DNA from: a virus
UHGV virus genome: UHGV-1351772
DNA: 64,000 bases
Reading direction: 5' to 3' (one strand)
Below are positions 1 through 64,000 of the stretch, piece by piece. A model generated the notes under the pieces. It had not been told where the DNA came from. It did no database searches and saw only the letters and a list, made by a program, of their open reading frames with translations. The translations under genes were made by a program, and so were the position numbers. Numbering within the stretch: the stretch's first letter is position 1; the number at the start of each line of letters is the position of its first letter.

Positions 1-3000
1 GTTAAGACAGGCGATAAAATGGTGTTAACCTTAACGAAAACCGATTTCGGTATCGATAAGATGGATAACACCATGCCGATCGCTAAACCGGTAACAAAAG
101 CGTTAGCGAATGTGCTGAAAAATAAAAGTGTGAAGGCGCACACGCATACCACTGCCGATTTGGATAATGTCCCGATTGGTAGCGCAACGGTGGACGGTAT
201 CTTACAACTGTGGGATGCGATTGATACCACGAATGATAAAGCCGTCACATCACGCCAAGGGTGGCTGTTCGCAAAAGAGATTAAGAGGGTCTCTGATAAA
301 CTGAATACCCTCTTGCCCGCATGGACAACGGCCGGGAGCAAATATACCAACAATTCGATATTGCCGATCTTGTCGATGGGTAATTACGAAGGTTATGGTA
401 AAAACATGGATGCGCTCCAGATGGTTATAGGGGTACAACAAGGTAAGCTTTATGCTTTAATTAGCTCTAAATCCGCCCTTCCGGGAACTGAGGGTATTTA
501 TTACGCTGTTGCTGGGTTAAAAAACGACAAAAGTCTCGGTGAAATTTACAAAACAACTTTCCGTTATAAGCCGAAAGGGTTAGAGACGAATTATCCGGGG
601 GTGGAATTAAAAGAAATTACCGTTACTGGTACCGAAGCATTTATAGCGAAGGGCAGCGACGATAATTATTATTTAGTTAAACTGAACGGTTCAATGGATT
701 ACAGCAAACATACCGATGTCAGGTTGGTAACTTTCTCAGAATTTGTTTCAGAAACAACATGGGAATTTGTGCCTAATATGTTCATGGATCGTGTGGTCAT
801 AGCCGATAACGGTGTCTATGTTTTGCGTACGATGCTAATGGCCGATCTGAAAAACAATACTCTGGTGGACTACATTAAGGATACCCCACAACCCATGTTC
901 CGTGTTGGGTTATTGCGGCTTAATAAAACCGATCGGTTTGAACAGGTTGATTTAAGGTCTACACGAAAAATCGGTAAGTGTGCCGATTTGGTTGAACCTG
1001 GCGCGTTCGATGTAGATAATCCGAATACGAAGCGCCTTGCCTACTTCACTGCGGAAGGCAAGGCGCTGTGGACAGTGAATTTACAATTAACTAGAGGGTC
1101 GTCAAGATGGATAACGCCCGTTGTTAAGGACGGTCACTTGTTAACCGTCGGCGTGTCTGGCGTTTGTCTTGGTTTTTCTTCAACGAAAGGTACCACGTTC
1201 GGGCCATGGAATGGTGCTTATCGTCTTGACCTATTAACCGGGGAGGTTGGGTTAGAGACAACTAACGTCTTCCCAATCAAAATCGATACTACAGGCTGTT
1301 ACTTAAAAGACGGAACAAAAATAGAGCTGAAATGGAAATGGGCTACTCGAAGTTCTGGCTATATGGCCGACAATAGAATCTGTGTCGGTGATATGGTTTA
1401 TTCTTGCTGCTGTTCGACAGAAAAACAACTCGCACCATCTCTCCATTACCAGAAACTCCCAGAAGGGGTTAGTTATCTGGACTATGTTAAGTTGAGTGTG
1501 GGGTATGAGGGGCAATCTACGTTTGAATATCGGATAAACCCTGTGGTGGGTTCGGTGTGGAAACCGTCTATGACCTTCCCATTGTTCTTCCCAGGAACAA
1601 ACAAAGTATGGCTTAAACATCAAAAAACGGCTTATTTCATTGAAGCCGAATATGATAAAAATACGACTTACGGTTATCCTGGATACGGTGGTTTTGGACC
1701 AACATCCCGCCGTGTTGAAAAAACAGCGAACGAATACGGCATATTGACAAATATACCGCTGGTTGTTACGCCAGACATACCGAAAGGTCTACTAGATGGG
1801 GCTTACTTTATCGGTGCTGAAAGTAAACCATGTAAAGTTGTTTACGGTACCACTACGGTGGCTAGTGATCGGTTGTCTATCGATGCGGCAGAATGGGCGA
1901 AGTTGACTAATATTGTTCAGTCCAGCCAGTTCTCTGGGGCTTCTAACGGCAACGCCTATGAGCGGATTAGCGTAGCTAAGACCAAAAAGAACAACTACAG
2001 TTTGTCCTTTTGGGTGCTTGGTCAAACGATGTCTGGTGGTCCGCTTTGTATCGCGATAGTGAGTCTTATCTATAAAGACACTGACGGGGTAAATAAGTTT
2101 GCTTTTTACTTCTTTCAGGTAAAACCGACTATAACCAACGGGGTCATAAGGTTCGTTAGTTCGGAAGCGAGAATGATGACGTTCAGGGAAAAAGTGGCCA
2201 GTAACGCCATTAATCTCTCACCCACAGCTTTTAATGGTGAACTTAAACAACGCTACGGTCAAGTTTTCCTTTATTCGCAAGACGGACAAAAGTTCAGATT
2301 CTCAATACATAACCTGGTTGGCGGGAATCTTGTAGGATCAGAGATTTCTTTTGCTTTTGGGATAAACTTGACTAAAAAAGGAGAATGGTTTACCGGCGAA
2401 ATTCATCGGGCGCGGGGCTATACGTATACGCTGAATAATACATCTGAAGTCTATATACCCGATCTCTCGGGCATCGCGCTATTGACTTGTAACTCGGAAG
2501 ATTTAAACGAGTTGTATCTCGGTGGCGAACAGTATAGAATCTCTGATTTGTTTAACAAAAAATATACTGTTATCGATAAGATTATTATTGGCGGCGTACA
2601 AACACAGAGCGGTTGGAATTTCTATCTGACGGAGGAAACCGAGTTAAGTTTTGGAAATAAAAGATATACCGTTCCAAGATGGTCCGTTGATTTAAGCGAT
2701 GAATTCCCGACTAATCACGCTAACCAGACATTCTACGTTTATGCTGAAGTGGTCGGTTCTACTGCCCAATACCGCATCGGTTTAGAGCAGTTAGCTGATA
2801 CCTCGTCGAGACTGTTTGTTGGGACAGTAACCACTGATTCGAACCGTATTACGGATATCAGTATCGATAAAGTAAAACGGTTAGGTCGTGTAAAAGAGCT
2901 GGAAAATCATGCCTCGGTTGTTGATCAGCACGATGTGGCGCAGGCGTTCGACAGGAAAACTGGTCCACTATTAACAGTGGTTAATAAACCCGTTAAAGCC

Positions 3001-3876
3001 ATTACAGCATCTGCGAGCAAGGGTGCTGGGTATGTCGATGGTCAGAAATGGAATACGTTGTCCGGGATTACAACACGTTCCAGGTTGCCGGTACAGGAAA
3101 CCTATTCAGGTTATAAAAGTATCAGCAGGGTGGCGTATGAGAACTGCGCTGACCAGTTCTGGCAGAAAGCGGTTGCTGCGAACGTTGCAGCGGCTACTGC
3201 TTCTGAGAACAAACAAGCAGCAACCGCGAACATGAAGTGGTTGGGTGCGTATACGAAACCGACTACCGGCGAGTATGCATATCTGGCATTGAGTCTGCGT
3301 GTTAAAGTACCTGGCGATCCTGGTACTACTAACCGTCGACTGAAAATCAGGCTTGCGGCCCCGACAGGTATAACTCAAGTTCGTTACGGGCTAAATCAGT
3401 CTGGTGGTACGATGACTGAACAGACAGTAACGCTAACTGCTAACAGTTACTTGGAAAAAGAACACGCGGGATTTAAGCCAGCTGAAGAAGTCCGCCTTCA
3501 TGCTACGTTTGTCATTCCAAAAAATGAATACGATAGCTACCGGACCAAATTTGGTGCTGTTCAGCTGATTGACGTTGAGACGAACACTGTCATTAAACAG
3601 ACAGATATCGACACACCGTTTATCGTGTACACCGCCACGGAGTTAGCGGCACAATCTGGTTTGGTGTATAAAGCGGTTAAGGGTCAGTTCCATCAACTCC
3701 CGGCTCAACCTGTCGTCATTGTAACCGATGGACAGACAGGGACTACGCCACCGGTGAAAACCTCGTTTGCTGACGGGACATTAACGGTCTACGTGGCAAC
3801 CACGTACGACGCGGTTAACCCAGCACAAACCCGCGATATCGATAAGCTCCAGTTCAATCTTATGTTTACATCTTAA
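1..3876 (+). CDS. large virion fibre/structural protein, 5' end probably outside the window
   Basis: Frame is open from nt 1 (no stop before the ATG at 19); >1285 aa; lies directly upstream of a coiled-coil fibre gene; no catalytic motif recognised. Confidence 0.5.
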   Translation, partial: VKTGDKMVLTLTKTDFGIDKMDNTMPIAKPVTKALANVLKNKSVKAHTHTTADLDNVPIGSATVDGILQLWDAIDTTNDKAVTSRQGWLFAKEIKRVSDKLNTLLPAWTTAGSKYTNNSILPILSMGNYEGYGKNMDALQMVIGVQQGKLYALISSKSALPGTEGIYYAVAGLKNDKSLGEIYKTTFRYKPKGLETNYPGVELKEITVTGTEAFIAKGSDDNYYLVKLNGSMDYSKHTDVRLVTFSEFVSETTWEFVPNMFMDRVVIADNGVYVLRTMLMADLKNNTLVDYIKDTPQPMFRVGLLRLNKTDRFEQVDLRSTRKIGKCADLVEPGAFDVDNPNTKRLAYFTAEGKALWTVNLQLTRGSSRWITPVVKDGHLLTVGVSGVCLGFSSTKGTTFGPWNGAYRLDLLTGEVGLETTNVFPIKIDTTGCYLKDGTKIELKWKWATRSSGYMADNRICVGDMVYSCCCSTEKQLAPSLHYQKLPEGVSYLDYVKLSVGYEGQSTFEYRINPVVGSVWKPSMTFPLFFPGTNKVWLKHQKTAYFIEAEYDKNTTYGYPGYGGFGPTSRRVEKTANEYGILTNIPLVVTPDIPKGLLDGAYFIGAESKPCKVVYGTTTVASDRLSIDAAEWAKLTNIVQSSQFSGASNGNAYERISVAKTKKNNYSLSFWVLGQTMSGGPLCIAIVSLIYKDTDGVNKFAFYFFQVKPTITNGVIRFVSSEARMMTFREKVASNAINLSPTAFNGELKQRYGQVFLYSQDGQKFRFSIHNLVGGNLVGSEISFAFGINLTKKGEWFTGEIHRARGYTYTLNNTSEVYIPDLSGIALLTCNSEDLNELYLGGEQYRISDLFNKKYTVIDKIIIGGVQTQSGWNFYLTEETELSFGNKRYTVPRWSVDLSDEFPTNHANQTFYVYAEVVGSTAQYRIGLEQLADTSSRLFVGTVTTDSNRITDISIDKVKRLGRVKELENHASVVDQHDVAQAFDRKTGPLLTVVNKPVKAITASASKGAGYVDGQKWNTLSGITTRSRLPVQETYSGYKSISRVAYENCADQFWQKAVAANVAAATASENKQAATANMKWLGAYTKPTTGEYAYLALSLRVKVPGDPGTTNRRLKIRLAAPTGITQVRYGLNQSGGTMTEQTVTLTANSYLEKEHAGFKPAEEVRLHATFVIPKNEYDSYRTKFGAVQLIDVETNTVIKQTDIDTPFIVYTATELAAQSGLVYKAVKGQFHQLPAQPVVIVTDGQTGTTPPVKTSFADGTLTVYVATTYDAVNPAQTRDIDKLQFNLMFTS

Positions 3877-3916
3877 CGCCACGGGACAAGGACGTCTCGG
3901 ATTAAGGAGAGTGGCC

Positions 3917-5116
3917 ATGGCCTCCATTGTATACCAATACCCTTTAGATTTAACGGGAAGCCTAACCTCTAACGCCGTGGAGCGTCAGATTACGTTAGGT
4001 ACAGGTAAAGTTAACCGTGCGTTTGCTTTTCCTGACGGACCGTTTTATGCTGATACGTTCCGCTTGCGGGTTGCTAACCGACCCGATGCGACGTATGAGC
4101 GCGGAACGGACTACGAGTTGATTTTTGCACACCCGGCTTACGAGAAATTGACGAAGAACCGGGAAGTGGTAATGGCGGTTGTTGTAACGAACACCGCGAT
4201 TCCGACCGATATCACGGTATCAGCGCAAGTAGTCGGGGGCCCGCAGTCGGCAAACGTGCCCGCGATAGAACAGGCGATTGCCGAGCTGAATCTCGATAAT
4301 CGAACTGTTGGCTTTAAAGACTTGCGAAATGTTCCTGATACATTTCCTTCGGCACCAACGTATAAAGACGTCGGCGATATTTACGGCTTCGAATACATTA
4401 TTACGGTGCTCGCTGGCATCAAAGATGCGATAACGGCGGGCGATGCTGTACAGCTTGAGAACATCAAAGCGATTCTCGAAAGCCTGAAAAACGATTTCCT
4501 GGACGCGCTGAACGCGCACATTAACGCCACGGGTAACGTCCACCATCTGGATATTCATCAGGTTAACGGGTTAACAGAAACGGAGATCCGTGCACTGATC
4601 CGTGATGTGCAGTCTGCTATCGATGCAACCATTACTGATATTAATGCGTTGAAGAAAGCAGACGAAGCGTTAGGAAAACGTATTGATGCTGTTGTCAAAT
4701 CTTTGGAAGCGTGGAACGACCAACTTAACATCGTTGCCCAAAACTACCAGAAGATGGCACTGGCAATGGCGAATCTAAACTCGCTAGTGTTACAGTTACA
4801 GAAAAATATCAACGATCTGAGCACCAAACTCAACCAAGCGATTCAGCGCATTGCTGCGTTAGAACAACGGGGTAATGAGTCCGATCAGAAAATTGATAAT
4901 CTGCAACAAAACCTGGATGCGCTTAAACAACAGGTTGCGAATAACACGAACGCAATCAGTCAGGCGAATCAGAACCTACAAAACCATATTGCGGCGGATA
5001 ACCCACACACAGGCTATCTCCACAAGAAATACGGTGGTGTGGTTCAGGCTCCGGTGCACGTTAACGCTAACTTGACGTCCCGTGATGACGTTCAGGCAGA
5101 AGCGGGTACGAGATAA
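3917..5116 (+). CDS. fibrous virion protein with a long C-terminal coiled coil (tail-fibre-like)
   Basis: AGGAGA RBS 6 nt before the ATG at 3917 (track start 3911 is GTG flush against the RBS); heptad-like Q/N/L-rich segment (NLQQNLDALKQQVANN...). Confidence 0.5.
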   Translation: MASIVYQYPLDLTGSLTSNAVERQITLGTGKVNRAFAFPDGPFYADTFRLRVANRPDATYERGTDYELIFAHPAYEKLTKNREVVMAVVVTNTAIPTDITVSAQVVGGPQSANVPAIEQAIAELNLDNRTVGFKDLRNVPDTFPSAPTYKDVGDIYGFEYIITVLAGIKDAITAGDAVQLENIKAILESLKNDFLDALNAHINATGNVHHLDIHQVNGLTETEIRALIRDVQSAIDATITDINALKKADEALGKRIDAVVKSLEAWNDQLNIVAQNYQKMALAMANLNSLVLQLQKNINDLSTKLNQAIQRIAALEQRGNESDQKIDNLQQNLDALKQQVANNTNAISQANQNLQNHIAADNPHTGYLHKKYGGVVQAPVHVNANLTSRDDVQAEAGTR

Positions 5117-5183
5117 CTTTATTACAGGAGGAACTATGCTTATGGGCGTAGTCCTCCATTCTTTTTTATTTTAAGGATACGTG

Positions 5184-5579
5184 ATGGCGATCAGTGTTAA
5201 AAATGTACGTGACCGAATCACCAACGTAGAGAACCAAATGGCAACTGGCCCACGTGTTGATCCGCAAGTTGCGTCGAAAGCACATAATGCCGCCGACACT
5301 TTTTCGGGTTGGACGCCAAGTCGGTTAGACTGCGGGGGGAGTTGCAGCTGGACGTGCTCAAACGGTTGTACGCATGGCTGTACGAGTTGTTCGGGCACCT
5401 GTACGTCAGTGTGTGTAGGTAGCTGCTCCTCTGCGTGCGGTAACCAGTGTACTGGATGTAGTTCAACATGTTCCGGTGGGTGTTCTGGTTGCAGTGGGAC
5501 CTGTGGGGGCGCTTGCTCGGGCCGTTGTTCTACGGGTTGTTCTGGTGCTTGCTCTGGTGGCTGTTCTGGCCCAACCTAA
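5184..5579 (+). CDS. Cys-rich precursor-like peptide 1 (leader plus about 80-aa Cys-periodic core)
   Basis: AAGGA RBS then ATG at 5184; about 50-aa Cys-free leader, then DCGGSCSWTCS followed by C-x3-C repeats of small residues (about 21 Cys). Confidence 0.6.
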   Translation: MAISVKNVRDRITNVENQMATGPRVDPQVASKAHNAADTFSGWTPSRLDCGGSCSWTCSNGCTHGCTSCSGTCTSVCVGSCSSACGNQCTGCSSTCSGGCSGCSGTCGGACSGRCSTGCSGACSGGCSGPT

Positions 5580-5589
5580 GAGGTGAAAA

Positions 5590-5988
5590 ATGGCAATTGG
5601 ATTACCTGCGCTACAAGCGCGGCTAAATAACATTGACAACACTGCATTGAAGAATACGGGTGCAGTACAAAACTATATTCGTGGGAAAGCGACGAACAAC
5701 GCAGACTTATTCGGTGGGCAAGCTCGCAACCACTATGACTGTGGTGGGAGCTGTAGCTGGACCTGTTCGAGCTGTTCTGGTGGTTGTACAGGGAACGCAT
5801 CAGGCGGCTGTGGTTCTTCCTGTTCTGCAAACTGTGTATCAGGTTGTAGTGCAGGCTGTAGTGGATGTTCGAATACCTGTTCTGGTGGGTGTTCAGGAAG
5901 CTGTACGGGGAGTTGTTCTAACTCGTGTGTAGGAAACTGTTCTGCAGGCTGCTCAGGTAGTTGTTCTGGTGGGTGTTCTGGGAGGTAA
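5590..5988 (+). CDS. Cys-rich precursor-like peptide 2 (paralog of peptide 1)
   Basis: AAGAGGTGA RBS; same architecture with conserved DCGGSCSWTCS junction and CSGx repeats. Confidence 0.6.
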   Translation: MAIGLPALQARLNNIDNTALKNTGAVQNYIRGKATNNADLFGGQARNHYDCGGSCSWTCSSCSGGCTGNASGGCGSSCSANCVSGCSAGCSGCSNTCSGGCSGSCTGSCSNSCVGNCSAGCSGSCSGGCSGR

Positions 5989-5990
5989 TT

Positions 5991-6197
5991 GTGATTAGCC
6001 TTAAGAACCTTCGTGATCGGTTAGTAACAGCGGAAGGGTATATTACGACCGCTAACGCAAACAACTATATTGCAAACCAGGGCACCGTGTCCTCAACCAA
6101 CAACCTTGCCGGTTTACCTTTAAGCCATTATAACTGTAACGGCGGATGTAGCTGGTCGTGCAGTGGTAGCTGTAGTAAAGGTGCGGGGGGAAGGTAA
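5991..6197 (+). CDS. Cys-rich precursor-like peptide 3 (short paralog, GTG start)
   Basis: GGAGGT RBS overlapping the stop of peptide 2; in-frame GTG at 5991; leader ISLKNLRDRL resembles peptide 1 leader ISVKNVRDRI; core NCNGGCSWSCSGSCS. Confidence 0.45.
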   Translation: MISLKNLRDRLVTAEGYITTANANNYIANQGTVSSTNNLAGLPLSHYNCNGGCSWSCSGSCSKGAGGR

Positions 6198-6346
6198 CTA
6201 AGCCCTCCAGTGGTAGTATGTCTATTACGCAATACCCGAGTTAATCGTACGGGTTTACTGCTGAGTTTCAAGTCACCGGTAGGCAATGGCGCGGTGGGTT
6301 CTATACCCTGAATGTCCGTTTGACCGTGAAATAAATGGAGCAATCA

Positions 6347-7234
6347 ATGAAGAATGATTTACATTTAGCGTACAAAACAATTTTCAATCATCCACTTCAC
6401 ATTTCTTCCCCTGATTCCGTACGTGCACACTTAGCAGATGAAGTTCGTCTGCTGACTCAGTTGCCGGGCGAATGGCCTAAAGTGCGCGGACGTTTCTTTA
6501 CCGATCGTAAAAACTATCGTGTAGAAAATACGTTTAAGATTCGTGATCTGACGGCAGAAAGTGTAGTGGTCTTTACCGGTGACTCCGAGTTGCGTGGTAA
6601 ACTGGTTGCGGGTAAATATTTCTTTAGTGACGGGATTTTGAATAACTCCGTAGATATGGAATTGTTCTTTACCCCATTTGAAGAAATGGGCGCAAAACCG
6701 GTTGCCCGTCGTTGGTGGTCACCGGATTACTTAGGCTCGTTCCCGTATTTCTTTACCCTGGTAACACCAGAAACGAAGAACTATTTCGATACGGAATCGT
6801 ATATCGAAATTGAAGGGTACGAAGCGTTAGGGATTAATTGCTTAGCGGATTTAATGGCGTATAGCTATAAGTTCGTGTGGGATCGTGAACGTTCCGTGTG
6901 GGTTGCCCTGACGGATGAACACGAAATCACAAAACGCATCCGTAAGCCTTGGATGCAGCATTTGATTCAAACACGTATTGGCGAGCATCCGTCAACAGAA
7001 GCGGATCTGGCAAAACTCGTTAGTTTCTTAATGACGAAAGTCACGTTAACTGACGAAGAGAAAGCAGCAGTGTCGGCGGTGTTGGACCGTAACGTAACGT
7101 TAGCGGATTTAGAACGTTTAAATGTCCGTTATAAAGACCTTAACCGTATTTTGGAAGCGTATAACTCTCCATTTTTGTTAACCCCTGGTGCTAACGTAGA
7201 CGACGATCCTTTGTTCGCCATTGATTATATTTAA
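6347..7234 (+). CDS. hypothetical protein, member of the Cys-peptide/radical-SAM operon
   Basis: GGAG RBS before the ATG at 6347 (track start 6335); co-oriented between precursors and rSAM genes; no motif recognised. Confidence 0.55.
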   Translation: MKNDLHLAYKTIFNHPLHISSPDSVRAHLADEVRLLTQLPGEWPKVRGRFFTDRKNYRVENTFKIRDLTAESVVVFTGDSELRGKLVAGKYFFSDGILNNSVDMELFFTPFEEMGAKPVARRWWSPDYLGSFPYFFTLVTPETKNYFDTESYIEIEGYEALGINCLADLMAYSYKFVWDRERSVWVALTDEHEITKRIRKPWMQHLIQTRIGEHPSTEADLAKLVSFLMTKVTLTDEEKAAVSAVLDRNVTLADLERLNVRYKDLNRILEAYNSPFLLTPGANVDDDPLFAIDYI

Positions 7235-7255
7235 AAACGACCGGAGTCACCTGCA

Positions 7256-8179
7256 ATGACAACCAATGCAGAACCAAGGTTATCGAATCGTTTATACGAT
7301 AAACCCACCGTATTGTCCGTAGTCGCTACGTCCAAGTGTAACCTGGACTGTAGCTTCTGCGGTGGAGCCTATTACATGAATCGTGAAGATTCTCCGCGAG
7401 AGTTTCAACGTGAGCGAATTTTGGAAGCGCTGGAAGCTAATCCAACCATTACCGAAATTCAGTGGACGGGTGGTGAGCCATTACTGGCAACCCGTAAAAT
7501 TGAGGCGTTTGTTGACGAATTAAAAGTGATTCGTCCAGAACTCAAACACCAGTTGTATACCAATGGCTTAAAGATGCGTAAATCGCATCTCCCGTTGCTA
7601 AAACAGTTTGACAATGTCTACGTTAGCATCGATGGGTTTAAGTCGTCTGAGCGCCCGTTTATGCGCTTTATTGACGAAGGCTGTTACGAAGCACTGGAAA
7701 CGATCTACGAGCTGGATAATGTCCAGACTTGGGGTGTCCTGACACGGGACCGTTTAGGGGATAAACGCTGGCACGAAGATATTATTCAGCTGCACAGCGC
7801 GATTTACCATTACGGTTTCCGTGCAATGACGTTACTCTTAGATGCGAAAATGCCAAAACCTTTATCGCCCGACCACGTCATGAACTTTATTTACGGCTAC
7901 TATCAGGTTCAGGACAACATTGAACGACTGAATGTAGTAAATGGTCGTGAATGCGGCTTTACAGTAAGTAAAGTGTTTGAAGAAGGGTGTAACGTTTGCA
8001 GCGAAAGTCTTTGGATTAATGCAGACGGTGGTGAGCACCAACTCCAGAATGCACCTAACGTTCTGGAATCGGGGTGTAACCAACTGGCCTTCTCTATCGG
8101 TGTAGAAGCGTACGAATATATTCGTCGCGTAGTGATGGCAGGGCGTAATAGAGGGGCGGCAAATGAGTCAAGTAAATGA
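7256..8179 (+). CDS. radical SAM enzyme (putative peptide maturase)
   Basis: C-x3-C-x2-C (CNLDCSFC) near the N-terminus, GGEPLL SAM-binding motif, extra C-terminal Cys (CGF...C-x2-C...C) suggesting a twitch/SPASM-like auxiliary cluster. Confidence 0.8.
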   Translation: MTTNAEPRLSNRLYDKPTVLSVVATSKCNLDCSFCGGAYYMNREDSPREFQRERILEALEANPTITEIQWTGGEPLLATRKIEAFVDELKVIRPELKHQLYTNGLKMRKSHLPLLKQFDNVYVSIDGFKSSERPFMRFIDEGCYEALETIYELDNVQTWGVLTRDRLGDKRWHEDIIQLHSAIYHYGFRAMTLLLDAKMPKPLSPDHVMNFIYGYYQVQDNIERLNVVNGRECGFTVSKVFEEGCNVCSESLWINADGGEHQLQNAPNVLESGCNQLAFSIGVEAYEYIRRVVMAGRNRGAANESSK

Positions 8180-9485
8180 ATTCCCTAAGCAGTTAACGTA
8201 TCAGATCGTAACCAACCTTTCGTGTAACCTGGACTGCGAATATTGTTACGAACGTAAGTACCCACGTAACAACAAAGCAGCGGATATTGTTGATTTCTTG
8301 CACGCCTGTTTTGAACGTGATAAAAACGAACCGAATGTTGAAGTTATTATCGACATTATCGGTGGTGAACCGTTCATGCAGCCTAAACTGCTGCTGGCTG
8401 CGTTCGAAACCGCTGAGCAGTTGTGCAAAGAACACAACCGTCCGTTTATGTTTAGTATCTCCACGAACGGGACCTTGTTAGATCGTCCGTTGAACCGTGA
8501 GATTGTAGAACGATGGAAAGACAAACTTTCGGTTGGGGTTTCGATTGACGGCTTACCGGAATCCCATGACCGTTATCGTATCTTCACAACGACACGCCAG
8601 GGTTCTTACGAAGCCGCTGTACGTGGCTATAACTACTTAAAAGAGGTTGGCATTGCAGAACTCGGCGTAAAGGCGACCTTTACGTTAGAAACGCTTCCGT
8701 TCTATGCTGCGGGGATGAAGTCATTAATTGACATTACTGGCGGTGGGACAATTTCTGGAAACGTAACTTTCGAAGACGTTATGCCACGTAGCATGGCGAC
8801 GTCAATCGCTTTACAGATGATGGATGTGATAGATTATTGGGTTGAGAAAGGATTACACACCAACCCACGTAATATCTTATCGCACATCATTCCAGAAGGG
8901 TTGGATTTCGATACGATTTGGGAACCGAACTGGCGTGACCAGTTACTGTATAATGACACCGTACGGTTGAACCCAGAACGTTTACGTCCGTTCTGTGGGA
9001 CGTTAACGCACATGACGTGCTTAGGATTTGACCGTAAGATCTTTGGCTGTAACCGCTTTATGTCAACGGTAACGTCGCGTTCTGCGGTGTTTGAGTTGGT
9101 AGGTCGGGAATTCGTCAGTCTGGACAACGGTAAATTGTTAGAAGAGATTCAAACGCAATATACCAACTACCCAGAGACCTGTTTAGGTTGTCCGATGAAA
9201 CACGCTTGTGGTAGCTGCGCGGCGGCTTCTTACGAGAACGGGGAAGGAACGTTAGAAGACCGTAAAGCGTATCACGCTGAACGACGTCAGTGTGGCTGGA
9301 CGACAGCGAAACTGATGGTGGCGGAATACTGGAAACAGAAGATGGGTACGACGTCAGCAAAAGCGTTCCACGACACGAGTATGTGTTATTGTCCACGCTG
9401 TGTTCGTGAACGTGCCCAAAAGGAAAAATTATTAAGAGAAGCCAAAGATGAAACCAATTCTGATCAACAATATTACGAAGCGTAG
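8163..9485 (+). CDS. radical SAM enzyme with C-terminal SPASM-type domain (putative peptide maturase)
   Basis: CNLDCEYC (C-x3-C-x2-C), GGEPF motif, C-terminal CLGCPMKHACGSC (C-x2-C-x5-C-x2-C) plus further Cys; start overlaps the stop of the preceding rSAM gene. Confidence 0.85.
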   Translation: MSQVNEFPKQLTYQIVTNLSCNLDCEYCYERKYPRNNKAADIVDFLHACFERDKNEPNVEVIIDIIGGEPFMQPKLLLAAFETAEQLCKEHNRPFMFSISTNGTLLDRPLNREIVERWKDKLSVGVSIDGLPESHDRYRIFTTTRQGSYEAAVRGYNYLKEVGIAELGVKATFTLETLPFYAAGMKSLIDITGGGTISGNVTFEDVMPRSMATSIALQMMDVIDYWVEKGLHTNPRNILSHIIPEGLDFDTIWEPNWRDQLLYNDTVRLNPERLRPFCGTLTHMTCLGFDRKIFGCNRFMSTVTSRSAVFELVGREFVSLDNGKLLEEIQTQYTNYPETCLGCPMKHACGSCAAASYENGEGTLEDRKAYHAERRQCGWTTAKLMVAEYWKQKMGTTSAKAFHDTSMCYCPRCVRERAQKEKLLREAKDETNSDQQYYEA

Positions 9486-10020
9486 AATTCGACTTCTGGA
9501 TAAGTTTCTGGAAAACAGTAAGCTATTCGGTTGCTATGTGGTGATTAACGGTGAAGATTTTACCGATGACGTAAAACGCTTGCTGATTCGTCACGGTGTG
9601 ACTGTAATCATCCCAATGTACTGCACCGAACTTACTGACCTGTCGGTCGCGGAAATTGAAAAACGTAACCCAGGGTTTGAAGAACGGGTATTGGATTTCC
9701 CACGTCACAAAATTGCGTTTCTACGCCGCTCTTTAAGCGAACCCAGCGCAGAATCTATCACTGTGTTGGCATTGTCCTTCCCCGGCATTACTATCTTCGC
9801 AACACGTAACCCGAACTCACCGATTGATGGGTTTTACGATGAGCGAGAGAAATTTAATACCGTGATTTTTCCTGAGCTAACGCCAGAAGAATGCCAGGGT
9901 ATCCGTATCGATTGGGAATCGGATTTCGACACAAGATTCCGTCATATCGATTTTGAACTGTTAATCGAATTAGGGTTGATTAAAGGAGACGATGAATGTC
10001 TGCTACTGGTGAAGGCTTAA
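9448..10020 (+). CDS. hypothetical protein (operon member)
   Basis: Long ORF whose start overlaps the rSAM-SPASM gene end; no motif recognised. Confidence 0.5.
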   Translation: MKPILINNITKRRIRLLDKFLENSKLFGCYVVINGEDFTDDVKRLLIRHGVTVIIPMYCTELTDLSVAEIEKRNPGFEERVLDFPRHKIAFLRRSLSEPSAESITVLALSFPGITIFATRNPNSPIDGFYDEREKFNTVIFPELTPEECQGIRIDWESDFDTRFRHIDFELLIELGLIKGDDECLLLVKA

Positions 10021-10667
10021 CGAAAGAAGAAATCCGTCGTCGTTATTTTGCGCACGATTTACCGATTGACCGTCATGGTAACTACATGGAGAAAATCGGT
10101 AGCGAAGATCACGGCCGTACAGGGTTTTGTGCGTTACTGCACTATAAGTTGATTGATGGGATGTCTGATCGCGAAGCATTGGAACAAATGCGTAACTACG
10201 ACATGTCTGAAATCGAAGCACGGTTTACGCTACAGAAAGCGAAAGACTTTGTTAACGACACGTTGGGGATTGACCTGGAAGAAATTCGTACAGGTTTACG
10301 TTCCACAGTGCGGTACATCTTTACCGATGTTCAGAAAATTCTAAGCGCTTTGGAATTCCGTTATCAGGATGCACGCTATGCTGAGATTCAGGTAGGTGAT
10401 TTCACTTTCCAGGCAGATGAGAAGTCACAGGTAGCACTGAGTCGTTATATCCAGTCAGAAACTGCGCCAGCGTATTGGTTAACGGCTAACAACACCCGTA
10501 TCGAACCGTTTACGTTAGAACAGTGCAAGACGTTGCTGGCAGCAATCGTTGAGCGCGATCAAAGACTACACCACGCAATGTCTGAGCAGAAAAGAGAAGT
10601 CAGAGCTTGGGCTGAAGCACGTGATTACGATTCAATTAAAGCGTTTGCGTTAGAGCAAGGGCTGTAA
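9996..10667 (+). CDS. hypothetical protein (operon member)
   Basis: AAAGGAG RBS 7 nt upstream; last gene before a bidirectional terminator. Confidence 0.55.
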   Translation: MSATGEGLTKEEIRRRYFAHDLPIDRHGNYMEKIGSEDHGRTGFCALLHYKLIDGMSDREALEQMRNYDMSEIEARFTLQKAKDFVNDTLGIDLEEIRTGLRSTVRYIFTDVQKILSALEFRYQDARYAEIQVGDFTFQADEKSQVALSRYIQSETAPAYWLTANNTRIEPFTLEQCKTLLAAIVERDQRLHHAMSEQKREVRAWAEARDYDSIKAFALEQGL

Positions 10668-10688
10668 TCGACAGCGAAAAAAAATAGT

Positions 10689-10725
10689 ATACCTACCTCC
10701 TATTACGGGAGGTAGGTATTTTTTC
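10689..10725. terminator. bidirectional rho-independent terminator between convergent genes
   Basis: Perfect 11-bp stem TACCTACCTCC / GGAGGTAGGTA flanked by an A-run upstream and a T-run downstream. Confidence 0.7.
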
Positions 10726-11256
10726 TTAGGACGTAAAACCGTCCAGCTCACCGTTGGTGGTGGCCAGGTCAATACGATTATCAACAACTTTCGGCGTAAT
10801 TACGAAAGTTGCCATTACACCCGGTTTATATCGGAGGTTCTTTTCAGTAACGGTACACGTTACCGTACGCAGAGTGACGTTATCATGTTCGTCTTTCTGG
10901 TCTTCGGTGTTGTACACAACGTCGCCTGGTGCGATAGCATCGTTCGGTTTAACTTTATTGATGTAATATTGTAACCAAGCGCGCAGTTCATTTTCTTGAA
11001 CCCAGCGAGACAGATCGTCAGTTAGTTCAATACGGCCTACAACACCCGGTTCCAGACGATCGTAATGCAGTTCGATTGCGCCTTTGAAATTCTCAGAACC
11101 CGGTAGTGCAGTCATGGTAACTTTGGTATTCTTACCTTCGCCTTCCAGCGCAGTAGGGAGACCAAAGGACACTTCTTTATCAGTTACCTGATGTGGTAGC
11201 TCAGTGTTAGCAGCATTATAAAGCGCGACCAACATCATCTGGTTAGTAGCTGCCAT
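10726..11256 (-). CDS. hypothetical protein, small-protein paralog family (member 1 of 6)
   Basis: 176 aa; shares with 11323..11853 the pattern NTK(V/I)T(M/L)TA...(S/Q)NFKG...HY.RL and the C-terminal ELDGFT. Confidence 0.6.
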   Translation of the reverse strand: MAATNQMMLVALYNAANTELPHQVTDKEVSFGLPTALEGEGKNTKVTMTALPGSENFKGAIELHYDRLEPGVVGRIELTDDLSRWVQENELRAWLQYYINKVKPNDAIAPGDVVYNTEDQKDEHDNVTLRTVTCTVTEKNLRYKPGVMATFVITPKVVDNRIDLATTNGELDGFTS

Positions 11257-11304
11257 TATCTTAAATCCTCAATAGTACGAGTTAAAGAAATATCGGGGAG
11301 GTTA

Positions 11305-11314
11305 CCCCCCCCCC
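11305..11314. repeat. homopolymeric C10 tract (G10 on the minus strand), intergenic
   Basis: Ten consecutive C read directly; lies about 50 nt upstream of the minus-strand start at 11256. Confidence 0.9.
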
Positions 11315-11322
11315 GACTTTAA

Positions 11323-11853
11323 TTATTCTTTAGGAGACGGTGCGGTGAAGCCATCCAGTTCACCTTCCAAACCGCTCAGTGCTACTTTCTCAGGAGCCGG
11401 AGGAGTAACTTTATACGTCGCGACAGTACCAGGCAGGAACTTCAAGTGGCCAGCCACAACCGTTACCACGTAAATGGTTTTGCCTTCTTCTTCACGGGAA
11501 ATAGTTTGCAGGTCGTTTTCACCGAACTCGTCATCGGTGTACCCTTTCTCAGCCATGGCTGCGTTAACTTTCGCCAGGATCTTCGTTGGTGAATCGAAAT
11601 CGGTAGTAGGTGCAGTTACTTCAACTTCACCAACGATGTCGCAGGAAAGACGAGTATAGTGGAATTCTTTCTCGCCTTTGAAGTTCTGGCTTTCTGCCTT
11701 GGCGGTCAGAGTAATTTTAGTGTTGCGGCCAGCTTCTCCGGTGAACTCAGCGACAGCACTAAAATTAACATCATTTACAGTCAGCTTAGAAGCAGTTTGG
11801 TTGTTTTTAGCAATTACAATCTCGATAAGCTGCTGTTGAAAAGTTTTAGCCAT
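11323..11853 (-). CDS. hypothetical protein, small-protein paralog family (member 2 of 6)
   Basis: 176 aa tandem paralog of 10726..11256. Confidence 0.6.
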   Translation of the reverse strand: MAKTFQQQLIEIVIAKNNQTASKLTVNDVNFSAVAEFTGEAGRNTKITLTAKAESQNFKGEKEFHYTRLSCDIVGEVEVTAPTTDFDSPTKILAKVNAAMAEKGYTDDEFGENDLQTISREEEGKTIYVVTVVAGHLKFLPGTVATYKVTPPAPEKVALSGLEGELDGFTAPSPKE

Positions 11854-11992
11854 TGTTTTACCTCGTAAGTAGTATGGGTGGTTTGCATAGTATTGTTCGG
11901 ATTATAGAAGTGTTGTTAATAGTTATGACAGACAGCAGTAAGGGTTGTCTGTAAAATTATTATTTTTTAACTTTTTATAGAAGGGTGAAAAC

Positions 11993-12472
11993 ATGCTAAA
12001 ACGTTTTCTACTTGTTGTAACTGCAGCACTTTCGTTGGCAAGCTGTGCCCTACAACCCACCGCTAACGGTCAATTCTCGACTGTACCCGTAGAGCCACAC
12101 GACATGGTTATTTACACCTGTATGGGTGTAGAGCAAGATTTTGTAAATTATAAACCTGTCGTCAATTCGACTAACCTAATGTTAGGCTCAGTAACTGTAA
12201 TCGATACTGGTGCTAACTGGGTAGCCACCTGGCCAAATGGTAAGATTGAGTCACCCCAACTTTATAAAGATCTATTAGGTAAAGTTAATGGGAATATCGA
12301 TCCTATCACGGGACAACGTTACTACCGTGTAAATGGGTTACTTTCAAAAACACCAACATTTGCGTATTCTACTTTAGAATATAAAACGGGTGATGGTAAA
12401 GGCATTACTTTCTTCCACTGTAAGGAAGGTGTAGCTCCTGACACTGGAACAATGCTCCATCCTGCGGAATAA
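11993..12472 (+). CDS. putative lipoprotein (moron-like; candidate superinfection-exclusion factor)
   Basis: Signal peptide with lipobox LASC (MLKRFLLVVTAALSLASC); isolated plus-strand gene with AT-rich upstream region and its own terminator. Confidence 0.6.
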   Translation: MLKRFLLVVTAALSLASCALQPTANGQFSTVPVEPHDMVIYTCMGVEQDFVNYKPVVNSTNLMLGSVTVIDTGANWVATWPNGKIESPQLYKDLLGKVNGNIDPITGQRYYRVNGLLSKTPTFAYSTLEYKTGDGKGITFFHCKEGVAPDTGTMLHPAE

Positions 12473-12480
12473 TAAAAACT

Positions 12481-12520
12481 ACCCTACTCCTTATCGGGAG
12501 TAGGGTATATTCATTTTAAC
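12481..12520 (+). terminator. rho-independent terminator after the lipoprotein gene
   Basis: Stem ACCCTACTCC / GGAGTAGGGT followed by a T-rich stretch. Confidence 0.5.
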
Positions 12521-12590
12521 CGCTAAATCGTGCGTAAAACGCGTTCTAAGCGTCTTTATACAAATTAAGGTATAAACACCTTAGAAATAG

Positions 12591-13106
12591 TTAAATCTCG
12601 ACTAAGGCGCTCCAATCGATTGGTTTTTGCTTAACAACCTTCACAGTGCCACGATTTGGTGACCAGAAAGTAATGTTAGGCTGGTTACGAACGTCGATGT
12701 GTAACCAACTGATGTCACATTCAATAAAGTGAATGAACGGAAACTCGTCGGGGTTAGCAGCGATATAGTCGTGAACCTGTTTTACGGTGCTATCCAACAA
12801 CGTTGCATCAATGGCGTTACCGAATTTGTGCTGACTTCCTGAATCGGCGTAAAGCTGTAACGCACGTTGTTTATAACTACCACCCTTAGGCTTTTCTTGA
12901 TTAATAAAGAAATCTAAGGTTCTTAGTCCGCGTTGTTGTGAAGCGGTTGAGTTAATCACCATTCTACCGAAACGATTACGAATCTGTTGTAGCGAAATCA
13001 TTAACAACGGGTTCATAAACCGGATTGCAGAATCGCCGTATTTGGCAATATAAGACTGTGGTACTAACTCTCTGAGTTTAAAATTACTCGGATTTGGATG
13101 AAACAT
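12591..13106 (-). CDS. peptidase M15-like peptidoglycan hydrolase (L-Ala-D-Glu endopeptidase-type lysin)
   Basis: Zn-binding signature SQHKFGNAID (S-x-H-x-x-G-x-A-x-D) and downstream WLHID, as in M15 phage endolysins. Confidence 0.65.
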   Translation of the reverse strand: MFHPNPSNFKLRELVPQSYIAKYGDSAIRFMNPLLMISLQQIRNRFGRMVINSTASQQRGLRTLDFFINQEKPKGGSYKQRALQLYADSGSQHKFGNAIDATLLDSTVKQVHDYIAANPDEFPFIHFIECDISWLHIDVRNQPNITFWSPNRGTVKVVKQKPIDWSALVEI

Positions 13107-13758
13107 CTTCCCTCCCTGACAGAAAAGCGCGTTTGATGTTCAGGTATTTGACATTAACGGGTTGTTCTGTGGTGATATCAATACGTTCGTGGTTAGGGAT
13201 TGCAGGTTCCTTAAACTCGCGAACGAATAAATAGTTTCGATTGTAATCTAACGTACGAAACGCGTTAGTGCTGTAGGATGGTTTTGCATTAGGATCTACG
13301 TAGGCATCCCAGCCGAATTCAACAACGGCCTTATAAAATGTTTGGCAGATATAAGGCGAGATTTCCAACGACTGCATAATACGCAGGAATGTTAAGTCAG
13401 AGAACTCTTTATCGATAATACGCGAAACGTTACCACCCGGTGTCATGGGATAGCTACGCTCCGTGTTACATTTTTGATAGAGTAAGTCGTGAATACACGC
13501 AGCCGGTGCCCAAGGCCCGTCAGGATGGAAAATTCCCTGTAAGCGTTCGGGTATCGACGCTAAGTCCGTTACGAACCCTTTCGGAGCGGTTAACCACAGT
13601 TGCGTGTCAGGTAATACACCGGTTAAATAAACCGCACGGTCTAAGTGTACGTGGTCGTGATAAATCTCACGTAACGTAAACGGATAATGGTAATCCTCCG
13701 TTAATACAAACCACTTATTATCTAAACGTTTATATTGAAGCTTTTCCATTACCCACAC
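13084..13758 (-). CDS. DUF1353-like protein
   Basis: Motifs GFVTDLASIP and IHDLLY recalled as typical of DUF1353. Confidence 0.45.
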   Translation of the reverse strand: MWVMEKLQYKRLDNKWFVLTEDYHYPFTLREIYHDHVHLDRAVYLTGVLPDTQLWLTAPKGFVTDLASIPERLQGIFHPDGPWAPAACIHDLLYQKCNTERSYPMTPGGNVSRIIDKEFSDLTFLRIMQSLEISPYICQTFYKAVVEFGWDAYVDPNAKPSYSTNAFRTLDYNRNYLFVREFKEPAIPNHERIDITTEQPVNVKYLNIKRAFLSGREDVSSKSE

Positions 13759-13865
13759 CTTTCCTTACAAAAACCAGAAGAATTCTTGCCCACGTTTTTC
13801 GTCTTTACGTTTTCGACCAGACGTTAACGCTTTCCACAATAACACTAAGAGTTTAGCAAACCAGT

Positions 13866-14456
13866 TCATTTTACTAACCCCGCTTTCACCGCATAATCTG
13901 CCATTTCTCTGAACACGCGGCCGTACCAGCCGTAGGTGTATTTCTCGTTTCTCTTACGTTTTTCGGAGATTTCCGTGTAGTAAGTTACTTGGTGCGAGAT
14001 TAACGCAAAGATTAAAATGCTTAACCCTTTATCTTTACGGTATTTCAGATACGCGTTCAACGCGCCCAGCGTTTTAGGCCCCATTCCACCGTCAGCATCG
14101 ATGTCCGCGTAGAGTTTACCTTCGTTGTTCAACACGTTGAGAATACGCTGGAGCGATTTCACGCAGTTGGCACGACCTGCGTTAATTCCGAAATCAAACA
14201 TCCGGTCAGCCAGTAAAGGCGAGATAGCAAAAATCTCATCGAGTTTGAGTTTCTTCCACCAACCACGATCGTAAATGTCAAAAGCTTGAACACGGGTAAG
14301 GTCTTTCATTTTCCCTTTATAACCATACTCACGTGCAGTCGTTACCGTGATACCGTGGTTCGTTTCTGCACCTAAGTCGTCAGGGTCGTTGACGTACCCG
14401 CCTTCTAAATCCGTTTTGGATTCAATAATACCTTCTTTAGTCCAACGTTCAGCCAT
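13866..14456 (-). CDS. GH108-family lysozyme-like protein with C-terminal peptidoglycan-binding domain
   Basis: N-terminal EGGYVNDPDD...ETNHGIT signature (GH108-like); C-terminal region resembles PG_binding_3. Confidence 0.65.
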   Translation of the reverse strand: MAERWTKEGIIESKTDLEGGYVNDPDDLGAETNHGITVTTAREYGYKGKMKDLTRVQAFDIYDRGWWKKLKLDEIFAISPLLADRMFDFGINAGRANCVKSLQRILNVLNNEGKLYADIDADGGMGPKTLGALNAYLKYRKDKGLSILIFALISHQVTYYTEISEKRKRNEKYTYGWYGRVFREMADYAVKAGLVK

Positions 14457-14474
14457 TTTGTTTAACTCCCATTT

Positions 14475-14517
14475 TACACAAAAAAGAAAAACGTTGGGTG
14501 GGTTTTACCCCACCCAA
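14475..14517 (-). terminator. rho-independent terminator (minus strand)
   Basis: Stem GGGTGGG / CCCACCC followed on the minus strand by a T-run. Confidence 0.6.
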
Positions 14518-14520
14518 ATC

Positions 14521-15018
14521 TTACTTGGATTTTCGTGCACGAGTTGTACGTGCTTTAGCTGCTTTTGGCGCAGGTTCAGCATCTTCAGCAGTTTTACGTG
14601 CAACGCGCACCGTAAAACCGCCTACCCAGGTTAAACATTCAGGGCGGAAGAAAATACCGTGTTCGATTGCGCTACCGTCTAACGGTAACTCGCCGACCTG
14701 CTCTACCCACACGTCGTCTTCTGTAAGGGTTAGGCTGTACTGCTCGTTAATGACGGGCAGTAAGTCAGCGGTAGTCGTTGCAGATTCTACCAACAGCTTC
14801 GGTAATACGTTCAGGAAATATAAACCTGCGTCAATGCGGTTATACTGGAACGTTTGTTCGTTAGTGTAACCGAGATTCTTAATTGACGCAACCGTAATTT
14901 CGGTATTGTAAGTACCGGTGGTCACAACCGGATCGCCCAGCGTGACTTTGGCGGTGTCAAGCTCAGCGTCTGGGTTAGCCTTTTTAATAAGGTCGAAGAT
15001 AGTTTCTTGACTGGTCAT
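14521..15018 (-). CDS. hypothetical protein, small-protein paralog family (member 3 of 6)
   Basis: 165 aa; N-terminal (I/L)xxLI(K/N)...TxxDV pattern and ADLL..IN..Y.L block shared with 15032..15880. Confidence 0.55.
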   Translation of the reverse strand: MTSQETIFDLIKKANPDAELDTAKVTLGDPVVTTGTYNTEITVASIKNLGYTNEQTFQYNRIDAGLYFLNVLPKLLVESATTTADLLPVINEQYSLTLTEDDVWVEQVGELPLDGSAIEHGIFFRPECLTWVGGFTVRVARKTAEDAEPAPKAAKARTTRARKSK

Positions 15019-15031
15019 TACTGTAATCCTC

Positions 15032-15880
15032 TTAATCTAAGAATCCCGGTAAGACCGAATTAGTTTTAGCTAATTCAATCTTCGACTTTGGACGATCGGT
15101 ACCGTTAAAATGGATTAACAGATTACCGGTCAGGTTAGAACACAACGGGCTGAGCGTCAGCACCAACACACGTGTGAACTTCGTATTTGCGCCTTCGAAA
15201 CCTGCGGTAGGACCATCGTAGATAACCTTAGCACCGTACAGGTTATTAGCAGCGTTCTTAGGTACACTTACCCATTTCTCGTCAACGACGTTATCCAGCT
15301 TAGTAGCTAACTCAGCCAGGTCGACGGTGTCGTTAATGGTAATCGGATCGAGGTAATCTTTTTCTGCGGTGAAGTCAATTGGGTAAGAATAAACTGCAGC
15401 GTTACCTTTCTTAGTGGACGGATACTCTACCAGGTTTTCTAATTGAGTAACAGGTAACAATTTAGCCAGATCAATAGGGTCGCGTAGCGTGAGTGTCACC
15501 TCGCCACACCATTCGTAGGATTTCTCGTTAGCGGTAAGCTGATGGGTTTCACCTTCAACTTTCGCATCAATGATATCCGACGGCAGAATATTTAAATCGT
15601 ATTTTGCGTTGATTGCATTAAGCAAATCTGCAGCGGTTACAACACCGTCGTTACCGAATACCAACTCACCTGTTAGGTATTCGGGCAAATTACGACGATG
15701 ATAAGTCACAGTTAAAGTAGTAGACTCATCGCCTTTGAGTTTAGAAGTCAGAACCACCTGGGTATCAACCCCAGTACCAGTAGGTTCGCCGATATCAACA
15801 TCACTGAAGGTCAATGGCGGAACAATATTGTTTTCAGTGTTGATGAGTTTTAGCAGTTTCTGTTTTGACGTAAGAGACAT
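15032..15880 (-). CDS. hypothetical protein, small-protein paralog family (member 4 of 6, extended)
   Basis: 282 aa; LTFSDVDIG and AADLLNAINAKYDL blocks. Confidence 0.55.
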   Translation of the reverse strand: MSLTSKQKLLKLINTENNIVPPLTFSDVDIGEPTGTGVDTQVVLTSKLKGDESTTLTVTYHRRNLPEYLTGELVFGNDGVVTAADLLNAINAKYDLNILPSDIIDAKVEGETHQLTANEKSYEWCGEVTLTLRDPIDLAKLLPVTQLENLVEYPSTKKGNAAVYSYPIDFTAEKDYLDPITINDTVDLAELATKLDNVVDEKWVSVPKNAANNLYGAKVIYDGPTAGFEGANTKFTRVLVLTLSPLCSNLTGNLLIHFNGTDRPKSKIELAKTNSVLPGFLD

Positions 15881-15984
15881 CGCGTTAACTCACAATAAGT
15901 AAAAAGGTTTAAGAGGTTGTTTTACATCCCTCAGCCAGCATAGGAATAGTCGAGTAGAGAGTAAGCAAAGTAGTGTCAAAATAA

Positions 15985-16040
15985 CAAAAAAGAAAAGGGA
16001 AAGAAAATTAATTCCGCTATAGACCGAAGCCTATAGCGGA
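15985..16040 (-). terminator. rho-independent terminator (minus strand)
   Basis: Inverted repeat TCCGCTATAG / CTATAGCGGA followed on the minus strand by a T-rich run. Confidence 0.55.
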
Positions 16041-16046
16041 GTGAGA

Positions 16047-16478
16047 TTAACGAACGTTGTGTGCTAAGTACATCAGGGTCCGGGTGTCGATATCACGAGA
16101 AGTTTGCGACATCTGACTCAGTAGAGTGCTGGCAGTAGGATCGTTGTAAACACGACTTAACCATTCGTCAACCATTTCTGGTACAGTGTCGACCAGAAGC
16201 GGATAGTTAAGATTTTCCAGTGTGTATTCAACGAATTCGTGCATCAGATTCTGGTCACGATGCATAGTGTCACCTAACTCACCTACAGGGTACTCTTCGC
16301 GAGGACGTTTACCCCAGCTACAGATGTGCATGTAGTTAGTATTCACAATTTCCTGATATTCTTCTAACTTAACTAAATCGAAATCAGTATTTGGACGACA
16401 GAAACCTGCTAAAACGCCCAGAGCAATAGGGTTGTTACGAATGTAGTTACGGATATCATCTTTTAATACGAAAAACAT
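16047..16478 (-). CDS. hypothetical protein (paralog of 17698..18126)
   Basis: 143 aa; N-terminus L.DDIRNYIR..P..VLA resembles 17698..18126 (LRDYIRQYPASIPVLA). Confidence 0.55.
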   Translation of the reverse strand: MFFVLKDDIRNYIRNNPIALGVLAGFCRPNTDFDLVKLEEYQEIVNTNYMHICSWGKRPREEYPVGELGDTMHRDQNLMHEFVEYTLENLNYPLLVDTVPEMVDEWLSRVYNDPTASTLLSQMSQTSRDIDTRTLMYLAHNVR

Positions 16479-16494
16479 TTTAATACTCCTTTAG

Positions 16495-16530
16495 GTAAAA
16501 ACAATAATAGAGGGGTGAATTGTCACCCCT
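16495..16530 (-). terminator. rho-independent terminator (minus strand)
   Basis: Stem AGGGGTGA / TCACCCCT plus T-rich tail on the minus strand. Confidence 0.55.
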
Positions 16531-16554
16531 TAGATGAATTTAGAAAGTCATCAA

Positions 16555-17676
16555 TTAACGAAATTTTTGACAAGCAGGGCAATCGCAGCCTGCGCCAGAA
16601 GATATTTCTCTAAAGAGAGCATCGAACGAATGCTCATTATTTTTAAGAAAACGAACTGACCACAAGTCACGCAGATGAGTTTTTAACTTTCCGATAATAC
16701 CGGGTTCATAGTTGAGTAGAATGGTAAGTGTATTGTCTGTGTAAGTCCACTGACGGACTTTCTCAGGAAACCAACGAGCGATATCACGCATAAACGTATC
16801 GGCATCTTCTTTCCCAATAGTAGTGATTGTCAGAAGACGTAGACGATTGTCAACAATCTCATTAATGAGGTTGCTAATTTCTTCGTCAAGAGCAGCGTCC
16901 CACCATTTCCATTTAATGGTGAGTTTTTCGCCCTCGAGTTTAGTCTCTACTTTGGTAGGATAGAAAGCTGTCAAGGTATCATTAATCGCTTCGGCTTCTG
17001 GACCAGTGTAAGTAAAGGAATACGGTTCTTCGAACCATTTAATAACGTCAGGATCATTATCAACAAGCACAGTTAGAGTGCCGTCGACATAATTAGACCC
17101 ACGAATTTTCTCTTTGTATTCGTGAACAGCACTACGCATGACTGCATCTGCGTCTTCTTTTCCGATATCACGAACCGAAATAAGTCGAACGGCGTCTTTG
17201 ACGATCAGAGCAACGACGATGCGAATAGCTTTCATGATCTTAGGATCGAATTCCTTCATCCTGAAAGCTAACATGTCGTATTTTTGACTAATGTATAAGG
17301 CATCGGGATAGAGGATATTTAATGCCTCTTTAATTTTCTCGATCGTTTCAACATCATATTGATTTACGTATGTCGAGTCTTCATTGTTTATAGACCACTG
17401 CTGCTCTTCGACTTTCGGTTGCTCTGTCTCGGCCGCTTTTACCTTGGCGTTCTCGGCTACCGGGTTGAGTAACTCACCGATTTCCACCGCAATAGTGTCG
17501 CAAAGATAATCGTTGCAGTGAGTCCAGTAGAACACGATGCTTTCATCGTTGACCTGCTCTACACGGAAATGTACACCTTTATCCAGGAATATGCGATAAA
17601 GTTGATCAAGTAACTGTGCTTCAGGAACCGGACGGATTTCAGTTTTAACGAGCGGAGTAATTTCGATATTAAACAT
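16555..17676 (-). CDS. hypothetical protein with internal repeats and C-terminal Cys cluster
   Basis: Two internal repeats (IGKEDADAVMR... / IGKEDADTFMR...); C-terminal GAGCDCPACQKF. Confidence 0.55.
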   Translation of the reverse strand: MFNIEITPLVKTEIRPVPEAQLLDQLYRIFLDKGVHFRVEQVNDESIVFYWTHCNDYLCDTIAVEIGELLNPVAENAKVKAAETEQPKVEEQQWSINNEDSTYVNQYDVETIEKIKEALNILYPDALYISQKYDMLAFRMKEFDPKIMKAIRIVVALIVKDAVRLISVRDIGKEDADAVMRSAVHEYKEKIRGSNYVDGTLTVLVDNDPDVIKWFEEPYSFTYTGPEAEAINDTLTAFYPTKVETKLEGEKLTIKWKWWDAALDEEISNLINEIVDNRLRLLTITTIGKEDADTFMRDIARWFPEKVRQWTYTDNTLTILLNYEPGIIGKLKTHLRDLWSVRFLKNNEHSFDALFREISSGAGCDCPACQKFR

Positions 17677-17697
17677 GTCATTTTTCCTTTTGGTAAA

Positions 17698-18126
17698 TTA
17701 GCTGTAATTGTGCTTAAAGAACTCTAAAGCACGCTGGTCGTTTGTAATCGCCGTTGTGGACATTCGTTTTAACGCCTGTCGGCAGTAAGCGTCGCTCAGA
17801 ATACGTTGCTGCCAAGCGTTGACTATTTCCGTCACTGTTTCCCCTTCTACAGCAGTGTTAAGTTTATCGAGGCAGTGTCGCCCTAACAGAAATGCAACCG
17901 CATAATCTGTAAACATCTCGGTGCCGAAATCCCCGTCGGGATAATCGCAACGTTTACGTACTGACGTTGCGGTAATGGAGTTATAAGCGGTTTTTATTAT
18001 CTCGTGGAACTGTTCCACCGTTAAGATGTTAACGTCAGTACCTGAAAGCGTAAGCGAAGCCAGTACAGGAATACTGGCTGGGTACTGACGGATGTAATCA
18101 CGCAAATCTGAATTGAGCGTTTTCAT
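17698..18126 (-). CDS. hypothetical protein (paralog of 16047..16478)
   Basis: 142 aa; N-terminal similarity to 16047..16478. Confidence 0.55.
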   Translation of the reverse strand: MKTLNSDLRDYIRQYPASIPVLASLTLSGTDVNILTVEQFHEIIKTAYNSITATSVRKRCDYPDGDFGTEMFTDYAVAFLLGRHCLDKLNTAVEGETVTEIVNAWQQRILSDAYCRQALKRMSTTAITNDQRALEFFKHNYS

Positions 18127-18874
18127 TCATGAACCCTTTTGTTTTTATCCAATATAAGCAATTTGCACCAACCTGAACTGGCTCGATCCTATCAAGTTCT
18201 TCCATCAGAGCCAGATAAGTTTGCCAAACGGTTTGACGTTCGAAGAAAAATGATGTTGTGCCATTAGACCTAAGACATGCACGTACTAAGTGCTCGGTTT
18301 GTGAAAACTGAATATTAACGTTGTTCAGGACACGTTGAATAGTATCAGAATCGTAATGCGCGAAACGATCTTTGTGTACCAGAACCATCTCTATAGGCGT
18401 GGAATCGTCATTGACTGAAAAAGGTTCGTCAATGCGAATAAGGTTATTCCGGTGAGGTACTCCATCGTAACCGAGCGTATAGACATCCATACCTTCCCCC
18501 GGGTTACAGTCGAAATACTCCAGAATTTTATCAGCGTTTTTCTCCGCCGAACGTTTAAAGTAAACAATATAAACGGTATGACTAATCTTCTCAACTTCGT
18601 ATACTTTTTCGGAGAACGATCTGAAAATTGCCATGACGTTTAATCTTCCTTTGTCTTTAGCAACGTAACATGCAACTAAACACGTTGCTTCACCACGAAG
18701 AACATCGTCAATGAACTCTTTTGCTCGTTTTAATTCATCCTCGTTAAAACCACCGATAGTGAGCTCATTCCCATAAATCTGATAAGCAAGATGTGGAGTA
18801 ACGTTTTTCAGGAAACTCGTAATGATGTGCGTGTATGCCCAAAGACTACTATTCTTAAACTCGATAGTTTTCAT
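18098..18874 (-). CDS. hypothetical protein
   Basis: 258-aa ORF overlapping the downstream gene start by 29 nt. Confidence 0.5.
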   Translation of the reverse strand: MKTIEFKNSSLWAYTHIITSFLKNVTPHLAYQIYGNELTIGGFNEDELKRAKEFIDDVLRGEATCLVACYVAKDKGRLNVMAIFRSFSEKVYEVEKISHTVYIVYFKRSAEKNADKILEYFDCNPGEGMDVYTLGYDGVPHRNNLIRIDEPFSVNDDSTPIEMVLVHKDRFAHYDSDTIQRVLNNVNIQFSQTEHLVRACLRSNGTTSFFFERQTVWQTYLALMEELDRIEPVQVGANCLYWIKTKGFMNENAQFRFA

Positions 18875-18918
18875 TTTATTTTCCTTTTGGTTTTACAAGC
18901 TGAAGCGTTAATTTACGC

Positions 18919-19413
18919 TTAGAGGTGTTTTCCGATAACTTCCGAAACTAATTCGTAAAGGTCATCGTCACTGCACACGTCTACGCTAATTCCGATATCG
19001 ATACTACGACTGCGGAACCCTACTTTGAGCGTTTTACCGAATTCGGTTTGTAGGGCTTTATAGAGTCTATTCTTATCTTCTTTAAAGAGAGGAACAGGTA
19101 GTCTAACAGTGAACTTGTAATGTTCTTTCGAAACAAGTTCGTTAGAATAATTAAAACGTTTAGCCACACGAGTTCCGATAATCTGTGTTATCAGCTTAAA
19201 CATTTCTTCGTCGCTATACGGTGTTGCACCATAACCGATATCAATAGAATTTCTACGGAATCCTGCGCAGAATAATGCACCGAATTGCTCACGGAATTCT
19301 TTGTGTAGAATATCTTTTTCTACGTCCCACAGCCCGTAACCCAAGTCAATCGTGAATTTGTATTTTTCTTTGTCGACTAATTCGTTAGTGTAATCAAGTC
19401 TAGTGAAGTTCAT
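18919..19413 (-). CDS. hypothetical protein with internal tandem duplication
   Basis: AGGAGA RBS before the ATG at 19413 (track start 19464 is GTG inside the upstream hairpin); two homologous halves (YTNELVDKEKYKFT / YSNELVSKEHYKFT). Confidence 0.55.
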   Translation of the reverse strand: MNFTRLDYTNELVDKEKYKFTIDLGYGLWDVEKDILHKEFREQFGALFCAGFRRNSIDIGYGATPYSDEEMFKLITQIIGTRVAKRFNYSNELVSKEHYKFTVRLPVPLFKEDKNRLYKALQTEFGKTLKVGFRSRSIDIGISVDVCSDDDLYELVSEVIGKHL

Positions 19414-19442
19414 GGTATATTCTCCTAAAATGGTTTCGTTAA

Positions 19443-19490
19443 GTGAGAGTAACTGAACTCTCACCTAGGTAATATATATCTGAAAATATT
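19443..19490 (-). promoter_or_regulatory. conserved promoter-like motif with 5' hairpin (copy 1 of 4)
   Basis: Minus-strand reading: AT-rich, CAGATATATATTACCTAGG, then hairpin GTGAGAG/CTCTCAC directly upstream of the RBS of 18919..19413. Confidence 0.5.
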
Positions 19491-19494
19491 TTTA

Positions 19495-19797
19495 TTAAAA
19501 ACCCGCAATAAAACTGCCTAGCGAGACACGCTGTAGGTATTTGGGCTTACGGGCCAGGTAACAGTTCTTAGGATTACCTATTGCCATCTGCGCAACTGCA
19601 CGTTCTAAACGCGGTGCTTCTAAGATGGCACGATAGTTCCCTTCGTAATGCATTAACCACGCACACTCTTCAACGAAACGTTTTGCTTCGCGATAATCTA
19701 ACGTACGAATTAACTTCTTGCCCCGGTATTGTTTTACATCACCGTTTTGACAAAATACAATAGTTTCACGATTCATTGATAATCTCCCAGAATTCAC
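19495..19797 (-). CDS. hypothetical protein
   Basis: 100-aa ORF in a compact minus-strand small-gene array. Confidence 0.45.
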   Translation of the reverse strand: MNSGRLSMNRETIVFCQNGDVKQYRGKKLIRTLDYREAKRFVEECAWLMHYEGNYRAILEAPRLERAVAQMAIGNPKNCYLARKPKYLQRVSLGSFIAGF

Positions 19798-20107
19798 GTA
19801 CTAAATTACTTTTATAGCCTTCAACCTCGGCACGACAACCTTTTGAGATTTTCTCAAGCAGTGCCAGGCCACCCTCTTTAGATAGCTTACCTTCGCAGAT
19901 CAATTCAGATATTGCACAGAGCTTGTAATAAAGTTCCCATTGTTCGGAGATTGATTTCGACTGTACCTTGATCAGTTCATCTTGCGTAGCAATAAGTTTT
20001 TCACTGATCTCGCAGACATCGCATTTCTTACGTTTAAAGAATTCTATTAGTTTAAAAACCACTGTCACCTCCTCTGGCAATCCAGGTCGCCACACGCACA
20101 TGGGCAT
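19766..20107 (-). CDS. hypothetical protein
   Basis: 113-aa ORF in the small-gene array. Confidence 0.45.
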   Translation of the reverse strand: MPMCVWRPGLPEEVTVVFKLIEFFKRKKCDVCEISEKLIATQDELIKVQSKSISEQWELYYKLCAISELICEGKLSKEGGLALLEKISKGCRAEVEGYKSNLVREFWEIINES

Positions 20108-20363
20108 CTTGAAAAGATGAGATTAATAAGATCACACCACCTAACGTACGAGGTACGCGTAAGGCTTCGAAACGTCGGCAGTAAGAGCGTACACAATACT
20201 CGGAACCTAAGATAACGATTTCGCAGTATTCTGAACGAATAGGCAGTAGTTGAGAAACGAGTTTATCGCACGTTTCTTTGTTGTCTTCTAATAACCCGCC
20301 TCTGAGAATATAATTGACAATGTTCTCAGGTACCGATGTGTTCGCGATTTTATTTTCCATCAT
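20052..20363 (-). CDS. hypothetical protein
   Basis: 103-aa ORF in the small-gene array. Confidence 0.45.
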   Translation of the reverse strand: MMENKIANTSVPENIVNYILRGGLLEDNKETCDKLVSQLLPIRSEYCEIVILGSEYCVRSYCRRFEALRVPRTLGGVILLISSFQDAHVRVATWIARGGDSGF

Positions 20364-20761
20364 TAAACTCCTATTGTGATCTCCGTAATGTGCATTCTTC
20401 GCATCTCACGGGTCATTCTGTCCATTGCTCGTTGACACTCGAATAAATTGTCGTAGTATTTCTGGGCGGTAACATTGAATAAAACTCGACCATCTTTCAA
20501 TTGTTTAGCAGCGACTCTTATAGTTTCCGATTCAAACAACCGACCGCCACCCCTACCAACCTTAACCATAACGTCACGAATAGTAACGTTTATAAGTTCA
20601 CCGTTAGGGGAAGTCACAACCTCCGTATACCAGTCGCCTTCTTTAACGACATATTGTACCCTTTTACCGCACAGCCAGTTTTTAACTTTCTCGTTAACAA
20701 ACAGTTGGACTTTTAATGACAAACGCCTTTTTAAGTAAACTAAACGTATCATGTAAATCAC
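20363..20761 (-). CDS. hypothetical protein
   Basis: 132-aa ORF. Confidence 0.5.
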   Translation of the reverse strand: MIYMIRLVYLKRRLSLKVQLFVNEKVKNWLCGKRVQYVVKEGDWYTEVVTSPNGELINVTIRDVMVKVGRGGGRLFESETIRVAAKQLKDGRVLFNVTAQKYYDNLFECQRAMDRMTREMRRMHITEITIGV

Positions 20762-20795
20762 CTTATCTCCCTCGGTGTTCCCGAGGGAGAGCTAA

Positions 20796-21077
20796 TCACA
20801 GTTTCTCTTCTATTGTATCTAATCGAACTAACGCATCGTGACTGACTTTCCGTGCGTGTCCGATTGTCCCACCGAGGGCTTTTGTTGTTGGGTCTAAGGT
20901 ATTCAGACGGTGATACTGATAATCGATATCACGTATACAACGCGCCTGTTGTTTTACCATCCGAATTAATTGTCGTTTGGTTTGACGATTGTTACTAAGC
21001 TCCTGCCGTAATCGCGTGTTTTCTTTATAAAGCTCCTGTTGACGTGAGTTAATTAAACCCAACAACCAATCTAACAT
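20796..21077 (-). CDS. hypothetical protein
   Basis: 93-aa ORF, basic, predicted helical. Confidence 0.45.
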   Translation of the reverse strand: MLDWLLGLINSRQQELYKENTRLRQELSNNRQTKRQLIRMVKQQARCIRDIDYQYHRLNTLDPTTKALGGTIGHARKVSHDALVRLDTIEEKL

Positions 21078-21079
21078 TT

Positions 21080-21595
21080 TTACCCCCGGTGCAAGAAAAT
21101 ACGGTTAGTGTTTTCGAATTTCGGTTCTGTCCACTCCAGTTCCCAGTAAGCCTGGTTAATATCGCGAGACGTGAGTTTCAAATTCGAAACGCCGGGGATT
21201 TCGATCTGCTGCAGTAAATTAATAATCGTCACCAGCTCTTTACGAGGACGGTTCCAGATAACTTCAAGATACTCTTTCAGACGCTCTGGGTAAGCAACGG
21301 GGCGAATATAAACTAGCCCAGTGGGATACTCAATTGCTGAGGGTGTTCTTGGCACTAACCAAACCCAGTCTTTTAATAGCGGCCCTGAGTGGTAGTTAGA
21401 GAGTTGAGTAAGCGCATTTGCGACCGAACAACAACGGAAGTAGGTGATATCCCAATCGTGTTCATGGCAATTTCGCGCAACGATAACTTTTAAACGGTCA
21501 ATAGGTTTACCGTCGATGGTCGTAACACCAGGTTGATTCGCCAGAATCTGACGTTCACGTTTAGTATAAAGATTCATGTTAATATTTACTGACAT
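21080..21595 (-). CDS. hypothetical protein
   Basis: 171-aa ORF; GGAG RBS upstream of the start. Confidence 0.5.
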   Translation of the reverse strand: MSVNINMNLYTKRERQILANQPGVTTIDGKPIDRLKVIVARNCHEHDWDITYFRCCSVANALTQLSNYHSGPLLKDWVWLVPRTPSAIEYPTGLVYIRPVAYPERLKEYLEVIWNRPRKELVTIINLLQQIEIPGVSNLKLTSRDINQAYWELEWTEPKFENTNRIFLHRG

Positions 21596-21621
21596 TTAAT
21601 GCTCCTTTAGGTAAATGGTGT

Positions 21622-21631
21622 GGGGGGGGGG
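21622..21631. repeat. homopolymeric G10 tract (C10 on the minus strand), intergenic
   Basis: Ten consecutive G read directly; about 27 nt upstream of the minus-strand start at 21595. Confidence 0.9.
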
Positions 21632-21646
21632 TAGGTTAATGCTTCG

Positions 21647-22489
21647 TTATTTAAGATTCTGAATTTCTCTCATCTCGTTACAAAACTTATCAAACAACTG
21701 GGCGTATTTGTCAATGTGATTTTCGAACTCCCCAAAAAGGTGGCGTGAAAGGCGTTCGCTGACTTCCTTTTCGTATTTCTCGAGAACGTGTTTAAAAGAT
21801 TCACTGTCTCTCTTAATTTTCTTCGCATGGGTTTCCAAAGTTTTAAGAAGTCGTGGTTCGTTTTTGATCAGGAGATGCAAGTCACCTTTAAGATATCTGC
21901 TTTGATAAATCATTATTTTGGCGAGCTTGTATTCACCTTTCACAACACTGATAAGCTCATCAGCACCGGCTTCTGTAATGTTTTCAACGGTAAATAGCAG
22001 AATATTTTCGCCCTCTATATCTTTCAATAGTTGATTTATAGGAGCTCGATAAGCAGTATATTCATTGCTCACTTTAAGCATGTTGTCTTCAATCACATAC
22101 GTGAATTTATCGCTGAAAAAATGGTATAGTATTGGTCCAATTTTATCTGCTTGTTTGGGGGTAAGTGGGAACTCCTTTGTGTAGTAAGCGTTGCCTTTCG
22201 TAGTTGGCTTGTCCTTTAGCCCACAAGTCGACTGTTCTGGTAATTCTGGATCTTTAGACACCTCAACAGATCGTACTAAAATATCCGTAATCGCACTAAT
22301 GAGTTTGTTAGGAAAATCGACATCACCTTCTACCCAGAAAATGTTAAATGATTCTGATTTAACTTTATAGTAAAAGGTGTACGTTTTTTGTAGTTCAGCG
22401 ATTTCCTTAATTTGTTTTTCAGTAGGGATAGGGGAGATCTTAAACCTGCTGATGACTTTTTCTTCTTCGGTGAGTTCGAACTGTAACAT
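21647..22489 (-). CDS. hypothetical protein
   Basis: 280-aa ORF. Confidence 0.5.
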   Translation of the reverse strand: MLQFELTEEEKVISRFKISPIPTEKQIKEIAELQKTYTFYYKVKSESFNIFWVEGDVDFPNKLISAITDILVRSVEVSKDPELPEQSTCGLKDKPTTKGNAYYTKEFPLTPKQADKIGPILYHFFSDKFTYVIEDNMLKVSNEYTAYRAPINQLLKDIEGENILLFTVENITEAGADELISVVKGEYKLAKIMIYQSRYLKGDLHLLIKNEPRLLKTLETHAKKIKRDSESFKHVLEKYEKEVSERLSRHLFGEFENHIDKYAQLFDKFCNEMREIQNLK

Positions 22490-22500
22490 GTTATAGTTCC

Positions 22501-22944
22501 TTAAATCATACCTGGGAATTCGAAATCGATTTTATCTAAAAGTTTGTAGTCGTCTTTTAGTTGAAGCATTAGCGTATTCTTAAACAGTTCAAGTGAACCG
22601 ATAAAGTAAGCCGTATAGCAGCTACCACGAACAGAAGAGGAAAGACCCAAGTCTCTTAAACACTGTTTCAAGATTTCATGTTCTTCAGCGGTACCGAAAA
22701 GTTGGAAATTGATAACGGTAATCTGTTTATTAATGATTGCCGATAACCATTCTTTAATTCTTCTCGTGGTTATACGTTCTTTGAAATCACTAGCTTCTGG
22801 CAACCAGGTAATGTGAACAAACGGTGCATCGTAATCCACGAGAACTTTCTGCTGCCAACGTACTTGCATCAAACCACGAATACGATTTGCTAACGTTTCA
22901 GAATCACAAAGTAACATAATGCCGTTGGTAGTATTTGGTTTCAT
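22501..22944 (-). CDS. hypothetical protein
   Basis: 147-aa ORF. Confidence 0.5.
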   Translation of the reverse strand: MKPNTTNGIMLLCDSETLANRIRGLMQVRWQQKVLVDYDAPFVHITWLPEASDFKERITTRRIKEWLSAIINKQITVINFQLFGTAEEHEILKQCLRDLGLSSSVRGSCYTAYFIGSLELFKNTLMLQLKDDYKLLDKIDFEFPGMI

Positions 22945-23792
22945 AATTGTCCTTCCTTCTTAATGTAATCTTCAACCAACTTATCAAACACGATTTTTAT
23001 CTTCTCGCGTTCTTCTTCACCCAATTCACCGGAACAGGTTAGTCCGTTTATCTTCCCATACCGTAACTCCAACACATATTTCAACCGATGACGTAAGGCT
23101 TGATCAAAATGCGTTGGAATATAGATCGGTTCGAAATTGTGCAATAAAATAAAATTGTCTTCGGTGTGTTTAGGGGGTTCGAATTTTACTTTATCTAAGA
23201 TAGTAAGCCAGCGTTGTCTGTCGACTAACCGATCGTCCCAATAAACAGGTTTTGTTTTAGAGGGGGTAAATGTGTTGTAGTTACTGGAATCGGAGATACG
23301 GAAATTTGCTGTGACATAAGTCTTCGTGAGTAACGAGAGAAGACAAATCGTTCCTTCTTCGGAGTAACTTAAACCCTCGTCGAGTATGTCCTTAGCTTTC
23401 TTGAAGTAGTCCTCAATATAGTTTTCAGCAATTGGTTGAATCTCTACTTCTATAGCGCTAATTTGAGGCCCGTCTATCCGTAAAGGAAATTTTAGTTCAC
23501 CAATATATTGCCTATCCGATGTATAAGCACGCGTAACAATAGGGTACGTAACAGGCTTAGCCAAATGACGATATTCACCAACCCTAATGACTGCGGAACG
23601 TCCAAAGTCACCTTTATTCGATTTTGAAAAACCGTAAAGGTCTTTTAGATACTCTAGATACTGACCATCCGTCATTTCATCGGTATTAAATTCACGAATG
23701 TATAGTCGATTAAAAGATCCTTCTGTTTGTTCGTAGTAATAACCAGGGTCCCTATTTGCTAGAATGTGCGGGAGATAATACGGGTGATACAT
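22941..23792 (-). CDS. hypothetical protein
   Basis: 283-aa ORF; AAAGGAGGA RBS upstream of the start. Confidence 0.55.
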   Translation of the reverse strand: MYHPYYLPHILANRDPGYYYEQTEGSFNRLYIREFNTDEMTDGQYLEYLKDLYGFSKSNKGDFGRSAVIRVGEYRHLAKPVTYPIVTRAYTSDRQYIGELKFPLRIDGPQISAIEVEIQPIAENYIEDYFKKAKDILDEGLSYSEEGTICLLSLLTKTYVTANFRISDSSNYNTFTPSKTKPVYWDDRLVDRQRWLTILDKVKFEPPKHTEDNFILLHNFEPIYIPTHFDQALRHRLKYVLELRYGKINGLTCSGELGEEEREKIKIVFDKLVEDYIKKEGQL

Positions 23793-23820
23793 CTAATCCT
23801 CCTTTAGGCTATAACTAATG

Positions 23821-23870
23821 GAGTGAATGTAAATTTCACTCTCTCCTAGGTAATATATATCTGAGAAAAA
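23821..23870 (-). promoter_or_regulatory. conserved promoter-like motif with 5' hairpin (copy 2 of 4)
   Basis: CAGATATATATTACCTAGG on the minus strand followed by hairpin GAGTGAA/TTCACTC; sits between a terminator and the gene start at 23792. Confidence 0.5.
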
Positions 23871-23908
23871 ATATAAAAACCGTAGGATGGACTAAGTCCA
23901 TCCTACGG
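23871..23908 (-). terminator. rho-independent terminator of the tailspike transcript (minus strand)
   Basis: 12-bp stem CCGTAGGATGGA / TCCATCCTACGG followed on the minus strand by a T-run. Confidence 0.7.
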
Positions 23909-23914
23909 TTTAAA

Positions 23915-26041
23915 TTAAATAACTACCCAGCTTTTACCATCAGAGCCAATCTGCATTAGCGTAATACTTTCATTGGTCTCAATGGGTTTGGCAAGACCTT
24001 CCGTCCCACTCTTTGGAGTGATGAGAACGTTTGAGTTTTCCGGTTTAACGATGATCTTACCAGCCTTATTTGCCACGATCTGTATATTTCTACCCACACT
24101 ATATTCTAGATCAGGAATAGTAAGTTGGCCGCCACGGTTGGTGGCTGGGAAATACACATAAGACGACACATCTTCCTCAGATAACACTATACCACCAGAA
24201 TCACGATTGACCGAGATCTCAAACTTAGAAATATCGATATCGTAGGCAGTAACTTTCGTAATATCCGTCAGAACCAATTCGTTCAAATTGGTCTTAGCTG
24301 TACTGTTCGCCAGATCAAATGGGGTACCTTCCGTACCGTCAAGCACAGGCGTGACTTTGATTTTATTGTCACCCGGATAAATGATTTCAAACGTATGCCA
24401 GTTATTATCGTACGCACCAAAAGATCCTAATTGCACATTCTGCTTTTTATGATGCATCAGATAAAGATTCGTACCGTCGGTCTGTAAGAAAAAAGACATT
24501 AAGTACGGGTTCGTATCAGCCACACCAGCGTCAGCAAGTGTAGTACCAGAAGGTAGGTCGGACGCGGAAATACGCCAATAAAGTCCTAATCCGAAACGAT
24601 CTGCTGCTAAATCACCTTTTAGTCTAAAAGTAACGGTCAGACGTCCACCGTAACGTATCATGTCCGCAGCAGATGTCATTGACTTAGTTACATTCCAAGG
24701 TTTCATCGTTACAGCCTTTCTTAATTCGACGAAATGCCCGTTTCCATCCTCAGAATCTTGCACGGTTACGTTACAATCAACGATATTGTTCCAACCCTGC
24801 CCTTTCAGGGAACCATCTCCACGACGTCCGTTATAACCCACAGACTCTACTAATGGGGTATAGCTTCTTACCACATTCATATTGTCTTTGAGCTCTTTAG
24901 TGTCGTTCTTCGTCAGGAGCATTGCACCATTCGCTGTTCTTGATAATATCTCAGCAGCTATTCTCTCTGAGATAATACCGCGTCGTGCCCAAGAACTGAA
25001 ATGGCTATTCCTTGTTTCAGACGTCCAGTTTTTATTACTACGGGTGGCAGCACCGTAGTAGGCAGCACCAGCGATATCAGGATCGTCAGTGGGATCATTA
25101 GTCGGTACACGTTGGCCATTATCGTCGTACATGAATGGAACAAAAAAGATATTTTTTTGTTCATTGTTACGATAATTACCGTATATGGTTTCATATTGAA
25201 CAGGATATTTTTCCTTCCAATAGTAGGTAGTGTCCCCGCAGATCCATGGTACTTCGGCGGTGTCGTACTCGGGCATCTGAGAGAGATGGTCAGAGAGATC
25301 AGTTCGGAAACGCTCTACCATTGCCATAAATAACGCTGGTTGTTGTGCGTAACCTACTTTAGTCAGATCATACTCCCCCTGCATCCACACTACAGCCAAG
25401 AGTTTATTTTTAGGATTAACGTCCAGAGCTTTTTTGGTCCGGCTAACTAAATCTTTATAAAGAGGTTTTTCCACCCCCCATACCGATGACGTCGCAGAGG
25501 CTCCTGTGGCTTCATCGAAGGTACCTTCTGCACCACCCGTGAAAGCAGAACCGCCGCGTGCGCAGGGTACTAGTAAGATACCAGCGTTGCTAGGAATATA
25601 CGGGAGAAGACGCTTCGCGATGTGTAGACCTTGACCCACACATCCGTATTCACCTTTGTCCAAATTGGCTTTGGGGTGCGAGAATACGGACATATCTTGC
25701 ACGTCGTGCAGACAGTGATCCGCTGGAATGACGTCGTTATACTTACAATCAGCACCATTAGGCGTTACCTTCGCACGGCGCGCCATTTGTTTAATCCGCG
25801 GATCGGGAGCGTCCAACGTCGCTGGTAAAGGCAATCCTTCACCATAACTCATCGCATTAGATTGCCCGGCTATAGGGATCACGAAGTAATAATCCGGTTC
25901 CGTCACCCCCCCCCCTTGAAGTTCTGCAATATCAATTTTATATTCTTTTTCTTCCTTAGAAAGGAGAACTACCGCACCTTTGAGATCGCCAGAGAAATTG
26001 TCGAGTTCATGGATACGTTTCTTTCCAATTGGTTGAACCAT
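23915..26041 (-). CDS. tailspike/tail-fibre protein with sialate-O-acetylesterase-like (SASA/SGNH) domain
   Basis: GGAGGT RBS before the ATG at 26041 (track start 26053 is TTG); N-terminal 40 aa homologous to the N-terminus of the 1519-aa fibre; GQSNAM esterase motif. Confidence 0.65.
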   Translation of the reverse strand: MVQPIGKKRIHELDNFSGDLKGAVVLLSKEEKEYKIDIAELQGGGVTEPDYYFVIPIAGQSNAMSYGEGLPLPATLDAPDPRIKQMARRAKVTPNGADCKYNDVIPADHCLHDVQDMSVFSHPKANLDKGEYGCVGQGLHIAKRLLPYIPSNAGILLVPCARGGSAFTGGAEGTFDEATGASATSSVWGVEKPLYKDLVSRTKKALDVNPKNKLLAVVWMQGEYDLTKVGYAQQPALFMAMVERFRTDLSDHLSQMPEYDTAEVPWICGDTTYYWKEKYPVQYETIYGNYRNNEQKNIFFVPFMYDDNGQRVPTNDPTDDPDIAGAAYYGAATRSNKNWTSETRNSHFSSWARRGIISERIAAEILSRTANGAMLLTKNDTKELKDNMNVVRSYTPLVESVGYNGRRGDGSLKGQGWNNIVDCNVTVQDSEDGNGHFVELRKAVTMKPWNVTKSMTSAADMIRYGGRLTVTFRLKGDLAADRFGLGLYWRISASDLPSGTTLADAGVADTNPYLMSFFLQTDGTNLYLMHHKKQNVQLGSFGAYDNNWHTFEIIYPGDNKIKVTPVLDGTEGTPFDLANSTAKTNLNELVLTDITKVTAYDIDISKFEISVNRDSGGIVLSEEDVSSYVYFPATNRGGQLTIPDLEYSVGRNIQIVANKAGKIIVKPENSNVLITPKSGTEGLAKPIETNESITLMQIGSDGKSWVVI
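25906..25915. repeat. homopolymeric C10 tract (G10 in the mRNA) inside the tailspike coding sequence
   Basis: Ten consecutive C read directly; encodes GGG plus the first base of Val at codons 43-46, at the junction between anchor and enzymatic domain. Confidence 0.9.
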
Positions 26042-26076
26042 TGTAACCTCCAATTTTTAAACCAATACTCTTCCGG

Positions 26077-26349
26077 TTAGCGCGACATACCGTTCTGTGA
26101 TAAGGCAGTACCAACGATAAGTTTAACCGGGGTTTGTTCTTCCGTAATAGGGATTTCATCGAGATTGTTGATATCAATAGTAACATCATGGACTTTAGGC
26201 ATTGTTACCAAGATAGTCAACATTACCACCGATGCTTTTGTGGAAGTATCCGCAACGTGATATTTAACGTCCAGTAATTCGTTACTTTCAGATAAGTAGA
26301 GCATTTGCGGATAGATTGTTATCGATGTAAAAAAAAATACCAACACCAC
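26077..26349 (-). CDS. hypothetical protein
   Basis: 90-aa ORF between fibre-module genes. Confidence 0.4.
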   Translation of the reverse strand: MVLVFFFTSITIYPQMLYLSESNELLDVKYHVADTSTKASVVMLTILVTMPKVHDVTIDINNLDEIPITEEQTPVKLIVGTALSQNGMSR

Positions 26350-26363
26350 TTAAGTTTTAGCCA

Positions 26364-26879
26364 TTAATGATCTCCGAAGGTTAATGCACAATTATCTGCG
26401 GTAACGATTAAATCGTCGTCTTTTGTTACTGCGGCTTCTTCACCGTTACCGAAAACCAGAACAGAGAATTGACCTTTATAACCTAATGAACCAGGCGATA
26501 CCTGCAACGTTACCGCGTCTTTTCCTACAGTAAATGAATCATCTGTTAGATCTTCAGCTTGTAAGTTACTGCCACAAGCTGCGTTAATCGCTTCGATTAA
26601 ATCGTGTGTGGTAAACCCTTCCCCGGCTACTTTTACCAGAATAGGTTGCTGGTTTAACCACCGCTCTGCGGTTAAACGGTTGTAATAGATCTGCAACGTT
26701 CTGTTTCCAGGACGCTTAATCTTTACAACGGCAGTGGTGTCACGATTCATCTCTTCAGTAGGATTTACGTTGCTGAACTCAACCTCGTTTTCTTGCAGAT
26801 CGAGCTGAAGGTCGTGGTTGATCAGCGATATAACCATGTTAGTTGAAGTTAATGATAAATCTGGTGTGAATTGCCCCAT
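26364..26879 (-). CDS. hypothetical protein, small-protein paralog family (member 5 of 6)
   Basis: GGAGGT RBS before the ATG at 26879 (track start 26894 lies in the RBS); N-terminus FTPDLSLTS...ISLINHD parallels 33100..33660. Confidence 0.55.
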   Translation of the reverse strand: MGQFTPDLSLTSTNMVISLINHDLQLDLQENEVEFSNVNPTEEMNRDTTAVVKIKRPGNRTLQIYYNRLTAERWLNQQPILVKVAGEGFTTHDLIEAINAACGSNLQAEDLTDDSFTVGKDAVTLQVSPGSLGYKGQFSVLVFGNGEEAAVTKDDDLIVTADNCALTFGDH

Positions 26880-26977
26880 AAAGTTTACCTCCAACGGTTA
26901 GGGGAGTCATAAAATGTTGGCTAAAACATTTCACCCCTCCCCCGATTATGTTTTCAAGCACTATGACTTGAAAATAA

Positions 26978-27481
26978 TTAGCTAATTCTCAAATCACGTA
27001 GTGCGCCTGTTGACTTCATCACGTTTTGGAACGCAGCGCTGATGTTATTAGTCCAGTAATAATGCTGACCGTTAATAACTTGCTGGTAAGACAGCGCGCA
27101 GGTGTTGCCACCTAAGTTTACAGTGATGTTAGAGGCTCTGCCGCCTTGTAAGTAAACCGCTAAAGTAGGCTTTGCGTTAGCAACTACCGTCGTTAACTGT
27201 AACTCGATACCTACTAAAGTTCCCACCCCGCAGTTACCAGCGTTTTGAATGGTTCCCTGATTTTTCTGGTTTAACGGCCAGCTTGGTCCTACTGCGCCCC
27301 ATTTCTTACCTAAAGAATCGCTATATGCAGCGGTTGCAATTTTACAGCCCATAGATCGTCCCACCATTTGACTCATCATAAAAGGTCTACCCAATCCTAA
27401 TTTACTACCCGCAGCGCTCATCCATTGTTGGCCAGTTTCATTCCTAGCTGAAGATCCGACCCATCCTGACGCTACCCCCAT
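26978..27481 (-). CDS. glycine-rich protein (short paralog of 27498..28280)
   Basis: GGAGGG RBS; N-terminus GWVGSSARNETGQQWMS matches GWIGSSAKAEAGNGWMS of the neighbour. Confidence 0.55.
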   Translation of the reverse strand: MGVASGWVGSSARNETGQQWMSAAGSKLGLGRPFMMSQMVGRSMGCKIATAAYSDSLGKKWGAVGPSWPLNQKNQGTIQNAGNCGVGTLVGIELQLTTVVANAKPTLAVYLQGGRASNITVNLGGNTCALSYQQVINGQHYYWTNNISAAFQNVMKSTGALRDLRIS

Positions 27482-27497
27482 CTACCCTCCTTTTTAA

Positions 27498-28280
27498 TTA
27501 AACACGTGAACCGTATATTGCACCTACTGCGTCCCATCTTGGCGCATTACCAGTAACAGCTGCACCAGCTGCTCCGCCGTTATATTCTGTACCGTTACCT
27601 TGAGTATTACATCTTCCTCCACCAGCACCGACATTACCACCCGAACCGCCTGTATATGCACTAAGAGACCCCTCACCAACAGATCCTCTACCAGGAGCGG
27701 AAATAGTACCAGCAGCCGCACCGGAACTCATATGAGAGGAAGACCCACCAGCACCGAATGGGCGACCACCGCCACCACCAAATATTAGTCTACCCCTGTT
27801 ACCGCCGCCACCGCCACCACCGCCTCCGGCAATAGCGCCACGGTTGGTTATACGCAGTCTGTTTCCTATTCCGTTCTGTATTGCGGTTCCACCTGCACCG
27901 CCTGGTGAGTTAGAACCGCCGTTGCCTCCTCTGCCGTATACTGTAACCCCAGGATTGATGATGAGGGTAATATACGAATTTGGAAGATTGCTAGGGAACT
28001 CTAAACAAGGAACCCCGCTACTATAAGACACTAAATCCCCTGTAATGGTCACAACGACAGCAGTAGAGCCTATGGAACGTAAATAGTTAATAAGCGTATC
28101 TTTATTGTAATTGTGATTAGCCCCGATCGAATACTGAGCCTCTTTTGATTTTCCCGCCAATTGCGACATCCAGCCTGGGACCGGCACACCAAGTGTGCGC
28201 ATCGCGCCAGACATCCAACCGTTACCAGCTTCAGCTTTTGCTGAAGAACCAATCCATCCGGGAGTCGCTGATACAGACAA
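27498..28280 (-). CDS. glycine-rich protein with poly-Gly segments (possible fibre-associated structural protein)
   Basis: Probable TTG start at 28280 after AGGTGG RBS (the track ORF runs to 28331 with no RBS); G9 and G5 runs plus GGxGG repeats. Confidence 0.5.
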   Translation of the reverse strand: MSVSATPGWIGSSAKAEAGNGWMSGAMRTLGVPVPGWMSQLAGKSKEAQYSIGANHNYNKDTLINYLRSIGSTAVVVTITGDLVSYSSGVPCLEFPSNLPNSYITLIINPGVTVYGRGGNGGSNSPGGAGGTAIQNGIGNRLRITNRGAIAGGGGGGGGGNRGRLIFGGGGGRPFGAGGSSSHMSSGAAAGTISAPGRGSVGEGSLSAYTGGSGGNVGAGGGRCNTQGNGTEYNGGAAGAAVTGNAPRWDAVGAIYGSRV

Positions 28281-28337
28281 AATAACCACCTTATAACGTA
28301 CTTGTGAGTCAGTGAGGGGGTTTCCCCTCACTGATAA

Positions 28338-31300
28338 TTATAACTTGGTCTCAATTATCTCCGACAACTCCTTTATTGCCTCAATAAGTAGAGCTATTTG
28401 GGCAGAGTTAGAGACCGTCAAAACGTCCTCACCATTAGCGTCTTTATAAGTAGAAACTGCTTCAGGTAACACTTTTTGTAAGGTCTGCGCTACAACACCA
28501 GCCTCACGATGAACATTAGTGGATTTAAAGTTCTCCTTTTTGTCGTATATTAAACCTGACAATTTCTTTACCTTCTCCAATGCATTAGTTATTGGAGAGA
28601 AATTACTTTTCAGTCGGGCGTCTGATCGTATATAAACGTCGTTAAAGTTACCGTTTCCACCACAAACCCAAGTACCGTCGTTTTGCAAATAAGCATTACC
28701 GTCAGTGCCATTATCAGTACGTGAGTTGTTTATCATGTAAAAGCCAAATTGACTGTTACCTAAACCACCAACAAAATATTTCCTATCAGCATGGTCTTGT
28801 CTTAACAATGCCTGAGCAGAACTAGTTCCTACCTTATTAAGACCAAAAATAACGTTATGGTCTCTCATGCTAATCCAAGAACCTGAGTTGCTGTTAATAG
28901 AATATCTATTTGCATAAACCCAAGTATTGGTTCTTATATCTCCGGTAACGTTGAGAGGTTTATTGCTTTGAACAGCCCCACTCGTAAAGCGTAAAACATG
29001 AGCATTATTGGCGTAAACATCTAGAACACCATCCCCGTTCTGCTTAAGGCCGGTGTCATTATCCCCTAAAACTATAGAGTTCCCGCCTAAAGCATTAGGG
29101 GTTCCAATACCCAATGCCCCATTCAATTGACCGCCAGATAATGGCAACGCCCCAACATCCGCAGCAGTTGGCTTGTTTCTCGTATTGTACACGCGACGCC
29201 AACCTGGTGAGTAAGCATCGCCGTTAAATACGTAGATAAACTCCGCATTAGTGAGTGCGCCGGAGACGCTCGTCGTTGTGGCGGTCGTTATACGGATCGT
29301 GTAGTTGTTTGTGCTATTGCCATTACTAATCACTTCTATAACGGCCCCAGCTAACGGAATAGCCCCACAACCCGTCTCGCTGTGTGGTATGTGCGCACTA
29401 GCGGCATAAGCCCACGCACAACGAGCAACCCACGATCTTGTGGTAAACGCGCCGTTATTTTTCAATAACGTCACTAGCTGTGCTGTAGTTATTGCAGCGC
29501 CATCAGCGCCAGTTTCTAACCAACCACTAGGCGATGCCGGGCAACCTATATCGGCAGGCCCTAACGATATATTTCTAGTGCCGTCAAATGCGATACCGTT
29601 AATGGTACGAGCTGTCTGCAACTTTGTGGCCGTGGCTGCGTTTCCGGTAGTCGACTGATTACCCGTCTGGTTTACACCAGGTAAACTGATGTCTTTAGTA
29701 CCATCAAAAGCCACACCGCCTATATTTCGCGCAGTCTGAAGTTTAGTCGCTGTCGCAGCATTACCTGTCGTATTCTGGTTGCCTTGCTGGTTAACCCCCG
29801 GTAAATTGATATCCCCAGTACCGTCAAACGTAACCCCACCAATTCTGCGAGCGGTTTTCAGTTTCGTCGCGGTAGCGGCGTTGCCGGTAGTATCTTGATT
29901 ACCTGTGGTATTTACGCCAGGAATGCTGTCACGGGCAGTATAAACTTGTGCCCAATCTGACCACGGCGCATCCGCTGTATCACGTCGACTACGAATATAA
30001 ACGGGTGCGTGCGCACCACTCGTCCCCGACCATCCGATTAACAACTCACCTTCACCTAGCGCAGTAGCGCCACCCAAATGCAGTAAGTTACCATAAGCGG
30101 TAGGATAACCGTTATTGTAAACTTCGTACATCTGAATACCAGGCGTACCTTTGTTTGAACCGGTTAGTGCAGTAACCCGACCACGACCCACCAAGGTGTT
30201 GATATTGATGTCAGCAGAACCATCGAATCTCACACCGTTAATATTTCTGGCAGTTTGAAGTTTAGTGGCTGTACCGGCATTACCCGTGGTGTTTTGATTA
30301 CCTTGTTGGTTAACACCCGGGAGGTTAATATCACCACTGCCGTCGAAAGCGACTCCACCAATTCTACGTGCGGTCTTTAATTTCGTTGCGGTTGAAGCAT
30401 TGCCGGTTAACTCGCCTGCTAACCCTTTTGCAAAGGTCTGTTTTTCTGCCCAGGTGTGTGCTGCATTCAATACAGGCATCTGGCGCGGTGTAATCGTACG
30501 ACTACCTTTCTCACCAGCGATACGTACTGCAAAGAATCGATAGTTGGCAGTAGACACCGTACTACGCCAAACCAACATACTCCGGGCTGAGGATGCGCCA
30601 TCTGATGGACCAACCAGAATGCTAACTAGGTTACCGTCAATAACACCCCAATCCATTCCCGTAGGAATGTTTTTCATGGTGTTAAGCGGCGTACAGATTA
30701 ACTCACCTGGTTTAAAGTCATAGGTTTGCCAGTCTAAAGGATCAACATTCGCACGTTCACCGCCGATACCTAATACCAGCGGAAGCGAATACGATGTGAA
30801 AACCTCACGCCAATCGCTCCAAGCGTTACCCGTACGGATACGTTGGAATTTACGACCTTTAGTTTCTACACCCGTACCGTATGTAGTATAATTCTGTTCG
30901 ACCCCTGTACCGTCTAAGCGTAAGGTAACTTCACAAACACCTAATATGGTTTCACCAGAAGAACCGGTAAGTGGGCCATTAGTTGCTTCACCAGTGACAC
31001 TGAAACGTCCCGGTTTAACGAGATCGTTAAAATTGGCTTTAAAGAAAGCACCGTCAGTCTGATAACCAACCTGAATCCAATCTTCCCATTGCGGGTTTGA
31101 TGAATCCCACGTTGCGGTCAAACCACGAACATACATCGTACCACGACGTGTGGTGTATCGTTGCAACCGTCCGAAAAGACCACCTTCCATTACTTCTAGT
31201 ACGCCTTGCGCGCCACCACCTTCTTCAGGGTAATGTCTGCTAAAAACAGCCAGCGAACTGGACGAGTTTCGCCAGTTACCCATATGCTCAGCGCCACCCA

Positions 31301-32897
31301 GAGAGTTCAAGTCTATAGAGGTAGATAACGGACGTACACCAGTAGTTACCATTCTCCACGGTGACCAGGGTCCATTGGCACCATTCCACGCACCTGACAA
31401 CATACGGTTGTACACGTTACCATTACGACAGGTAAAACGTTGCGCACCGCTGTAATTACCGGCTTTATACACTTCCAGATAACCGACCGCACCGTCTTCT
31501 GGGAAGTGTTTTGCCATCGACGCATTGGTTGACGTCGACTTAGCCCACGTTCCTGTGTAATTGGCATCTGGAGCAAATGTGTTAATATCGGCATCCGCAG
31601 GCATTTCACCACGGAAACGCAGATAGGTGTCAGGCGATAGACCGATATTGCGGGCAAACGTTTCTTTATCTGGGATATCAGCGCCGTTAGAGTTTTTCTG
31701 TAACGCGCTATTCGCTTTATCTACAGTGGCTTTTAATCCCAAGAAATTGATGATATCCGCAGTTGTCCCTTTCGCTAACAGGGTTCTGGCTGTTTCTGTA
31801 AAGTCAGTTAATCCGACTTTATTAGCACCGGTGAAATAGGGGAGCTTGTTTGCTGCGGATGTGACTGCGGCAATAGCGGTGAGTAGCGGACTGATAGGTT
31901 GCTTCTGCGCAAGTTTCTCAGTAATCGTAGTCGCGAAGTTAGGGTCATTACCTAACGCCTCGGCTAATTCCGCTAAGGTATCTAACGTTTCAGGTGAAGA
32001 CCCAACCAATTCCGCAATCGCGGCACGCACCCAAGCCGTTGTGGAGATGCTCGTGTCGTTTGAATCTTTCGGGGGTGTTGGTGACGTCGGCTTACCCGTA
32101 AAATTCGGCGAATGTTTGTTAGCCTTTAACTGTAGTTCGTCATTCAACTGCTTAACTGTAGACGGTGTAGCAGCCTCCGTCACGGATTCGCTAGTCAGGG
32201 TATTGTTAAGTTTAACGATACCTTTACCAGTCGTACTAGCGTCGATTAAGCCCTGTGCAGCGATTTTCTCCGCACGCAGTGCAGCTGATTCCGAGCGCGT
32301 AGCTGCGCCTTCTGAGCTTTCTTTATCTTTCGTGACCTGCGCAGCAACCTTTTCCACTGCGCCCTTACTGGCCTCAACTGAAGCTGCGGTATTTGCGATA
32401 CTGGTAGCCGTCTGTTGTACTTGCCCGGCTTTTTGCGTAACCGTTTCTGCTTTCTTAGTTACATCAGCCGCTGCAGCCGTCACCGATTGTTCGCTTGTAG
32501 CGATAGCTTGAGCTTTCTCATTTACCGACTGTAATACAGTATCTACGGCAGTTTTCGCGGCTAAAACTTCAGCGTGTTTTTTGCTAACCTCAGCAGTTTT
32601 AGTGGCAACGGTTCCCGCTTGCTCGCTAACTGTGGAAGCTAACGTGTCAGTTTGTTGCTTCGCTGTTTCTGCTAAGTCTTTTGCTTGTGTGGCTTCTGTT
32701 GCAGACTGTTGCGATTTGGCCGCCGCCGTTTGTGCGTCAGCAACCGCGTTTCTGACGGTGTCAATATCCGCAACAATCTCGCGGACAGGTAACTGATAAT
32801 CCCTTTCGTCTTTCGAAAAAAGTAAAACGCCTTCACCGATATCCCCGGTGTATGGACGTAAATCGTGTAAACGAATTTTCTTTACCGCTTTAGCCAT
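28338..32897 (-). CDS. long tail fibre protein with C-terminal intramolecular-chaperone (peptidase S74-like) domain
   Basis: 1519 aa; repeated TGNAxTATKLxTAR(N/R)I(G/N)GVxFDG units; C-terminal SDARLKSNF motif typical of self-cleaving chaperone domains. Confidence 0.75.
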   Translation of the reverse strand: MAKAVKKIRLHDLRPYTGDIGEGVLLFSKDERDYQLPVREIVADIDTVRNAVADAQTAAAKSQQSATEATQAKDLAETAKQQTDTLASTVSEQAGTVATKTAEVSKKHAEVLAAKTAVDTVLQSVNEKAQAIATSEQSVTAAAADVTKKAETVTQKAGQVQQTATSIANTAASVEASKGAVEKVAAQVTKDKESSEGAATRSESAALRAEKIAAQGLIDASTTGKGIVKLNNTLTSESVTEAATPSTVKQLNDELQLKANKHSPNFTGKPTSPTPPKDSNDTSISTTAWVRAAIAELVGSSPETLDTLAELAEALGNDPNFATTITEKLAQKQPISPLLTAIAAVTSAANKLPYFTGANKVGLTDFTETARTLLAKGTTADIINFLGLKATVDKANSALQKNSNGADIPDKETFARNIGLSPDTYLRFRGEMPADADINTFAPDANYTGTWAKSTSTNASMAKHFPEDGAVGYLEVYKAGNYSGAQRFTCRNGNVYNRMLSGAWNGANGPWSPWRMVTTGVRPLSTSIDLNSLGGAEHMGNWRNSSSSLAVFSRHYPEEGGGAQGVLEVMEGGLFGRLQRYTTRRGTMYVRGLTATWDSSNPQWEDWIQVGYQTDGAFFKANFNDLVKPGRFSVTGEATNGPLTGSSGETILGVCEVTLRLDGTGVEQNYTTYGTGVETKGRKFQRIRTGNAWSDWREVFTSYSLPLVLGIGGERANVDPLDWQTYDFKPGELICTPLNTMKNIPTGMDWGVIDGNLVSILVGPSDGASSARSMLVWRSTVSTANYRFFAVRIAGEKGSRTITPRQMPVLNAAHTWAEKQTFAKGLAGELTGNASTATKLKTARRIGGVAFDGSGDINLPGVNQQGNQNTTGNAGTATKLQTARNINGVRFDGSADININTLVGRGRVTALTGSNKGTPGIQMYEVYNNGYPTAYGNLLHLGGATALGEGELLIGWSGTSGAHAPVYIRSRRDTADAPWSDWAQVYTARDSIPGVNTTGNQDTTGNAATATKLKTARRIGGVTFDGTGDINLPGVNQQGNQNTTGNAATATKLQTARNIGGVAFDGTKDISLPGVNQTGNQSTTGNAATATKLQTARTINGIAFDGTRNISLGPADIGCPASPSGWLETGADGAAITTAQLVTLLKNNGAFTTRSWVARCAWAYAASAHIPHSETGCGAIPLAGAVIEVISNGNSTNNYTIRITTATTTSVSGALTNAEFIYVFNGDAYSPGWRRVYNTRNKPTAADVGALPLSGGQLNGALGIGTPNALGGNSIVLGDNDTGLKQNGDGVLDVYANNAHVLRFTSGAVQSNKPLNVTGDIRTNTWVYANRYSINSNSGSWISMRDHNVIFGLNKVGTSSAQALLRQDHADRKYFVGGLGNSQFGFYMINNSRTDNGTDGNAYLQNDGTWVCGGNGNFNDVYIRSDARLKSNFSPITNALEKVKKLSGLIYDKKENFKSTNVHREAGVVAQTLQKVLPEAVSTYKDANGEDVLTVSNSAQIALLIEAIKELSEIIETKL
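29560..29940 (-). repeat. tandem about 120-nt coding repeats within the fibre gene (three copies)
   Basis: Nucleotide and protein repeats (TATKLQTAR..NG..FDG) read directly. Confidence 0.7.
30180..30410 (-). repeat. second block of the same fibre repeat (two copies)
   Basis: Same repeat unit as 29560..29940, separated by about 240 nt of unique sequence. Confidence 0.65.
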
Positions 32898-33099
32898 GAT
32901 ATTTAATTCTCTATCGGGAGCTAAAAGATCTGAGGAAGTGTTTTACCCCTCAACATTTTTATAAGCGGATTATTATACTGGTTTTAATCCATCATCTTCT
33001 AACGTGAAAGTGATGCCCAACTCCGCGCTTCATGATTTGGGATTGTTAAGTTTTGATAAAAGTTTGCTTTGGCCTCCATTACCGGTAAAACGGTCAAGT

Positions 33100-33660
33100 T
33101 CATGTAGCCGGGTTTTCTTCAACTGAGTCGTCATCTGGAACCTCAAAGGTAAGAACAGCATCATCACCAATACAGAAGATCGCATCATCTTCGTTTGCTA
33201 ATGCTCGTTCTGTTGTATCGAATAACGTTACCATAAACGCATTCATCCACGCAGGAGAATCGTCAGCAACGTTAACAGCAATGGGTTCGTTACCTAAGGT
33301 GATATCTGCAGCACGTAAATCTTCGGGTTGTAAGTTCGTTCCGCAGAATTCATTTACAACACCTAAAATGTCACGAAGGTTGTCTTCAGTACCGTCTAAC
33401 GAAATCAAAATAGGTTCAGACGCTAACACTTCGTCCGCATCCAAACGGTCGTAATAAACAACCACAGAAGCACCATCAGGTTTCCTGATTTTTGTAATCT
33501 CTGTCAGTGTGTTACGACGCGAAGTGGTCGGGGACGGGTTTGCCATAGTGTTGCTAATACGGATTTCGTTTAGAGACAACCGTGAACCGTTATCGTGGTT
33601 GATTAAAGCGACCACCAATTCGGCTGAGGCCAGACTTAAATCAGGTACGTAAGTAGTCAC
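33100..33660 (-). CDS. hypothetical protein, small-protein paralog family (member 6 of 6)
   Basis: Probable GTG start at 33660 after GGGAGG RBS (track start 33693 runs into the terminator hairpin); paralog of 26364..26879. Confidence 0.5.
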   Translation of the reverse strand: MTTYVPDLSLASAELVVALINHDNGSRLSLNEIRISNTMANPSPTTSRRNTLTEITKIRKPDGASVVVYYDRLDADEVLASEPILISLDGTEDNLRDILGVVNEFCGTNLQPEDLRAADITLGNEPIAVNVADDSPAWMNAFMVTLFDTTERALANEDDAIFCIGDDAVLTFEVPDDDSVEENPAT

Positions 33661-33671
33661 TAAAACCTCCC

Positions 33672-33720
33672 AGATCAAAAAAAAATAAAACACCTACCGC
33701 CCATAGAATCGGGCGGTAGG
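33672..33720 (-). terminator. rho-independent terminator (minus strand)
   Basis: Stem CCTACCGCCC / GGGCGGTAGG followed by T9 on the minus strand. Confidence 0.65.
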
Positions 33721-33746
33721 CGGTCATTTTACAGCTAAATATCAAA

Positions 33747-34121
33747 TCAGACCGTTAGTTCTCCACATAACTCAACGTCGATACCGAACGTCATTCCCAC
33801 TTCTTGAAGTTTGTTCGCCAGTAGGTGACGATGACAAAACTTACCTGCGGGACAATAGCACATCAAAACCAAATCTTCGTGTCTAAGCAACGAGACCAAC
33901 GTTTCGGCATCGGTATCTAACAGTCGTTCGAGTTTGTACAAATACTTTACCGTGTATTCACGCTCAGCGGCAGCGTCTTGGGCAGAATTTTTATACGCCA
34001 TTAAGAAATCCCAGTCGGGGGCGAGTTCCTTTCGCCCTGACTTCACAGTGATATCCACTGCGTGAAATCCTTTTTGCTTAGCTAACCGCCACTTAGCGAG
34101 TTGTAGCGTCCAGATACGCAT
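33747..34121 (-). CDS. DUF488-like protein
   Basis: C-terminal CYCPAGKFCHRHLLA resembles the conserved C-x-C...CHR motif recalled for DUF488; low certainty. Confidence 0.4.
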   Translation of the reverse strand: MRIWTLQLAKWRLAKQKGFHAVDITVKSGRKELAPDWDFLMAYKNSAQDAAAEREYTVKYLYKLERLLDTDAETLVSLLRHEDLVLMCYCPAGKFCHRHLLANKLQEVGMTFGIDVELCGELTV

Positions 34122-34321
34122 TAGGAACGAGTCTGCGATTCAGCCATCAGCGCACAACTTTTTACAGCCTGTGCATGAAGCTCTGTACCTGGTGTGTAAT
34201 CCTTTATACAATCCTGATACAATTCACGTTTTGTTTCTAGAACACGATTATCGTACTCAGCACTTGCTAGTGCACCTGCGATAAGGATAAAAACTAGAAT
34301 CGGCAACCAAATTTTCATCAT
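34121..34321 (-). CDS. small membrane protein
   Basis: 66 aa with N-terminal hydrophobic helix (IWLPILVFILIAGALASA). Confidence 0.45.
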   Translation of the reverse strand: MMKIWLPILVFILIAGALASAEYDNRVLETKRELYQDCIKDYTPGTELHAQAVKSCALMAESQTRS

Positions 34322-34527
34322 CCATCTCCCATACGTTTAGCGTATTCCGTACACGCCATTACTAATTCGGCGTAACGTGGATTATCTACAGTAGTACCTG
34401 ACATACATTCACGGTAAAGGGTCTCTCTACGTGATTCGTCAGACGTCTTAACGTAGAACATCAGCATCGATACAATCAGCGCAGTTGAAACAATTGCCGA
34501 GATGATATATCCGTCATTTATTTTCAT
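34318..34527 (-). CDS. small membrane protein
   Basis: 69 aa with hydrophobic helix (YIISAIVSTALIVSMLMFYV). Confidence 0.45.
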   Translation of the reverse strand: MKINDGYIISAIVSTALIVSMLMFYVKTSDESRRETLYRECMSGTTVDNPRYAELVMACTEYAKRMGDG

Positions 34528-35044
34528 CTATAAAACACCATGGTTCTGGATAAAACTCTGTAAGTAAATCAACGTAAAAACTATGTAAATTTGTTAGTGT
34601 TATAACGCACCCTAACAAATCATGCTCAGTATGGTGATAAATCACTACAGATGTTTCTGATACCCGTTTAACATGTATATGGCCCACGTCTTTAATGCTC
34701 TGATACAATCGTCCGAAATCGACCGTACCGACAGCATCAGATGAATCCGTAACCGAGTACCGTATACGTGGGGTTTCATTATTTACTAACGAAAGAAATT
34801 TCTCCACACTTTCAGCATGGATTTGTTCCATAAAGGATAAGTGTGGGAACACTTCTTTACGTAACGCGCTGCTTGAAATCTTAGCAAAAACCTGACGTTC
34901 CGTTAAGCGCATTAACTCGCCCAATTTCTTCAAGTCTTTGTTATAATTCAGAAAAGCAACCACCTTTTCATCGTGCGTAATAGGCGGCCATTCGACCGCC
35001 TTTGCCCGACGTTGCTTAAACCAACTCGCAAGTCGCGCTATCAC
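34514..35044 (-). CDS. hypothetical protein
   Basis: 176-aa ORF. Confidence 0.5.
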   Translation of the reverse strand: MIARLASWFKQRRAKAVEWPPITHDEKVVAFLNYNKDLKKLGELMRLTERQVFAKISSSALRKEVFPHLSFMEQIHAESVEKFLSLVNNETPRIRYSVTDSSDAVGTVDFGRLYQSIKDVGHIHVKRVSETSVVIYHHTEHDLLGCVITLTNLHSFYVDLLTEFYPEPWCFIDENK

Positions 35045-35046
35045 GC

Positions 35047-35739
35047 TTAGTAATCCTCTTCCTGATTCACTACCGATTGGATACGGGATGCGACTTCGTT
35101 AGTGTCCAGGTCAGTTTCGTCTACCTTATCCACAAGTTTCTGTACTTTACGTACATGTGATTCGGTAATATCAAAACGACCACGATCAGCTAACAGCAAC
35201 GTTACCATGTCCTTACGTGTAACCATCAGTTCTTCTTCAGGTAAGTGTAAGGATTTGTCTAACAGACCCGAATGCATGAAGTTTTCCAGTAAGCGTTCTT
35301 CTCCCTGGTCAAAATCATAACGTTCATTAGGTGCAGCAACGAAAGCATAACCGAAGTAGTTTTCTTCCGTCTCACGTAGCGACTTGATGATTTTGTCACC
35401 GTGTTGACAGAAATCACTTAACGTGTAGTCGTCAAGCGTTGCCACGATGGTTTCTGCTTGCACGCCGTTATCTGTTTCGTACAGATGCGCAACCCACAGT
35501 TTCCAGTTACGTGGCTCGTCAAACAAACCACCGATTAACATATCGGTAGCCGCCATGCGCATACGCGGTGACGTTGTAAATTGGAAACCACGACCTGCGT
35601 ACGGACCGATAGGACGAATAGAACTACCGACGAAAGTAATGCGGTTTAGCGCATTTTCAGCAATGGTGTGCGCAGTACGGTTAGCAGCGGCTTTCGGGTT
35701 ATACTTTTTGTTACGCGGTTTCTTTTGTTTGGTAGCCAT
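35047..35739 (-). CDS. hypothetical protein
   Basis: 230-aa ORF with basic N-terminus. Confidence 0.5.
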   Translation of the reverse strand: MATKQKKPRNKKYNPKAAANRTAHTIAENALNRITFVGSSIRPIGPYAGRGFQFTTSPRMRMAATDMLIGGLFDEPRNWKLWVAHLYETDNGVQAETIVATLDDYTLSDFCQHGDKIIKSLRETEENYFGYAFVAAPNERYDFDQGEERLLENFMHSGLLDKSLHLPEEELMVTRKDMVTLLLADRGRFDITESHVRKVQKLVDKVDETDLDTNEVASRIQSVVNQEEDY

Positions 35740-36221
35740 TATTTATTCTCAACTAATACTGTGTGGAATGCTTTATAAAGAGCCTGTCGTGCCTCAATTA
35801 ATACTGGACGATTAATCAAGCACATGTATCCGATTTTCCAAGACCAGTAAGACGTGTCATCGGTATTTAACCCGTAATCAGGTTCAAGATATACCAAATC
35901 AGTGTATGCATCTGGTATATAAAGACGACACAAACTAAGATTCCAGAAATTCGGTAAATCCGATTTTGCAAGTTCACTCATTAGCCGCATTGGAATCTGT
36001 CTTCCAATAGCGTCCGTTGCAAAAACGATATGCAGATTTCCAGGTGACTTAGAATACATACCGTGACCTTCACAACTCCACATTGTCGCCAGGTGCGGAT
36101 GGTCGTTGATTAGTTTACAGGTATCACGAACACCTTTTTCAATATAGCCGTTTTTAACTGCAAACTGAGCACGCTCTTTAAATGACGCTAATCTTTCTGC
36201 GTCAACGGAAAATTGAATCAT
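35739..36221 (-). CDS. hypothetical protein
   Basis: 160-aa ORF. Confidence 0.5.
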   Translation of the reverse strand: MIQFSVDAERLASFKERAQFAVKNGYIEKGVRDTCKLINDHPHLATMWSCEGHGMYSKSPGNLHIVFATDAIGRQIPMRLMSELAKSDLPNFWNLSLCRLYIPDAYTDLVYLEPDYGLNTDDTSYWSWKIGYMCLINRPVLIEARQALYKAFHTVLVENK

Positions 36222-36724
36222 GACGGATTCTTCCCTAAAATTATCTCGCGCATTTCCAGATAGGTGTCAAACGGCACCACGGTGTCTTTATAACGTAGCG
36301 TTACGTAGGTTACAAAATGTTGGGGTGCCAGGAAAGGACGTTTTGGTGACCCGTCGTGATTGTAATACTGCTTCGGACGATATTTGTTGAAAATATCTTC
36401 CCGTGGGAACAATGATTTCTGAATAACCACTTCCCAACGGTGTGGCGTTTCCAAGAGCCCAATACGGATCAGCATACCGTCTACCCACCGGCTCATGTTT
36501 TCGGTTAATACGAAACTGACGTGGTGGTGCTGTACCTCTGCTAACGCGACTTCGGGTTCTTTATCCAGTCGCATTAATACCGCAAACAGTGGGCGATAAT
36601 CAGAATCGTACAAGTCACGGAAAGCAGTTTTCTCACGCTGTTTAAACAACTCAACAATTTCTTTAGATTCGAAGTAATTCATTTTGAAATCCCCAATTCG
36701 TAAGTAACTAAATCGAACAAACAC
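36218..36724 (-). CDS. hypothetical protein
   Basis: 168-aa ORF. Confidence 0.5.
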   Translation of the reverse strand: MFVRFSYLRIGDFKMNYFESKEIVELFKQREKTAFRDLYDSDYRPLFAVLMRLDKEPEVALAEVQHHHVSFVLTENMSRWVDGMLIRIGLLETPHRWEVVIQKSLFPREDIFNKYRPKQYYNHDGSPKRPFLAPQHFVTYVTLRYKDTVVPFDTYLEMREIILGKNPS

Positions 36725-37074
36725 ATTTCCAGCATCGCTTGATACAACGTGTGTTCCCCATTACCCACAAAACCATTGTTCAACATTTTATACGTATCTA
36801 TTCCAAACATCGTCTTTACGTCTATAGGACGTTTTTCGAGAATACGTAATAGCGATATTTCCATTACAATCCAATAAGCAGGCTCAACCTTAATTCTGAA
36901 TAACGGATTGATTTTACTTATTGTTTTATCCCAAATATTAAACCAGCGAACCCATTCTGTGCTATTCTGGGGTTTACGCAATCTAAGACGCGTATACGGT
37001 GAGTTGTTATATTGGTCGATAAATGTCTTAATGACATCAGCTTTTCTTGACATTATACCTATTATTGCGGTCAT
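36679..37074 (-). CDS. hypothetical protein
   Basis: 131-aa ORF. Confidence 0.45.
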   Translation of the reverse strand: MTAIIGIMSRKADVIKTFIDQYNNSPYTRLRLRKPQNSTEWVRWFNIWDKTISKINPLFRIKVEPAYWIVMEISLLRILEKRPIDVKTMFGIDTYKMLNNGFVGNGEHTLYQAMLEMCLFDLVTYELGISK

Positions 37075-37120
37075 CTCTATATTCTCCTAATCATTAAAAT
37101 AGCCGCAGTTGTAAAAAAGA

Positions 37121-37642
37121 CTACGGGTTAAAAGGCAGCGGTTTGCAATCCCGCTTTTTCAACTCCTCTACTAACTCAGGTAATGTACACCAACGTTTAA
37201 ATTGGTTGTTAGCTTTAAAGTGGCTGAGAATCTCCTCAATGCGCTCAATAGACCACTTCCCTTTCCCTACGTTGTCTAGATCCTTACGTACCGAGAGCGT
37301 CTCAATGGTAAACGCTAACTCTGAACTATCCGAGTGGTCGTACAACAATCTTACTGGTGTTGGTTGGTGTAGCGTAACACGCCACCCTGACTCTTTAGCC
37401 CAGTAGACGTCTTTAATTCGACCGCTGACGTCAATTACGGAACTGATATAAGTCCAATCACTATCCAGTTTGTTCTTTTCGGCGGTTAATGCATCTTCTA
37501 ATCGTAATGAGTTAGGAGACGGAATCCACCAACCGTACTTACCGTAATAATCGTCTATTACAGTAATACCTTCGTAATACAGATATTGTGTTTTTGTATT
37601 AACGAATATTTCATCGCCAATTAAGACAGCGTTTATCTTCAT
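37121..37642 (-). CDS. hypothetical protein
   Basis: 173-aa ORF. Confidence 0.5.
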   Translation of the reverse strand: MKINAVLIGDEIFVNTKTQYLYYEGITVIDDYYGKYGWWIPSPNSLRLEDALTAEKNKLDSDWTYISSVIDVSGRIKDVYWAKESGWRVTLHQPTPVRLLYDHSDSSELAFTIETLSVRKDLDNVGKGKWSIERIEEILSHFKANNQFKRWCTLPELVEELKKRDCKPLPFNP

Positions 37643-38130
37643 CGTAAGTGTTTCCTGTAAAATAAGTCGTACGTTTGTGATGAAGCTGTATCAATAGAAC
37701 CTACCAATGGCATAATTTTCTTTTCTGATATTCCGGTTGCCCAAGCAGCTCGCGCAAAACCTCCGCCAGAACCCGTTGTCCAAACCGCATTTTTATTTAT
37801 TACAAACGTTTTAAACTTATCTGCTACTAATGTCAGCCAATGTGTTTCTTTAGCCGTAAAAATGACGATTTGATCGTATATTCGCTCTTTTTCGATAAGA
37901 TCCGCAAGCAAGGGCTCAACCTTCTTACGTTTATCCTCGTCTAAATATTCTTCTATAGCAGCGGTAATCGACATTTTCCAAAACTCGGTGTCCAGTACAC
38001 GTTCGCCCGTGTAGAAAACAAACTTGTTTTTGTGTTTATGCAGTTTGGGCAATTCTTTAACCGTACCAGCATAATCCACAAGTCGGTCAGCTAAAATGTA
38101 ATCCTTTGTTACCAATACCGTTGTCATCAC
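37639..38130 (-). CDS. hypothetical protein
   Basis: 163-aa ORF. Confidence 0.5.
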   Translation of the reverse strand: MMTTVLVTKDYILADRLVDYAGTVKELPKLHKHKNKFVFYTGERVLDTEFWKMSITAAIEEYLDEDKRKKVEPLLADLIEKERIYDQIVIFTAKETHWLTLVADKFKTFVINKNAVWTTGSGGGFARAAWATGISEKKIMPLVGSIDTASSQTYDLFYRKHLR

Positions 38131-38135
38131 ACACC

Positions 38136-38178
38136 TCGAAGAAAAATAAAAGTACCCTCTCTCCTAACGGAGAGAGGG
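38136..38178 (-). terminator. rho-independent terminator (minus strand)
   Basis: Stem CCCTCTCTCC / GGAGAGAGGG with T-run on the minus strand; identical stem recurs at 39202..39225. Confidence 0.65.
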
Positions 38179-38185
38179 GCACTGC

Positions 38186-38455
38186 TTAAATCTTACGGCT
38201 GCTACCGTAGCAGCCACAACCGGCTGTCGTTTTCGCAGCACTGACAGGCGCTAACGCAGCCATCGTACCATCGGCCTTAACAATGTGTAAGTTATTTACG
38301 CGAGTCAGACCTTTAAAGGTAATCTTCACACCCTTACGTAAACTCTTCACATCAAATCCGTCGAGTTTGAGTGTTTTAACTTTTTCAGGTTTACCTTCTT
38401 CGTAATAGGAAAGAACATTACCTGTACGTTTTTCAACAATATAAATCTTACCCAT
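38186..38455 (-). CDS. hypothetical protein
   Basis: 89-aa ORF downstream of promoter-motif copy 4. Confidence 0.5.
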   Translation of the reverse strand: MGKIYIVEKRTGNVLSYYEEGKPEKVKTLKLDGFDVKSLRKGVKITFKGLTRVNNLHIVKADGTMAALAPVSAAKTTAGCGCYGSSRKI

Positions 38456-38478
38456 TTTAGATTACACCATTTAGTTAA

Positions 38479-38515
38479 GTGAGAACTCTCACATAGATGA
38501 AATATATCTTAAAAT
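38479..38515 (-). promoter_or_regulatory. conserved promoter-like motif with 5' hairpin (copy 4 of 4, diverged)
   Basis: AAGATATATTTCATCTATG followed by short hairpin GTGAG/CTCAC on the minus strand, upstream of 38186..38455. Confidence 0.4.
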
Positions 38516-38525
38516 TTTTAAACCG

Positions 38526-38948
38526 TTAACTGAACAAAGCAATGTTAACCGACTTACCAGGTAGCGGGAAATGCTGTAGTTCTATTGACTGAAGTTTCCT
38601 GTCAATAGTCAGTATTTCATCAACGTTGGGCGTAAGACGGAATACGGCGCGTGGTAGCGTGAAAGGTACGTTCGTCGAGCAGTTGTTTAACAGTAACTGA
38701 TCCTGAGAATAGTCAATTTCTACCACCCTCGCAATTACCCAACGTTCGTGAATCTCGCCACCCAGCGGTGCAGTTAGTGCCCGTTGCAAGCGCTGTGAAT
38801 TCGTTTCATCGGTATTAGTGTGGTTTTGGTTCGACATAAGTTTCCCCAAACACGTACGCAGATTCTGTTTCAAGCGTCGGTTTAGCGACACGCCACTTCC
38901 ATGCACCGGTTTCAGGATCTTGCCAGGACAACAAAAGAGAACCCTCAC
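38526..38948 (-). CDS. hypothetical protein (true start possibly 38837)
   Basis: 140-aa ORF overlapping 38815..39132 by 134 nt; an internal ATG at 38837 would cut the overlap to about 23 nt. Confidence 0.4.
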   Translation of the reverse strand: MRVLFCCPGKILKPVHGSGVSLNRRLKQNLRTCLGKLMSNQNHTNTDETNSQRLQRALTAPLGGEIHERWVIARVVEIDYSQDQLLLNNCSTNVPFTLPRAVFRLTPNVDEILTIDRKLQSIELQHFPLPGKSVNIALFS

Positions 38949-39132
38949 AGATTTCAGAGGTATCGACCTCAGGGTGGAACAGCATGAATTCGTTTTCGTT
39001 GTCGTCCACTACGACGAATTGACCTTCTTCTACCCTTTCGAACTTAGCAACGCCTACTACAGTTGCTGGCTCGCCAACAGTAAATACCATTTCTTGTTTT
39101 GGTAAATCACGGTGAATCGCACTTAACCACAT
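38815..39132 (-). CDS. hypothetical protein
   Basis: 105-aa ORF. Confidence 0.45.
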   Translation of the reverse strand: MWLSAIHRDLPKQEMVFTVGEPATVVGVAKFERVEEGQFVVVDDNENEFMLFHPEVDTSEICEGSLLLSWQDPETGAWKWRVAKPTLETESAYVFGETYVEPKPH

Positions 39133-39185
39133 TTAAGCTGTTCCTCAATTAATTTTGTTTACGTGTGCATAATTAGACACGAAAC

Positions 39186-39225
39186 CGTAAAAATAAATAC
39201 TCCCTCTCTCCGTTTGGAGAGAGGG
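39186..39225 (-). terminator. rho-independent terminator (minus strand)
   Basis: Stem CCCTCTCTCC / GGAGAGAGGG, loop GTTT, T-run on the minus strand. Confidence 0.65.
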
Positions 39226-39230
39226 TAAGT

Positions 39231-39737
39231 TTACAGTACGTTTTCTTCTCGATCGTCTACTAAAATCGAAGTAATCACATAACGCGCTAAACGACTGCGT
39301 GCTTCTTCCGTTTCTTCTTCAGAAGGTAACTGTTCGCCCGCAGGTGCACACAACGTTAGCCCAGACTCACGAAGCTGCTCGGTATAGTCTTCCACAGCGC
39401 TGTCGAACGTACCACGAATACCTGCTACCGCATCCATAATTTCGTCGTTCGGAATAATGGATTCTTTTAGCACGGCGTGAGCATCCGTAGGCTCCACCAT
39501 TTGCAGGTTCTGTTCTACCAACAACGCCTGTTTCGCTAAGCTGTCGGTGATAAAGCAAGATAGAATCTTTTCGAAATCGTCTAACGAGAATTCGGTGTCT
39601 TCAGATGCCCCGGTAATCAATTGCCCGTAGCGATTAAAGAATTCTTTACAACGTGTTTCGTAGTCAGCTTCTAAGTCGCGAACACCGAGATCAAAATCGT
39701 GCTGCTCCAGCTGATTAAAATCCAGAGTCTCTTTCAT
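39231..39737 (-). CDS. hypothetical acidic protein
   Basis: 168-aa ORF. Confidence 0.5.
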   Translation of the reverse strand: MKETLDFNQLEQHDFDLGVRDLEADYETRCKEFFNRYGQLITGASEDTEFSLDDFEKILSCFITDSLAKQALLVEQNLQMVEPTDAHAVLKESIIPNDEIMDAVAGIRGTFDSAVEDYTEQLRESGLTLCAPAGEQLPSEEETEEARSRLARYVITSILVDDREENVL

Positions 39738-39775
39738 CTCTAAGTCTCCAGTTAAGAGGTCATATTACCTGCTGG

Positions 39776-40003
39776 TTAGAGTGCCAACGTTAACCCGGTA
39801 TGGGTTTCTACTGAACCAACACCGTCACGCGCTTTTGCTTTGGCGATGAGTTTGTCAATCACGCGCTGATGGCTACGAGTAATGACTTTACCTGGATAAC
39901 CGATAATCAGCACGTTCTCAGTATTAATAACCGCCGAGAATTCGTTATCACCTGCGACGTAAGTAATCTTTTTGTCTTTGGTTACAATACGTTTGATTTC
40001 CAT
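39776..40003 (-). CDS. hypothetical protein
   Basis: 75-aa ORF. Confidence 0.45.
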   Translation of the reverse strand: MEIKRIVTKDKKITYVAGDNEFSAVINTENVLIIGYPGKVITRSHQRVIDKLIAKAKARDGVGSVETHTGLTLAL

Positions 40004-40012
40004 TCAATGTCC

Positions 40013-40786
40013 TTAAAAGATAAAATGGCCAGTTAATGCTTCTACTTCAACACCAGGCATCGCCGGTGGTGCTGAGTATGGAAAAGTAAGACGCACGGCT
40101 GCACCCTTTAAATACGCAATACGGCAGTATGTGGTTAAGAGTGCATTCCCGTAAGTACAGTCGTTATAGAAGAAACCTTCGGTGGCAAACGTCTTTTCGT
40201 TGATTTTCGAATAGACTAAGATACCTTCAACTTTACCGTCTTTACGACAGCACAGCCCTTCGGCAGCCCCAATCGCTAACAAACCCAGGCAGTACGTATC
40301 CAAGCTGACATTAGCCACCTTAGGAATCGTAAACGTTTCTTCTAATGTTAGAGATTCAATATCATCTACATCAGGTAAATCGGTACGAACTTCAGGTTTT
40401 TCAGTAAACGTCAGCTCATAGTCGATAGACGTCGGTTGCATACTCAAAAACGCCATTAACTGATCGCGACGTTTTAGGTCGTTGGCAGGGTAGGTGATAT
40501 CAAACACCTCCACACTTAACAAACGTTTGAGTTGTGCGAAATTGATGTTCTTCTTCGCAAACACAACGATTGCTGACATGTAGAAAATCTTACCGTCAGT
40601 GCGGCCGGAGAAGATTCCTTGTAGCTGATTCGTGTTCGAAAGAATAATAAAGGTCGGATCTTCAGATTCGCGAATGACGTCCTTTTCCAGTAACCCTTTC
40701 CGTACACGGGTTAGCGAAACCATTTTGCCATCCACACCAATTGCTAAATGGTCATTACGATAATCGTGGATATCCACTATGCGCAT
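40013..40786 (-). CDS. hypothetical protein
   Basis: 257-aa ORF; start abuts the dam stop. Confidence 0.5.
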   Translation of the reverse strand: MRIVDIHDYRNDHLAIGVDGKMVSLTRVRKGLLEKDVIRESEDPTFIILSNTNQLQGIFSGRTDGKIFYMSAIVVFAKKNINFAQLKRLLSVEVFDITYPANDLKRRDQLMAFLSMQPTSIDYELTFTEKPEVRTDLPDVDDIESLTLEETFTIPKVANVSLDTYCLGLLAIGAAEGLCCRKDGKVEGILVYSKINEKTFATEGFFYNDCTYGNALLTTYCRIAYLKGAAVRLTFPYSAPPAMPGVEVEALTGHFIF

Positions 40787-41601
40787 TAGAGCACTCCCAG
40801 TAATTCAGTCACCGTTTTCCGAGCGGCACCAGACGCACCCATATAGCGACCAACCTCAATACTGCGCCACTCAAAACCGTAATAAATTTCTCGGGTGAGT
40901 AGGGTGTCTGCATTTGACAGCACGACGCTGTTGCCACGTTCCACCTGCTGCTGTAGTAACTTGGCTAATTCCCGATGATCCGTTTGTGAGAATTCTTTAC
41001 GGTGGTATTGCGCATGTTTCGCGGTATCCGATAACGGAATATAAGGAGGATCAGCATAAATCACGGCATCCTCAGGTGTCCGCGCTAAGACAGAACGAAA
41101 GTCCTCACAAACAATTTCCAGATACTCAACTTCTGTGCAACGTTTAGCCCAATCCCGAATTTCTTCTAATGGATAATAAACGCCGTTCGGGTAACGTCCA
41201 AACGGAACATTGAACCCACCACTACTGTTATAGCGACACATCCCATTATAACCATGACGCATTAAGTATAAAAACATCGCGGCACGTTCAACCTCGGTCA
41301 TCGTTTTACCGCTATTAAACAGTTCACGACGTTCCATATACTTTACAGTGGCATTACCGTCTAAGAACAACGGTTGCGATGCAGCGATCAGTTCTTCAGG
41401 CTGTTCACGCGCAACACAAAGTAAGCGTATCAAATCGGGGTTAGAATCCGATAGAATATACCGGCTGTAATTCGTATTTAGGAAAACAGACCCTGCGCCC
41501 ACAAACGGTTCTACAAAGGTTGTACGTTTAGGTAAGACCTTCTGTAATTCACCCAAAACGCGTGTTTTCCCACCCATCCATTTAATTATCGGTTTCCGCA
41601 T
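40786..41601 (-). CDS. dam: DNA adenine methyltransferase (Dam-type, GATC-specific N6-adenine MTase)
   Basis: Near full-length colinearity with E. coli Dam as recalled: KWxGGK, VEPFVGAGSVFLNT (SAM binding), LYLxRxGYNGxCRYN, catalytic DPPY, LxSNxDTxLTRExY. Confidence 0.9.
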   Translation of the reverse strand: MRKPIIKWMGGKTRVLGELQKVLPKRTTFVEPFVGAGSVFLNTNYSRYILSDSNPDLIRLLCVAREQPEELIAASQPLFLDGNATVKYMERRELFNSGKTMTEVERAAMFLYLMRHGYNGMCRYNSSGGFNVPFGRYPNGVYYPLEEIRDWAKRCTEVEYLEIVCEDFRSVLARTPEDAVIYADPPYIPLSDTAKHAQYHRKEFSQTDHRELAKLLQQQVERGNSVVLSNADTLLTREIYYGFEWRSIEVGRYMGASGAARKTVTELLGVL

Positions 41602-42580
41602 TATATCCGCCTTGTAACGATGACACTTCGTCGACTAACACCAATTTGACATGATTTTTCTGACGCTCCCAACTGACGACGTTTTCGTCACGCACTAAAA
41701 CAAATTCGTATTCGTAGGGGCGAAATTTAAATAATTCGACGGCCAGGTGCCTGAATGCAGGGTTGTTATTGAAACACCCTATCTCTAATGGTGCCGCTGT
41801 TGTCGATGCAATTTGTAGGGCACGATACAACAAAGTCCGTCCGATACCACGACCCCGATGTGTCTCACTTACCGCAATGGCTTTTAATTCACATTCGTTA
41901 AGATTACGCAATTTAACTTGCACCGCGCCCACAATATCGTTGCCGTCCATCCAAACGTAAGTATGGTGGTTGACATGACGTACTAACTCCACCAACGTTT
42001 CGACTTGTGGCATGATTTGACGTGAGCGACTCACAGGGTCAGCGTTGATGTTTTCAACGACACTCGTACCCAAAAGCAACATAAGCTGTTCGCGTTGTGT
42101 GGCGGTTAACTCTTTATAAAAATCACCGGAGATGTTCTTCACGTTTGTTGGTAGAGCGATATCCAACAACGAGCGTGTACCTAAACGATACGTAGTGTGG
42201 GTGTGTCTAAATCCTAAGTCATTAAGCTCAGCGATTTCTTCTACACCACTGGCGATTCGATTAAGGTACGTAAAACCGGTATAGTCGAGTACCAGTAGCA
42301 GGTTCAGTTTGTTCAAACAACCCGGTACAATTTCATGCATGTACAAGCAGTGTAACGTTGGGTCGCCGTAAATGTGTTTTGTGATGATAAACCCTTGGAT
42401 TGTTTTTCCTTTTTGTAAAGAGAACGTATTCAGTTCACTATTGCACAACGCCTCACGAATCACCGCGCCGTTAGGGCCCGATAAACATGCCTGAAGTTGA
42501 GGGTTGCGAATATCTCTACGTGCTAACCGACCTACTGTTAAATCCGTGGCGGTATGTTTTATAATCTTCATAAAAGCCAT
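41582..42580 (-). CDS. GNAT-family N-acetyltransferase with N-terminal extension
   Basis: C-terminal acetyl-CoA-binding motif IAVSETHRGRGIGRTLL (R-x-x-G-x-G). Confidence 0.55.
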   Translation of the reverse strand: MAFMKIIKHTATDLTVGRLARRDIRNPQLQACLSGPNGAVIREALCNSELNTFSLQKGKTIQGFIITKHIYGDPTLHCLYMHEIVPGCLNKLNLLLVLDYTGFTYLNRIASGVEEIAELNDLGFRHTHTTYRLGTRSLLDIALPTNVKNISGDFYKELTATQREQLMLLLGTSVVENINADPVSRSRQIMPQVETLVELVRHVNHHTYVWMDGNDIVGAVQVKLRNLNECELKAIAVSETHRGRGIGRTLLYRALQIASTTAAPLEIGCFNNNPAFRHLAVELFKFRPYEYEFVLVRDENVVSWERQKNHVKLVLVDEVSSLQGGYNAETDN

Positions 42581-42625
42581 GTTAATTACTCCTTAAAAGG
42601 TCGTCTCAAAACAATACGCTAAAGT

Positions 42626-42662
42626 TGTAAAAACAAAAAAGAAAGGGGAACCGAAGTTCCCC
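42626..42662 (-). terminator. rho-independent terminator (minus strand)
   Basis: Stem GGGGAAC / GTTCCCC, loop CGAA, T-run on the minus strand. Confidence 0.6.
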
Positions 42663-42674
42663 AATTATTAAACA

Positions 42675-43346
42675 TCATGCAGAAGGGGCAGAGTTTGTAA
42701 AAGCAAGATTGGGTGTCAAGCCAGCTTTCCCTAATTTTTCATACAGGTAGTTGAAAAATCTGAGATGGGCATCGTAGTGGCCAGCCGCTACTCGCTGGCC
42801 GTAAACTTCTACCAAGTCAGGCGAAAACTTAATATGGCAGTTTTGTCTAGAGAACAAAGGTTGTTGCACCCCACCCTTAATTAAGATGCGATACTTTTTA
42901 CCGTCGTCTGTTACGGCGTGAAGAATATTTGTACTGAAATGGAAATAGATAGAAGGGTTAAAACACAACCAGGTGGCGGCATTGATTAGCAAGTCAGCTA
43001 ACTTAACAGCGATTTTGTCAAGTTCAGGCCCTTCAAACTTATGCATTAACCGCAGAAGAATTTCAGTAATAACCGTGCCTGTAAGTAATTTGTCTCTATT
43101 GAGACCAGGTGCAACCGCCAAAACATCACCATTATAAGTGCAGACAAGTGTGAATAAGTTGAAAGGCTGGTCTTGATAAAGTTCGAAAACCAGGTCAGTA
43201 TACGGGCTAAAAGTTAAGAATTTCACCCCGAGTATTTCATTAACGCAGGGTAAAAGCTCAACTTTCACAGGCGGTTGTGCTTCGTTAACTTTAGTCTCGT
43301 TCTTTACAGTTTCTTCAATTACGGTTTTACCAATTTTCGGTGGCAT
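42675..43346 (-). CDS. hypothetical protein
   Basis: 223-aa ORF. Confidence 0.5.
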   Translation of the reverse strand: MPPKIGKTVIEETVKNETKVNEAQPPVKVELLPCVNEILGVKFLTFSPYTDLVFELYQDQPFNLFTLVCTYNGDVLAVAPGLNRDKLLTGTVITEILLRLMHKFEGPELDKIAVKLADLLINAATWLCFNPSIYFHFSTNILHAVTDDGKKYRILIKGGVQQPLFSRQNCHIKFSPDLVEVYGQRVAAGHYDAHLRFFNYLYEKLGKAGLTPNLAFTNSAPSA

Positions 43347-43367
43347 GATAATACTCCTTCAGGTTGA

Positions 43368-43727
43368 TTAGTGCGTTGCGGTGTTAGTGATAAAACGCAC
43401 ATTCTTCGTGGTGCGTTTAATGGACGTGTTTGCAACGTAGTCCAACGCTGATTCTACGTGAACGGTTACTGAGCAACGACCCTTAACGGAATTAAAACTA
43501 ATCTGGTATTTCAGACGAATCGCATCAGCAACTTTCATCATAATCGGCAAACTTAAACGTTCTGAGTGATCGTTCTTAATAGACGAGATAACAGGTTGTG
43601 AAACTTTCGCAAGCTGGGCAAGTTCACGCTGAGTAATGTCTTTTGTGGTCAAATGACGAATTACGTAAGACAAGTGAAGACCGAATTTACGTTTTGCCAG
43701 AACGATGGAATTGTGATTGTAAGCCAT
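43368..43727 (-). CDS. helix-turn-helix DNA-binding protein (putative transcriptional regulator)
   Basis: HTH-like segment ITQRELAQLAKVSQPVISSI; first gene after promoter-motif copy 3. Confidence 0.5.
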   Translation of the reverse strand: MAYNHNSIVLAKRKFGLHLSYVIRHLTTKDITQRELAQLAKVSQPVISSIKNDHSERLSLPIMMKVADAIRLKYQISFNSVKGRCSVTVHVESALDYVANTSIKRTTKNVRFITNTATH

Positions 43728-43762
43728 TGTAAATACTCCTTTAGGTTAACAAGTCGGTGTAA

Positions 43763-43810
43763 AGAGTTAATCATAACTCTCACCTAAGTAAAATATATCT
43801 GAGAAAAAAT
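43763..43810 (-). promoter_or_regulatory. conserved promoter-like motif with 5' hairpin (copy 3 of 4)
   Basis: CAGATATATTTTACTTAGG on the minus strand then hairpin AGAGTTA/TAACTCT; immediately downstream of the terminator at 43818..43841. Confidence 0.5.
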
Positions 43811-43817
43811 AAAATAT

Positions 43818-43841
43818 AGGTACCACCGTTGGGTGGTACCT
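43818..43841 (-). terminator. rho-independent terminator hairpin (minus strand; T-tract runs into the promoter motif)
   Basis: Stem AGGTACCACC / GGTGGTACCT, loop GTTG, followed by T-rich run on the minus strand. Confidence 0.65.
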
Positions 43842-43847
43842 AAGCGG

Positions 43848-44471
43848 TTAGTTTGCTAAAATGTGCGTAACAATCTCAGCGGCTTTCAAACGGTAATCGT
43901 CATTCTGCGTTACTGGTAATAATGCGTGAAGACAACCACCTTCTGTTAAGATGTGATGCGCGAAACGATAATGGTCGCGTAGGCCATCCCAACATTGATT
44001 GTCCATTAGATACTTAACCGTAAGTACCTCATCGTCCCAATTCTTACCTTGTTCTTCTACACGTTTCTTAAATCGCGCTAACGCTGTTGGGTAATCAACA
44101 TCAGTCCAAACATAAAGGTCGGGTGCGTGGAAATGACGAGTTAGCTTACGTTGGAAAACTACGTCCTTGCCATCTGTCCCCTGATAAACAATCGTTGAAG
44201 GGCAAAAACGATCGAAAATGACGACATCGTACTCGTCAACAACATGGTCTAACGTGTGAAGGAAGTCATCACACATTGCTTCAGCAATTTTTGTTTTCGA
44301 AGCAGACTGTACAACCAAGCTACGTGCACGAATACCCGCCTCGGTTTCAGACGTCGGATGGTTCCGAATACACACTTTTAATCCTGCGGACTCCAACATC
44401 GCTTTTACCATTTTACACAACGTTGATTTCCCAGAAAAATCAGGACCATCAATAGACACGGTCTTAAGCAT
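43848..44471 (-). CDS. tmk: thymidylate kinase-like dNMP kinase
   Basis: P-loop IDGPDFSGKSTL and DRF..S..YQG motif resembling the Tmk DR(Y/H) and YQG signatures. Confidence 0.6.
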   Translation of the reverse strand: MLKTVSIDGPDFSGKSTLCKMVKAMLESAGLKVCIRNHPTSETEAGIRARSLVVQSASKTKIAEAMCDDFLHTLDHVVDEYDVVIFDRFCPSTIVYQGTDGKDVVFQRKLTRHFHAPDLYVWTDVDYPTALARFKKRVEEQGKNWDDEVLTVKYLMDNQCWDGLRDHYRFAHHILTEGGCLHALLPVTQNDDYRLKAAEIVTHILAN

Positions 44472-44502
44472 TATTGTTTTACCTTTACGCGCTTTTAGAT
44501 AA

Positions 44503-44525
44503 AAGGGGTGTAAAAAACACCCCTT
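44503..44525 (-). terminator. possible terminator hairpin
   Basis: Stem AAGGGGTGT / ACACCCCTT with moderately T-rich flanks. Confidence 0.4.
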
Positions 44526-44533
44526 AGTTTTAC

Positions 44534-45148
44534 TTACAATTCAAAATATGTGGAAATTAAGCTCTCAAGGTTACGTTCTTCGTACACTTCCTTACTCGTA
44601 GGGTAACCGACGGTATGGTATTTCGCTGTAAAAGAAATGGCCTTGTTTGCAACGACGTACCGGTCATCGATACTCACCTTTTCAGGATGCTTGAGGCTGA
44701 GCGTGACGGTACGTATATGGGTCACCTCAAAATCTTTGATGATAACGCGATCTCTGTGTCGTGAGATAGCAAAATTGCTACTGCCCGCCACGAACTCCTC
44801 ATAACCGCCGACCAATTTAAGAGCTGCTAAACATGCAGTATAAGCGGGATATTTATCAGCCAATAGTTGTTCTTTTGTTACAAAGAGTTTATAGTCTTCC
44901 TCATCGCGAAGGTATCTCAGCAATAATTGGGAACGGAATTTCGACAACAGTCTTTCGTACTGCGATTCCCAGAGTTTTCCATTTTCAGTGAAGAGATGAC
45001 CAACGGTATACTTTAATTTCTCACCTTCATAAATCAAAAGCGAATTTTTCGAGACAAAGCCCGCATTCTTTCTATTTTCGCCAATTTCATTTTCAGCAAC
45101 TTCAACTAAAGTGTAGTTGTTAGGGAGTTCAAAGCGCTTAATTTCCAT
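44534..45148 (-). CDS. hypothetical protein
   Basis: 204-aa ORF. Confidence 0.5.
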   Translation of the reverse strand: MEIKRFELPNNYTLVEVAENEIGENRKNAGFVSKNSLLIYEGEKLKYTVGHLFTENGKLWESQYERLLSKFRSQLLLRYLRDEEDYKLFVTKEQLLADKYPAYTACLAALKLVGGYEEFVAGSSNFAISRHRDRVIIKDFEVTHIRTVTLSLKHPEKVSIDDRYVVANKAISFTAKYHTVGYPTSKEVYEERNLESLISTYFEL

Positions 45149-45227
45149 AATTTATCTCTCTTTAAATTGGTGAGTTACCGACTCACTACGGTTGTCACAT
45201 TGATAATATCAATCTGTAATAAAATTT

Positions 45228-45268
45228 AGGGTAAAAAAAAGAAACCCGCCCCTACCGTTAAGTAGGGG
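45228..45268 (-). terminator. rho-independent terminator (minus strand)
   Basis: Stem CCCCTAC / GTAGGGG followed by T8 on the minus strand. Confidence 0.55.
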
Positions 45269-45275
45269 TAAGGTT

Positions 45276-45881
45276 TTATTGGTGATCAACAATCGGACCA
45301 CTCCACACTTCTGACGTTTGTGGTGCGGTGAGGTTAGCAGCCTGTGCAGACGTTACGCACAGCAAGACTAACCCTTGTTTAGCAAGATAGTGTTGCATTC
45401 TTGCTGCCTCCACGGAGGTGTCCACAATAACGAGCTCAGCGCCACGTAGAAGCGTTAGAGCCGCTTGTCCCTCCTGTGGCGTGGTTAAAGCATCACTGTC
45501 GTCCAGAATGCGTTTAAGGCGGTTATACGCCAACCCAGTTACATTACTCCGACCTGCACGAAGATCGACAACCATATTGTTGTATTCCCCCACCACTTGT
45601 TGCGTCGAATTGGGATAAAATCGAAACGCGGCACGGCGGCGTTTACGACGCACCTCAGAAATCGCGCGTTGTAAAACTAGTAAAACGTATTTCGGTGCCG
45701 CTTCGCTATTCGGACGACGCATCTTGGCTAAACGTGCAGCTAAATCCAAAATTTTCGTTAAGGGATAGCGATGTTTAAACCCGTCGCGTTCAATAGTAAC
45801 GCCACGCTTAGGCAACTTGCCCGTTTTGTTGATATACGATACTGTAATCAATAGTAATGAATCGAGAATCATCTCTGACAT
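45276..45881 (-). CDS. hypothetical protein
   Basis: 201-aa ORF. Confidence 0.5.
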   Translation of the reverse strand: MSEMILDSLLLITVSYINKTGKLPKRGVTIERDGFKHRYPLTKILDLAARLAKMRRPNSEAAPKYVLLVLQRAISEVRRKRRRAAFRFYPNSTQQVVGEYNNMVVDLRAGRSNVTGLAYNRLKRILDDSDALTTPQEGQAALTLLRGAELVIVDTSVEAARMQHYLAKQGLVLLCVTSAQAANLTAPQTSEVWSGPIVDHQ

Positions 45882-45895
45882 TACAAGGCCCTCTC

Positions 45896-46267
45896 TTAGA
45901 ACCCCTCAAGAACAGCTTTCACAAATTCATAAACTGTGCGTCGGTGTTCTTCAAGCGGATAAACAAACTTAGAATAATCGTTGTTCCAGACAACCGGATA
46001 GAGGTCGCCATCACAACTTAAATAGCTCTTACGAACCATGTAATAATCTAAACCTACACGGAAGTTTAACGACAGACTACCGTGTTTACTACAAACGTGT
46101 AGCTGGAGCGATTTCACACCGTCTTGAGTTGGTGATTCAATCGTTTCCGCATACAATACATCCGAACACTGTTCTATAGCGCTAACGACATCTCTGAGGT
46201 TGTTGTCTGCATCGATGGTCGCTTTTCGGAGAGCGTCGGTGTATTGCTGAAGTTCTCGATAGAACAT
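45896..46267 (-). CDS. hypothetical protein
   Basis: 123-aa ORF; AGGAG RBS lies inside the 3' end of the upstream ORF (94-nt overlap). Confidence 0.5.
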   Translation of the reverse strand: MFYRELQQYTDALRKATIDADNNLRDVVSAIEQCSDVLYAETIESPTQDGVKSLQLHVCSKHGSLSLNFRVGLDYYMVRKSYLSCDGDLYPVVWNNDYSKFVYPLEEHRRTVYEFVKAVLEGF

Positions 46268-46806
46268 CCTGCTAATCTCCTGTCTCTACCGTATGGCAGA
46301 GGAAATGCTTTGTGTTCAAATTCTGCAACGACATACGCAGGATAGAACAAAAGGTATTTATAGAACGTAGACAACGTAACGTTTTTCTGGGTGGCTAAAA
46401 AGTAATTAAGATCGGGGTTGTCTGGAAAAGCAAAATGCAACCCTGTGTATACCTGACCTTTATACTCCCCATTAAAGGGTGTGACTGCACATCGTGGGTG
46501 TGTCGGCTCGACGTGTAACCAACGACTTCTTACGTGATAAACGCCACGGACTGTCGCGTTTCGTGTTTTACCCAAATAACGGCAACGGATATTCTTTTCC
46601 CACGCCGCACGTTGAGTGGGTGAACCCAGAGAAACAAACCGCGTTAAAGCTTCAGGTGTAAAGTAATCAAAAATGCCGGTCGGTAAACACCAACACGCTT
46701 TATCGATTCGTACCACTCTCCAACCAGGACGAAAACCCACAGCGTAACGCTCTACACCAAAAGTATATCTAGACCCGTCATGAAACGGTACTAATCTTGC
46801 AGCCAT
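46174..46806 (-). CDS. hypothetical protein
   Basis: 210-aa ORF. Confidence 0.5.
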   Translation of the reverse strand: MAARLVPFHDGSRYTFGVERYAVGFRPGWRVVRIDKACWCLPTGIFDYFTPEALTRFVSLGSPTQRAAWEKNIRCRYLGKTRNATVRGVYHVRSRWLHVEPTHPRCAVTPFNGEYKGQVYTGLHFAFPDNPDLNYFLATQKNVTLSTFYKYLLFYPAYVVAEFEHKAFPLPYGRDRRLAGCSIENFSNTPTLSEKRPSMQTTTSEMSLAL

Positions 46807-46807
46807 T

Positions 46808-47275
46808 TTAGATTTCCTTTATCATTTCCCTGCATTCGGTACGGAATCCCATTTTCTCATACAAGGAGATAGCTTTAACGTTGTTGTCTAACACATCCAG
46901 ACTCATCCAACCACAACCTTTGGACTTTCCGTATTCACGAACTTTGTCCATAAGCGCACGTCCTACCCCTTGAGAACGTGCTTCGGGAATCACATAGTAG
47001 TTCCCAATATAAACAAATGTGTCCTTCGAGCAAGAACCTATTGAGAACGTCATGAAACCCAGAAGTTGTTCGTTGTCATCCACGGCACACGCACAGAGAT
47101 AATCTTGGGGCCAAATCTCTTCTAAGTGTTCAATTGGGTTGAACGTGTCGCGACCGGTTAACTGACTAATACGCACTTTCTCTTCTGCGAACAACATGTT
47201 GTGCAGTTTGAGTACCTGGTCGCCGTATAACTTTCCGTATTTACTGTCGGGTTTGAGAATAATAGTGATACGCAT
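46808..47275 (-). CDS. GNAT-family N-acetyltransferase
   Basis: Motif ARSQGVGRALMDKV (R-x-x-G-x-G-x-x-L) and ISLYEKMGF; 155 aa, typical GNAT size. Confidence 0.65.
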   Translation of the reverse strand: MRITIILKPDSKYGKLYGDQVLKLHNMLFAEEKVRISQLTGRDTFNPIEHLEEIWPQDYLCACAVDDNEQLLGFMTFSIGSCSKDTFVYIGNYYVIPEARSQGVGRALMDKVREYGKSKGCGWMSLDVLDNNVKAISLYEKMGFRTECREMIKEI

Positions 47276-48408
47276 TATTTAACCTCAATCAGTGACAACC
47301 TGCACCACTCCAGTAACCCTTCCGCAACGCGCACTAACGAGGTAGTAAACGCATCTTCTAAACGCAGTGCGTTTTTATAACGTACGGTAGCGTCGCGTAA
47401 CTCCCGCCCTTCAAGCGACTTAAGTTCCTTACGCATACGCTGAATTTCGTCATAAATTCCTGTATACCCTACACTACGTCGTTTCGCACCACGCTGACGT
47501 AACGCTCGGATAATGTTTCTAACGGCGTCGAGTGCTGAACCGATTTCGTGCAAGTTCAGAGATTTGATTGTGTGGCCAAAATCACCATCGCGAGCAATCG
47601 CCCATTCAATCTTACCGCTGTCGTGTTCAACGACCACCACGTTACCTGGCCACGGATATGCTTTCACCGTTTTAAACGGATCGATAATACCAAACAACCC
47701 TGCGCTTCGTTTAATCGCCCAGTTCGTTGACCGACCCACTTTCTCCAAACCGCTCTCGGTAACTTTCTTGCTCTTACCGATTAACGTACGTGTTTTAACG
47801 GTATACTCGTTGACCATCGCATCCATTGCACTCAGGTTCTTACTGAACTCAATACATGCTTTTACGTTAGGCTTGTCTTCTAAACAAACTTTGGTTGTCC
47901 AACTTCCCGTGTCACAGTCAACCGGTTCTAAAGTGTCCTTGATACCGAGTAAACTTAAACGTGCTTCTAACTTCTGTAGCTTGCGCTCTAACGACGATGC
48001 TTTGGACGTCGCTTCTTTCAGTTCATTAATAACTTCTTTACCGGCGGCTTCCGCGAAGTCGATAAAACGTAAGGCCAATTGCTTAGAATGTTTACCTGCG
48101 AATTTTCCAGACGCTTTGGCTCCCGCCACTGCTGCTTTTCCAGCAACGCGTCCAACTCCCTTAACCGCTCTGCCGGTCGCACGCGCGACCGCTTTACCTA
48201 CCCCTGCGTAAGGCTCGGTGTCCGCAACAAATTGCGCGCGTTCCATCATCGCTGCAGACTCCAACGCAACGTGGACATCATCTAAAGCCCACCGTTTTCG
48301 GATAGCGACAACCGCCGGATAATTGTCTTTAACATTAAGCGATTCTAACTCGACCAAACGATCGTAGTCATCGCAAAGGACTTCTAAATCGGAATCTAAT
48401 GTTGACAT
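47275..48408 (-). CDS. hypothetical protein with Ala/Gly/Lys-rich segment
   Basis: 377-aa ORF; low-complexity GKAVARATGRAVKGVGRVAGKAAVAGAK region. Confidence 0.5.
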   Translation of the reverse strand: MSTLDSDLEVLCDDYDRLVELESLNVKDNYPAVVAIRKRWALDDVHVALESAAMMERAQFVADTEPYAGVGKAVARATGRAVKGVGRVAGKAAVAGAKASGKFAGKHSKQLALRFIDFAEAAGKEVINELKEATSKASSLERKLQKLEARLSLLGIKDTLEPVDCDTGSWTTKVCLEDKPNVKACIEFSKNLSAMDAMVNEYTVKTRTLIGKSKKVTESGLEKVGRSTNWAIKRSAGLFGIIDPFKTVKAYPWPGNVVVVEHDSGKIEWAIARDGDFGHTIKSLNLHEIGSALDAVRNIIRALRQRGAKRRSVGYTGIYDEIQRMRKELKSLEGRELRDATVRYKNALRLEDAFTTSLVRVAEGLLEWCRLSLIEVK

Positions 48409-48458
48409 CCTTTACCCCATTTTAAGCTAAAGCGGGGAGAAGCCCGCCCTGACTAACT

Positions 48459-49007
48459 TCATAATAAGCGTAGGTCTTCTAACCACTTAGATGCATCCGT
48501 AACATGATAATAACAAGGGATGTTCAGTGACTGTGCGTAGCGGACACCCATCGCCGTACCCCCTTTTGGATTTCCCTTTTTATCATGCTCAGCGTAATAA
48601 TAGACGGCGTCTACATGATCGTCCAAAGAATCACCGGATACAATATTTAAGTTTCGTCCATGCAACGCCCAAGCTATTTCCGATAGCTTATCAGGATTAG
48701 GGTGAAGCGATGCCACAATCCCACGATAACGGACGTCTTGTGGAATAACGCGAAAATCCACATTCGGATGTAACTTACGTAACCACAACTTACGTTCGTC
48801 AGGCAAATAGCAAATATGTGGACCTGGTTCAGTACGTGCTAACATAAACTGTAATTGGTCTGGTCCTTTGTAACAACCGCCTGACCGCGTTTCGATACTG
48901 TGCTGTTTATTACGAAGAATTTTGAACCCGCGTTGCAACACATCCAACATTTCATGCATCGTATCTTCGGGCGTTTCTCGAGAACCAATAATAGCAATTT
49001 TATACAT
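48459..49007 (-). CDS. hypothetical protein, possibly Rossmann-fold SLOG/DprA-like
   Basis: N-terminal IAIIGSRE resembles the start of DprA/LOG-type Rossmann folds; weak. Confidence 0.35.
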   Translation of the reverse strand: MYKIAIIGSRETPEDTMHEMLDVLQRGFKILRNKQHSIETRSGGCYKGPDQLQFMLARTEPGPHICYLPDERKLWLRKLHPNVDFRVIPQDVRYRGIVASLHPNPDKLSEIAWALHGRNLNIVSGDSLDDHVDAVYYYAEHDKKGNPKGGTAMGVRYAQSLNIPCYYHVTDASKWLEDLRLL

Positions 49008-49035
49008 TTGTCACCTCCATACTGAAGTTGTGAAG

Positions 49036-49081
49036 TGAAAAAAAAAGAAAGCAGGAGAGAACCTTTTCAGGGTTCTCTCCT
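49036..49081 (-). terminator. rho-independent terminator (minus strand)
   Basis: Stem AGGAGAGAACC / GGTTCTCTCCT followed by T9 on the minus strand. Confidence 0.65.
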
Positions 49082-49094
49082 ATCGGTGATGTTA

Positions 49095-49757
49095 TCACGC
49101 TTCTAAACCACTTAAAACGACGGTCTCGAGTAACGCTTTGCCCATCCAGACGTCCAACTCACCATCTAAGCCCCCTAAAGGACGTTTATTCAGTTCGTTG
49201 TTGTAATTAAGTCCGTCAAGGGTTTTATTCGTAATAATTTGCCCAATATGAAGCGGTAGAATAAATCGATTTCGTGCGCTATAAATAAACGAATCACATT
49301 CGTAAATTACCACATAGCGCTCGAGATCCTCATCATACTCAACGTGACACTGCGAGCCCGTGTCCCATGCACGCGACAAAACCATACCACGGTCTTGACA
49401 CATCTTCTCCACCGACACTTTCGCGGACTCTGCCCATTTATCGTAATTTTTAGGTTGGCCGTTTTCGAAATCGAACCAATCCAGATACTTACCGGGAATA
49501 TCAAGAAAGTCGTTCAATTGAAGTTTCGTGTAAGATATCATCACCGCGTCGTTAATATCATTGCGGTTAGTTAACTTTACTCGATACCGACCTTCCGGTG
49601 TGGGTGCGCCTATTAAAGAAACATCCACTTTCTCAGCCGAAAGCTTTTTACGTACACTGCCGCTATTACAGTAACTAACGAGGTTGAGTAAGTTCTGTCT
49701 ATGACCAACTTCAAAATCAATTACAAAAGACATACAAACTCCGCGGGGGTTAATCAC
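49095..49757 (-). CDS. hypothetical protein
   Basis: 220-aa ORF. Confidence 0.5.
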   Translation of the reverse strand: MINPRGVCMSFVIDFEVGHRQNLLNLVSYCNSGSVRKKLSAEKVDVSLIGAPTPEGRYRVKLTNRNDINDAVMISYTKLQLNDFLDIPGKYLDWFDFENGQPKNYDKWAESAKVSVEKMCQDRGMVLSRAWDTGSQCHVEYDEDLERYVVIYECDSFIYSARNRFILPLHIGQIITNKTLDGLNYNNELNKRPLGGLDGELDVWMGKALLETVVLSGLEA

Positions 49758-50149
49758 TAATACCCGTATAACGGGTACCGTGCGGTGATCTCATCACCAA
49801 CATAGAAAGTTAAACGTTGAACATTAATACTTTTATTTGCGTAGGGTACAGTTTCTAACGTTACCTTTACACTGGCAGAGCAACTACCCGGATCAACAAA
49901 CTGATATGTACGCCGTTTGATGTTTACCAAATAGTAGCCGCCTGCCGGGCACAATTCGGTTTTACCGTAATTTACCGTGGCGAACTCATCGTTTTGAACT
50001 GCAACAACTGGCTGGTCGGTAGATTTAAAAACGACGGGTTTATCGCCCGGCACTGTAGGTTCAAAACGACTAATATCGTGCGGTTTAAATTCCGCGAACG
50101 CGGAAAATGAAAGTAACGTTAGAAATAGGGTAATGACAGTTCGTTTCAT
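49757..50149 (-). CDS. secreted/periplasmic hypothetical protein
   Basis: N-terminal signal peptide MKRTVITLFLTLLSFSAFA. Confidence 0.5.
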   Translation of the reverse strand: MKRTVITLFLTLLSFSAFAEFKPHDISRFEPTVPGDKPVVFKSTDQPVVAVQNDEFATVNYGKTELCPAGGYYLVNIKRRTYQFVDPGSCSASVKVTLETVPYANKSINVQRLTFYVGDEITARYPLYGY

Positions 50150-50625
50150 CGGTCTACCTCATCAAGATGATCGCGTAGCCATGGCATCGACTCTAAGCGC
50201 GGAATCATATTCCGTGTGTTCGGCGAAAACCATAGCGCTTCACGATATTTCTTTTTGAAACGTTCCCAGTGATACGAGAAAGGTTTGGGTGTAAAACCGC
50301 GCTCTTTTAGCACCTCCTCCCAAACCAAGTCTTTAATAAAATCGTCCACTAAAATTAATACCAACACTTTCCATTTACTGCGTCGGTAGTGCCGTGTAAA
50401 AGATTTGCGGAGATCAGAAAAGTCCTCTCGACGACGAGAACGTACTGCTGGAGTTGCCTTCTCTTTAAATTGCGAACAAGGATTATGTTGTAGTATCGTT
50501 ACAGGAACTCCCCGAACACGGCCTGTACGTAAATCAACCTCGTGTGCGGGGATAACTTCAACGCAACGTAACACTTTTGCTTTATTGCCTTCCAAGCACC
50601 GCGTCTCATATTCGACACGAATCAT
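50146..50625 (-). CDS. hypothetical basic protein
   Basis: 159-aa ORF. Confidence 0.45.
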   Translation of the reverse strand: MIRVEYETRCLEGNKAKVLRCVEVIPAHEVDLRTGRVRGVPVTILQHNPCSQFKEKATPAVRSRRREDFSDLRKSFTRHYRRSKWKVLVLILVDDFIKDLVWEEVLKERGFTPKPFSYHWERFKKKYREALWFSPNTRNMIPRLESMPWLRDHLDEVDR

Positions 50626-50644
50626 TTTGGGCTCTCAACTGTTT

Positions 50645-51121
50645 CTAATAAATCTTATCCGCAACAGAGAGAAAGATGGGGGTGTTTTCAATAAAATCCA
50701 CCAAATATCCTTCTTCCGGCGGGGCGTATGACGAATCAACGTTACTGTTCGTCATACGAAAATACCGACGGGAGTCACTGGCAATAAACCATCGGTCTAT
50801 TTGGAAGCCTTTTTTGGAAAAGAAACACAGTCCGTCAATGTTTGAGGGATGCACACGACACATCACCATTTGACGATCTGAATTAAGTTGAACGTATTTC
50901 AGTAAAAAGGAACCTACACCGCTACGGCGAGAACCTTCGGCCACTACCAGATAGATAAGATTCCCCGGCTCCCAGATTGCAACCCCATGTGTAATATCAT
51001 CTTCAACGGCCAACGTGATTCTAACTGGCGTTTCCCGAATCGAATTTAAGTCTTTGACGTATTCACGTAATTCAGGAAATTTAGCGGAAATTTTGTCTTC
51101 GGTAATATCTAACTGCTGCAT
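50645..51121 (-). CDS. GNAT-family N-acetyltransferase (probable)
   Basis: Motif SRRSGVGSFLLKYV (R-x-x-G-x-G); 158 aa. Confidence 0.5.
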   Translation of the reverse strand: MQQLDITEDKISAKFPELREYVKDLNSIRETPVRITLAVEDDITHGVAIWEPGNLIYLVVAEGSRRSGVGSFLLKYVQLNSDRQMVMCRVHPSNIDGLCFFSKKGFQIDRWFIASDSRRYFRMTNSNVDSSYAPPEEGYLVDFIENTPIFLSVADKIY

Positions 51122-51801
51122 TATTGTTCCCCTATCGATAAAACGTTTTTAACAAATTCATCCCACGTGGTGTTCCCACCAGAAGTAAATAAACTGCTAA
51201 GTGGAACGTTTCGATGCTGTGGAATAATCGCATCGAGCTTCGTTACTGGAACTTCGCTCCATAAAGCCCAACCGTACAACCCTTCCACCGTTTTTCTCTC
51301 ACCTCGTAGGGATGGCACCCACCAGGTAAACTGTATGAATCTTTTACCACGACAGATTTTAAGGCTGGTAGTAAAACCGTGGTCTAACATCCGAACGTCG
51401 TCAAACTTACAATTAATCGAGAAAAGACCATAACGGGCAAGCAATCTCCTTATCTGTAACATTAGGTCGTTTTGGTATTTGTTCAGTGTGACAGTGTCTA
51501 CAAAAACCTGTCCCTTCCCGACCCCAAACCCTTTCTTTTCTAAATGCTCCGCCATTAAGGCAGACGTACTCCCCTCTACACCCGGACAATCTAGACTGCC
51601 GGATAAAGGTACTGCACGATAATAGCGATGGAGCGTCTCTTGAAAAGCCGCCGTAACAATTTTTTCCTCTTTAACGAAATCAACAATTTCCCCATTGGAG
51701 GTGACCAACGGTCCAACCTTCAGGTCCTGAATAGGTATCAGTAACGTTCTGGTCATTAAGCGTAATGGTTCCACAATAGCACTCCTTCTTTTAAGTCTCA
51801 C
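51121..51801 (-). CDS. hypothetical protein
   Basis: 226-aa ORF. Confidence 0.5.
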   Translation of the reverse strand: MRLKRRSAIVEPLRLMTRTLLIPIQDLKVGPLVTSNGEIVDFVKEEKIVTAAFQETLHRYYRAVPLSGSLDCPGVEGSTSALMAEHLEKKGFGVGKGQVFVDTVTLNKYQNDLMLQIRRLLARYGLFSINCKFDDVRMLDHGFTTSLKICRGKRFIQFTWWVPSLRGERKTVEGLYGWALWSEVPVTKLDAIIPQHRNVPLSSLFTSGGNTTWDEFVKNVLSIGEQ

Positions 51802-51815
51802 AGTATGTTTAAAAA

Positions 51816-51860
51816 TTGTAAAAATAAAAAGAAGTAACCTCTACCCGAAGGTAGAGGTTA
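51816..51860 (-). terminator. rho-independent terminator (minus strand)
   Basis: Stem TAACCTCTACC / GGTAGAGGTTA, loop CGAA, T-rich run on the minus strand. Confidence 0.6.
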
Positions 51861-51863
51861 ATG

Positions 51864-52442
51864 TTATTTCGTTGTTGGGCTTTCTGTCTTCGACTTAAGC
51901 TGGCCTGATTTCTCAAGCTTCTTCTCAACAACTTTTGTGGCTATCTCAAGAGACTTATAAGCCAACGTTTTAATCGGCCAAGTCGCAAAAACAACCAACG
52001 CAAAGAACGGTACCAACGTCACAATCAGAACATCTAAACTGTCTTCTGGAAAATGTTGATGCGTGTCATAACCCAGGAAACCGGTTACAACAACCGTCGC
52101 TAACGTCAGGAGGGCAATAATGAACTTCTGGGGAGCGGATAATTTCGGCCATAAGGTTAGCATGGTTTCTTTGCTAATCTCATCCCCTAGAGATTCCACA
52201 GCGTCAGTTGCCTGCTGATGGAATTGTTCTGATATTTTGCCTAAGTTATCGATTAGCGTCGGGCGTAAGTCGGAAAGAATCTTTGTTCCCGAACGGGTAA
52301 CGTCAACGTCGACGTCATCCCCATACGCCGCTTTCAAGAGTTTCGTTAACTGTTCAGACTGTTCTTTACTTAACTTTCTGTTTCCAGCTTGGATCAATAA
52401 GTCAAGTATTTCAGTGGGTAGTGCTTGTGTGCTCGGTTCCAT
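51864..52442 (-). CDS. membrane protein
   Basis: Two hydrophobic helices (FIIALLTLATVVVTGFLGY; LIVTLVPFFALVVFATWPI). Confidence 0.5.
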   Translation of the reverse strand: MEPSTQALPTEILDLLIQAGNRKLSKEQSEQLTKLLKAAYGDDVDVDVTRSGTKILSDLRPTLIDNLGKISEQFHQQATDAVESLGDEISKETMLTLWPKLSAPQKFIIALLTLATVVVTGFLGYDTHQHFPEDSLDVLIVTLVPFFALVVFATWPIKTLAYKSLEIATKVVEKKLEKSGQLKSKTESPTTK

Positions 52443-53086
52443 TATCGTTTTCTCCGACGCCTTCTCCGCCTGGAGGTCTTAGTCGACTTTTGTTTAGGCG
52501 GTAGCAGGCTGTTTAAGTTTAACAGATTTACCCTGACGAAAATATTTCCCACCGCCACAGCATCAATACTGTGCTCATCTAACGTTGTAATATCAAACAA
52601 AGCATGTTCGCGATAGAGCTTGGTCACGGCCCGAAACATATCGGTTTTATCCGTCCCCTTCGCTTCCACCCCAACGAATGATTTTACAATGATAGGATTG
52701 AAGCCGTGTAAAATTTTCTCCGGGTAAACGTCCCACAAAGTACGTCGCAACATTAATTGTAGTTCGACACCAGATTCATAAGCGGAGAGTTTTGCTCTCC
52801 GCATAAACGGTGTCTCTGTTGCAACGAAAGTTGGGCAGGCAATCCGAAGAAATTCACGGTAACAAGCTTCGAGCTTAACTAAACGATCGTCACGTTTACC
52901 GACACACTCTGCAAACGCATTTGGATGCGTTGGGTCTAATACATGCATGGTATCAGCCCAAACCACTTCGGCTTGATCGCTGCCGTATTCCCAATCCAAT
53001 ACTGCCATACCAAGATGGCTAGTACCGGGGTCTATTGCCGCGATTCTTACCATCTTATCTGGAAGTCTCGGCTCGGGTATCAACAT
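52442..53086 (-). CDS. RuvC-like Holliday-junction resolvase with poly-Arg C-terminal tail
   Basis: IAAIDPGTSHLGMAVLD (RuvC N-terminal Asp), FVATETPFM (catalytic Glu region), EHSIDAVAVG (C-terminal acidic/His region); C-terminal RRRRRRRKR. Confidence 0.55.
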   Translation of the reverse strand: MLIPEPRLPDKMVRIAAIDPGTSHLGMAVLDWEYGSDQAEVVWADTMHVLDPTHPNAFAECVGKRDDRLVKLEACYREFLRIACPTFVATETPFMRRAKLSAYESGVELQLMLRRTLWDVYPEKILHGFNPIIVKSFVGVEAKGTDKTDMFRAVTKLYREHALFDITTLDEHSIDAVAVGNIFVRVNLLNLNSLLPPKQKSTKTSRRRRRRRKR

Positions 53087-53973
53087 CAGTTAGCTGTCCC
53101 CAGGAAGAACGGTGCAGGCTGTCCGATACGAATGGTCAAAGACAATTTGTCATTCGTCTGTGCCAGGTTGGTAAACATCGAAATATAGTACAACGCCTGA
53201 ACACCGATCGCCTCGTTATAGCTGAATTTAGACCCAGTTGCAGAATCCCCGGACGCGACCTGGTCTAACCCTGAGCAGAGTGCCAGTTCAGAGATAATTG
53301 AACTACGCGGGCTACCACGCATAATGCTCGTTACGTTCATATATTCCTGAACATCAAAGTCTGTCCACGGAATAACCAGGTCAGCACCTGACTCCACATA
53401 ACGGCCATCTGGGATTGCAACGGTACCATCGTCGTCGTAATCGTAGTCCGGCAATACTTTCGGTACGGGGTTTAATTCCGTGTCTGTGTACACAAAGTCT
53501 TCGACGGTCTCAACACCGTTCTCACGCCTGATATCGTAATCGGTGGTTTTTACAGCGCGCATGTCGATGCGTTTTAAATAATACGCCCAGTATTCGCGTT
53601 TGTTAAACGTTTCCAAAGTACGAAAAGCGTAGTTCTTACGTTGTTCGTCAGACAGATCATTGTCTTTTGTACGCAGGACAAACGGAACGCGGGAAAACAT
53701 CCCGGAAGCAATAGGTTCTTTACCTACAGGCACAACGTCAGCCACCACATCAGAGGTGTCGACCATATGACCACGGTTGCCAATTGCCATGTACTGCAAA
53801 TGAGGACGCGCTTTACCGTCCGGCACTGGTGTTTGCATGAGTTTATAAAACTCATTCAGTGTGGATTTTTGCGGGTATTGCACGTCAGCACCGGTAATTA
53901 ATGCGGTAGCCAAACGCATCGCATTAAGCGTTACCGTCGAGAGTTTACCGTCGTAAACTTTGACATTAGACAT
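53086..53973 (-). CDS. hypothetical protein
   Basis: 295-aa ORF. Confidence 0.5.
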   Translation of the reverse strand: MSNVKVYDGKLSTVTLNAMRLATALITGADVQYPQKSTLNEFYKLMQTPVPDGKARPHLQYMAIGNRGHMVDTSDVVADVVPVGKEPIASGMFSRVPFVLRTKDNDLSDEQRKNYAFRTLETFNKREYWAYYLKRIDMRAVKTTDYDIRRENGVETVEDFVYTDTELNPVPKVLPDYDYDDDGTVAIPDGRYVESGADLVIPWTDFDVQEYMNVTSIMRGSPRSSIISELALCSGLDQVASGDSATGSKFSYNEAIGVQALYYISMFTNLAQTNDKLSLTIRIGQPAPFFLGTAN

Positions 53974-54493
53974 TGATTAATTCTCCTGGGCGGAACCCAT
54001 CCAACGCTAATTTCGTCACAAGAGACGCCAATTTGCGTGGGGTGGAATCAGTAAATACGACCGGAATCGTTCCTTTAAAAGACAAATGATTCGGGACGAG
54101 ACGAACATCATAAGAATCCAGCTCCTCTGAAATCGGCTCAATCATAATGTCGTCAGCACGCAGGTCAATCCCTGTTTGTGCAACGATATAATCAGCCAAC
54201 TCTTCGCTGGACGTTACTGCGCCTTTCGGTACACTCACCGGTTCATCGGCCAGGAACGTTGCCAAATCAACGCGAGTTAAAATGAATTCCTGGTTACCGA
54301 CAACGCCGTTACGGAAGACGGCAGCAACCTTTGATTCTAGTCCGTAACGTTGACGTTCTGCTAAAGTTAGTGGTTGAACGCCGTTTGCGTTAAACTCGAT
54401 GTTATCAGCAGTATAGGATAGACTAAATACGTAGTTAATCCGGTCTACTAAAATTTGTTTAGGTGCTTTCGTTAAATCGACACGATATGCCAT
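53966..54493 (-). CDS. hypothetical protein
   Basis: 175-aa ORF. Confidence 0.5.
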   Translation of the reverse strand: MAYRVDLTKAPKQILVDRINYVFSLSYTADNIEFNANGVQPLTLAERQRYGLESKVAAVFRNGVVGNQEFILTRVDLATFLADEPVSVPKGAVTSSEELADYIVAQTGIDLRADDIMIEPISEELDSYDVRLVPNHLSFKGTIPVVFTDSTPRKLASLVTKLALDGFRPGELINV

Positions 54494-54500
54494 GATTCTC

Positions 54501-56684
54501 TCACTTAGGTAGCTGGTCTAACGTAAACCCTTCGAGATCGTTAATTTTCACCTGTTCGTTTAACGCCCAGTCGTCAAGTGAAGACTTGACCTTAACAACC
54601 CCGGTGGTCGGTTCATTAATATCCACCACGACTTGCTGATTCACTCTCACACGGATACCCATGTAAATGTTCATCCGTAGTTTGATGTGTTGCGGCATGG
54701 ACAGCTCTTTAATCACCGGCGCTGCGGGAAGCACTTTGTCCGTCGTCATGTATTGGTGTCGCGTAACTGACTGTACGCCTAAGAGAGGTTCAATGATGGT
54801 AACTGTACCCTCCCCACTCATAGGGATATCCCCTAAGATTGGACAAAGCGGGTCCATAACGTCGTAAGAATCTGACCCCATCCGTGCAGCAAAATGTACG
54901 GTATACGACGAAAGCGTGGTCATTAATCGAACCATCGCGCGCTGTATTTCAGATTGCGAAATGGTTGCACGCGTTTCAAGGTTTGTTGCGGTGTTCAATG
55001 CATCGACTGCAATATCTTGCCACGTCTCTGCAGAGACCAACGTATAGTCTAACCCAAAGGTCTTAAAGAACTCGTCATAGTTACGATACTTTAACTTTAA
55101 ATCACAGCGATAATCACGATAATGGTAATCGAACAGCATTAAGCCCGCAGCACGATCGGGAATCTTACGCCGGTTTTGGCTGTAACGCCAACGGCGTCGC
55201 TTCTGTAAGATAATTTCATTAATCGTATCGTAAAGTTCGTCGGCACTGAGAATGGTCCCGACCACCTCGGTGTGGGTGTCGGTGTAGTAGTTAATCAGCG
55301 CATCGAAACGGTGTTCCCAACTCGGGATAAGATGTTGTTCCATTTCATCGAAGGGCACCCAACGTTTAATCAACACATCAAAAACGTTAAATACGGGGAT
55401 TTCTTCAAGGGCAACATCGGAGTAACCTTTATACGCCGCGTACAAAAACAGTGCCAACAGTTCTTTCGAACTTAACTTTAATGTATCGCCGTTCGTTGGG
55501 TTAAGAATCTCGTGGTAGATGTTGTATTTTCCCTTCGCTACCAAATGTACCCATTCATTAAAGAGGTTATGTGTGTATTCAAAACGCTCAATAGCTTCTG
55601 GGTCAACGGCGGTTACTTCTACGAGCTTCGTCGTTAAGTTAGGATATTGTGTCAGACTCAGTCGCGTGTCTAAGTCTTCTTGGTACTCTGGTTCGTACGC
55701 CGGGTTGTTATACGCTAACCCCACCTCTTTTTGGATTATGTCCGTAGTGGTAACAATATCCAAATCGCGTCCAGAGTCTTTCTCTGTGTAGTTTAAAGAT
55801 TGCTGATAACCGATAGGCAACGGTGTTAAGGTTGAATCGTCATCATCTTTCGGTTCGTGAATCTGCTGCGCAACATTATACCCAACCGCAGGCATTCCCC
55901 AGCCTGTCAGTAGCGCATCGATTTGCCAATCGAAGATCTCCTCTTTCCCTGAATTGCGTTCCCAGTATCGAATATTTCGATAAAGAATGAATTTTTGTTT
56001 CTGAGTCAGGTACGGCATAAACTCATGCAGTTCCTGGTGCGAAGCTAAAAATTCGGTAACGAAGAAAGAGTGTGTTTCTGTCGTATGCTGTAAAGAAGAA
56101 CGAATATAACCAATTATGCCCGGTAGCTGCGGAAACAACATGCAGTAGAAAGCTAACACAAACGCATCGTTGTGGACCTTCCAACCCTCAGCCATGTACC
56201 GGACGTGGGCTGCACGAATTCTCGCTTCCAGTCGGCTAATCAATGACGTCTCTTGTGATTCTACTAACGAACTGTCGTAGTACAAAATAGAACAATCGTC
56301 TACACGTAACGCGTAATTTAAATCGATTGGCGTAAAGACGCCGCGAATATAAACCGCGTATTCGGGATAAGTTGCGATCAACGCCTCGATATACTCGACA
56401 TTCGAACGAAAAACGTTAGAGGTCTTTTTATGACGGGACAGGTTGGCTGTCGTTAATTCTATCTGCTCTTGCGTGTCGAGCGACGTGATGTAAATGGGTT
56501 TATCCATTTCGTGACGTTGTCCTGCTAAATGCAGGTAGTATCGCCACGTACTACGGTTATCGGAAACGAAACCGCCGTTCTCGGTTATTGCCAGATTCAT
56601 CTGTTGTGCGATTGATTCTGATTTAATAATCAGCGATTTCGCCAACGCGATGTTCTGATCACGAAATATGTTAAATCTCTGCAT
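54501..56684 (-). CDS. large hypothetical protein
   Basis: About 727 aa from the ATG at 56684; the track start at 56741 would overlap the divergent plus-strand gene start. Confidence 0.5.
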   Translation of the reverse strand: MQRFNIFRDQNIALAKSLIIKSESIAQQMNLAITENGGFVSDNRSTWRYYLHLAGQRHEMDKPIYITSLDTQEQIELTTANLSRHKKTSNVFRSNVEYIEALIATYPEYAVYIRGVFTPIDLNYALRVDDCSILYYDSSLVESQETSLISRLEARIRAAHVRYMAEGWKVHNDAFVLAFYCMLFPQLPGIIGYIRSSLQHTTETHSFFVTEFLASHQELHEFMPYLTQKQKFILYRNIRYWERNSGKEEIFDWQIDALLTGWGMPAVGYNVAQQIHEPKDDDDSTLTPLPIGYQQSLNYTEKDSGRDLDIVTTTDIIQKEVGLAYNNPAYEPEYQEDLDTRLSLTQYPNLTTKLVEVTAVDPEAIERFEYTHNLFNEWVHLVAKGKYNIYHEILNPTNGDTLKLSSKELLALFLYAAYKGYSDVALEEIPVFNVFDVLIKRWVPFDEMEQHLIPSWEHRFDALINYYTDTHTEVVGTILSADELYDTINEIILQKRRRWRYSQNRRKIPDRAAGLMLFDYHYRDYRCDLKLKYRNYDEFFKTFGLDYTLVSAETWQDIAVDALNTATNLETRATISQSEIQRAMVRLMTTLSSYTVHFAARMGSDSYDVMDPLCPILGDIPMSGEGTVTIIEPLLGVQSVTRHQYMTTDKVLPAAPVIKELSMPQHIKLRMNIYMGIRVRVNQQVVVDINEPTTGVVKVKSSLDDWALNEQVKINDLEGFTLDQLPK

Positions 56685-56695
56685 CGGAGACCCCA

Positions 56696-59413
56696 ATGGA
56701 CGATATTTGTAAATTAACGGGCGACCCCGCCGTAGCTGCAATTCTTCGTAAAACTACGGGCCCAGCACCCCAGCAACAACGCGGTACGCGTAGCGAGGGT
56801 GGTTCTACGCCAACACGTCAGGAACTTGCAGGAATTGTAAGTTCGCGTATTCGTACTATCAAAAATGCGGAACGTATCTTTGATGCGTTACCTGAACTCG
56901 AAACGATTGTTACCATTGCAACTTCGAGCTTGCTGTCGACAAAAGACTTAATCAACACCACGTTGATTTACGACAACATCGCAGACATTCCAATTGACTT
57001 ACGCAATGACCTACTGACACCAACGCGTGATTATCATGATAACGTACGTCAATTACCTAAGAAATTATATCAGTGGATTTACGACGCGTTAAAAACAAAA
57101 GGCGCAAGTCCAGTGATGATAATCTCGGACAACGGATTTGACCAGTTGTTCGGTTTAGACGCCAAAGTCGCTACCGAGTCCGTACGTCATTCTCAAGCTG
57201 CCTTTTTCGAAGACCAGCTCGGTATTCTCGGCCCAATCAACGGGCAAGAAGACGGGCAACGCGTAGGTGTGGAATCTATACTGAGTCGTGTTCGTGGCCC
57301 TGTTAAAGGACCACAGTCGCTGAAAATCAATTTCAGTAACCACGATAAGATGTTCTCAGATAAGTTCGAAATGGACATCTCGATCACCGACAACCCACGT
57401 ATCACGTTACTACCCCATGCTTATCGTCGAATCGCTCATGAGAACGCACGTACTGGTCTCTACGGCCAATTAGAGCAAGCCGCATATGAAAAGCCTGCCA
57501 CACCGACAGGTGCTACGCCGTATGAAGTTAATCAACAGTTTAACGATCGTCAGCGTGACGCGGCTGAAAAAGGCTTCATTAACTTAGGCGATCTGAACGA
57601 AGCGTACAAAGGTACACCAAAAACTCAGACTTATGGTGATATTCCGATTATTTCGATGAATGAAAACAACCAAATCGAATATTTCGAATGTCTATTGCCT
57701 GCTGAGTCTACCGCACCGTTGGTTATCGGCGACGACGTTCGTAACCCTATTGGGTTTCTGACCATTATTGACGATATGGGTAACTTCATCAACTCACGTT
57801 CTTCACTTTACGGGGACGCGAACTTTATGAACTACCTTAATAACGACGGCATGACGGACAGTATTATCAACCGCTCTAATTTAGGTTTGGGTAATACCTC
57901 TCGTATAACGCCAGAGATCGCCAACCGTTTAAGTGCCCGTTGTAGCGAGATTGCTGAGAACGAATTTACCCGTGCGTTAAGCCAGGCATTGGGTGGAGCT
58001 GAAATCAGCATGAAAATTACCGAAACTTTCGGTCGTATTCTGCTGGCACGTCACCTCGCAAAACGTCACACACAGGTTGTCTATATCCCGGCTAATAACT
58101 TGTGCTACTTTGCAACGGACTTTAACGAAGATGGTATTGGGGTGTCTATCACCGAACGTTCCTTTATCATCTCTACGGTCAGGATGGCACTGTTGTTCGC
58201 AACGATGAACTCCTCAGTGTTGAACTCAGCACGTCACATGCAATACGACATTGAGTTATCGCCAGACGATATGAACGGTCAGAAAACGGTTGACCAAGTT
58301 AAATCAGATATTCTCAACTCCTATAACCGTCGTTTACCGATGTGGGGTGATATCAATGACGCTTGGTCAATGGGGGCTAATGCCGGGATTGCATTTAACG
58401 TGACGGGTAATGAATACTACGCCAGTCATAAAGTGTCGGTTTCGGACACAACGCCTGAGTATAAAGTGCCCGATCAACAAATCGATGAAAACTTACTCCG
58501 TCGTACTTGTCACATCGCGTGTGTAGACCCGGATCTTGTTTTGACGCCGGAAAACCTGGAATTTGCTTCACAGATTTATTCCAAGTCACTGCTGGTGACT
58601 CAGCAAATCGTGAAAAAACAAGAAATCCTATCTACGCCGTTAACACGCTACGTGACAAACAGTTTGCAAGCCTCTCCTAAGTTACAAGCAGAACTGATTC
58701 GTGTTATCGTTGAATATATTCGCAATCAGAATCCTAATGTAACAGGTGAAGACTTGACCAAACAGACGTCAGAGTATCTGGCGAAGTTCATCAATGGCAT
58801 GAAAGTCACCTTACCACCACCAGACACATCAGCTTCTTCTTCACAAGCGGATCTGTTTGATAAACGCTATGAGTTCATTGAGAAACTGGCGGATCTGGTT
58901 GTTACCGACGACATTTCGAATATGCTTCAGAATGAAGGTATCGAAATGCAGCCTGATGATCTCAAGACGATGATTAAATCGTTCTATACGCGTAACTGGC
59001 TGCGTAATCAAGGTATCGAAACCGATCTGTTTGATTTGATCTACGACGAAGATAAACGTGGTGAAAACGTCAAGATGATTTCTGATGAAATCGCAGCAGC
59101 ATCGAAGACGCTGATTCAGTTAGCTAAACGCACAACAGGTAAAGTTGAAACCTTAGCAAAAGCGGCTGATTTGAATCCTGAGGACGCCAATAGCTTCGGC
59201 GGGGGTAGCGACTTCGGTGGCGGCTCTGAAGACGACGGTGGCTTAGGGGGCGATGAGGACTTAGGTGGCGACGATATGGGCGGTGATGAAGACTTGGACA
59301 TGTCTGATGATGAAACGACGGAAACCGATACGACAACGGAAGAAGACGTTTCTGCTGAAGACACAGACGAGACGGATACCGGTACAGACGACAACGCCGA
59401 CGAAACTCTCTAA
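56696..59413 (+). CDS. large hypothetical protein with poly-acidic C-terminal tail (possible virion protein)
   Basis: 905 aa; GGAGA RBS; last about 80 aa are D/E/G/T-rich repeats; followed by a strong terminator. Confidence 0.55.
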   Translation: MDDICKLTGDPAVAAILRKTTGPAPQQQRGTRSEGGSTPTRQELAGIVSSRIRTIKNAERIFDALPELETIVTIATSSLLSTKDLINTTLIYDNIADIPIDLRNDLLTPTRDYHDNVRQLPKKLYQWIYDALKTKGASPVMIISDNGFDQLFGLDAKVATESVRHSQAAFFEDQLGILGPINGQEDGQRVGVESILSRVRGPVKGPQSLKINFSNHDKMFSDKFEMDISITDNPRITLLPHAYRRIAHENARTGLYGQLEQAAYEKPATPTGATPYEVNQQFNDRQRDAAEKGFINLGDLNEAYKGTPKTQTYGDIPIISMNENNQIEYFECLLPAESTAPLVIGDDVRNPIGFLTIIDDMGNFINSRSSLYGDANFMNYLNNDGMTDSIINRSNLGLGNTSRITPEIANRLSARCSEIAENEFTRALSQALGGAEISMKITETFGRILLARHLAKRHTQVVYIPANNLCYFATDFNEDGIGVSITERSFIISTVRMALLFATMNSSVLNSARHMQYDIELSPDDMNGQKTVDQVKSDILNSYNRRLPMWGDINDAWSMGANAGIAFNVTGNEYYASHKVSVSDTTPEYKVPDQQIDENLLRRTCHIACVDPDLVLTPENLEFASQIYSKSLLVTQQIVKKQEILSTPLTRYVTNSLQASPKLQAELIRVIVEYIRNQNPNVTGEDLTKQTSEYLAKFINGMKVTLPPPDTSASSSQADLFDKRYEFIEKLADLVVTDDISNMLQNEGIEMQPDDLKTMIKSFYTRNWLRNQGIETDLFDLIYDEDKRGENVKMISDEIAAASKTLIQLAKRTTGKVETLAKAADLNPEDANSFGGGSDFGGGSEDDGGLGGDEDLGGDDMGGDEDLDMSDDETTETDTTTEEDVSAEDTDETDTGTDDNADETL

Positions 59414-59438
59414 ATAGCAAAAAAAATAATTCGAGCTT

Positions 59439-59479
59439 ACTCCGACCCCAGAAGGGTCGGAGTGGCTTTTCTTTTTTTC
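59439..59479. terminator. bidirectional rho-independent terminator
   Basis: Stem ACTCCGACCC / GGGTCGGAGT, T-run downstream on plus strand and A8 upstream. Confidence 0.7.
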
Positions 59480-59777
59480 ACCACGCTATCTCGTCTTTCT
59501 TAATAGCAAGGTCTAGCATCACTCCTATTGCTAAGGGATCGTTATCGTACGCCGTCAGTTTCGCTAACAGTTCCGACTGACCTGATTTCTTGACGGCTTT
59601 CAGTAGCTCATTGCGGGCATTATAGTAGATAAGCCAGTATCTACCGTGATTGATTTTGGTGTTTGAATGCTCTAATAAGTAGCGATTAAACTCCATGGTT
59701 GCTTTGGTTTCAGGTAACTCAAAACGAAAACGTGGGCTACGTTCGTAGTCTACATTAATAACGACATATTTAATCAT
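59478..59777 (-). CDS. hypothetical protein
   Basis: 99-aa ORF. Confidence 0.45.
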   Translation of the reverse strand: MIKYVVINVDYERSPRFRFELPETKATMEFNRYLLEHSNTKINHGRYWLIYYNARNELLKAVKKSGQSELLAKLTAYDNDPLAIGVMLDLAIKKDEIAW

Positions 59778-59815
59778 TTCCTCATTCCCTCACTATAGTG
59801 GGCGGCTATAATAAA

Positions 59816-59854
59816 TTGGGGAATAAAAATAAAGGAGGAGAGCCGAAGCTCTCC
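59816..59854 (-). terminator. rho-independent terminator (minus strand)
   Basis: Stem AGGAGAGC / GCTCTCCT, loop CGAA, T-rich run on the minus strand. Confidence 0.55.
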
Positions 59855-59864
59855 TGTGGGGCGA

Positions 59865-60113
59865 TTAGACAATAGCGGCAATACGTTCTTCTAACAACAA
59901 CTTCTCTGCGGCCATTACCTCCAGTTCCGCAGTGATCAGTTTCACTTGGCGATCGTCAATGAAAATTGGGCGTTTTTCAATGAACTGTTCGCGTTCGTGC
60001 ATCCGAACTTGGAGTTGGTATAACTCCAGATTAAGCTGTTGCTTTAAACGAGCGGCGGTATCAATCTCCTTTAACTCAATTTTTGTATTACTGTAATCAA
60101 CATAGGCTGCCAT
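59865..60113 (-). CDS. hypothetical coiled-coil protein
   Basis: 82-aa ORF, helical/charged. Confidence 0.45.
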   Translation of the reverse strand: MAAYVDYSNTKIELKEIDTAARLKQQLNLELYQLQVRMHEREQFIEKRPIFIDDRQVKLITAELEVMAAEKLLLEERIAAIV

Positions 60114-60157
60114 GATACTGTCCTGTGGTGTCTATAGATTAGGGGGCACGAAGCCCC

Positions 60158-61810
60158 TTAGTAACGCACCGGTGCGGTAATTTCACCATTGCTAAGCAGT
60201 GTATAGGATACCGACGGGGTAGCCAGCTTCACAATAGCTTCAGGTGCGCGTTGGTTAATTGCTTCATAGATACCGACAATAGGTTCAAACGCATTACCGA
60301 AGGAGGAAATCTCTACGATATTGCGTCCTTTTGCAGACGGGTAATCCGCAGGCAGCTGGATAGTGTAAGTTACGCGGCAAATTTCAATAGCACGATCGTT
60401 AGATTTCAGACGGAAGTGCAGCTTACGAACAGAACGTGCAACCAGCAAGCACAGTTCGCGGAAGAAATCTGCAGCCGTGGTTACGCCATTTTCACCGATA
60501 GTGCGCGGGAACAGCGTGTCACGGAAGTATTCGAGATCGCTTAAGTTACAATCGAATTGTACAAATTTCGTACCTGGAATTCCTTTACCGTAGTTTGTCG
60601 CAACAGAAATCGCGTTATGAACCAAAACAGTGAGTGTTGCGTTAAACTGCTGACAAAACTCCACACAGCTTTGTTTCAGTGTATCCGGCTCCTCTGCCTG
60701 AGTATTGAAATATTGCAGTAGGCGCTCAGACATTTTACGGATGCGGAACACCTCATCGATCGTACGCTTCAGCATTTCTTCCGGATCGTCAATATCGCGA
60801 ATATCTTCGATACCATCGATTGCCTGGCGGGTGGCAGTATAAAATTCTTGAAGGTAAGTTTTGCTCGAATTCGTACTCACCATCGGGAACAATTTATACT
60901 CGCTTTCGGTTTTCACCATCACATCCGCTTCATCATAAACGCAATAATCGACGTCTTCATTATCGATGATTTCGTCAACCTTTTCTGACCAATTGTGATG
61001 GCTAGAATACGGTGAATTCTTGATGCGTTCATTGAGTTCTTTCGGCGTAAGAATATTTTTCTTAATCTGTTCTCTAAGTTCGTGATCTAAATAGTCTTCC
61101 ACAATTTCCACCCGGAAATGATCGATGATAGGTTTATTGTAACGTTCGACAAGTTCTTCGATAGTTTTCTCGTCGAGCTCACGCGGTTTGTTAGCTTCCA
61201 CCATAGACTGCGAAACAGTCGGTTTAGGCTGTGCCTGTTGCACGGGTTGCTGTGCAGGTTGTTGTGCAGGCTGGCCGAAGTTACCTTGCGGTTGCGGTGA
61301 TTGTTTCTGTGCCGCTGTGCGCGGATCGTAAGTTGACATTGGGATAGAACCCCCTTGTACCGCTGGTGCTGGTTGTGGACTACCATAGCCGCTGCCTGGG
61401 AAGCCAGACGCTGGCATCGCTAAGCTCGGAGACCCACCCATTGCTGGGCCACCAAAAGTGCTCGATTGCGCCATAAGCTGTTTAGCTTGCACCGCATACT
61501 GATTCGCCGTACGGAATTCCTGTTCCAGCTGGCTGTGAATACGCGGGTCCAGTGGCTGCATACCACGTCCCAGTAAGTCACTATACAGCGTCGATTTAAA
61601 AGTTGCCAGAATCGCCGATGCAGTTTCGTTATCTGGACGACGGTTGTATACAAACCACGTGGCGACGGTAACGGCATTATCCATGTATTTGTCGTCATTC
61701 AATCCAGCAGCACGTGCTTGATTACAAAGATACGATAAAAGTTCATCACGACCACTGGAGATCGTGCTATAGATGTGGTTACGAATTACGTCTTTATTGA
61801 CAGTTGCCAT
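60158..61810 (-). CDS. hypothetical protein with Q/P-rich low-complexity linker
   Basis: 550-aa ORF; QPAQQPAQQPVQQAQPKP segment. Confidence 0.55.
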   Translation of the reverse strand: MATVNKDVIRNHIYSTISSGRDELLSYLCNQARAAGLNDDKYMDNAVTVATWFVYNRRPDNETASAILATFKSTLYSDLLGRGMQPLDPRIHSQLEQEFRTANQYAVQAKQLMAQSSTFGGPAMGGSPSLAMPASGFPGSGYGSPQPAPAVQGGSIPMSTYDPRTAAQKQSPQPQGNFGQPAQQPAQQPVQQAQPKPTVSQSMVEANKPRELDEKTIEELVERYNKPIIDHFRVEIVEDYLDHELREQIKKNILTPKELNERIKNSPYSSHHNWSEKVDEIIDNEDVDYCVYDEADVMVKTESEYKLFPMVSTNSSKTYLQEFYTATRQAIDGIEDIRDIDDPEEMLKRTIDEVFRIRKMSERLLQYFNTQAEEPDTLKQSCVEFCQQFNATLTVLVHNAISVATNYGKGIPGTKFVQFDCNLSDLEYFRDTLFPRTIGENGVTTAADFFRELCLLVARSVRKLHFRLKSNDRAIEICRVTYTIQLPADYPSAKGRNIVEISSFGNAFEPIVGIYEAINQRAPEAIVKLATPSVSYTLLSNGEITAPVRY

Positions 61811-61849
61811 TATTATACTCCTGTTACGTCTTTTCTATAATTTAATTCG

Positions 61850-63625
61850 TTAACGGCCAATCTTCGCAATGTCTTCTTCGGTTGCTTGGATCAACTCGTT
61901 GAGTTTTGGATTACGTACCATCACCAGTTGGGTGTTCGTCTTCATATACGGATTGAGAATACCCGATTTGAACGGTGATGATTTCGGAATGTAATACACG
62001 TTACCACATTCCAGATGAGATGCAGAGGCATGTTTTGTCCGGTCATTAAGGTTAACCGTCTTACCGCCCTTGCTGTTACGTTTTGATTCTGTTTCTGTCT
62101 GGCTGATAGCATGGGTTGAAACCCCCAGCACCATAGACTCGGTAGAAGCGTTGAAATAACTTACACCGCCATTGCCGGTAATGTTGCGTAATACCAGGCT
62201 GGTTACAATGTCTTTATTCAACGCACTGCGTATCATGTTCGCACAAGACTCCGGTGTTCGATTTTCCGTTTGTCCCAAGTGGAAACGAATCGCTGCGATG
62301 GTAGGCGTAAAGCCACGCTCACCCAATAACAGGTAATCTGTTACGGTCAGACGTTTTCCATACATTGACGGAATATCACCTTGTTTCGTAAGGCGCGTTC
62401 TCACCATCAACTTCGTCGCGTACCAGAAGAAATCAAACATATCCATATCGTCCGGGATATCGGGATCTGACATCATTAACTCGCCACGGAATGTTGAGTT
62501 AACGTAACGTTCACACTCCGTATAGTGCTTCGTCATGCTGTGTGCCAGTTCAATATCGGACGGTTTAAGTCCAACAATACTTCTCCCCAAAATCTCCCGC
62601 CAAATTGCGGAGGAATTCAGGTTTACAACATCGTCCTCCATTGCAAGTTCGTTAATCGCGGTAAACAACGGCGGTAAAGGAACAACGTTGCCGCTTTTAA
62701 TCGCTTGCTTTCCGCAATAATAGTGCGCTGCTTTAAAGAATGCAGAAATCGCCACGAGTAATAAGTGCTCGTTTTGATCCCATCCCGCTTTATCGAGATT
62801 TGGTAAAGCCTCTGCAGGAACCGTCACTACGTACATAATCGACCGATTATGTTTAGGCTCACCTGAACTGATTACTACTTTTTTATCGAGATCGATTTCA
62901 GGTACTTTGAATGCAGGATATATCTCCACATCCACGCCAGTATAACGTTTGATGGCTTCCTTAAATCCATAACGTCCGAATAGCCAGTACATTAACGGCT
63001 TTTCGTCCGTGTCAGGATGTGTGGCGTTTTTGGCTTTAAACAAATTGTTTGTTCCGGGTAAGAACAACTCTTCTTTCTTCCCATTCACTAAAATCCGTAC
63101 CGGGTGCTTACAGAATTTTAATGACGCTTTACGTTTAAAGTCAAAATTAACAAACACCCCGCCGTGCTCACGACAGATACCCGGCTGATGAATAACAGGT
63201 GCAACATGATACGTTGTTCCGTAATAGTTCATCAACCCACCACGACGAATGAAAGGCAAGTTAATCGGTCTTGAGATTGGTCTTGAGTCTCCAGGAATAC
63301 GGAACGACGACATGACCATATACGCATCGGTATTCGCGATAGACATCACCCCACGACGCTTATCCATCCTGCTGCTCTCTGAACGAGACAGCTTATAGAT
63401 AAAAGTTTCGAACGGCGACATTAAACGAACACCCAACACGGCCAAGCCTTCAGGAACACGAGGGTTCTCTACAGGATGGTAATCTAGCTCACGTTTCAAG
63501 ATACGATGTACACGATCGTGAATACCATCTTTGGCTTGTGTATAACCGACTCCTTCCGCAATCGCACGGTTAAAGGGTACTATTTTACCACTCTCTTTAA
63601 GCTTTTTGATTGCATCTTTAAACAC
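61850..63625 (-). CDS. large hypothetical protein
   Basis: 591-aa ORF; no Walker or other motif recognised. Confidence 0.55.
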   Translation of the reverse strand: MFKDAIKKLKESGKIVPFNRAIAEGVGYTQAKDGIHDRVHRILKRELDYHPVENPRVPEGLAVLGVRLMSPFETFIYKLSRSESSRMDKRRGVMSIANTDAYMVMSSFRIPGDSRPISRPINLPFIRRGGLMNYYGTTYHVAPVIHQPGICREHGGVFVNFDFKRKASLKFCKHPVRILVNGKKEELFLPGTNNLFKAKNATHPDTDEKPLMYWLFGRYGFKEAIKRYTGVDVEIYPAFKVPEIDLDKKVVISSGEPKHNRSIMYVVTVPAEALPNLDKAGWDQNEHLLLVAISAFFKAAHYYCGKQAIKSGNVVPLPPLFTAINELAMEDDVVNLNSSAIWREILGRSIVGLKPSDIELAHSMTKHYTECERYVNSTFRGELMMSDPDIPDDMDMFDFFWYATKLMVRTRLTKQGDIPSMYGKRLTVTDYLLLGERGFTPTIAAIRFHLGQTENRTPESCANMIRSALNKDIVTSLVLRNITGNGGVSYFNASTESMVLGVSTHAISQTETESKRNSKGGKTVNLNDRTKHASASHLECGNVYYIPKSSPFKSGILNPYMKTNTQLVMVRNPKLNELIQATEEDIAKIGR

Positions 63626-63635
63626 GCCATGCTCC

Positions 63636-63878
63636 TTACGTTAGCATCCCTATAAATGCGACACCCGCCGCCAAATACGCAGGGACAGATTTAAATAGGT
63701 CTGAGCCGTCCTTACGAATGTAAGAACGCGTCTCGTAGAATTCTTTACGCGCCTCAGCCCGTGACTTCGCTTCCAATTCCTGTTGCTTGAATGCTAAAGT
63801 CAATCGCTCCTTTTCTAAAGCCATGCTCTGTAGTTGTTTCTTGTGTTCCAATTCTAGCTTGTCTTTTGCCGAATCCAA
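63636..63878 (-). CDS. small protein with C-terminal membrane anchor
   Basis: 80 aa; charged coiled N-terminus, hydrophobic C-terminus (VPAYLAAGVAFIGML). Confidence 0.45.
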   Translation of the reverse strand: MDSAKDKLELEHKKQLQSMALEKERLTLAFKQQELEAKSRAEARKEFYETRSYIRKDGSDLFKSVPAYLAAGVAFIGMLT

Positions 63879-64000
63879 GCTTTCTAATTTTTCTTTGTAC
63901 TGCTCCTCTAAACGCTGCTTAATCTCAAAGAGACCGGGAACTGCTTCTTGCCATCGAAACGCGTCCGCCGCTGCCTCGTCCTTAAATAATCTAAACGGTG

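Follow-up and report, generated by a model that had tools for sequence, protein, structure and literature searches.

Proteins of the DUF7941 family are found in nucleus-forming jumbo phages and constitute a virion protein family specific to the Chimalliviridae. They count among the chimallivirus virion components that are most abundant and, at the same time, least understood. In Salmonella phage SPN3US the family has been recognised since 2016-17 under the name "paralog family B" (Thomas et al. 2016, PMC5105663; Ali et al. 2017, PMC5694885); there it comprises gp83, gp138-154, gp160 and gp237, with gp122 as a candidate (PMC5105663, PMC5694885, PMC10052503). According to a 2026 preprint on Goslar (bioRxiv 10.64898/2026.04.21.720040), DUF7941 proteins are plentiful in the virion and assemble into head-to-tail polymers. 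A virion holds about 580 copies of gp22 and about 2140 of gp23, gp22 assembles into filaments once purified, and in AlphaFold 3 predictions the linker of one subunit docks on the N-terminal domain of another, head to tail. The phiKZ model (PDB 9XQD, Nat Commun 2026, PMC13250141) has gp127 capping the gp139 band of the outer baseplate. The published evidence on location disagrees, since SPN3US genetics and proteomics place most members in the head and the phiKZ and Goslar structural work places them on the baseplate, as host-recognition filaments. The SPN3US studies are absent from the references of the Goslar preprint.

The 64,000-nucleotide stretch analysed here (the window) belongs to a jumbo phage of ~222 kb that is syntenic with SPN3US (genus Seoulvirus, Chimalliviridae), gene by gene, across gp81-84, gp120-124, gp138 and gp156-163. 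Judged by this synteny, the source phage belongs to the Chimalliviridae. The window contains seven DUF7941 genes, here called A to G and all on the minus strand. The first-pass annotation had proposed a six-member paralogous family, A to F; these ORFs are all present at their given positions, each preceded by a plausible Shine-Dalgarno sequence, and the family is real, although a seventh member, G (53966-54493), had been missed. All seven proteins exceed the curated gathering cutoff (27 bits) of Pfam DUF7941 (PF25613, profile length 276), with 38.4 bits for A, 37.8 for B, 99.2 for C, 180.9 for D, 64.6 for E, 68.4 for F and 50.5 for G. The seven ORFs are true paralogs and belong to SPN3US paralog family B. 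The first-pass annotation did not recognise the family as already described; its observation was correct but not new, and the ORFs are new members of a known family of jumbo-phage virion proteins. An eighth DUF7941 member occurs in a complete relative, outside the window, giving eight per genome versus about 21 in SPN3US. The synteny in related phages suggested as a check was found, with orthologs in syntenic positions.

The members fall into three architectures. D (15032..15880, 282 aa) is the full-length form, covering positions 5-275 of the Pfam profile, and is the ortholog of SPN3US gp138 (45% identical, E = 2e-72). Its N-terminal domain (residues 1-135) is joined by a linker (136-154, nt 15419-15475) to a C-terminal domain (~160-260), which is followed by a lineage-specific 22-residue extension (nt 15035-15100) with likeness to a second linker peptide. 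Structure prediction, also suggested previously, covered D and B. The AF2 model of D (pLDDT 76.8, with low values at linker residues 141-156 and ~90 in the C-terminal domain, 160-260) has a sole significant PDB match, phiKZ gp127 (9xqd_0; Foldseek E = 8.4e-6, probability 1.00, target TM-score 0.65). D is also related to gp127 in sequence, mostly in the C-terminal half (phmmer E = 1.9e-7), and in the predicted model its N-terminal domain has the fold of gp127 residues 1-150. The model of B (pLDDT 77.8) has no fold match in the PDB; its order of secondary-structure elements is that of the N-terminal domain of D.

A, B and G consist of an N-terminal domain plus linker. A (10726..11256, 176 aa; phrog_4862, E = 6e-34) and B (11323..11853, 176 aa, a short DUF7941) are co-orthologs of SPN3US gp160, to which they are 36% (E = 4e-29, syntenic position) and 45% (E = 4e-39) identical, respectively. 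G (53966..54493, 175 aa), with the linker 'KLASLVTKLALDGFRPG', was found by an HMM of the other six proteins (E = 2.4e-8) and matches phrog_2935 (E = 2.5e-48). It is the ortholog of SPN3US gp83, which has the same length and the same flanking genes; it is 64% identical to Seoulvirus homologs (SEGD1, SPFM2; tblastn) and is a single-copy gene in 62 phage records. In C, E and F the N-terminal domain is followed by divergent C-termini. C (14521..15018, 165 aa, covering Pfam profile positions 7-155 of 276) ends in a basic low-complexity tail (residues 140-165, nt 14524-14601), lacks the linker motif and is closest to the N-terminal half of SPN3US gp141 (38% identical, E = 4e-22, BLASTP). E (26364..26879, 171 aa; phrog_2935, E = 5e-26) and F (33100..33660, 186 aa, GTG start) are of the gp122 type, 33% (E = 1e-28) and 45% (E = 2e-45) identical to SPN3US gp122. 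E ends in '...LIVTADNCALTFGDH', is without the ELDGF motif described below, and has homologs in the lineage that are 72-99% identical. E lies upstream of an esterase gene and F upstream of a fibre gene; the order DUF488 gene, F, fibre genes is conserved in SPN3US.

Other features read from the sequence at first pass were borne out unevenly. The N-terminal helix, described as hydrophobic, is instead amphipathic, part of the globular domain and not membrane-spanning (highest 19-residue Kyte-Doolittle mean, 1.58). The (V/L)TxxDV(x)F block occurs in its strict form in B only, and a relaxed version, [VLI][TSDQ]xx[DENK][VI]x[FILV], is present in A-F. The segments NTK.T.TA, NFKG and HY.RL are common to A and B, as reported. 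Three tandem or near-tandem pairs had been described; E and F do not form one, being 6.2 kb apart and flanking the fibre and Gp38 genes.

In A the C-terminal linker peptide is RIDLATTNGELDGFTS (10729..10776, minus strand), with equivalents at 11344-11388 in B and 53984-54034 in G, and in all three it ends in a near-invariant "...L......ELDGF" peptide. This is the most conserved segment among 24 gp160-type proteins, in which F is invariant and conservation of L, E, L and G is at least 90% at each position. In the alignments, hhalign included, the C-terminal peptide of the short forms falls on the linker between the two domains of the long forms; it has low pLDDT and is disordered in the AF2 monomer model. 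Moreover, natural proteins (P0130, P0151 and P0152) contain two to three covalently repeated units of N-terminal domain plus linker. At the level of sequence, the conserved peptide and the natural concatemers lend indirect support to head-to-tail self-association in this phage. By analogy with relatives, the most likely mechanism is that DUF7941 subunits would join head to tail as structural proteins, the flexible linker peptide of one subunit docking on the N-terminal domain of the next, and that the resulting flexible filaments or chains would be built on the virion. E and F, encoded beside exchangeable receptor-binding proteins (the long fibre, the SASA esterase and others) that all carry one conserved 44-residue N-terminal attachment module, would be low-copy tail-side members and probably lie beside these proteins physically as well. 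It is reasonably likely that the DUF7941 proteins are such chain-forming structural proteins, with the gp122 type on the tail side.

Alternatively, A, B, C, D and G could be capsid components (internal or ejected proteins, or proteins bound to the capsid or neck) with no part in host recognition or in fibre function, and a small number of members, such as gp237 and phiKZ gp127, would have moved to the tail. This alternative is rather unlikely; it is the SPN3US authors' own conclusion for paralog family B. In wild-type SPN3US virions versus tailless am107 heads, PSMs were similar for gp160 (625/533/592 versus 472/580/476), gp138 (94/85/103 versus 96/116/80) and gp83 (142/150/147 versus 124/123/127) (Table S2, PMC10052503). 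The outcome was the same with an independent tailless mutant, 64_112(am27), so that gp160, gp138-154 and gp83 were at wild-type levels in both. Orthologs of A-D and G that are kept in tailless mutants are not attached solely to the baseplate, and their presence in tailless heads contradicts a simple "baseplate fibre cloud" model. Gene context points both ways, as the portal gene adjoins G/gp83, but gp82 and gp84, which flank gp83, encode tail proteins. Against a purely capsid role, Goslar gp22 forms filaments and a number of Goslar paralogs carry a fused carbohydrate-binding, glycoside hydrolase or LRR domain; filaments that had self-assembled could be purified along with heads or be bound to the neck. 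The abundance of gp160, gp138 and gp83 in SPN3US virions fits a structural role and the earlier suggestion of decoration proteins.

The first-pass annotation had also proposed adaptors matched to multiple fibres. This is partly supported, and for E and F only, which lie upstream of receptor-binding genes that bear the module; the other five genes have no fibre gene as a neighbour, and tailless heads contain the orthologs of their products. The 1519-aa tail fibre (gene 28338-32897) carries the 44-residue module at 32766..32897 (minus strand; module HMM 81.9 bits), which is 34% identical to the esterase N-terminus (E = 6e-7) and 54% to SPN3US gp123 (E = 1.6e-10). The SASA-type esterase (gene 23915-26041) carries it at 25910..26041 (minus strand; 84.9 bits). 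The likely start of the esterase is the ATG at 26041, and the rest of the protein matches Pfam SASA and DUF6645. A truncated 34-codon relic of a gp123-like module gene (MTTQLKKTRLHELDRFTGNGG..., 33033..33134, minus strand; 26.5 bits, E = 9e-7 versus the module HMM) overlaps the 3' end of F, in the position of intact gp123-like and gp124-like genes in L004, L005, SPN3US and an E. coli element. Every E/F-type gene examined in the lineage and in SPN3US lies directly upstream of a slot with interchangeable receptor-binding-type genes. The genes directly downstream all begin with the module (consensus 'KK.R(L/I)HELD.(F/Y).G......LLSK.E.EY.(L/I)') and represent five payload types; stop and start codons often overlap.

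Given this organisation, we tentatively suggest, as a somewhat unlikely possibility, that E and F are sockets on the tail periphery in which the 44-residue plug docks unrelated receptor-binding payloads. These would include a T-even-like long fibre with Gp38 adhesins, the SASA esterase and proteins of 133, 153 and 206 aa. If true, such an arrangement would amount to a split-gene, plug-and-play counterpart of the fused DUF7941-receptor-binding proteins of Goslar, and would explain rapid host-range turnover in a jumbo lineage whose members persist in Enterobacteriaceae isolates in the form of plasmid-like elements. One-to-one matching of adaptor and fibre is not supported, as the same esterase module lies beside E variants that are 73% identical and differ in their C-termini. 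Among the lineage homologs compared, E variants did not co-vary with the downstream module, and the module has no profile similarity to DUF7941. Co-inheritance of adjacent genes is expected anyway, which weakens the argument from E/F-module linkage.

It is quite improbable that the gp122-type proteins E and F are instead non-structural assembly chaperones or attachment factors for the downstream receptor-binding protein, largely absent from the virion. The chaperone role named at first pass has no positive support overall, but is still conceivable for E and F because gp122 is barely detectable in virions: it was undetected in wild-type SPN3US in 2017 (PMC5694885), and in 2023 had only 7-8 PSMs and was scored "non-virion" (PMC10052503). 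The tight coupling to downstream genes, with frequent stop/start overlap, is also consistent with such a role. However, gp122 peptides were found in tailed virions only, like those of its neighbours gp123 and gp124 (Table S2, PMC10052503), and their occurrence in 3/3 wild-type and 0/3 tailless-head replicates is what a low-copy tail protein would show. In addition, E and F retain the N-terminal domain of the abundant structural paralogs, the fibre has an intramolecular chaperone (Peptidase_S74) of its own, and in L004 and L005 the long fibre adjoins no DUF7941 gene.

Pairwise alignment had been named as the check that could refute the family. Direct BLASTP revealed significant similarity between A and B (33% identity, E = 4e-24) and between E and F (34%, E = 2e-34), and D is collinear with E, F, B and C (E = 3e-4 to 4e-3). 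Some pairs are weak, for example A with C, E or F (E > 0.1). In leave-one-subfamily-out HMM searches, B, C, D and E scored 22-29 bits versus 11-12 bits for the best of 2000-3000 shuffles; A was marginal (14.7 bits with the C-G model, best shuffle 12.1), and F and G were not recovered by the small A-D model. Aligned by hhalign, profiles of 24 gp160-type proteins and 48 long forms match over 161 columns (98.2% probability, E = 2.9e-14). That the likeness is composition or chance, as the weak pairs and the marginal score of A might suggest, is practically inconceivable and is refuted by the Pfam scores of all members and this profile-profile match, with the collinear alignments and orthology to a family defined independently in SPN3US by PSI-BLAST also opposing it.

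The source phage reveals no new kind of system. It adds a compact eight-member version of a family with about 21 members in SPN3US, with three distinguishable architectures, a conserved candidate docking peptide (ELDGF) and a subfamily genetically linked to exchangeable receptor-binding genes. These properties make it a convenient system for settling DUF7941 function.

SPN3US is one of the closest described systems, with D orthologous to gp138, A/B to gp160, E/F to gp122 and G to gp83, and C closest to gp141. In both phages the lysis cluster gp156-159 lies between the array and gp160. The 17-gene tandem array gp138-154 of SPN3US is represented here by D and C only, whereas gp160 and gp122, single genes in SPN3US, are each duplicated, and D has a 22-residue C-terminal tail that gp138 lacks. 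Goslar gp22, gp23 and the fused gp86, gp92 and gp161 belong to the same Pfam family (bioRxiv 10.64898/2026.04.21.720040). By architecture, D resembles the full form gp22, and A, B and G resemble gp23. Both phages have an expanded family with links to host-recognition genes; in Goslar the receptor-binding domains are fused to DUF7941, whereas here they are separate proteins with a 44-residue module, encoded downstream of a gp122-type gene. D matches phiKZ gp127, which with gp126 is an outer peripheral baseplate protein, by sequence and N-terminal fold; phiKZ has only 2-3 members, at about 18-25% identity. Finally, in CBA120, G7C and K1-5 a short conserved N-terminal anchor is found on unrelated receptor-binding proteins whose C-terminal payload is swapped. 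The module described here is similar to these anchors in organisation, with the difference that the neighbouring conserved gene encodes a DUF7941 protein.

The window encodes seven proteins of the DUF7941 family (Pfam PF25613), and their family identity is close to certain. The first-pass annotation had described a paralogous family of six small proteins, and this family is real. All six ORFs are present on the minus strand, each preceded by a plausible ribosome-binding site: A (10726-11256), B (11323-11853), C (14521-15018), D (15032-15880), E (26364-26879), and F (33100-33660). All pass the curated DUF7941 gathering cutoff of 27 bits (A 38.4, B 37.8, C 99.2, D 180.9, E 64.6, and F 68.4 bits), and D spans the entire 276-position model. 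The six proteins match PHROG families 1037, 2935, 3589, and 4862, the majority annotated as "virion structural protein". The count of six was too low. A seventh member, G (53966-54493, minus strand), was found with an HMM of the six proteins (E = 2.4e-8) and matches DUF7941 with 50.5 bits and phrog_2935 with E = 2.5e-48. A subfamily-HMM scan of one complete genome of the same lineage revealed eight members, orthologs of A-G and one more, which adjoins a tape-measure-like gene beyond the window. ORF 49095-49757 was rejected as an extra member (HMM E = 0.067, no Pfam match, and a different PHROG family). The (V/L)TxxDV(x)F block described as shared by the family is found in relaxed form in A-F, but in its strict form in B alone. 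The N-terminal helix described as hydrophobic is actually amphipathic (residues 5-16) and lies within a globular domain; its hydropathy is too low for a membrane or signal helix.

The family was already known, and the proteins add new members to it from an undescribed lineage of phages. By protein searches and gene order, the window belongs to a jumbo phage that shares synteny with Salmonella phage SPN3US, of the genus Seoulvirus in the family Chimalliviridae. The reference phage collection holds no close nucleotide relative; the sole megablast match of the region is 450 nt at 75% identity to Salmonella phages STsAS and SPAsTU, in the gp158 homolog (12591-13106, minus strand). This homolog matches an 'endolysin' PHROG family and no Pfam family, and SPN3US gp158 was reported as tail-associated in 2016 (PMC5105663) and as non-virion in 2023 (PMC10052503). 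D corresponds to gp138 (45% identity, E = 2e-72), and for C the nearest match is gp141, in its N-terminal half. The endolysin gene (13866-14456) corresponds to gp156 and is followed by the counterparts of gp157, gp158, and gp159. B (45%) and A (36%) both match a single SPN3US gene, gp160, so the window's phage has a duplication at this site. The radical SAM gene corresponds to gp163, and E (33%) and F (45%) both match gp122. The counterpart of G is gp83, which in SPN3US is of equal length and has the same neighbours; Seoulvirus homologs of G share 64% identity with it. G lies between the counterparts of gp84 (53086-53973) and gp82 (54501-56741) on the minus strand, and the next gene is the divergently transcribed portal gene, the gp81 counterpart (56696-59413, plus strand).

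Members of the lineage also occur in bacterial assemblies. Two complete assemblies contain circular 'plasmids' of the lineage (~222 kb), NZ_CP173450.1 (E. coli 98232, urine, Egypt) and NZ_CP134650.1 (Enterobacter ludwigii, ~87% identity), and the lineage is found on 221-228-kb contigs of many assemblies from Salmonella and Shigella, where D is 93-94% identical. The observation also draws on P0005, P0025, P0037, P0042, and P0066. These occurrences suggest either a carrier or pseudolysogenic state or contaminated cultures.

Alignment with diverse homologs revealed three architectures among the seven proteins. D is the full form, with an N-terminal domain (residues 1-135), a linker (136-154; IDLAKLLPVTQLENLVEYP), and a C-terminal domain (about 160-260) that is confidently modelled by AF2. 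It ends in a lineage-specific 22-residue extension, TDRPKSKIELAKTNSVLPGFLD (15035-15100, minus strand), which looks like the short forms' linker peptide; the extension is present in an 80%-identical homolog (P0025) and missing from an Erwinia-phage homolog (P0071) and SPN3US gp138. A, B, and G end directly after the linker, with the C-terminal peptides RIDLATTNGELDGFTS, KVALSGLEGELDGFT, and KLASLVTKLALDGFRPG, respectively, which align with the long-form linker column for column. The eighth member ends similarly. Across 24 gp160-type proteins (short forms like A and B), whose overall identity is only 30-50%, no segment is more conserved than this peptide; F is invariant, and L, E, L, and G each reach at least 90% conservation. 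The monomer model of B shows the peptide with low confidence and without structure, as expected if it folds on a partner. C consists of the N-terminal domain alone with a basic low-complexity tail, and E and F combine this domain with a different C-terminus (...LTFG...). An exhaustive search of the representative library with B also revealed tandem units of N-terminal domain plus linker, three in P0130 (556 aa), three in P0151 (519 aa), and two in P0152 (342 aa). These proteins are natural covalent concatemers, which are expected if the units normally align head to tail. P0142 (1288 aa, five matched stretches) was considered as a giant concatemer; it is in fact an autotransporter.

The favoured reading, of moderate confidence, is that the proteins are structural components of the virion and join head to tail in chains. 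The linker/ELDGF peptide of one subunit would dock onto the N-terminal domain of its neighbour. A, B, and G would be the chain units, D a unit with a C-terminal domain and possibly a second docking peptide, and C, lacking the peptide, may be a terminator. E and F would be members of low copy number on the tail side, in association with exchangeable receptor-binding proteins. Goslar, another phage with this chimallivirus-specific family, has ten DUF7941 paralogs, in which a disordered linker follows the N-terminal domain and a C-terminal domain is optional; in AlphaFold 3 models each subunit docks its linker and C-terminal domain on the next N-terminal domain, and purified gp22 forms filaments (bioRxiv 10.64898/2026.04.21.720040). 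The same study estimates ~580 copies of gp22 and ~2140 of gp23 per virion, reports three paralogs fused to carbohydrate-binding, glycoside hydrolase, or LRR domains, and proposes a baseplate-anchored "fibre cloud".

It is possible, if rather unlikely, that the proteins are instead head-internal or capsid-bound and have no role in adsorption. The 2023 proteomics of SPN3US compared wild-type virions with heads of a tail-tube amber mutant (Table S2, PMC10052503). Tailless heads were as rich as virions in gp160, gp138, and gp83, with PSM counts for gp160 of 625/533/592 in virions and 472/580/476 in tailless heads (PMC10052503). Earlier work on a second, independent tailless mutant had likewise assigned these proteins to the head (PMC5694885). 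Retention of the abundant members in tailless heads contradicts a purely baseplate-anchored cloud for these members. Conversely, gp237, gp123, and gp124 are essentially virion-only and thus tail proteins (PMC10052503). The substrates of the prohead protease include no member of the family. The counterpart of G, gp83, was scored as a head protein, yet the flanking gp82 and gp84 were scored as tail proteins (PMC10052503). Chaining filaments located on the neck or capsid, or co-purifying with heads, would reconcile both data sets, though this is speculation.

E and F had been described as a tandem pair; they are 6.2 kb apart and flank fibre and adhesin genes. Their SPN3US counterpart, gp122, was detected with 7/7/8 PSMs in virions and with 0/0/0 in tailless heads (PMC10052503). 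It is improbable that E and F are non-structural assembly factors. A 44-residue N-terminal module is common to the fibre (28338-32897; 1519 aa, Phage_fiber_2 repeats, C-terminal Peptidase_S74 chaperone), a 712-aa SASA-type esterase (23915-26041), and SPN3US gp123. In four metagenomic relatives, three further contigs, SPN3US, and the E. coli element NZ_CP173450.1, this module (66-87 bits) opens every gene directly downstream of E- and F-type genes, and the payloads differ (esterase, 206-aa protein, 133-aa protein, or 153-156-aa gp123-like protein). The slot after E is empty in two genomes. E abuts the esterase gene in relative L015, and a 322-nt AT-rich spacer separates them in the window (26042-26363, minus strand; GC 0.38 versus 0.44 for the window) and in L017. 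The spacer holds a doubtful 90-aa ORF (26077-26349). Homology to L015 ends ~85 nt before the stop codon of E, which suggests a recombination joint within the 3' end of E. The esterase ORF as listed starts with TTG at 26053; the start is most likely ATG at 26041 (MVQPIGKKRIHELD...), in register with the module of its homologs.

A 34-codon relic of a gp123-like gene (33033-33134, minus strand), which also concerns relatives L003 and L002, overlaps the stop codon of F, as the intact gene does in SPN3US. Intact gp123-like and ~1000-aa gp124-like 'tail protein' genes are located here in L004, L005, SPN3US, and the E. coli element, and the window's phage has therefore lost these two tail genes. After the relic comes the long fibre. 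The region 26978-32897 (minus strand) is a T-even-style host-recognition module within a chimallivirus, in which the fibre is followed by two Gp38-type adhesin genes, one with full GP38 and Gp38_N domains (27498-28331, minus strand) and one with Gp38_N only (26978-27481, minus strand); relatives have one or two. The earlier suggestion of adaptor, chaperone, or decoration proteins matched to multiple fibres is partly supported. Gp122-type genes stand beside module-bearing genes, and the lineage variants compared gave no evidence of one-to-one matching. E varies more within the lineage (72-99% identity), mostly in a surface loop and the C-terminal tail, than D, which is ~93% identical with one variant at 80%. 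The same esterase module occurs beside E proteins that are only 73% identical and differ in their C-termini, so co-variation as evidence of matched pairs is not supported. The module was rejected as a mimic of the DUF7941 linker: both contain 'ELD.F', and hhalign of the module profile against the family gave 0.2% probability.

Chance similarity in place of a real family has next to no probability and is already refuted. Direct BLASTP recovered two clear pairs, A-B (33% identity, E = 4e-24) and E-F (34%, E = 2e-34), and collinear N-terminal matches join D to E, F, B, and C (E = 3e-4 to 4e-3). HMMs built leaving out one subfamily each time scored B, C, D, and E at 22-29 bits, compared to 11-12 bits for the best of 2000-3000 shuffled sequences; A alone was marginal (14.7 bits). 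F and G were not reached by a small A-D HMM. The weakest link was settled by hhalign of the 24 gp160-type proteins against 48 long forms (probability 98.2%, E = 2.9e-14, 161 columns), and the similarity is therefore real. This profile-profile comparison replaced a structural check of A and B; the AF2 model of B (pLDDT 77.8) had no significant Foldseek match in the PDB. Word-indexed homolog searches returned mainly near-identical lineage members, and diversity came from a query seeded with SPN3US paralogs.

The family has been described twice. In SPN3US it is "paralog family B" (gp83, gp138-154, gp160/161, and gp237, with gp122 a candidate; PMC5105663, PMC5694885), described as possibly larger than any other paralog family of a phage genome (Thomas 2016, PMC5105663; Ali 2017, PMC5694885). 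In Goslar it is Pfam DUF7941, which the April 2026 preprint terms newly identified; the 2016-2023 SPN3US work on the same family is uncited. D matches the phiKZ gp127 chain (PDB 9xqd_0) by sequence (E = 1.9e-7), and its AF2 model (pLDDT 76.8) matches that fold (E = 8.4e-6, target TM-score 0.65) and no other in the PDB. The preprint prints the code as 9QXD; the entry found is 9XQD. In the phiKZ atlas, one gp127 ends each gp139 band in the outer baseplate (PMC13250141). The additions made here are modest: a link between the SPN3US and the Goslar and phiKZ literature, a conserved ELDGF docking-peptide candidate, natural concatemers, and a cassette of a gp122-type gene with a module-bearing receptor-binding gene. 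Where SPN3US has a 17-gene array, gp138-154, the window has D and C only.

Follow-up and report, generated by a model that had tools for sequence, protein, structure and literature searches.

Introduction

Intergenic homopolymers act as switches in bacteria such as Bordetella, which carries poly-C in its fim promoters, and Neisseria, which carries poly-G in the porA and opc promoters; in both, the tracts lie between the -35 and -10 elements of sigma-70 promoters. The homopolymer tracts of Bordetella have been surveyed (PMC1891110). Among phages, hypermutable polyG tracts are described for those infecting Campylobacter (Sorensen et al., 2021, Cell Rep 35:109214, as cited in PMC10579305). A third system of interest is the transcription of phiKZ, whose terminators were mapped by ONT-cappable-seq to the motif BCCYCCCCHWWDGGGRRGGBYTTATKYYGT, with a 7-bp CCYCCCC/GGGRRGG stem (PMC10914365). 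The late promoters of phiKZ have TATG at the start site as their sole conserved element, without a spacer (PMC7598289).

Here we describe a G/C homopolymer (tract 1, positions 11305-11314) in a 64,000-nt stretch of viral DNA from genome UHGV-1351772, which is referred to as the window. The run forms one arm of a predicted RNA hairpin that joins two known classes, the phiKZ-like intrinsic terminators and the hypermutable phage homopolymers. Like the phiKZ-like terminators, the hairpin has a homopurine/homopyrimidine stem (7-10 bp), a short loop and a T-rich tail, and it is intergenic, just past a stop codon, in the same phage group (multisubunit phage RNA polymerase, Seoulvirus synteny). The order of the phiKZ motif is not kept, however, because the G arm is 5' and CCUCCCC is 3', and the tail carries GAUAUUUCU and AUAUUUCUUU rather than TTAT. 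Also unlike the phiKZ terminators, the G arm is a pure, over-long and length-variable homopolymer, and the hairpin is known here from sequence rather than from transcript mapping.

Closer in position is the terminator between the first two paralogs of Seoulvirus SPAsTU (MH221129.1), a canonical AGAGGGGC-UAC-GCCCCUCU hairpin with a U-run. It is syntenic with tract 1 and, as at tract 1, a hairpin comes right after the stop, with the next ribosome binding site (RBS) about 25-35 nt downstream; it differs in its unrelated stem (AGAGGGGC/GCCCCUCU), clean U-run and lack of a homopolymer. The likeness to the Campylobacter phages lies in G8-G11 tracts that vary between otherwise identical genomes of lytic-type phages, some of which, in the present lineage, are in receptor-binding genes that they place in or out of frame. 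Tract 1 differs from these in being an intergenic hairpin arm rather than coding sequence, and in belonging to a jumbo phage with a host in the Enterobacteriaceae. With the Bordetella and Neisseria switches it has in common a G/C homopolymer of ~10 nt upstream of a gene and a length polymorphism, yet tract 1 has no flanking hexamers and pairs with a complementary arm downstream.

Results

The proteins encoded in the window are 35-40% identical to those of SPN3US/CR5/phiEaH2-type jumbo phages. Gene order is shared with the Salmonella phage SPAsTU (two radical-SAM genes, two small genes including a DUF4376 gene, tandem paralogs on the opposite strand and the endolysin region), a phage that encodes RNA polymerases of the split multisubunit type, as phiKZ-like phages typically do. 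By these sequence relationships, we assign the window to an SPN3US/phiKZ-like jumbo phage of Enterobacteriaceae with a genome of ~225 kb. Many metagenome and run assemblies, as well as NCBI records, contain near-identical contigs of ~222-228 kb, and assemblies of E. coli, Shigella sonnei and Salmonella enterica list homologous proteins. The window and GCA_001292545.1 (CYGL01000001.1) have 0 mismatches in 12.5 kb and differ by single-base indels only; the latter is therefore another assembly of the same phage. Complete genomes of the lineage have been filed as circular, non-mobilizable "plasmids" (NZ_CP173450.1 from clinical E. coli 98232, 221,873 bp; NZ_CP134650.1 from Enterobacter ludwigii, 222,441 bp), and WGS-style contig names (JACXXQ01, QZLY01, SKEP01) hint at further cases of this type. 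Such deposits suggest a carrier or pseudolysogenic state in cultures. A search of IMG/VR with the exact flanks of tract 1 found no match because the window has a private extra G, and two scans of GTDB representative contigs gave none either. We found nothing specific in the literature on this phage, its accessions or poly-G in jumbo phages.

The minus strand codes for nearly all genes around tract 1, so a transcript would carry G10. The elements of the locus, in the direction of transcription, are:

11323-11853, minus strand: upstream DUF7941 paralog (176 aa), whose TAA stop (11325-11323) precedes the hairpin by 5 nt
11305-11314, G10 on the minus (sense) strand and C10 on the plus strand: tract 1
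11292-11317, minus strand: predicted RNA hairpin, with GUCGGGGGGG (11317-11308), loop GGGUAA (11307-11302) and CCUCCCCGAU (11301-11292)
11282-11291, minus strand: U-rich tail AUUUCUUUAA directly 3' of the stem, with AAAGAAU upstream completing the A-tract/U-tract flank
10726-11256, minus strand: downstream DUF7941 paralog (176 aa), with its RBS GAGGA at 11270-11266
10689-10719, both strands: bidirectional terminator hairpin that closes the paralog pair, ATACCTACCTCC...GGAGGTAGGTAT with T-runs

The flanking paralogs are 33% identical to each other (E=6e-25); both match Pfam DUF7941 and phrog_4862, and both have weaker matches to "virion structural protein" families. The window encodes five DUF7941 paralogs, all on the minus strand (10726..11256, 11323..11853, 14521..15018, 15032..15880 and 26364..26879), several of which have a terminal G-E/D-L-D-G-F motif. 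An AlphaFold model of the downstream paralog (pLDDT 86) matched many predicted "virion structural" proteins of phiKZ-like phages and one "tail fiber" (phages RAY, PhiPA3, Phabio, Eowyn and Moabite), and the matching module occurs alone or inside larger proteins of this group. Against the PDB, the fold search returned no match with E below 0.07 and the sequence search no meaningful match. Based on the modeled fold, the DUF7941 paralogs are most likely virion components, possibly associated with the baseplate or fibers.

Tract 1 occupies the 66-nt gap separating ORFs 11323..11853 and 10726..11256, and 48 nt separate its 3' end from the downstream ATG (11256). This confirms the initial annotation, which had placed a 10-nt C10/G10 tract between tandem paralogs, about 50 nt upstream of 10726..11256. 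Its further claim that three 10-mer G/C homopolymers are more than chance would allow also holds. G/C runs of exactly 10 nt start at 11305, 21622 and 25906 of the window (G+C content 44.4%), against an expectation of 0.018 (Markov) to 0.030 (iid) for runs of at least 10; the Poisson probability of at least three such runs is about 1e-6 to 5e-6. Runs of up to 6 nt fit the iid or first-order Markov expectation, and the window has none of 7-9 nt. The other two tracts are where the annotation had located them (21622-21631 and 25906-25915), but the one at 25906 is not intergenic, as it lies in the minus-strand CDS 23915..26041. The uninterrupted run of tract 1 is within the range of a homopolymer contingency locus (~8 or more), and it is pure in about 17 assemblies. 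We considered and rejected a G-quadruplex, because a lone G10 without nearby G-runs cannot give an intramolecular quadruplex and there are no other G-runs near 11305-11314 to serve as partners.

On the sense strand, the gap reads TAA-UUAAA-GUC-G10-UAAC-CUCCCC-GAU-AUUUCUUUAAC...GAGGA...AUG. The predicted hairpin begins 5 nt past the TAA of the upstream paralog and AUUUCUUU comes next, which is the layout of an intrinsic terminator. The stem has 10 bp, 7 of them G-C, and closes a 6-nt loop with a predicted energy of about -20 kcal/mol; the structure is the same in the minimum free energy and centroid folds. Seven nucleotides of G10 (11314-11308) are paired in the stem and three (11307-11305) are in the loop, and the A-rich and U-rich flanks of the hairpin pair with each other in the fold. 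The tail AUUUCUUUAA is U-rich without a clean U-run and reaches the threshold of the scan (5 or more T in 8). The hairpin ranked second in a terminator scan of the minus strand from 9000 to 28500, and a window-wide scan identified about 20 similar intergenic hairpins, most with one homopurine and one homopyrimidine arm. Its z-score against dinucleotide shuffles was only -1.5, a modest value because any pair of a G-run and a C-run folds well. No Rfam family was detected in 9000-28500 at a permissive threshold. Runs of A8-A9 on the plus strand (U-runs in the sense orientation) are over-represented in the window and coincide with terminator tails, as at 26329-26337, 33677-33685, 49038-49046 and others.

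The gap was also searched for other regulatory elements. There is no TATG or other promoter-like motif from the hairpin to the downstream ATG, and no sigma-70-like hexamer pair spans 11305-11314 (34 scan hits vs. 36.6 in shuffles). An alternative in which the CCUCCCC arm pairs with the Shine-Dalgarno sequence downstream was unsupported; when the G arm was removed, the fold had an energy of -6.9 kcal/mol and the Shine-Dalgarno sequence lay in a separate small helix.

The length of tract 1 varied among the assemblies of the lineage (L numbers are our designations for relatives):

G8: L032
G9: L004, L011, L012, L013, L035, E. coli 98232 and Enterobacter ludwigii
G10: the window, L001, L002, L010, L014, L031, L033 and CYGL01
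G11: L022

Genomes that are 99.2% identical differ in having G10 or G9. Among genomes 96-100% identical over 6.5 kb, indels were found at three places: tract 1, the A/T-rich flanks of the next terminator (a 6-nt insertion and a one-base T-run difference) and one window-specific base. Strains have either T8 or T7 as the T-run of that terminator (window positions ~10677-10684). The predicted energy of the tract 1 hairpin was nonetheless flat from G8 to G13 (-19.3 to -20.3 kcal/mol), dropping only below G7, and the loop grew from 4 to 9 nt over this range (4 to 7 nt over the natural G8-G11). The energy is flat and only the loop is resized because only seven Gs pair with CCUCCCC, which makes on/off switching via hairpin stability unlikely. 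Length changes at tract 1 probably have little effect, and a graded effect of tract length may exist, since loop size can affect terminator efficiency. All relatives hold 1-4 Gs beyond what the stem needs, a surplus that buffering alone does not account for. The initial annotation had suggested that the tracts may be promoter or UTR-length switches. Slippage-like length variation between near-identical genomes agrees with this idea; a promoter or UTR-spacer mechanism at 11305-11314 gains no support, given the missing hexamer pair, the conserved hairpin and the flat energy over G8-G13.

Two single-base insertions are peculiar to the window. One, at 11317, is 2-3 nt from tract 1 (AAAGTC-G10 vs. 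AAATC-G10) and the other, at 21635, is 2-3 nt from the tract at 21622-21631 (AACCTA-C10 vs. AACTA-C10). Both repeat the base of their own tract and both are absent from every other assembly, two of the same isolate among them. They are probably consensus artifacts beside homopolymers.

About 17 assemblies yielded 12 distinct versions of the hairpin. Across these, identity is 95.6% for the stretch made up of loop, 3' arm and tail (TRAC-CTCCCC-GATATTTCTYTAAC), and GATATTTCTYTAAC is invariant in relatives. The corresponding values are 76% for the spacer to the ATG and 50% for the 25 nt upstream, a stretch that takes in the C-terminal end of the upstream coding sequence. A pure G-run at tract 1 was retained in every close relative examined. 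In L003, at 57% protein identity, the site has an unrelated hairpin (GGCGG-UAAAU-CCGCC), and SPAsTU has its canonical terminator there. The persistence of a hairpin at this site across sequence turnover is the strongest argument for the structure as the functional unit. The stem is nearly invariant among close relatives and shows no nucleotide covariation, so that structural support comes only from the non-homologous hairpins.

Additional G/C runs of the window and its relatives provide a context for the variability of tract 1. The region from ~23.9 to 32.9 kb of the window encodes a T4-like long tail fiber, two Gp38-like adhesins and a SASA-esterase spike, and it contains two of the following elements:

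21622-21631, minus strand: tract 2, C10 on the sense strand, located after the stop of 21647..22489 and ahead of the RBS of 21080..21595
25906-25915, minus strand: tract 3, G10 on the sense strand (C10 on the plus strand), inside the SASA-esterase spike gene (23915..26041, minus strand), where it reads ELQ-GGG-VTEP
26901-26943, minus strand: sibling hairpin AAUC-GGGGGAGGGG...CUCCCC, upstream of another DUF7941 gene

A stop codon lies 15 nt upstream of tract 2, and the ATG of 21080..21595 lies 26 nt downstream; the closest clade has C9-C10 here, and other relatives have C4, C5 or CC. No RNA structure was predicted for tract 2 or tract 3. The Gly-Gly-Gly encoded by tract 3 is a linker that joins a 46-aa N-terminal module to the SASA-esterase domain, with the codons CAA-GGG-GGG-GGG-GTG in the window clade and CAG-GGC-ACG (G3, no tract, 706 aa) in 95%-identical genomes. 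Of 10 contigs, 9 have an in-frame G10. The remaining one, L043 (ERR2368003), has G11, which splits the esterase into 61 + 663 aa, and G9 would give an immediate TGA. Elsewhere in this gene, at window positions 25152-25158 (T7 on the plus strand), the two ERR975218/CYGL01 assemblies are one A short and the esterase is split into 360 + 335 aa; it is intact, at 708 aa, in other strains and in the window. The discrepancy reflects an assembly error or else a difference in an A/T homopolymer. The initial annotation had named tracts that are absent from close relatives, or variable there in sequence (not only in length), with no expression effect as grounds for refuting its idea. This applies in part, as relatives 85-98% identical have C4, C5 or CC at tract 2 and G3 at tract 3, whereas tract 1 keeps its pure G-run.

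A coding tract that the window lacks was identified at the start of a Gp38_N-type adhesin gene (window homolog 26978..27481, minus strand, start at 27481). In a 95%-identical clade (L016-L018, L020 and L021, at about 438-450), the gene begins with ATG + G8-G11 + TAACC, and the window has ATGGGGGTA (G5). Four of these genomes have G8, G11, G11 and G11, all in frame (168/169 aa); in L021, G10 puts the gene out of frame, and the called product has 124 aa. Five genomes that are 0-43 substitutions apart over 8 kb have no internal indels outside three G/C tracts, and L017 and L021 have 0 substitutions in 8 kb yet differ at all three (11 vs. 10, 10 vs. 11 and 10 vs. 9). Ten contigs show no variation in an interrupted run (G5AG4) or in a G6 run. 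Therefore, pure runs of at least 8 are hotspots of mutation, or at the minimum have a consensus length that is not the same in all samples. The run of the sibling hairpin is A-interrupted and invariant in the window, and pure and variable (G9-G11) in relatives. Every run, read on the G-bearing strand (tracts 1-3 of the window, ~440 and ~985 in L016 and 9103-9111 in L057), directly precedes TAA, TGA or TAG. This triplet gives the coding tracts an immediate stop in one off-frame, and it is also found after the intergenic tracts. The run of L057 (an Enterobacter record) is a G9 (GGAGC-G9-TAAGTGA) in a 1.6-kb stretch without a listed gene, which may be a frameshifted gene.

The initial annotation had also proposed a count of homopolymers in relatives. 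The complete relative NZ_CP173450.1 (221,873 bp) has only two G/C runs of at least 7, which are tract 1 and the sibling hairpin, and the 212 kb of SPAsTU have no G/C run of at least 8, the longest being a single run of 7. Thus, over-long G/C tracts are not a family-wide feature, and they are lineage-specific and young. Tract 3 and the Gp38_N start tract of the relatives lie in receptor-binding genes; tract 1 does not. As described for the Campylobacter phages (PMC10579305), the coding tracts show the pattern that phase-variable receptor-binding genes would be expected to have.

Discussion

We consider it reasonably likely that G10 provides the 5' arm (seven Gs) and part of the loop (three Gs) of an intercistronic hairpin of the intrinsic-terminator type, in which variation in tract length is buffered. 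The phage RNA polymerase would transcribe the upstream paralog first, and the nascent G-run would pair with CCUCCCC (with one G.U pair) ahead of the U-rich stretch, so that some transcripts would end, or be stabilized, at the hairpin. Read-through transcripts would carry the downstream paralog, which has no recognizable promoter of its own; as neither a TATG nor a sigma-70-like pair precedes its ATG, we infer that it is probably expressed by read-through. Co-transcription of the pair with termination or attenuation at the hairpin would then set the ratio of the two paralogs. The run probably originated from an A-to-G change in a GGGGAGG-type arm, which is tolerated in the RNA (A-U to G.U). The sibling hairpin, with GGGGGAGGGG/CUCCCC in the window and pure G9-G11 in relatives, suggests how such runs start. 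Once pure, the run would be prone to replication slippage, yielding the G8-G11 seen in nature, and because it exceeds its partner arm, slippage would resize only the loop and would not create an on/off switch.

The sibling hairpin also provides an argument for a different, rather unlikely, interpretation, namely that the structure at tract 1 is a 5'-UTR element of the downstream DUF7941 gene (for mRNA stabilization, processing or translation control) that was duplicated with the DUF7941 genes, rather than a terminator of the upstream one. The sibling has the same ends (AAUC-G-run-UGA...CUCCCC) and lies 25-45 nt upstream of another DUF7941 gene without a U-tail, which points to a role in the downstream gene and against termination. 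Consistent with this, these two hairpins account for the only long runs of NZ_CP173450.1, and the 3' arm ACCUCC resembles an anti-Shine-Dalgarno sequence. However, tract 1 showed no convincing pairing between CCUCCCC and the Shine-Dalgarno sequence, its hairpin does have a U-rich tail, and SPAsTU has a canonical terminator at the corresponding position. We give still less credence to a phase-variable switch, in which tract length would alter promoter geometry, UTR length or terminator read-through and tune the downstream paralog heritably and reversibly. In favor of such a switch, G8-G11 occur among near-identical genomes, all relatives keep a pure run beyond the needs of the stem, and other tracts of the lineage do give ON/OFF states in coding regions. 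Yet no hexamers span the tract and sigma-70-like hits are at the level of shuffles, late promoters of the phiKZ type have no spacer (PMC7598289) and no TATG separates hairpin and ATG, and the hairpin energy is flat over the observed lengths.

That the run has no role in RNA, being a DNA-level signal or a mutational by-product (such as a hotspot of replication or recombination, a poly(dG).poly(dC) site bound by protein, or a mutational bias of the lineage), seems to us very unlikely. The repeated rise of tracts at unrelated sites in sublineages (C4 to C10, G3 to G10 and G5 to G8-11) agrees with it, as do the absence of RNA structure at tracts 2 and 3 and the T plus stop-like triplet next to every run on the G strand. 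But at tract 1 the CCUCCCC arm and tail are conserved along with the run, the G.U pairing is sensible only in RNA, and no supporting DNA motif was found. A sequencing or assembly artifact, such as poly-G miscalls, has a negligible probability. All three tracts of the window are exactly 10 nt long and single-base insertions unique to the window lie 2-3 nt from two of them, as miscalling might produce. However, more than 15 independent assemblies, which come from different projects and include two complete circular records, contain the tract and its complementary arm; the tract is internal to contigs, and the coding tracts are mostly in frame. We therefore rejected an artifact for the existence of the tract, although its exact length in a given sample may differ from that in the assembly.

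Conclusion

At the site originally flagged, a striking homopolymer is one arm of a terminator-type hairpin, and the changes in its length probably do no harm. A more interesting lead than tract 1 is the apparent ON/OFF behavior of the coding tracts in receptor-binding genes. A ~225-kb jumbo phage that is widespread in metagenome assemblies has repeatedly evolved G/C tracts of 8-11 nt that appear to change faster than any other site, two of them placed where a one-base change would turn a receptor-binding protein off. Tentatively, and with more doubt than conviction, we propose that this enterobacterial, probably nucleus-forming jumbo phage lineage keeps a few hypermutable G/C tracts, a "phasome", mostly in its host-recognition and structural module. 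The coding tracts would switch the Gp38-like adhesin and the SASA-esterase spike ON and OFF and the poly-G terminator arm would tune read-through and with it the ratio of two DUF7941 virion proteins, making virions heterogeneous in a heritable and reversible manner. If so, the polyG strategy of Campylobacter phages would extend to jumbo phages of E. coli, Salmonella and Enterobacter. Confirmation at the read level would mean that host-recognition genes are phase-variable in a jumbo phage of enterobacteria, which would bear on host range, on the design of phage therapy and on annotation, because such genes are easily called pseudogenes.

Follow-up and report, generated by a model that had tools for sequence, protein, structure and literature searches.

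A predicted outer-membrane lipoprotein gene conserved in one branch of nucleus-forming giant phages of Enterobacterales

The outer-membrane lipoproteins that phages encode are mostly o-spanins (PMC12894885). Other phage products related to the envelope include T4 Spackle (Sp, gp61.3), a periplasmic inhibitor of the tail lysozyme carried by superinfecting virions, lambda Bor, an example of a passenger gene that benefits the carrier cell, and T5 Llp, which is reportedly expressed early. To our knowledge, nothing is known about late-infection envelope management or superinfection exclusion by nucleus-forming jumbo phages; co-infection and competition between such phages are an active research topic. 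Llp has been described as a small lipoprotein whose gene, llp, adjoins the pb5 gene, and the exclusion lipoproteins of T5 and other coliphages are positioned by tail-fibre or receptor-binding genes (PMC9586334). The hallmarks of MliC, PliC and PhiA are an 8-stranded barrel and cysteines in its first and last strands (PMC8334348), while o-spanin genes are recognized by being embedded in, overlapping with or directly downstream of a same-strand i-spanin gene (PMC12894885).

The window, i.e. the whole stretch of 64,000 nt from the virus genome UHGV-1351772 that was analyzed, had been described in an earlier note as carrying a stand-alone plus-strand lipoprotein gene among minus-strand genes. This was borne out, as the ORF at 11993..12472 (+; ATG start, 159 aa) encodes a predicted lipoprotein, lies between minus-strand genes and probably forms its own transcription unit; no other ORF in the 64-kb window has a credible lipobox. 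Locally its orientation is opposite to that of its neighbours, as the minus strand carries the two genes upstream (10726..11256 and 11323..11853) and all genes downstream to ~56.7 kb. This does not extend to all neighbours, since a nine-gene plus-strand block ends at 10667, 1.3 kb upstream of the lipoprotein gene. An Rfam scan of 10500-14600 gave no matches. The features of the locus are as follows:

11323..11853, minus strand: divergent partner gene, encoding a 176-aa protein (DUF7941-N/PHROG 4862) orthologous to gp160, an abundant head protein of SPN3US
11854..11992, no strand assigned: divergent intergenic region of 139 bp, 68% A+T, common to the lipoprotein gene and the minus-strand head-protein gene
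11880..11889, minus strand: conserved TATGCAAACC, located ~36 nt ahead of the divergent head-protein gene as its putative late promoter (GGTGCATA block conserved)
11921..11929, plus strand: conserved TTATGACAG, which may be a phage promoter/TSS element of the late type, G11927 being its candidate +1 (TATGAC invariant in 14 distinct lineages)
11928..11952, plus strand: hairpin directly after the TATG motif, putative 5'-terminal mRNA stem-loop (-12.2 kcal/mol, z = -5.0)
11981..11988, plus strand: Shine-Dalgarno-like AAGGGTGA, read straight off the sequence
11993..12472, plus strand: lipoprotein CDS, 159 aa, PHROG 9559 (profile E = 5e-65; dN/dS 0.08-0.15)
11993..12046, plus strand: predicted signal peptide II with lipobox L-A-S-C, Cys18 codon at 12044-12046, Ala at +2 (PS51257-type pattern)
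12047..12100, plus strand: predicted flexible tether, residues 19-36, low model confidence (pLDDT ~58 over residues 11-30)
12101..12430, plus strand: predicted 8-stranded antiparallel beta-barrel, residues ~37-146 (pLDDT >90 over most of the barrel)
12248..12292, plus strand: most conserved motif ESPQLYKDLLGKVNG, residues 86-100, at the connection of strands 4 and 5
12480..12507, no strand assigned: bidirectional hairpin resembling an intrinsic terminator, where the lipoprotein gene and the M15 peptidase gene converge (z = -6.3 and -5.3)
12591..13106, convergent with the lipoprotein gene: M15 peptidase gene
13866..14456: GH108 gene

The lipoprotein belongs to PHROG 9559 (E = 5.2e-65, residues 2-150 against profile positions 2-152 of 166), a profile that Goslar gp88 matches at 3e-21. 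Homologs found with tblastn at 34-64% identity include SPN3US gp159 (AEP83992), Erwinia phage Asesino gp174, Wellington gp172 and Goslar gp88 (YP_009820773); the window protein is 48% identical to SPN3US gp159 and 96% to its closest cluster. Overall, the family was present in 55 phage records, all from Chimalliviridae infecting Enterobacterales (SPN3US gp159, Asesino gp174, Goslar gp88 and others), and formed 18 clusters (50% identity) among 1.84 billion representatives, where no clearly bacterial, non-phage homologs appeared. Some members carry the UniProt name 'Lipoprotein', which was assigned automatically. The homologs share the lipobox, three invariant cysteines, the SPQL[YF] motif and RYYR, and most of them also have the divergent head-protein partner and a TATGAC motif. 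The gene occupies a homologous site in all examined loci of Seoulvirus, Erskinevirus, Machinavirus and Wellingtonvirus, and the lipoprotein gene, divergent partner and promoter motif are kept together across at least five Chimalliviridae genera, with the partner gene travelling with the lipoprotein gene through rearrangements. It is absent from the more distant Derbicusvirus CR5, and since related phages such as CR5 do without it, it should be dispensable for the basic cycle. The gene is conserved within a single branch of the nucleus-forming giant phages, and its dN/dS (~0.1) indicates purifying selection. Close relatives share 94-100% identity in the flanking genes, but 92, 91, 73 or 72% in the lipoprotein and 49-88% in the partner, with a saturated dS that points to allele replacement.

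The surroundings of the gene differ between lineages. The upstream gene is the divergent one in the window and most relatives, a tail-fibre-assembly (Tfa) gene in Goslar, where the lipoprotein gene directly follows the tail-fibre and Tfa genes, and a virion protein gene in L025. Downstream, a hydrolase cassette (GH108 endolysin, a small ORF, DUF1353 and in some phages an M15 peptidase) is convergent with and adjoins the lipoprotein gene in the window, SPN3US, Asesino, Wellington and the distant L025, and is found on the other side of the head-protein genes in Machina and ChrisDB. Goslar gp87 was considered as a diverged DUF1353 protein and rejected on testing.

In order to recognize lipoproteins, we applied the pattern [LVI][ASTVI][GAS]C with the Cys at position 15-35, combined with a K/R n-region and a hydrophobic core. 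The N-terminus MLKRFLLVVTAALSLASC fits this PROSITE PS51257-type rule (Lys3/Arg4, hydrophobic core, L-A-S-C18), the signal sequence being MLKRFLLVVTAALSLAS followed by C18. The same pattern is matched by 37 of the 39 family members, and Cys18 is invariant across the family. In the Lol pathway of E. coli and other Enterobacterales, Asp at position +2 is the signal for inner-membrane retention; this residue is Ala in the window protein and A, S, T, Q, V or K across the family, never Asp. From these sequence features we infer lipidation at Cys18 and sorting to the outer membrane. In the structure model (mean pLDDT 82, barrel >90), the mature protein is an 8-stranded beta-barrel, which is predicted to lie in the periplasm on a tether to the outer membrane. 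Two more cysteines are invariant, Cys43 (12119-12121) in strand 1 and Cys143 (12419-12421) in strand 8. Exactly two cysteines are present in the mature part of every family member that passes the lipobox test, and they probably form a disulfide that clamps the barrel. The C-terminus (...EGVAPDTGTMLHPAE) is hydrophilic. Within the most conserved motif, E86, P88, Q89, L90, Y91, K92, D93, L95, G96, K97 and G100 are invariant in 9 sequences and SPQL[YF] is retained in distant family members; the invariant ESPQLYKDLLGK loop is a likely surface for binding. Database comparisons offered little guidance: a sequence-profile search of the PDB returned chance matches only (e.g., P5C reductase, E = 0.017), Foldseek against the PDB nothing significant (every TM-score <0.42), BFVD only the family itself, unnamed proteins and one weak RB49 'LprI-like' match, and no family was matched in Pfam, NCBIfam and PADLOC scans.

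The predicted barrel with cysteines in its first and last strands has the hallmarks of MliC, PliC and PhiA, and a flattened 8-stranded antiparallel barrel with a disulfide, as in MliC/PliC, is also predicted for the lipoprotein. Together with the adjoining, convergent GH108/DUF1353/(in some) M15 cassette, this raises the alternative that the lipoprotein is a periplasmic regulator or inhibitor of peptidoglycan hydrolases, functionally similar to Spackle. It would bind either an enzyme of the phage itself (the GH108 muramidase or the M15 peptidase) or the tail lysin that incoming virions bring along, and could in this way hold back wall damage that comes too early, protect against lysis from without, or stop a superinfecting phage from penetrating the wall. 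The M15 protein (SPN3US gp158) is a low-abundance virion protein located outside the head, and S-P-Q-L-Y in the most conserved motif has the same spacing as the lysozyme-binding SGxxY. However, compared with the SGxxY active-site loop of MliC/PliC, the S-P-Q-L-[YF] of the family has Pro in place of Gly, and hhalign produced no alignment there; against an MliC/PliC alignment built from the verified E. coli MliC sequence and PDB-derived relatives, its probabilities were 1% and 0.2%. Pfam MliC (PF09864) was not matched by 12 diverse members even at E <= 10, Foldseek gave no significant match in the PDB, and many unrelated 8-stranded barrels scored as well or better (Cap15 8.2, BFA1 7.2, nitrobindin 7.1, NHBA 6.9). 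Gene content also speaks against this alternative: CR5 has M15 and DUF1353 without the lipoprotein, Goslar has the lipoprotein with no M15 or DUF1353 nearby, and Asesino lacks M15, so the lipoprotein is no obligate partner of either, and in Machina and ChrisDB the cassette lies beyond the head-protein genes. PhiA itself showed no inhibition in vitro (PMC8334348). We regard the modelled resemblance to MliC/PliC/PhiA barrels beside peptidoglycan hydrolase genes as weak and as a lead only, and a role as hydrolase regulator or inhibitor as doubtful. Its most specific form, a lipid-anchored inhibitor of MliC/PliC fold made late and neutralizing the virion-borne wall-degrading enzymes of incoming particles (M15, i.e. 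SPN3US gp158, or the tail lysin), appears improbable; if true, it would represent late-acting, Spackle-like exclusion and protection against lysis from without in nucleus-forming jumbo phages, built from a bacterial anti-lysozyme scaffold.

The upstream region was claimed to be AT-rich and the gene's own. It is indeed AT-rich (68% A+T in 11854-11992, against 55.6% in the whole window and a mean of 61% in the intergenic regions of the window), but it is not private to the lipoprotein gene, because it is a divergent promoter region in common with the head-protein gene 11323..11853. Two sequence blocks only are conserved across genera in this region, the one on the plus strand containing TATGAC, which is located 35-71 nt upstream of the start codon at every locus that has the divergent arrangement. 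The consensus of phiKZ late promoters is T(-3)ATG(+1) (PMC7598289), and TATGAC with its hairpin resembles this TATG as a phage-type element with a putative promoter role. TATG is not enriched in the intergenic DNA of the window, hence its conservation alone counts as evidence. Sigma-70-like matches in the upstream region were at chance level (6 found vs. 6.8 expected from shuffles). The terminator that had been noted is present as a strong hairpin (12480-12507; 12-bp stem, -20.4 kcal/mol, z = -6.3 vs. shuffles, U-rich tail), and because it is equally strong on the other strand, it is bidirectional.

Expression data are available for Goslar, where reads of gp088 dropped from 358/426/425 to 6/11/3 upon phage-nucleus (ChmA) knockdown (log2FC -4.5, -3.6 and -6.0) and early genes went up by ~+1 in the same knockdown. 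The Goslar homolog is thus transcribed only in the nucleus-dependent (late) programme. For the window phage, it is the TATG motif that points to late expression. A virion component was also considered and rejected, as the lipoprotein is absent from the SPN3US virion mass-spectrometry table, in which the neighbouring head protein gp160 is abundant. All in all, the ORF is very probably a functional late gene with a transcription unit of its own, in a nucleus-forming jumbo phage that is Seoulvirus-like.

The same observations bear on the earlier reading of the locus as classic moron architecture. A true moron or host-conversion gene would be a recently acquired passenger that the host RNA polymerase transcribes and from which the carrier cell profits, in the manner of lambda Bor. 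Such a gene could be of consequence here, as contigs of ~220-228 kb from this phage group are present in many assemblies of bacterial isolates (Salmonella, Shigella and E. coli). A stand-alone unit with an AT-rich upstream region and a clear terminator would suit such a gene, as would its low GC3 (0.325, z = -2.5) and the exchange of alleles by recombination among close relatives. Overall GC, however, is ordinary (0.419 vs. a mean of 0.442, z = -0.7), the conserved TATGAC is of phage type with sigma-70 matches at chance, and the Goslar homolog needs the phage nucleus to be transcribed. Furthermore, the family is confined to these phages, all examined loci of four genera carry the gene at the homologous site, its partner and motif are retained across at least five, and it evolves under purifying selection. 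This conservation largely refutes a recent insertion, and we consider a true moron or host-conversion gene very unlikely.

Lateness and the outer-membrane location are also properties of spanin o-subunits such as lambda Rz1 and phiKZ gp141.1, the class to which most phage outer-membrane lipoproteins belong. The lipoprotein might accordingly be a lysis accessory, either an atypical o-spanin-like component or a modulator of spanins or lysis timing, expressed late with the neighbouring endolysin-type genes. The late transcript in Goslar, the proximity of GH108, M15 and a small membrane-peptide-like ORF, the Pro/Ala/Thr-rich C-terminal tail of some Erwinia-phage homologs, and the size of the phiKZ o-spanin, which is also large (120 codons, PMC12894885), are compatible with this. 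On the other hand, Rz1 and gp141.1 are extended Pro-rich chains, whereas the lipoprotein is modelled as a globular barrel, and an i-spanin gene directly upstream of or enclosing it is absent in every lineage examined. It has no C-terminal transmembrane segment, which argues against a unimolecular spanin, and SPN3US has a separate, much better candidate pair in gp204 (a TMD and a coiled-coil-like region) followed by the lipoprotein gp205, which makes an o-spanin role unlikely. Both o-spanin and u-spanin were rejected in view of the gene arrangement and the gp204/gp205 pair, and we judge any lysis-accessory function improbable.

Our preferred, though tentative, explanation is a late-gene outer-membrane lipoprotein that alters the envelope for exclusion or progeny protection. 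The product is predicted to pass through Sec, to receive its lipid at Cys18 and to be processed by signal peptidase II, and a tether of ~18 residues would hold the compact 8-stranded beta-barrel in the periplasm, where it would bind either a host outer-membrane component from the periplasmic side or the cell-wall-penetrating apparatus of an incoming virion. By analogy, such a late change of the envelope could turn the infected cell and its debris into a poor target for further phage, a role that we propose with rather low confidence. The logic would be that of T5 Llp and T4 Spackle, to both of which the protein is unrelated. Spackle is a conceptual analog only: it comes from another family, does not belong to the lipoproteins and is an early product. 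Neither in sequence nor in fold does the protein resemble Llp or Cor; Llp is small, whereas the mature window protein is a predicted beta-barrel of 141 aa, and the late, nucleus-dependent transcript of the Goslar homolog differs from the early expression reported for Llp. Adjacency to receptor-binding genes, a feature of Llp/Cor, is seen in Goslar, whereas in the window and SPN3US the neighbour is a head protein of the gp160 type, and in the window and most relatives the gene lies beside head-protein and peptidoglycan hydrolase genes, not beside a receptor-binding protein gene. The position behind the Goslar tail-fibre genes, as for exclusion lipoproteins in T5 and other coliphages, and the higher divergence of the lipoprotein than of its flanks among close relatives are both consistent with an interaction with the host or with other phages. 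Superinfection exclusion, which the earlier note had proposed, is plausible by analogy, and the predicted outer-membrane and periplasmic location would favour blocking of a receptor. Late expression would leave the early phase of infection without protection, and the strong conservation of the motif across Salmonella, Escherichia and Erwinia phages suggests a conserved target and not a variable receptor.

The family is small and sharply conserved and, with its clear lipobox and invariant loop, is a cheap and well-defined test object for which models are at hand in SPN3US (genetic) and Goslar (RNA-seq-characterized); should its function turn out to be mundane or dispensable, it would be merely another conserved hypothetical gene. 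Apart from the protein, the TATGAC-plus-hairpin element may help to define late promoters in enterobacterial chimalliviruses. When the 5' hairpins were aligned without gaps, RNAalifold returned no consensus structure, because stem and loop lengths vary between lineages; as judged from per-sequence folds only, a hairpin of differing sequence starts 0-3 nt from the same G in ~16 of the 19 distinct relatives. The terminator hairpin is kept, with changed sequence, in SPN3US, Asesino and STsAS.

The gene at 11993..12472 is real, and its product is almost certainly, as predicted, a periplasmic lipoprotein tethered to the outer membrane. The N-terminus, MLKRFLLVVTAALSLAS-C18, conforms to a PROSITE PS51257-type rule, which bears out the lipoprotein gene described in the earlier note, and this is the only ORF with a credible lipobox across the 64-kb window. 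The features of the region are listed below (L numbers denote related phage loci).

10726..11256, minus strand: second 176-aa paralog in tandem with the partner gene, DUF7941 N-terminal part
11323..11853, minus strand: partner (head-protein) gene, 176 aa, DUF7941-N/PHROG 4862
11889-11880, minus strand: TATGCAAACC, second conserved TATG block, preceding the divergent head-protein gene
11921-11952, plus strand: TATGAC and hairpin, with homologous sites in L001, L002, L004-L019 and L026-L030
11993..12472, plus strand: lipoprotein ORF, ATG start, 159 aa; ahead of the ATG a Shine-Dalgarno-like AAGGGTGA, as read from the sequence
12480-12507, equally strong on both strands: terminator hairpin, 12-bp stem, U-rich tail
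12591-13106, minus strand: M15-type peptidase, 171 aa, 59% identity to a Peptidase_M15_3-positive homolog
13765-13869, minus strand: 34-aa ORF, MNWFAKLLVLLWKALTSGRKRKDEKRGQEFFWFL, its ATG overlapping the GH108 stop codon (ATGA)

Given the strand layout and flanks as mapped, the previous description was accurate except for the neighbours and the AT-rich region. The terminator begins 8 bases past the stop codon (-20.4 kcal/mol; z = -6.3 against shuffles), while the AT-rich stretch (139 bp; 68% A+T vs. 55.6% in the window and 61% in its intergenic regions) is not the gene's own, but the divergent intergenic region common to both genes. The opposite orientation holds locally, as both flanking genes and all those downstream to approximately 56.7 kb lie on the minus strand, but a plus-strand block of nine genes ends at 10667, 1.3 kb upstream. 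Downstream of the terminator, the convergent intergenic region carries a conserved block, AACGC..TCTAAG (12530-12560; L001, L002, L004), retained in SPN3US, Asesino, and STsAS, though Asesino lacks the M15 gene; it had no Rfam match.

The gene had been taken for a classic moron; it is instead an accessory gene conserved within one branch of the chimalliviruses, with a conserved family and partner gene, purifying selection, ordinary GC content and a phage-type upstream motif. Its GC content (0.419) is close to the gene mean (0.442; z = -0.7), and a low GC3 (0.325; z = -2.5) is the sole deviant composition measure. The protein matches PHROG 9559 (E = 5e-65; annotated as of unknown function), and tblastn recovered homologs from 55 phage records, each an enterobacterial chimallivirus, including SPN3US gp159, Asesino gp174, phiEaH2, Wellington, Machina/Huxley, ChrisDB, and, at 34% identity, Goslar gp88. 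When 1.84 billion representatives were searched exhaustively with a profile, only 18 matched, so the family is small and phage-restricted. Against this conserved, phage-restricted distribution, and with sigma-70-like matches upstream of the gene at chance level, a true moron is very improbable. Three cysteines (that of the lipobox and two more) are invariant in 28 sequences and again in a further, more diverse set of 12, and the motifs SPQL[YF], RYYR, and GxGxG..F.C are kept across the same sets. The lipobox rule is passed by 37 of 39 family members, all of which have exactly two cysteines in the mature part, and none of the 39 has Asp at +2.

The dN/dS values were 0.13-0.15 against close relatives and 0.08 against one more distant allele. 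In comparisons with four close relatives, the proteins of the flanking genes share 94-100% identity vs. 92, 91, 73, and 72% for the lipoprotein, and the head-protein partner is a divergence hotspot (49-88%). As dS is saturated for the 72-73% alleles and amounts to 0.2-1.4 in the flanking genes, the difference reflects a divergent allele swapped in by recombination under continuing purifying selection. Such modular allele behaviour is typical of host-interaction genes and specific to no single function.

Gene order around the lipoprotein gene follows that of Salmonella phage SPN3US and its relatives, with radical-SAM genes, DUF7941 virion paralogs, a GH108 + PG_binding_3 muramidase, a DUF1353 protein and the M15-type peptidase. 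Its constant unit is the divergent pair, with the 176-aa DUF7941-N/PHROG 4862 gene leftward and the lipoprotein gene rightward, seen in the window, SPN3US, STsAS, Asesino, Machina, ChrisDB, Wellington and two metagenomic contigs, while the genome around it was repeatedly rearranged. A cassette of GH108, a 30-44-aa ORF and DUF1353 (in some with M15) is convergent with and adjoins the lipoprotein gene in the window, SPN3US, Asesino and Wellington, and is inverted beyond the head-protein genes in Machina and ChrisDB. In L025, a distant relative (36% identity), the gene ends a plus-strand virion block converging on M15 and DUF1353. In Goslar it follows a P1 S-like tail fibre gene and a tail-fibre assembly gene on the same strand, with DUF1353 and M15 absent nearby. 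Cronobacter phage CR5 has DUF1353, M15 and a gp160-like gene, and the lipoprotein gene is absent.

The SPN3US ortholog of the partner, gp160, is abundant in the head and is found in tailless particles (estimated > 300 copies per capsid), and the lipoprotein, gp159, is missing from the virion mass-spectrometry table. A G10 run lies in a terminator-like hairpin separating the two head-protein paralogs (11292-11317), and a C10 run upstream of gene 21080..21595 (~21600-21640); such intergenic tracts could be prone to slippage or sequencing error. A further set of DUF7941 paralogs, family B (L027 10745-12922; L003 6226-8838), comprises head proteins in SPN3US by mass spectrometry, and in relatives these proteins have either a GP38 tail-fibre adhesin domain or, as in Goslar gp86, a non-contractile-tail-sheath TIM-barrel domain, which hints at surface-exposed, host-binding head decorations.

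The lipoprotein is probably produced late in infection, from a separate transcription unit of phage type. Although little else upstream of the gene is conserved, all 14 distinct lineages keep TATGAC unchanged, at 35-71 nt from the start codon, and in most lineages a hairpin of lineage-specific sequence follows directly 3' (in the window 11928-11952, -12.2 kcal/mol, z = -5.0). The head gene has its own conserved block, TATGCA(A/C)CC, ~36 nt upstream. Since T(-3)ATG(+1) defines the phiKZ late promoters of the non-virion RNA polymerase (PMC7598289), we infer a putative phage late-type promoter with a candidate +1 at G11927 and a 5'-terminal stem-loop; this may be a module of enterobacterial chimalliviruses. 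As TATG is not enriched in the window's intergenic DNA overall, the assignment is kept as putative. Independent support comes from Goslar RNA-seq, where reads of the homolog HOV27_gp088 fell from 358/426/425 in controls to 6/11/3 (log2FC -4.5, -3.6, -6.0) on knockdown of the nuclear-shell protein ChmA, while early genes rose by ~+1 (bioRxiv 10.1101/2023.09.20.558163, Supplementary Table 2); this collapse places the homolog in a nucleus-dependent, later programme.

An AlphaFold2 model (28-sequence alignment; mean pLDDT 82, pTM 0.70) comprises a signal helix, a low-confidence tether (residues ~19-36) and an 8-stranded antiparallel barrel (residues ~37-146, mostly pLDDT > 90). Cys43 falls in strand 1 and Cys143 in the last strand, 8, while the invariant ESPQLYKDLLGK occupies the connection from strand 4 to strand 5. 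In the lysozyme inhibitors PhiA, PliC and MliC, which are either periplasmic or anchored by a lipid, an 8-stranded barrel is stabilised by a disulfide and an SGxxY loop enters the lysozyme active site (PMC8334348). The barrel, the two cysteines, a conserved S-P-Q-L-Y spaced as SGxxY and the frequently adjoining peptidoglycan hydrolase genes would fit a regulator of such hydrolases, but this role is unlikely: Pfam MliC gave no match to the family even at E ≤ 10, profile-profile comparison with an MliC/PliC alignment (its E. coli MliC sequence checked against PDB 2F09) gave probabilities of 1% and 0.2%, and neither M15 nor DUF1353 tracks the gene (both occur without it in CR5, and in Goslar it lies away from them). 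Membership of the MliC/PliC family is therefore not supported, and the likeness stays a lead only.

A lysis accessory role is less probable still. O-spanin genes lie within or directly after an i-spanin gene (PMC12894885), an arrangement seen for the lipoprotein gene in no lineage examined, nor does the protein end in a transmembrane segment. A whole-genome scan of SPN3US found three annotated lipobox genes (gp159, gp180, gp205); gp204, which combines an N-terminal transmembrane segment with a coiled-coil-like stretch and a tail rich in Pro, directly precedes gp205 (lipobox LLTGC), and by these features the two (JN641803.1 180017-180976, L034) look like an unannotated i-spanin/o-spanin pair in textbook arrangement. 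With this better candidate elsewhere, the lipoprotein is unlikely to be a spanin. The SPN3US cluster gp180-gp182 (165783-167095) encodes one lipoprotein and two signal-peptide proteins.

Among the adjoining genes, the 34-aa ORF has annotated counterparts of 30-44 aa at the same place in Asesino (gp172), Machina (gp168), ChrisDB (gp179), Wellington (gp174) and two metagenomic contigs; its hydrophobic N-terminus, basic middle and aromatic C-terminus suggest that it may encode a lysis peptide active on membranes, similar to holins or disruptins. The 12591-13106 protein had no Pfam match and shows, by eye, an SxHxxGxAxD...WxH pattern resembling the LAS metallopeptidase motif; in SPN3US its ortholog, gp158, occurs at low abundance in virions, outside the head, and the protein may thus be a cell-wall peptidase carried by the virion.

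Of the readings weighed, a late-acting exclusion at the envelope or protection of progeny ranks highest, though it is tentative; the earlier note had suggested exclusion, as with T5 Llp, or protection of progeny. The likeness to Llp is one of logic at best, as homology and timing both disagree, and the RBP adjacency of the Llp type occurs only in Goslar. The lipoprotein is a conserved hypothetical of modest interest with a clean experimental handle. Two third-party MAG annotations call its relatives 'adhesin'.

The Chimalliviridae, nucleus-forming jumbo phages, include Seoulvirus and Goslarvirus, and the best DNA match of the window to deposited phages was 75%. Near-identical proteins occur on IMG/VR contigs of ~220-228 kb as well as in numerous assemblies of Salmonella, Shigella sonnei and E. 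coli isolates. In two clusters of lipoprotein relatives (P0001 and P0002; 119 and 308 members), the phage group is seen as contigs of this size in assemblies of many isolates of Salmonella enterica, Shigella sonnei and E. coli, which suggests that it is often carried with cultured isolates, in a carrier state or pseudolysogeny.

Follow-up and report, generated by a model that had tools for sequence, protein, structure and literature searches.

The window analysed here, a stretch of 64,000 nucleotides from the virus genome UHGV-1351772, contains four copies of an AT-rich motif, all on the minus strand. Three are exact matches to AGATATATWTTACYTAGG (19464-19481, 23845-23862 and 43783-43800; copies 1, 2 and 3, respectively), and the fourth (38492-38509; copy 4) is diverged, with three mismatches, so that the four minus-strand sites listed in a preliminary description of this DNA are borne out as three exact copies and one diverged copy. 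The genome-wide motif search proposed in that description, here run on the window, gave these four matches against 0.19 expected by chance, and none of 100 shuffles reached four. No further match with up to three mismatches was found on either strand of the whole window, and looser searches of the window with the AT-rich core yielded no extra intergenic copy of the AGATATATWTTACYTAGG form. Likewise, a covariance model combining the motif with the adjacent hairpin, and built from the instances of related phages, retrieved exactly four sites in the window at E ≤ 1 and nothing else. The possibility had been raised that the motif would occur equally often inside coding regions; instead, all four copies lie between open reading frames (ORFs), none inside them, and are co-oriented with the downstream genes, the start codons of which follow at a distance of 36–55 nt. 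Intrinsic terminator-like hairpins directly precede copies 2 and 3, that is, two of the three strong copies. A scan of the whole window against Rfam 15 produced no family at the gathering score, and a tRNA scan was empty.

The transcription starts referred to below, at G 19462, G 23843, G 43781 and G 38490 for copies 1 to 4, respectively, are predictions extrapolated from the promoters of phages AR9, phiKZ and 201phi2-1. In copy 1, the putative promoter (19463..19501, minus strand) consists of an AT-rich tract (19482-19501), the 13-mer AGATATATATTAC (19469-19481) and the spacer CTAGGT (19463-19468), and scores 64.3 bits with a position weight matrix and 51.7 bits with the covariance model. A hairpin with the arms GAGAGT/ACTCTC and a 6-nt loop (19445..19462, minus strand; -8.4 kcal/mol) opens at the predicted +1, with the pairing potential reaching out to 19465/19442, and the rest of the predicted 5′UTR (19411..19444, minus strand) includes AGGAG at 19422-19426 and ends in the ATG (19411-19413) of a minus-strand ORF of 164 aa (18919-19413). 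A GTG start called by the ORF finder at 19464 falls within the copy 1 promoter.

The putative promoter of copy 2 (23844..23882, minus strand) has its 13-mer at 23850-23862 and the spacer CTAGGA, and is followed by a hairpin (23820..23843, minus strand) in which GAGTGAA pairs with TTCACTC (23835-23841 with 23821-23827) around a 7-nt loop, with an additional G23843-C23820 pair. The terminator-like hairpin ahead of it (23877..23911, minus strand) comprises 16 bp and a T-run and would close the preceding transcription unit. In copy 3, the putative promoter (43782..43820, minus strand) carries the 13-mer AGATATATTTTAC (43788-43800) and the spacer TTAGGT, and the hairpin from the predicted +1 (43762..43781, minus strand) is formed by GAGAGTTA and TAACTCTT around a 4-nt loop, with 8 bp including G+1·U. 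Here, too, a terminator-like hairpin with a T-run lies upstream (43817..43842, minus strand), whereas downstream the rest of the predicted 5′UTR (43725..43761, minus strand), with the linker CCGACTTGTTAACCTAAAGGAG, leads to the ATG (43725-43727) of a minus-strand gene for an HTH DNA-binding protein (43368-43727). Copy 4 is weak: its diverged promoter (38491..38529, minus strand; AGATATATTTCAT-CTATGT) scores 28 bits with the position weight matrix and 19.5 bits (E 0.024) with the covariance model, it lacks a Shine-Dalgarno sequence, and its short inverted repeat GTGAG/CTCAC (38479..38492, minus strand) provides just 3 bp downstream of the predicted start, or 5 bp with two upstream bases included. 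The arms of the GTGAGAG/CTCTCAC kind that had been ascribed to all copies are thus present in copies 1 and 4 only, their places being taken by GAGTGAA/TTCACTC in copy 2 and by GAGAGTTA/TAACTCTT in copy 3. A fifth, weaker candidate promoter of a variant type (sub-class B, see below) was located at 45197..45235 on the minus strand, where AGATTGATATTAT (45203-45215) is followed by CAATGT and G45196, upstream of the ORF 44534-45148.

Two protein-coding genes of the window help to place it among known phages. The product of ORF 56696-59413, a portal-like protein of 905 aa, is ~73% identical to its counterparts in phages phiEaH2, Asesino and SPN3US, and the 591-aa product of the minus-strand ORF 61850..63625 matches PHIKZ123, which in phiKZ forms part of the non-virion RNA polymerase (nvRNAP; PDB 7OGP_E, E 9e-18). 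Together with the several RNA polymerase beta-like genes annotated across the SPN3US genome, these matches assign the window to an SPN3US-like, phiKZ-related jumbo phage with multisubunit polymerases of its own. In phiKZ-type phages, one multisubunit RNA polymerase is packaged in the virion and transcribes the early genes (PMC7598289, PMC13282480). When 8 kb around copies 1 and 2 were compared by megablast with 50,697 phage genomes, only the ~40-60 bp of the motif were matched, at several places per genome, in jumbo phages of Erwinia (Huxley, Machina and Parshik) and Salmonella. The genes following copies 1 and 2 have no match in SPN3US or among PHROG families, and PHROG scans of the genes downstream of the copies gave mostly no match; the downstream operons encode mostly orphan proteins, along with an HTH protein and a DNA methyltransferase, a content typical of early genes.

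The same motif is widespread in the relatives of this phage. The exact 18-mer AGATATATWTTACYTAGG occurs at 55 IMG/VR loci, nearly all of them in jumbo contigs and several per genome, and is repeated several times per genome in ~20 related jumbo contigs; identical copies are present in the IMG/VR contigs 3300045988_113438 and 3300029126_000001. Of 53 unique instances, 47 come from jumbo-phage contigs, SPN3US, phiEaH2 and Huxley among them, where the motif is embedded in a common longer context, ...ATTTC-AGATATATATTAC-YTAGG-TGAGAG; the other six are chance matches in unrelated contigs, without this context. With the position weight matrix, 11 sites scored 10 bits or more in SPN3US and none did in the shuffled genome; every one of the 11 precedes an annotated gene and is on the gene strand.

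Both the sequence and the spacing of this element have precedents. The early promoter of AR9 was described as AAATATATATTAT-(6N)-G+1 (PMC5312081) and, according to the same source, transcription in phiKZ and phiR1-37 starts 6 nt past the element. The early consensus of 201phi2-1 is TATATTACDWHDGTG, or TTTRARR_BTATATTACDWHDGTG in the degenerate form (PMC7058600), and that source gives TATATTAC for phiKZ and TTTCARRYAKATATTATYWAAGTGWA for OBP/N1M2. In the first 50 kb of phiKZ, eight of the nine sites conform to TATATTAC-(6N)-G. The arrangement found here, namely AGATATATATTAC followed by 6 nt and then G, agrees with the promoters of AR9, phiKZ and 201phi2-1 in sequence and spacing, and a G occupies the predicted +1 in 21/21 SPN3US sites examined and in 5/5 sites of the window. 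The resemblance to the phiKZ-family early promoters extends to a T/A-rich region further upstream, to the intergenic location before operons made up of small orphan genes and to the split beta/beta′ RNA polymerases encoded by the phage. By contrast, the SPN3US clade is distinguished by an invariant spacer and initial sequence (YTAGGT-GAGAG) and by the coupling of one promoter sub-class to a covarying hairpin at +1, which is mostly absent in phiKZ. From these comparisons, we infer that the phiKZ-family early promoter is represented in the SPN3US clade by this motif and that the motif would be read by the virion RNA polymerase; the sequence itself and the related phages likewise suggest early timing. 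Literature searches for promoter studies on SPN3US or Erwinia phages, including 5′-end mapping, found none, and a full-text search for the 12-13-mer strings returned no phage paper, although a figure, such as one in the AR9 genome paper, could show the motif solely as a logo.

Two sub-classes of these putative promoters can be distinguished, with sub-class A corresponding to the exact form and sub-class B to the weaker and, in SPN3US, more numerous variant AGATAGATATTAT. SPN3US contains six exact sites and ~15 variant sites of the form AGATAGATATTAT-(6N)-G, and some of the sub-class B sites stand before RNA polymerase beta genes of this phage (site 28969 before gp232 and site 15614 before gp244/gp243). 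Copy 4 of the window is the positional counterpart of the SPN3US sub-class B site 100815, upstream of the gp154 homologue, and the window site 45203-45215 (minus strand) is that of SPN3US site 92540. The two sub-classes differ in the folding of the sequence that follows: the mean folding energy is -7.1 versus -2.0 in shuffles for sub-class A, and -3.7 versus -2.3 for sub-class B, the sites of which carry a hairpin only sometimes. The early promoters of phiKZ (nine sites in the first 50 kb) are mostly devoid of a hairpin as well. Since most phiKZ and sub-class B promoters do without the hairpin, promoter function as such does not depend on it. Only five loci were recovered when viral contigs were scanned with the OBP/N1M2-type consensus; in this small sample, three have a hairpin near the 5′ end.

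In sub-class A, however, the hairpin is nearly ubiquitous. A contiguous stem of at least 5 bp opens in the GGTGAG region in 46 of the 47 unique sub-class A instances, many of which are orthologous copies rather than independent events; the stems measure 5–12 bp (mostly 6–9), with loops of 3 to more than 8 nt, and, counted from the predicted +1, they open at nucleotides 1–3 in 43 of the 46 and end at about +21. Over the 36 nt that follow the motif, the MFE averages -8.5 kcal/mol, as opposed to -3.8 in shuffled sequences and -1.4 in a control segment placed 45 nt further downstream (Wilcoxon p ~5e-13 and 3e-9, respectively). As a control, folding was repeated at 99 places in unrelated viral contigs where the 14-mer CAGATATATATTAC occurs by chance; the mean MFE there is -2.5, and a comparable 5′-proximal hairpin is present in nine.

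The arms themselves come in many complementary versions, such as AGAGTTA/TAACTCT, AGATTAC/GTAATCT, AGCGTTA/TAACGCT, AGCATTGA/TCAATGCT, ATAGA/TCTAT, AGGAT/ATCCT and GAGTGAA/TTCACTC, and further jumbo variants add a new pair, GAATGAC/GTTATTC, with the stem kept. Because the arm sequences differ between copies while the pairing stays, the arms covary rather than being conserved. In a chimera test, in which each 5′ half was combined with a 3′ half taken from a promoter whose arm differed, native arms folded at -5.9 kcal/mol versus -3.3 kcal/mol for swapped arms (p 2e-6), and the difference persisted with one representative for each of 20 arm classes (p 0.0017). In an alignment to the covariance model, which is fitted to the model structure and hence biased towards it, 90.2% of the cells are paired versus 76.4% in shuffles, two-sided changes affect five of the eight pairs, and the covariation score is 0.278 compared to at most 0.061 with the partners slid by 1–3 columns. 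RNAalifold, applied to a MAFFT alignment in fixed 40-nt windows, predicted no structure, as differences in loop length put the 3′ arms out of register; it was replaced by the hairpin tally, the chimera test and the covariance-model alignment.

The strand on which the pairing operates is also informative. G·U pairs account for 55 of the 355 pairs, and in 40 of the 47 instances the sense strand gives a more stable fold than its complement (p 7e-8); together, these observations exclude a template-strand hairpin and a palindromic site for a protein binding double-stranded DNA, with the strand test reading alike for an RNA hairpin and a hairpin in the non-template DNA strand. As judged from these sequence comparisons, the hairpin at the predicted +1 is real and under selection for pairing. 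The proposed class of phage-specific promoters giving rise to transcripts with a structured 5′ end gains comparative support, both from the match to AR9 and phiKZ and from the compensatory changes on the sense strand. The jumbo-phage transcription papers that we examined make no mention of a hairpin at early transcript starts; the promoter is of a known kind, and its coupling to a hairpin appears to be undescribed in the literature searched.

We consider it likely that the copies are early promoters of an SPN3US-like jumbo phage, read by the virion polymerase and specifying an RNA stem-loop at the 5′ terminus, probably with a stabilising effect on the message. Under this model, the multisubunit polymerase injected with the virion would recognise the AT/T-rich tract and the 13-mer AGATATATATTAC, and transcription would begin at the invariant G seven bases past AGATATATATTAC. 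In sub-class A (copies 1–3), the first ~20 nt of the transcript are predicted to fold into a blunt or near-blunt stem-loop of 6–9 bp, beginning at the 5′ end or no more than 2 nt from it, which would be followed by a leader of ~30 nt, a strong Shine-Dalgarno sequence and the first gene of a mostly orphan early operon. The median predicted 5′UTR measures 52 nt, and the leader in the relatives often reads (A)ATCGACYATTAAYCTAAAGGAG. The most likely role of the hairpin would be to shield the triphosphate 5′ end from decay by RppH and RNase E, and it may also help the nascent RNA to clear the sigma-less polymerase.

The stabilising role is suggested by analogy with Escherichia coli and phage T7. 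In E. coli, 5′-terminal stem-loops, such as that of ompA, stabilise the mRNA, and the phi10 transcripts of T7 start with a stem-loop. Like these, the units described here combine a short hairpin at the (predicted) 5′ end with a leader and a strong ribosome-binding site, with selection acting on pairing rather than on sequence, and the order of a phage polymerase promoter, a 5′ stem-loop, a leader and a Shine-Dalgarno sequence is that of T7. The difference lies in the polymerase, which here is predicted to be a multisubunit virion enzyme rather than the host or T7 RNA polymerase. An unlikely elaboration is that the +1 hairpin serves as a dedicated cis-signal of the immediate-early transcript class in SPN3US-like, nucleus-forming phages. 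The sigma-less virion polymerase could depend on the hairpin for releasing or clearing the nascent RNA; alternatively, a phage RNA-binding factor could recognise the hairpin and handle or export the messages of the early-infection vesicle. If so, the hairpin-bearing and hairpin-less sub-classes would represent two separately regulated early regulons.

A reading in which the inverted repeat acts at the DNA level, as a non-template-strand hairpin or cruciform that aids melting or escape of the virion polymerase, appears improbable to us, even though several observations fit it. The position of the hairpin is fixed, directly after the spacer, the strand test is compatible with this reading if the non-template strand is involved, and the region downstream of the start has been reported to be important for the phiKZ nvRNAP (PMC7598289). 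Furthermore, in 16 of the 47 instances, including copy 1, the pairing potential extends past the predicted +1 by 2–3 bases on the upstream side, which is unexpected for a pure RNA element and could signify either variable starts or a contribution at the DNA level. However, many of the pairs are G·U (G·T in DNA, where they are weak), the loops are 3 to more than 8 nt long while the arm sequences vary freely, and the related phiKZ and sub-class B promoters mostly lack the repeat. The system that such an element would loosely resemble is that of phage N4, which likewise combines a virion-injected polymerase, early genes and a promoter-associated inverted repeat; yet the N4 polymerase is a single-subunit enzyme that recognises a template-strand DNA hairpin located upstream of the start, with a 5–7 bp stem and a fixed 3-nt loop, whereas the repeat described here lies at or after the predicted +1, has variable loops and carries G·U pairs on the sense strand.

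Free variation of the arms also bears on the suggestion, made in the preliminary description, of a binding site for a phage regulator. We considered as an example the HTH protein whose gene follows copy 3 and which, in this reading, would turn off early transcription. An HTH gene follows both copy 3 and its SPN3US counterpart, and copies 1 and 2 contain an 8-bp palindrome, ACCTAGGT, but half of the related instances have ACTTAGGT instead, which breaks the palindrome; the invariant part of the unit is the AR9/phiKZ promoter element; and arms and loops change while pairing is kept, the opposite of what is expected of a sequence-specific operator. We rejected the operator reading on these grounds and regard it as very unlikely. 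An RNase III element, which had been suggested as well, did not find support either: a typical RNase III substrate has a stem of about two helical turns, and the stems here are far too short. That the hairpin would work as an RNase III processing site or as a promoter-proximal attenuator or terminator is, taken together, highly improbable. A simple scan does list the copy 2 hairpin as terminator-like, and short RNAs derived from 5′UTRs by premature termination have been reported in 201phi2-1 (PMC11512511), but the 6 nt after the stem contain 38% T against a background of 30%, with five or more T in 0 of 43 cases, and both versions were rejected, for the short stems and for the missing U-tract, respectively. 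Least probable of all is a sigma-70 promoter of the ordinary host type, its -10 region being AT-rich, and this reading was rejected. Although copies 1 and 4 are overlapped by weak 9/12 matches (TTAATA-16-TATATT and TTAACG-17-TATATT), there is none at copies 2 and 3, and the regional frequency of such matches equals the chance level; moreover, conservation over ~40 bp fits a phiKZ-family early promoter rather than -35/-10 hexamers, and rifampicin does not block phiKZ-type infections (PMC13282480).

The favoured reading, that of virion-polymerase promoters coupled to a 5′ stem-loop, bears on a broader problem. To our knowledge, no jumbo-phage virion RNA polymerase has been characterised in vitro, and how sigma-less split polymerases find their promoters is still unexplained. 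The SPN3US clade offers an unusually long, nearly invariant promoter of ~40 bp, with fixed spacer and initial transcribed sequence, which could furnish templates for the biochemistry of these enzymes, and the presence of a hairpin-bearing and a hairpin-less sub-class in the same genomes provides a natural contrast for studying a 5′ protection or signal on early messages. On the practical side, the motif could be used for annotating early operons in SPN3US-, phiEaH2- and Asesino-like genomes and in metagenomic contigs, and as a source of orthogonal expression parts for the engineering of jumbo phages of Salmonella, Erwinia and E. coli.

Finally, the unit of promoter, hairpin and leader might have an additional role, compatible with its function as a promoter, as a recombination cassette that moves orphan early genes, a notion that we put forward tentatively and with some doubt. 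In T4-type phages, PeSL promoter/stem-loop cassettes mediate the shuffling of orphan genes (PMC2839356, PMC4122927). In the window, the cassette at copy 2 forms an island of 86% identity over 99 nt to a related contig (L044), with flanks that are dissimilar or rearranged, and a 283-aa ORF (22941-23792) absent from that contig lies exactly at the 3′ edge of the cassette. The lack of SPN3US or PHROG matches for the genes after copies 1 and 2 points in the same direction, as does the asymmetry of the flanks: only the upstream flank is shared in 19 pairs of instances, compared to only the downstream flank in three. This asymmetry can, however, be explained by a faster divergence of early genes, which confounds the all-against-all comparison, an example being the HTH gene, still homologous at 39% identity; and the indel is bounded by one cassette, not two. 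The resemblance to PeSL is one of analogy, not membership. The PeSL promoter is of the sigma-70 type and its stem-loop, a terminator, lies within or upstream of the promoter, whereas the promoters of the window would be specific to the phage polymerase, with sigma-70 matches at chance, and have a hairpin at +1 without a U-tract and a separate terminator upstream. What the two share is a repeated unit of ~100 bp made up of terminator, early promoter, stem-loop and Shine-Dalgarno sequence, which stands before orphan genes in variable regions, with, in the present case, one indel at the edge of a cassette.

An orphan ORF of 283 aa (22941-23792, minus strand) lies directly 3′ of the copy 2 cassette and is missing from a related jumbo phage contig (L044), where the cassette abuts the homologue (80% amino acid identity) of the next window gene, 22501-22944. 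The breakpoint of the indel coincides with the exact 3′ edge of the promoter-hairpin unit. Downstream of the hairpin, relatives, including L001, L004, L012 and L036, among others, share a conserved leader, (A)ATCGACYATTAAYCTAAAGGAG, which in copy 3 reads CCGACTTGTTAACCTAAAGGAG (43736-43757, minus strand), and CGAC is found within +15 to +80 in 19 of 46 instances. This conserved leader may serve to enhance translation.

In copy 1, the GTG start of the mechanically listed ORF 18919-19464 falls on the promoter spacer and start site (19462-19464, minus strand); the plausible start of the downstream gene is the ATG at 19411-19413, preceded by AGGAG (19422-19426). The potential for pairing in the hairpin extends 2-3 bases upstream of the predicted transcription start (GGT with ACC, ACT or ATT) at 19442-19465 on the minus strand and in 16 of 47 related instances; either variation in where transcription starts or a role at the DNA level may account for this.

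The region 45170-45235 (minus strand) holds a weaker variant of the promoter, AGATTGATATTAT-CAATGT-G, with a counterpart in the 92540 region of SPN3US (L057). Its hairpin, GTGAGTCGGTAACTCAC at +11, is kept at the matching SPN3US site as gtgagtcggttaaaactcac. The SPN3US genome (L056-L060) also carries approximately 15 sites of another promoter sub-class with the form AGATAGATATTAT-(6N)-G, for example, at 15614, 23810, 28969, 72486 and 184044, all on the gene strand and some with RNA polymerase beta genes downstream. The predicted start is G in 15 of 15, and the +1 hairpin is absent at most of these sites.

Just upstream of the variant at 45170-45235 lies a terminator-like hairpin (45249-45268). 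Two further terminator-like hairpins, at 39202-39225 and 38155-38178 (both minus strand), are near-identical, CCCTCTCTCC-NNNN-GGAGAGAGGG followed by a T-rich tail, which suggests a conserved terminator motif, as reported in phiKZ and 201phi2-1.

No sub-class-A promoter (the exact form with hairpin) was found within the window ahead of the gene at 61850-63625 (minus strand), whose product is homologous to PHIKZ123, a subunit of the non-virion RNA polymerase of phiKZ (PDB 7OGP chain E). This gene adjoins the portal-like gene, the same arrangement as in SPN3US. Further genes (28338-32897, 15032-15880 and 33100-33693 on the minus strand; 8163-9485 on the plus strand) include those for a tail fibre of 1519 aa that has a T4-like distal long-tail-fibre domain, for virion structural proteins that are paralogous (phrog_1037/2935) and for a radical SAM protein.
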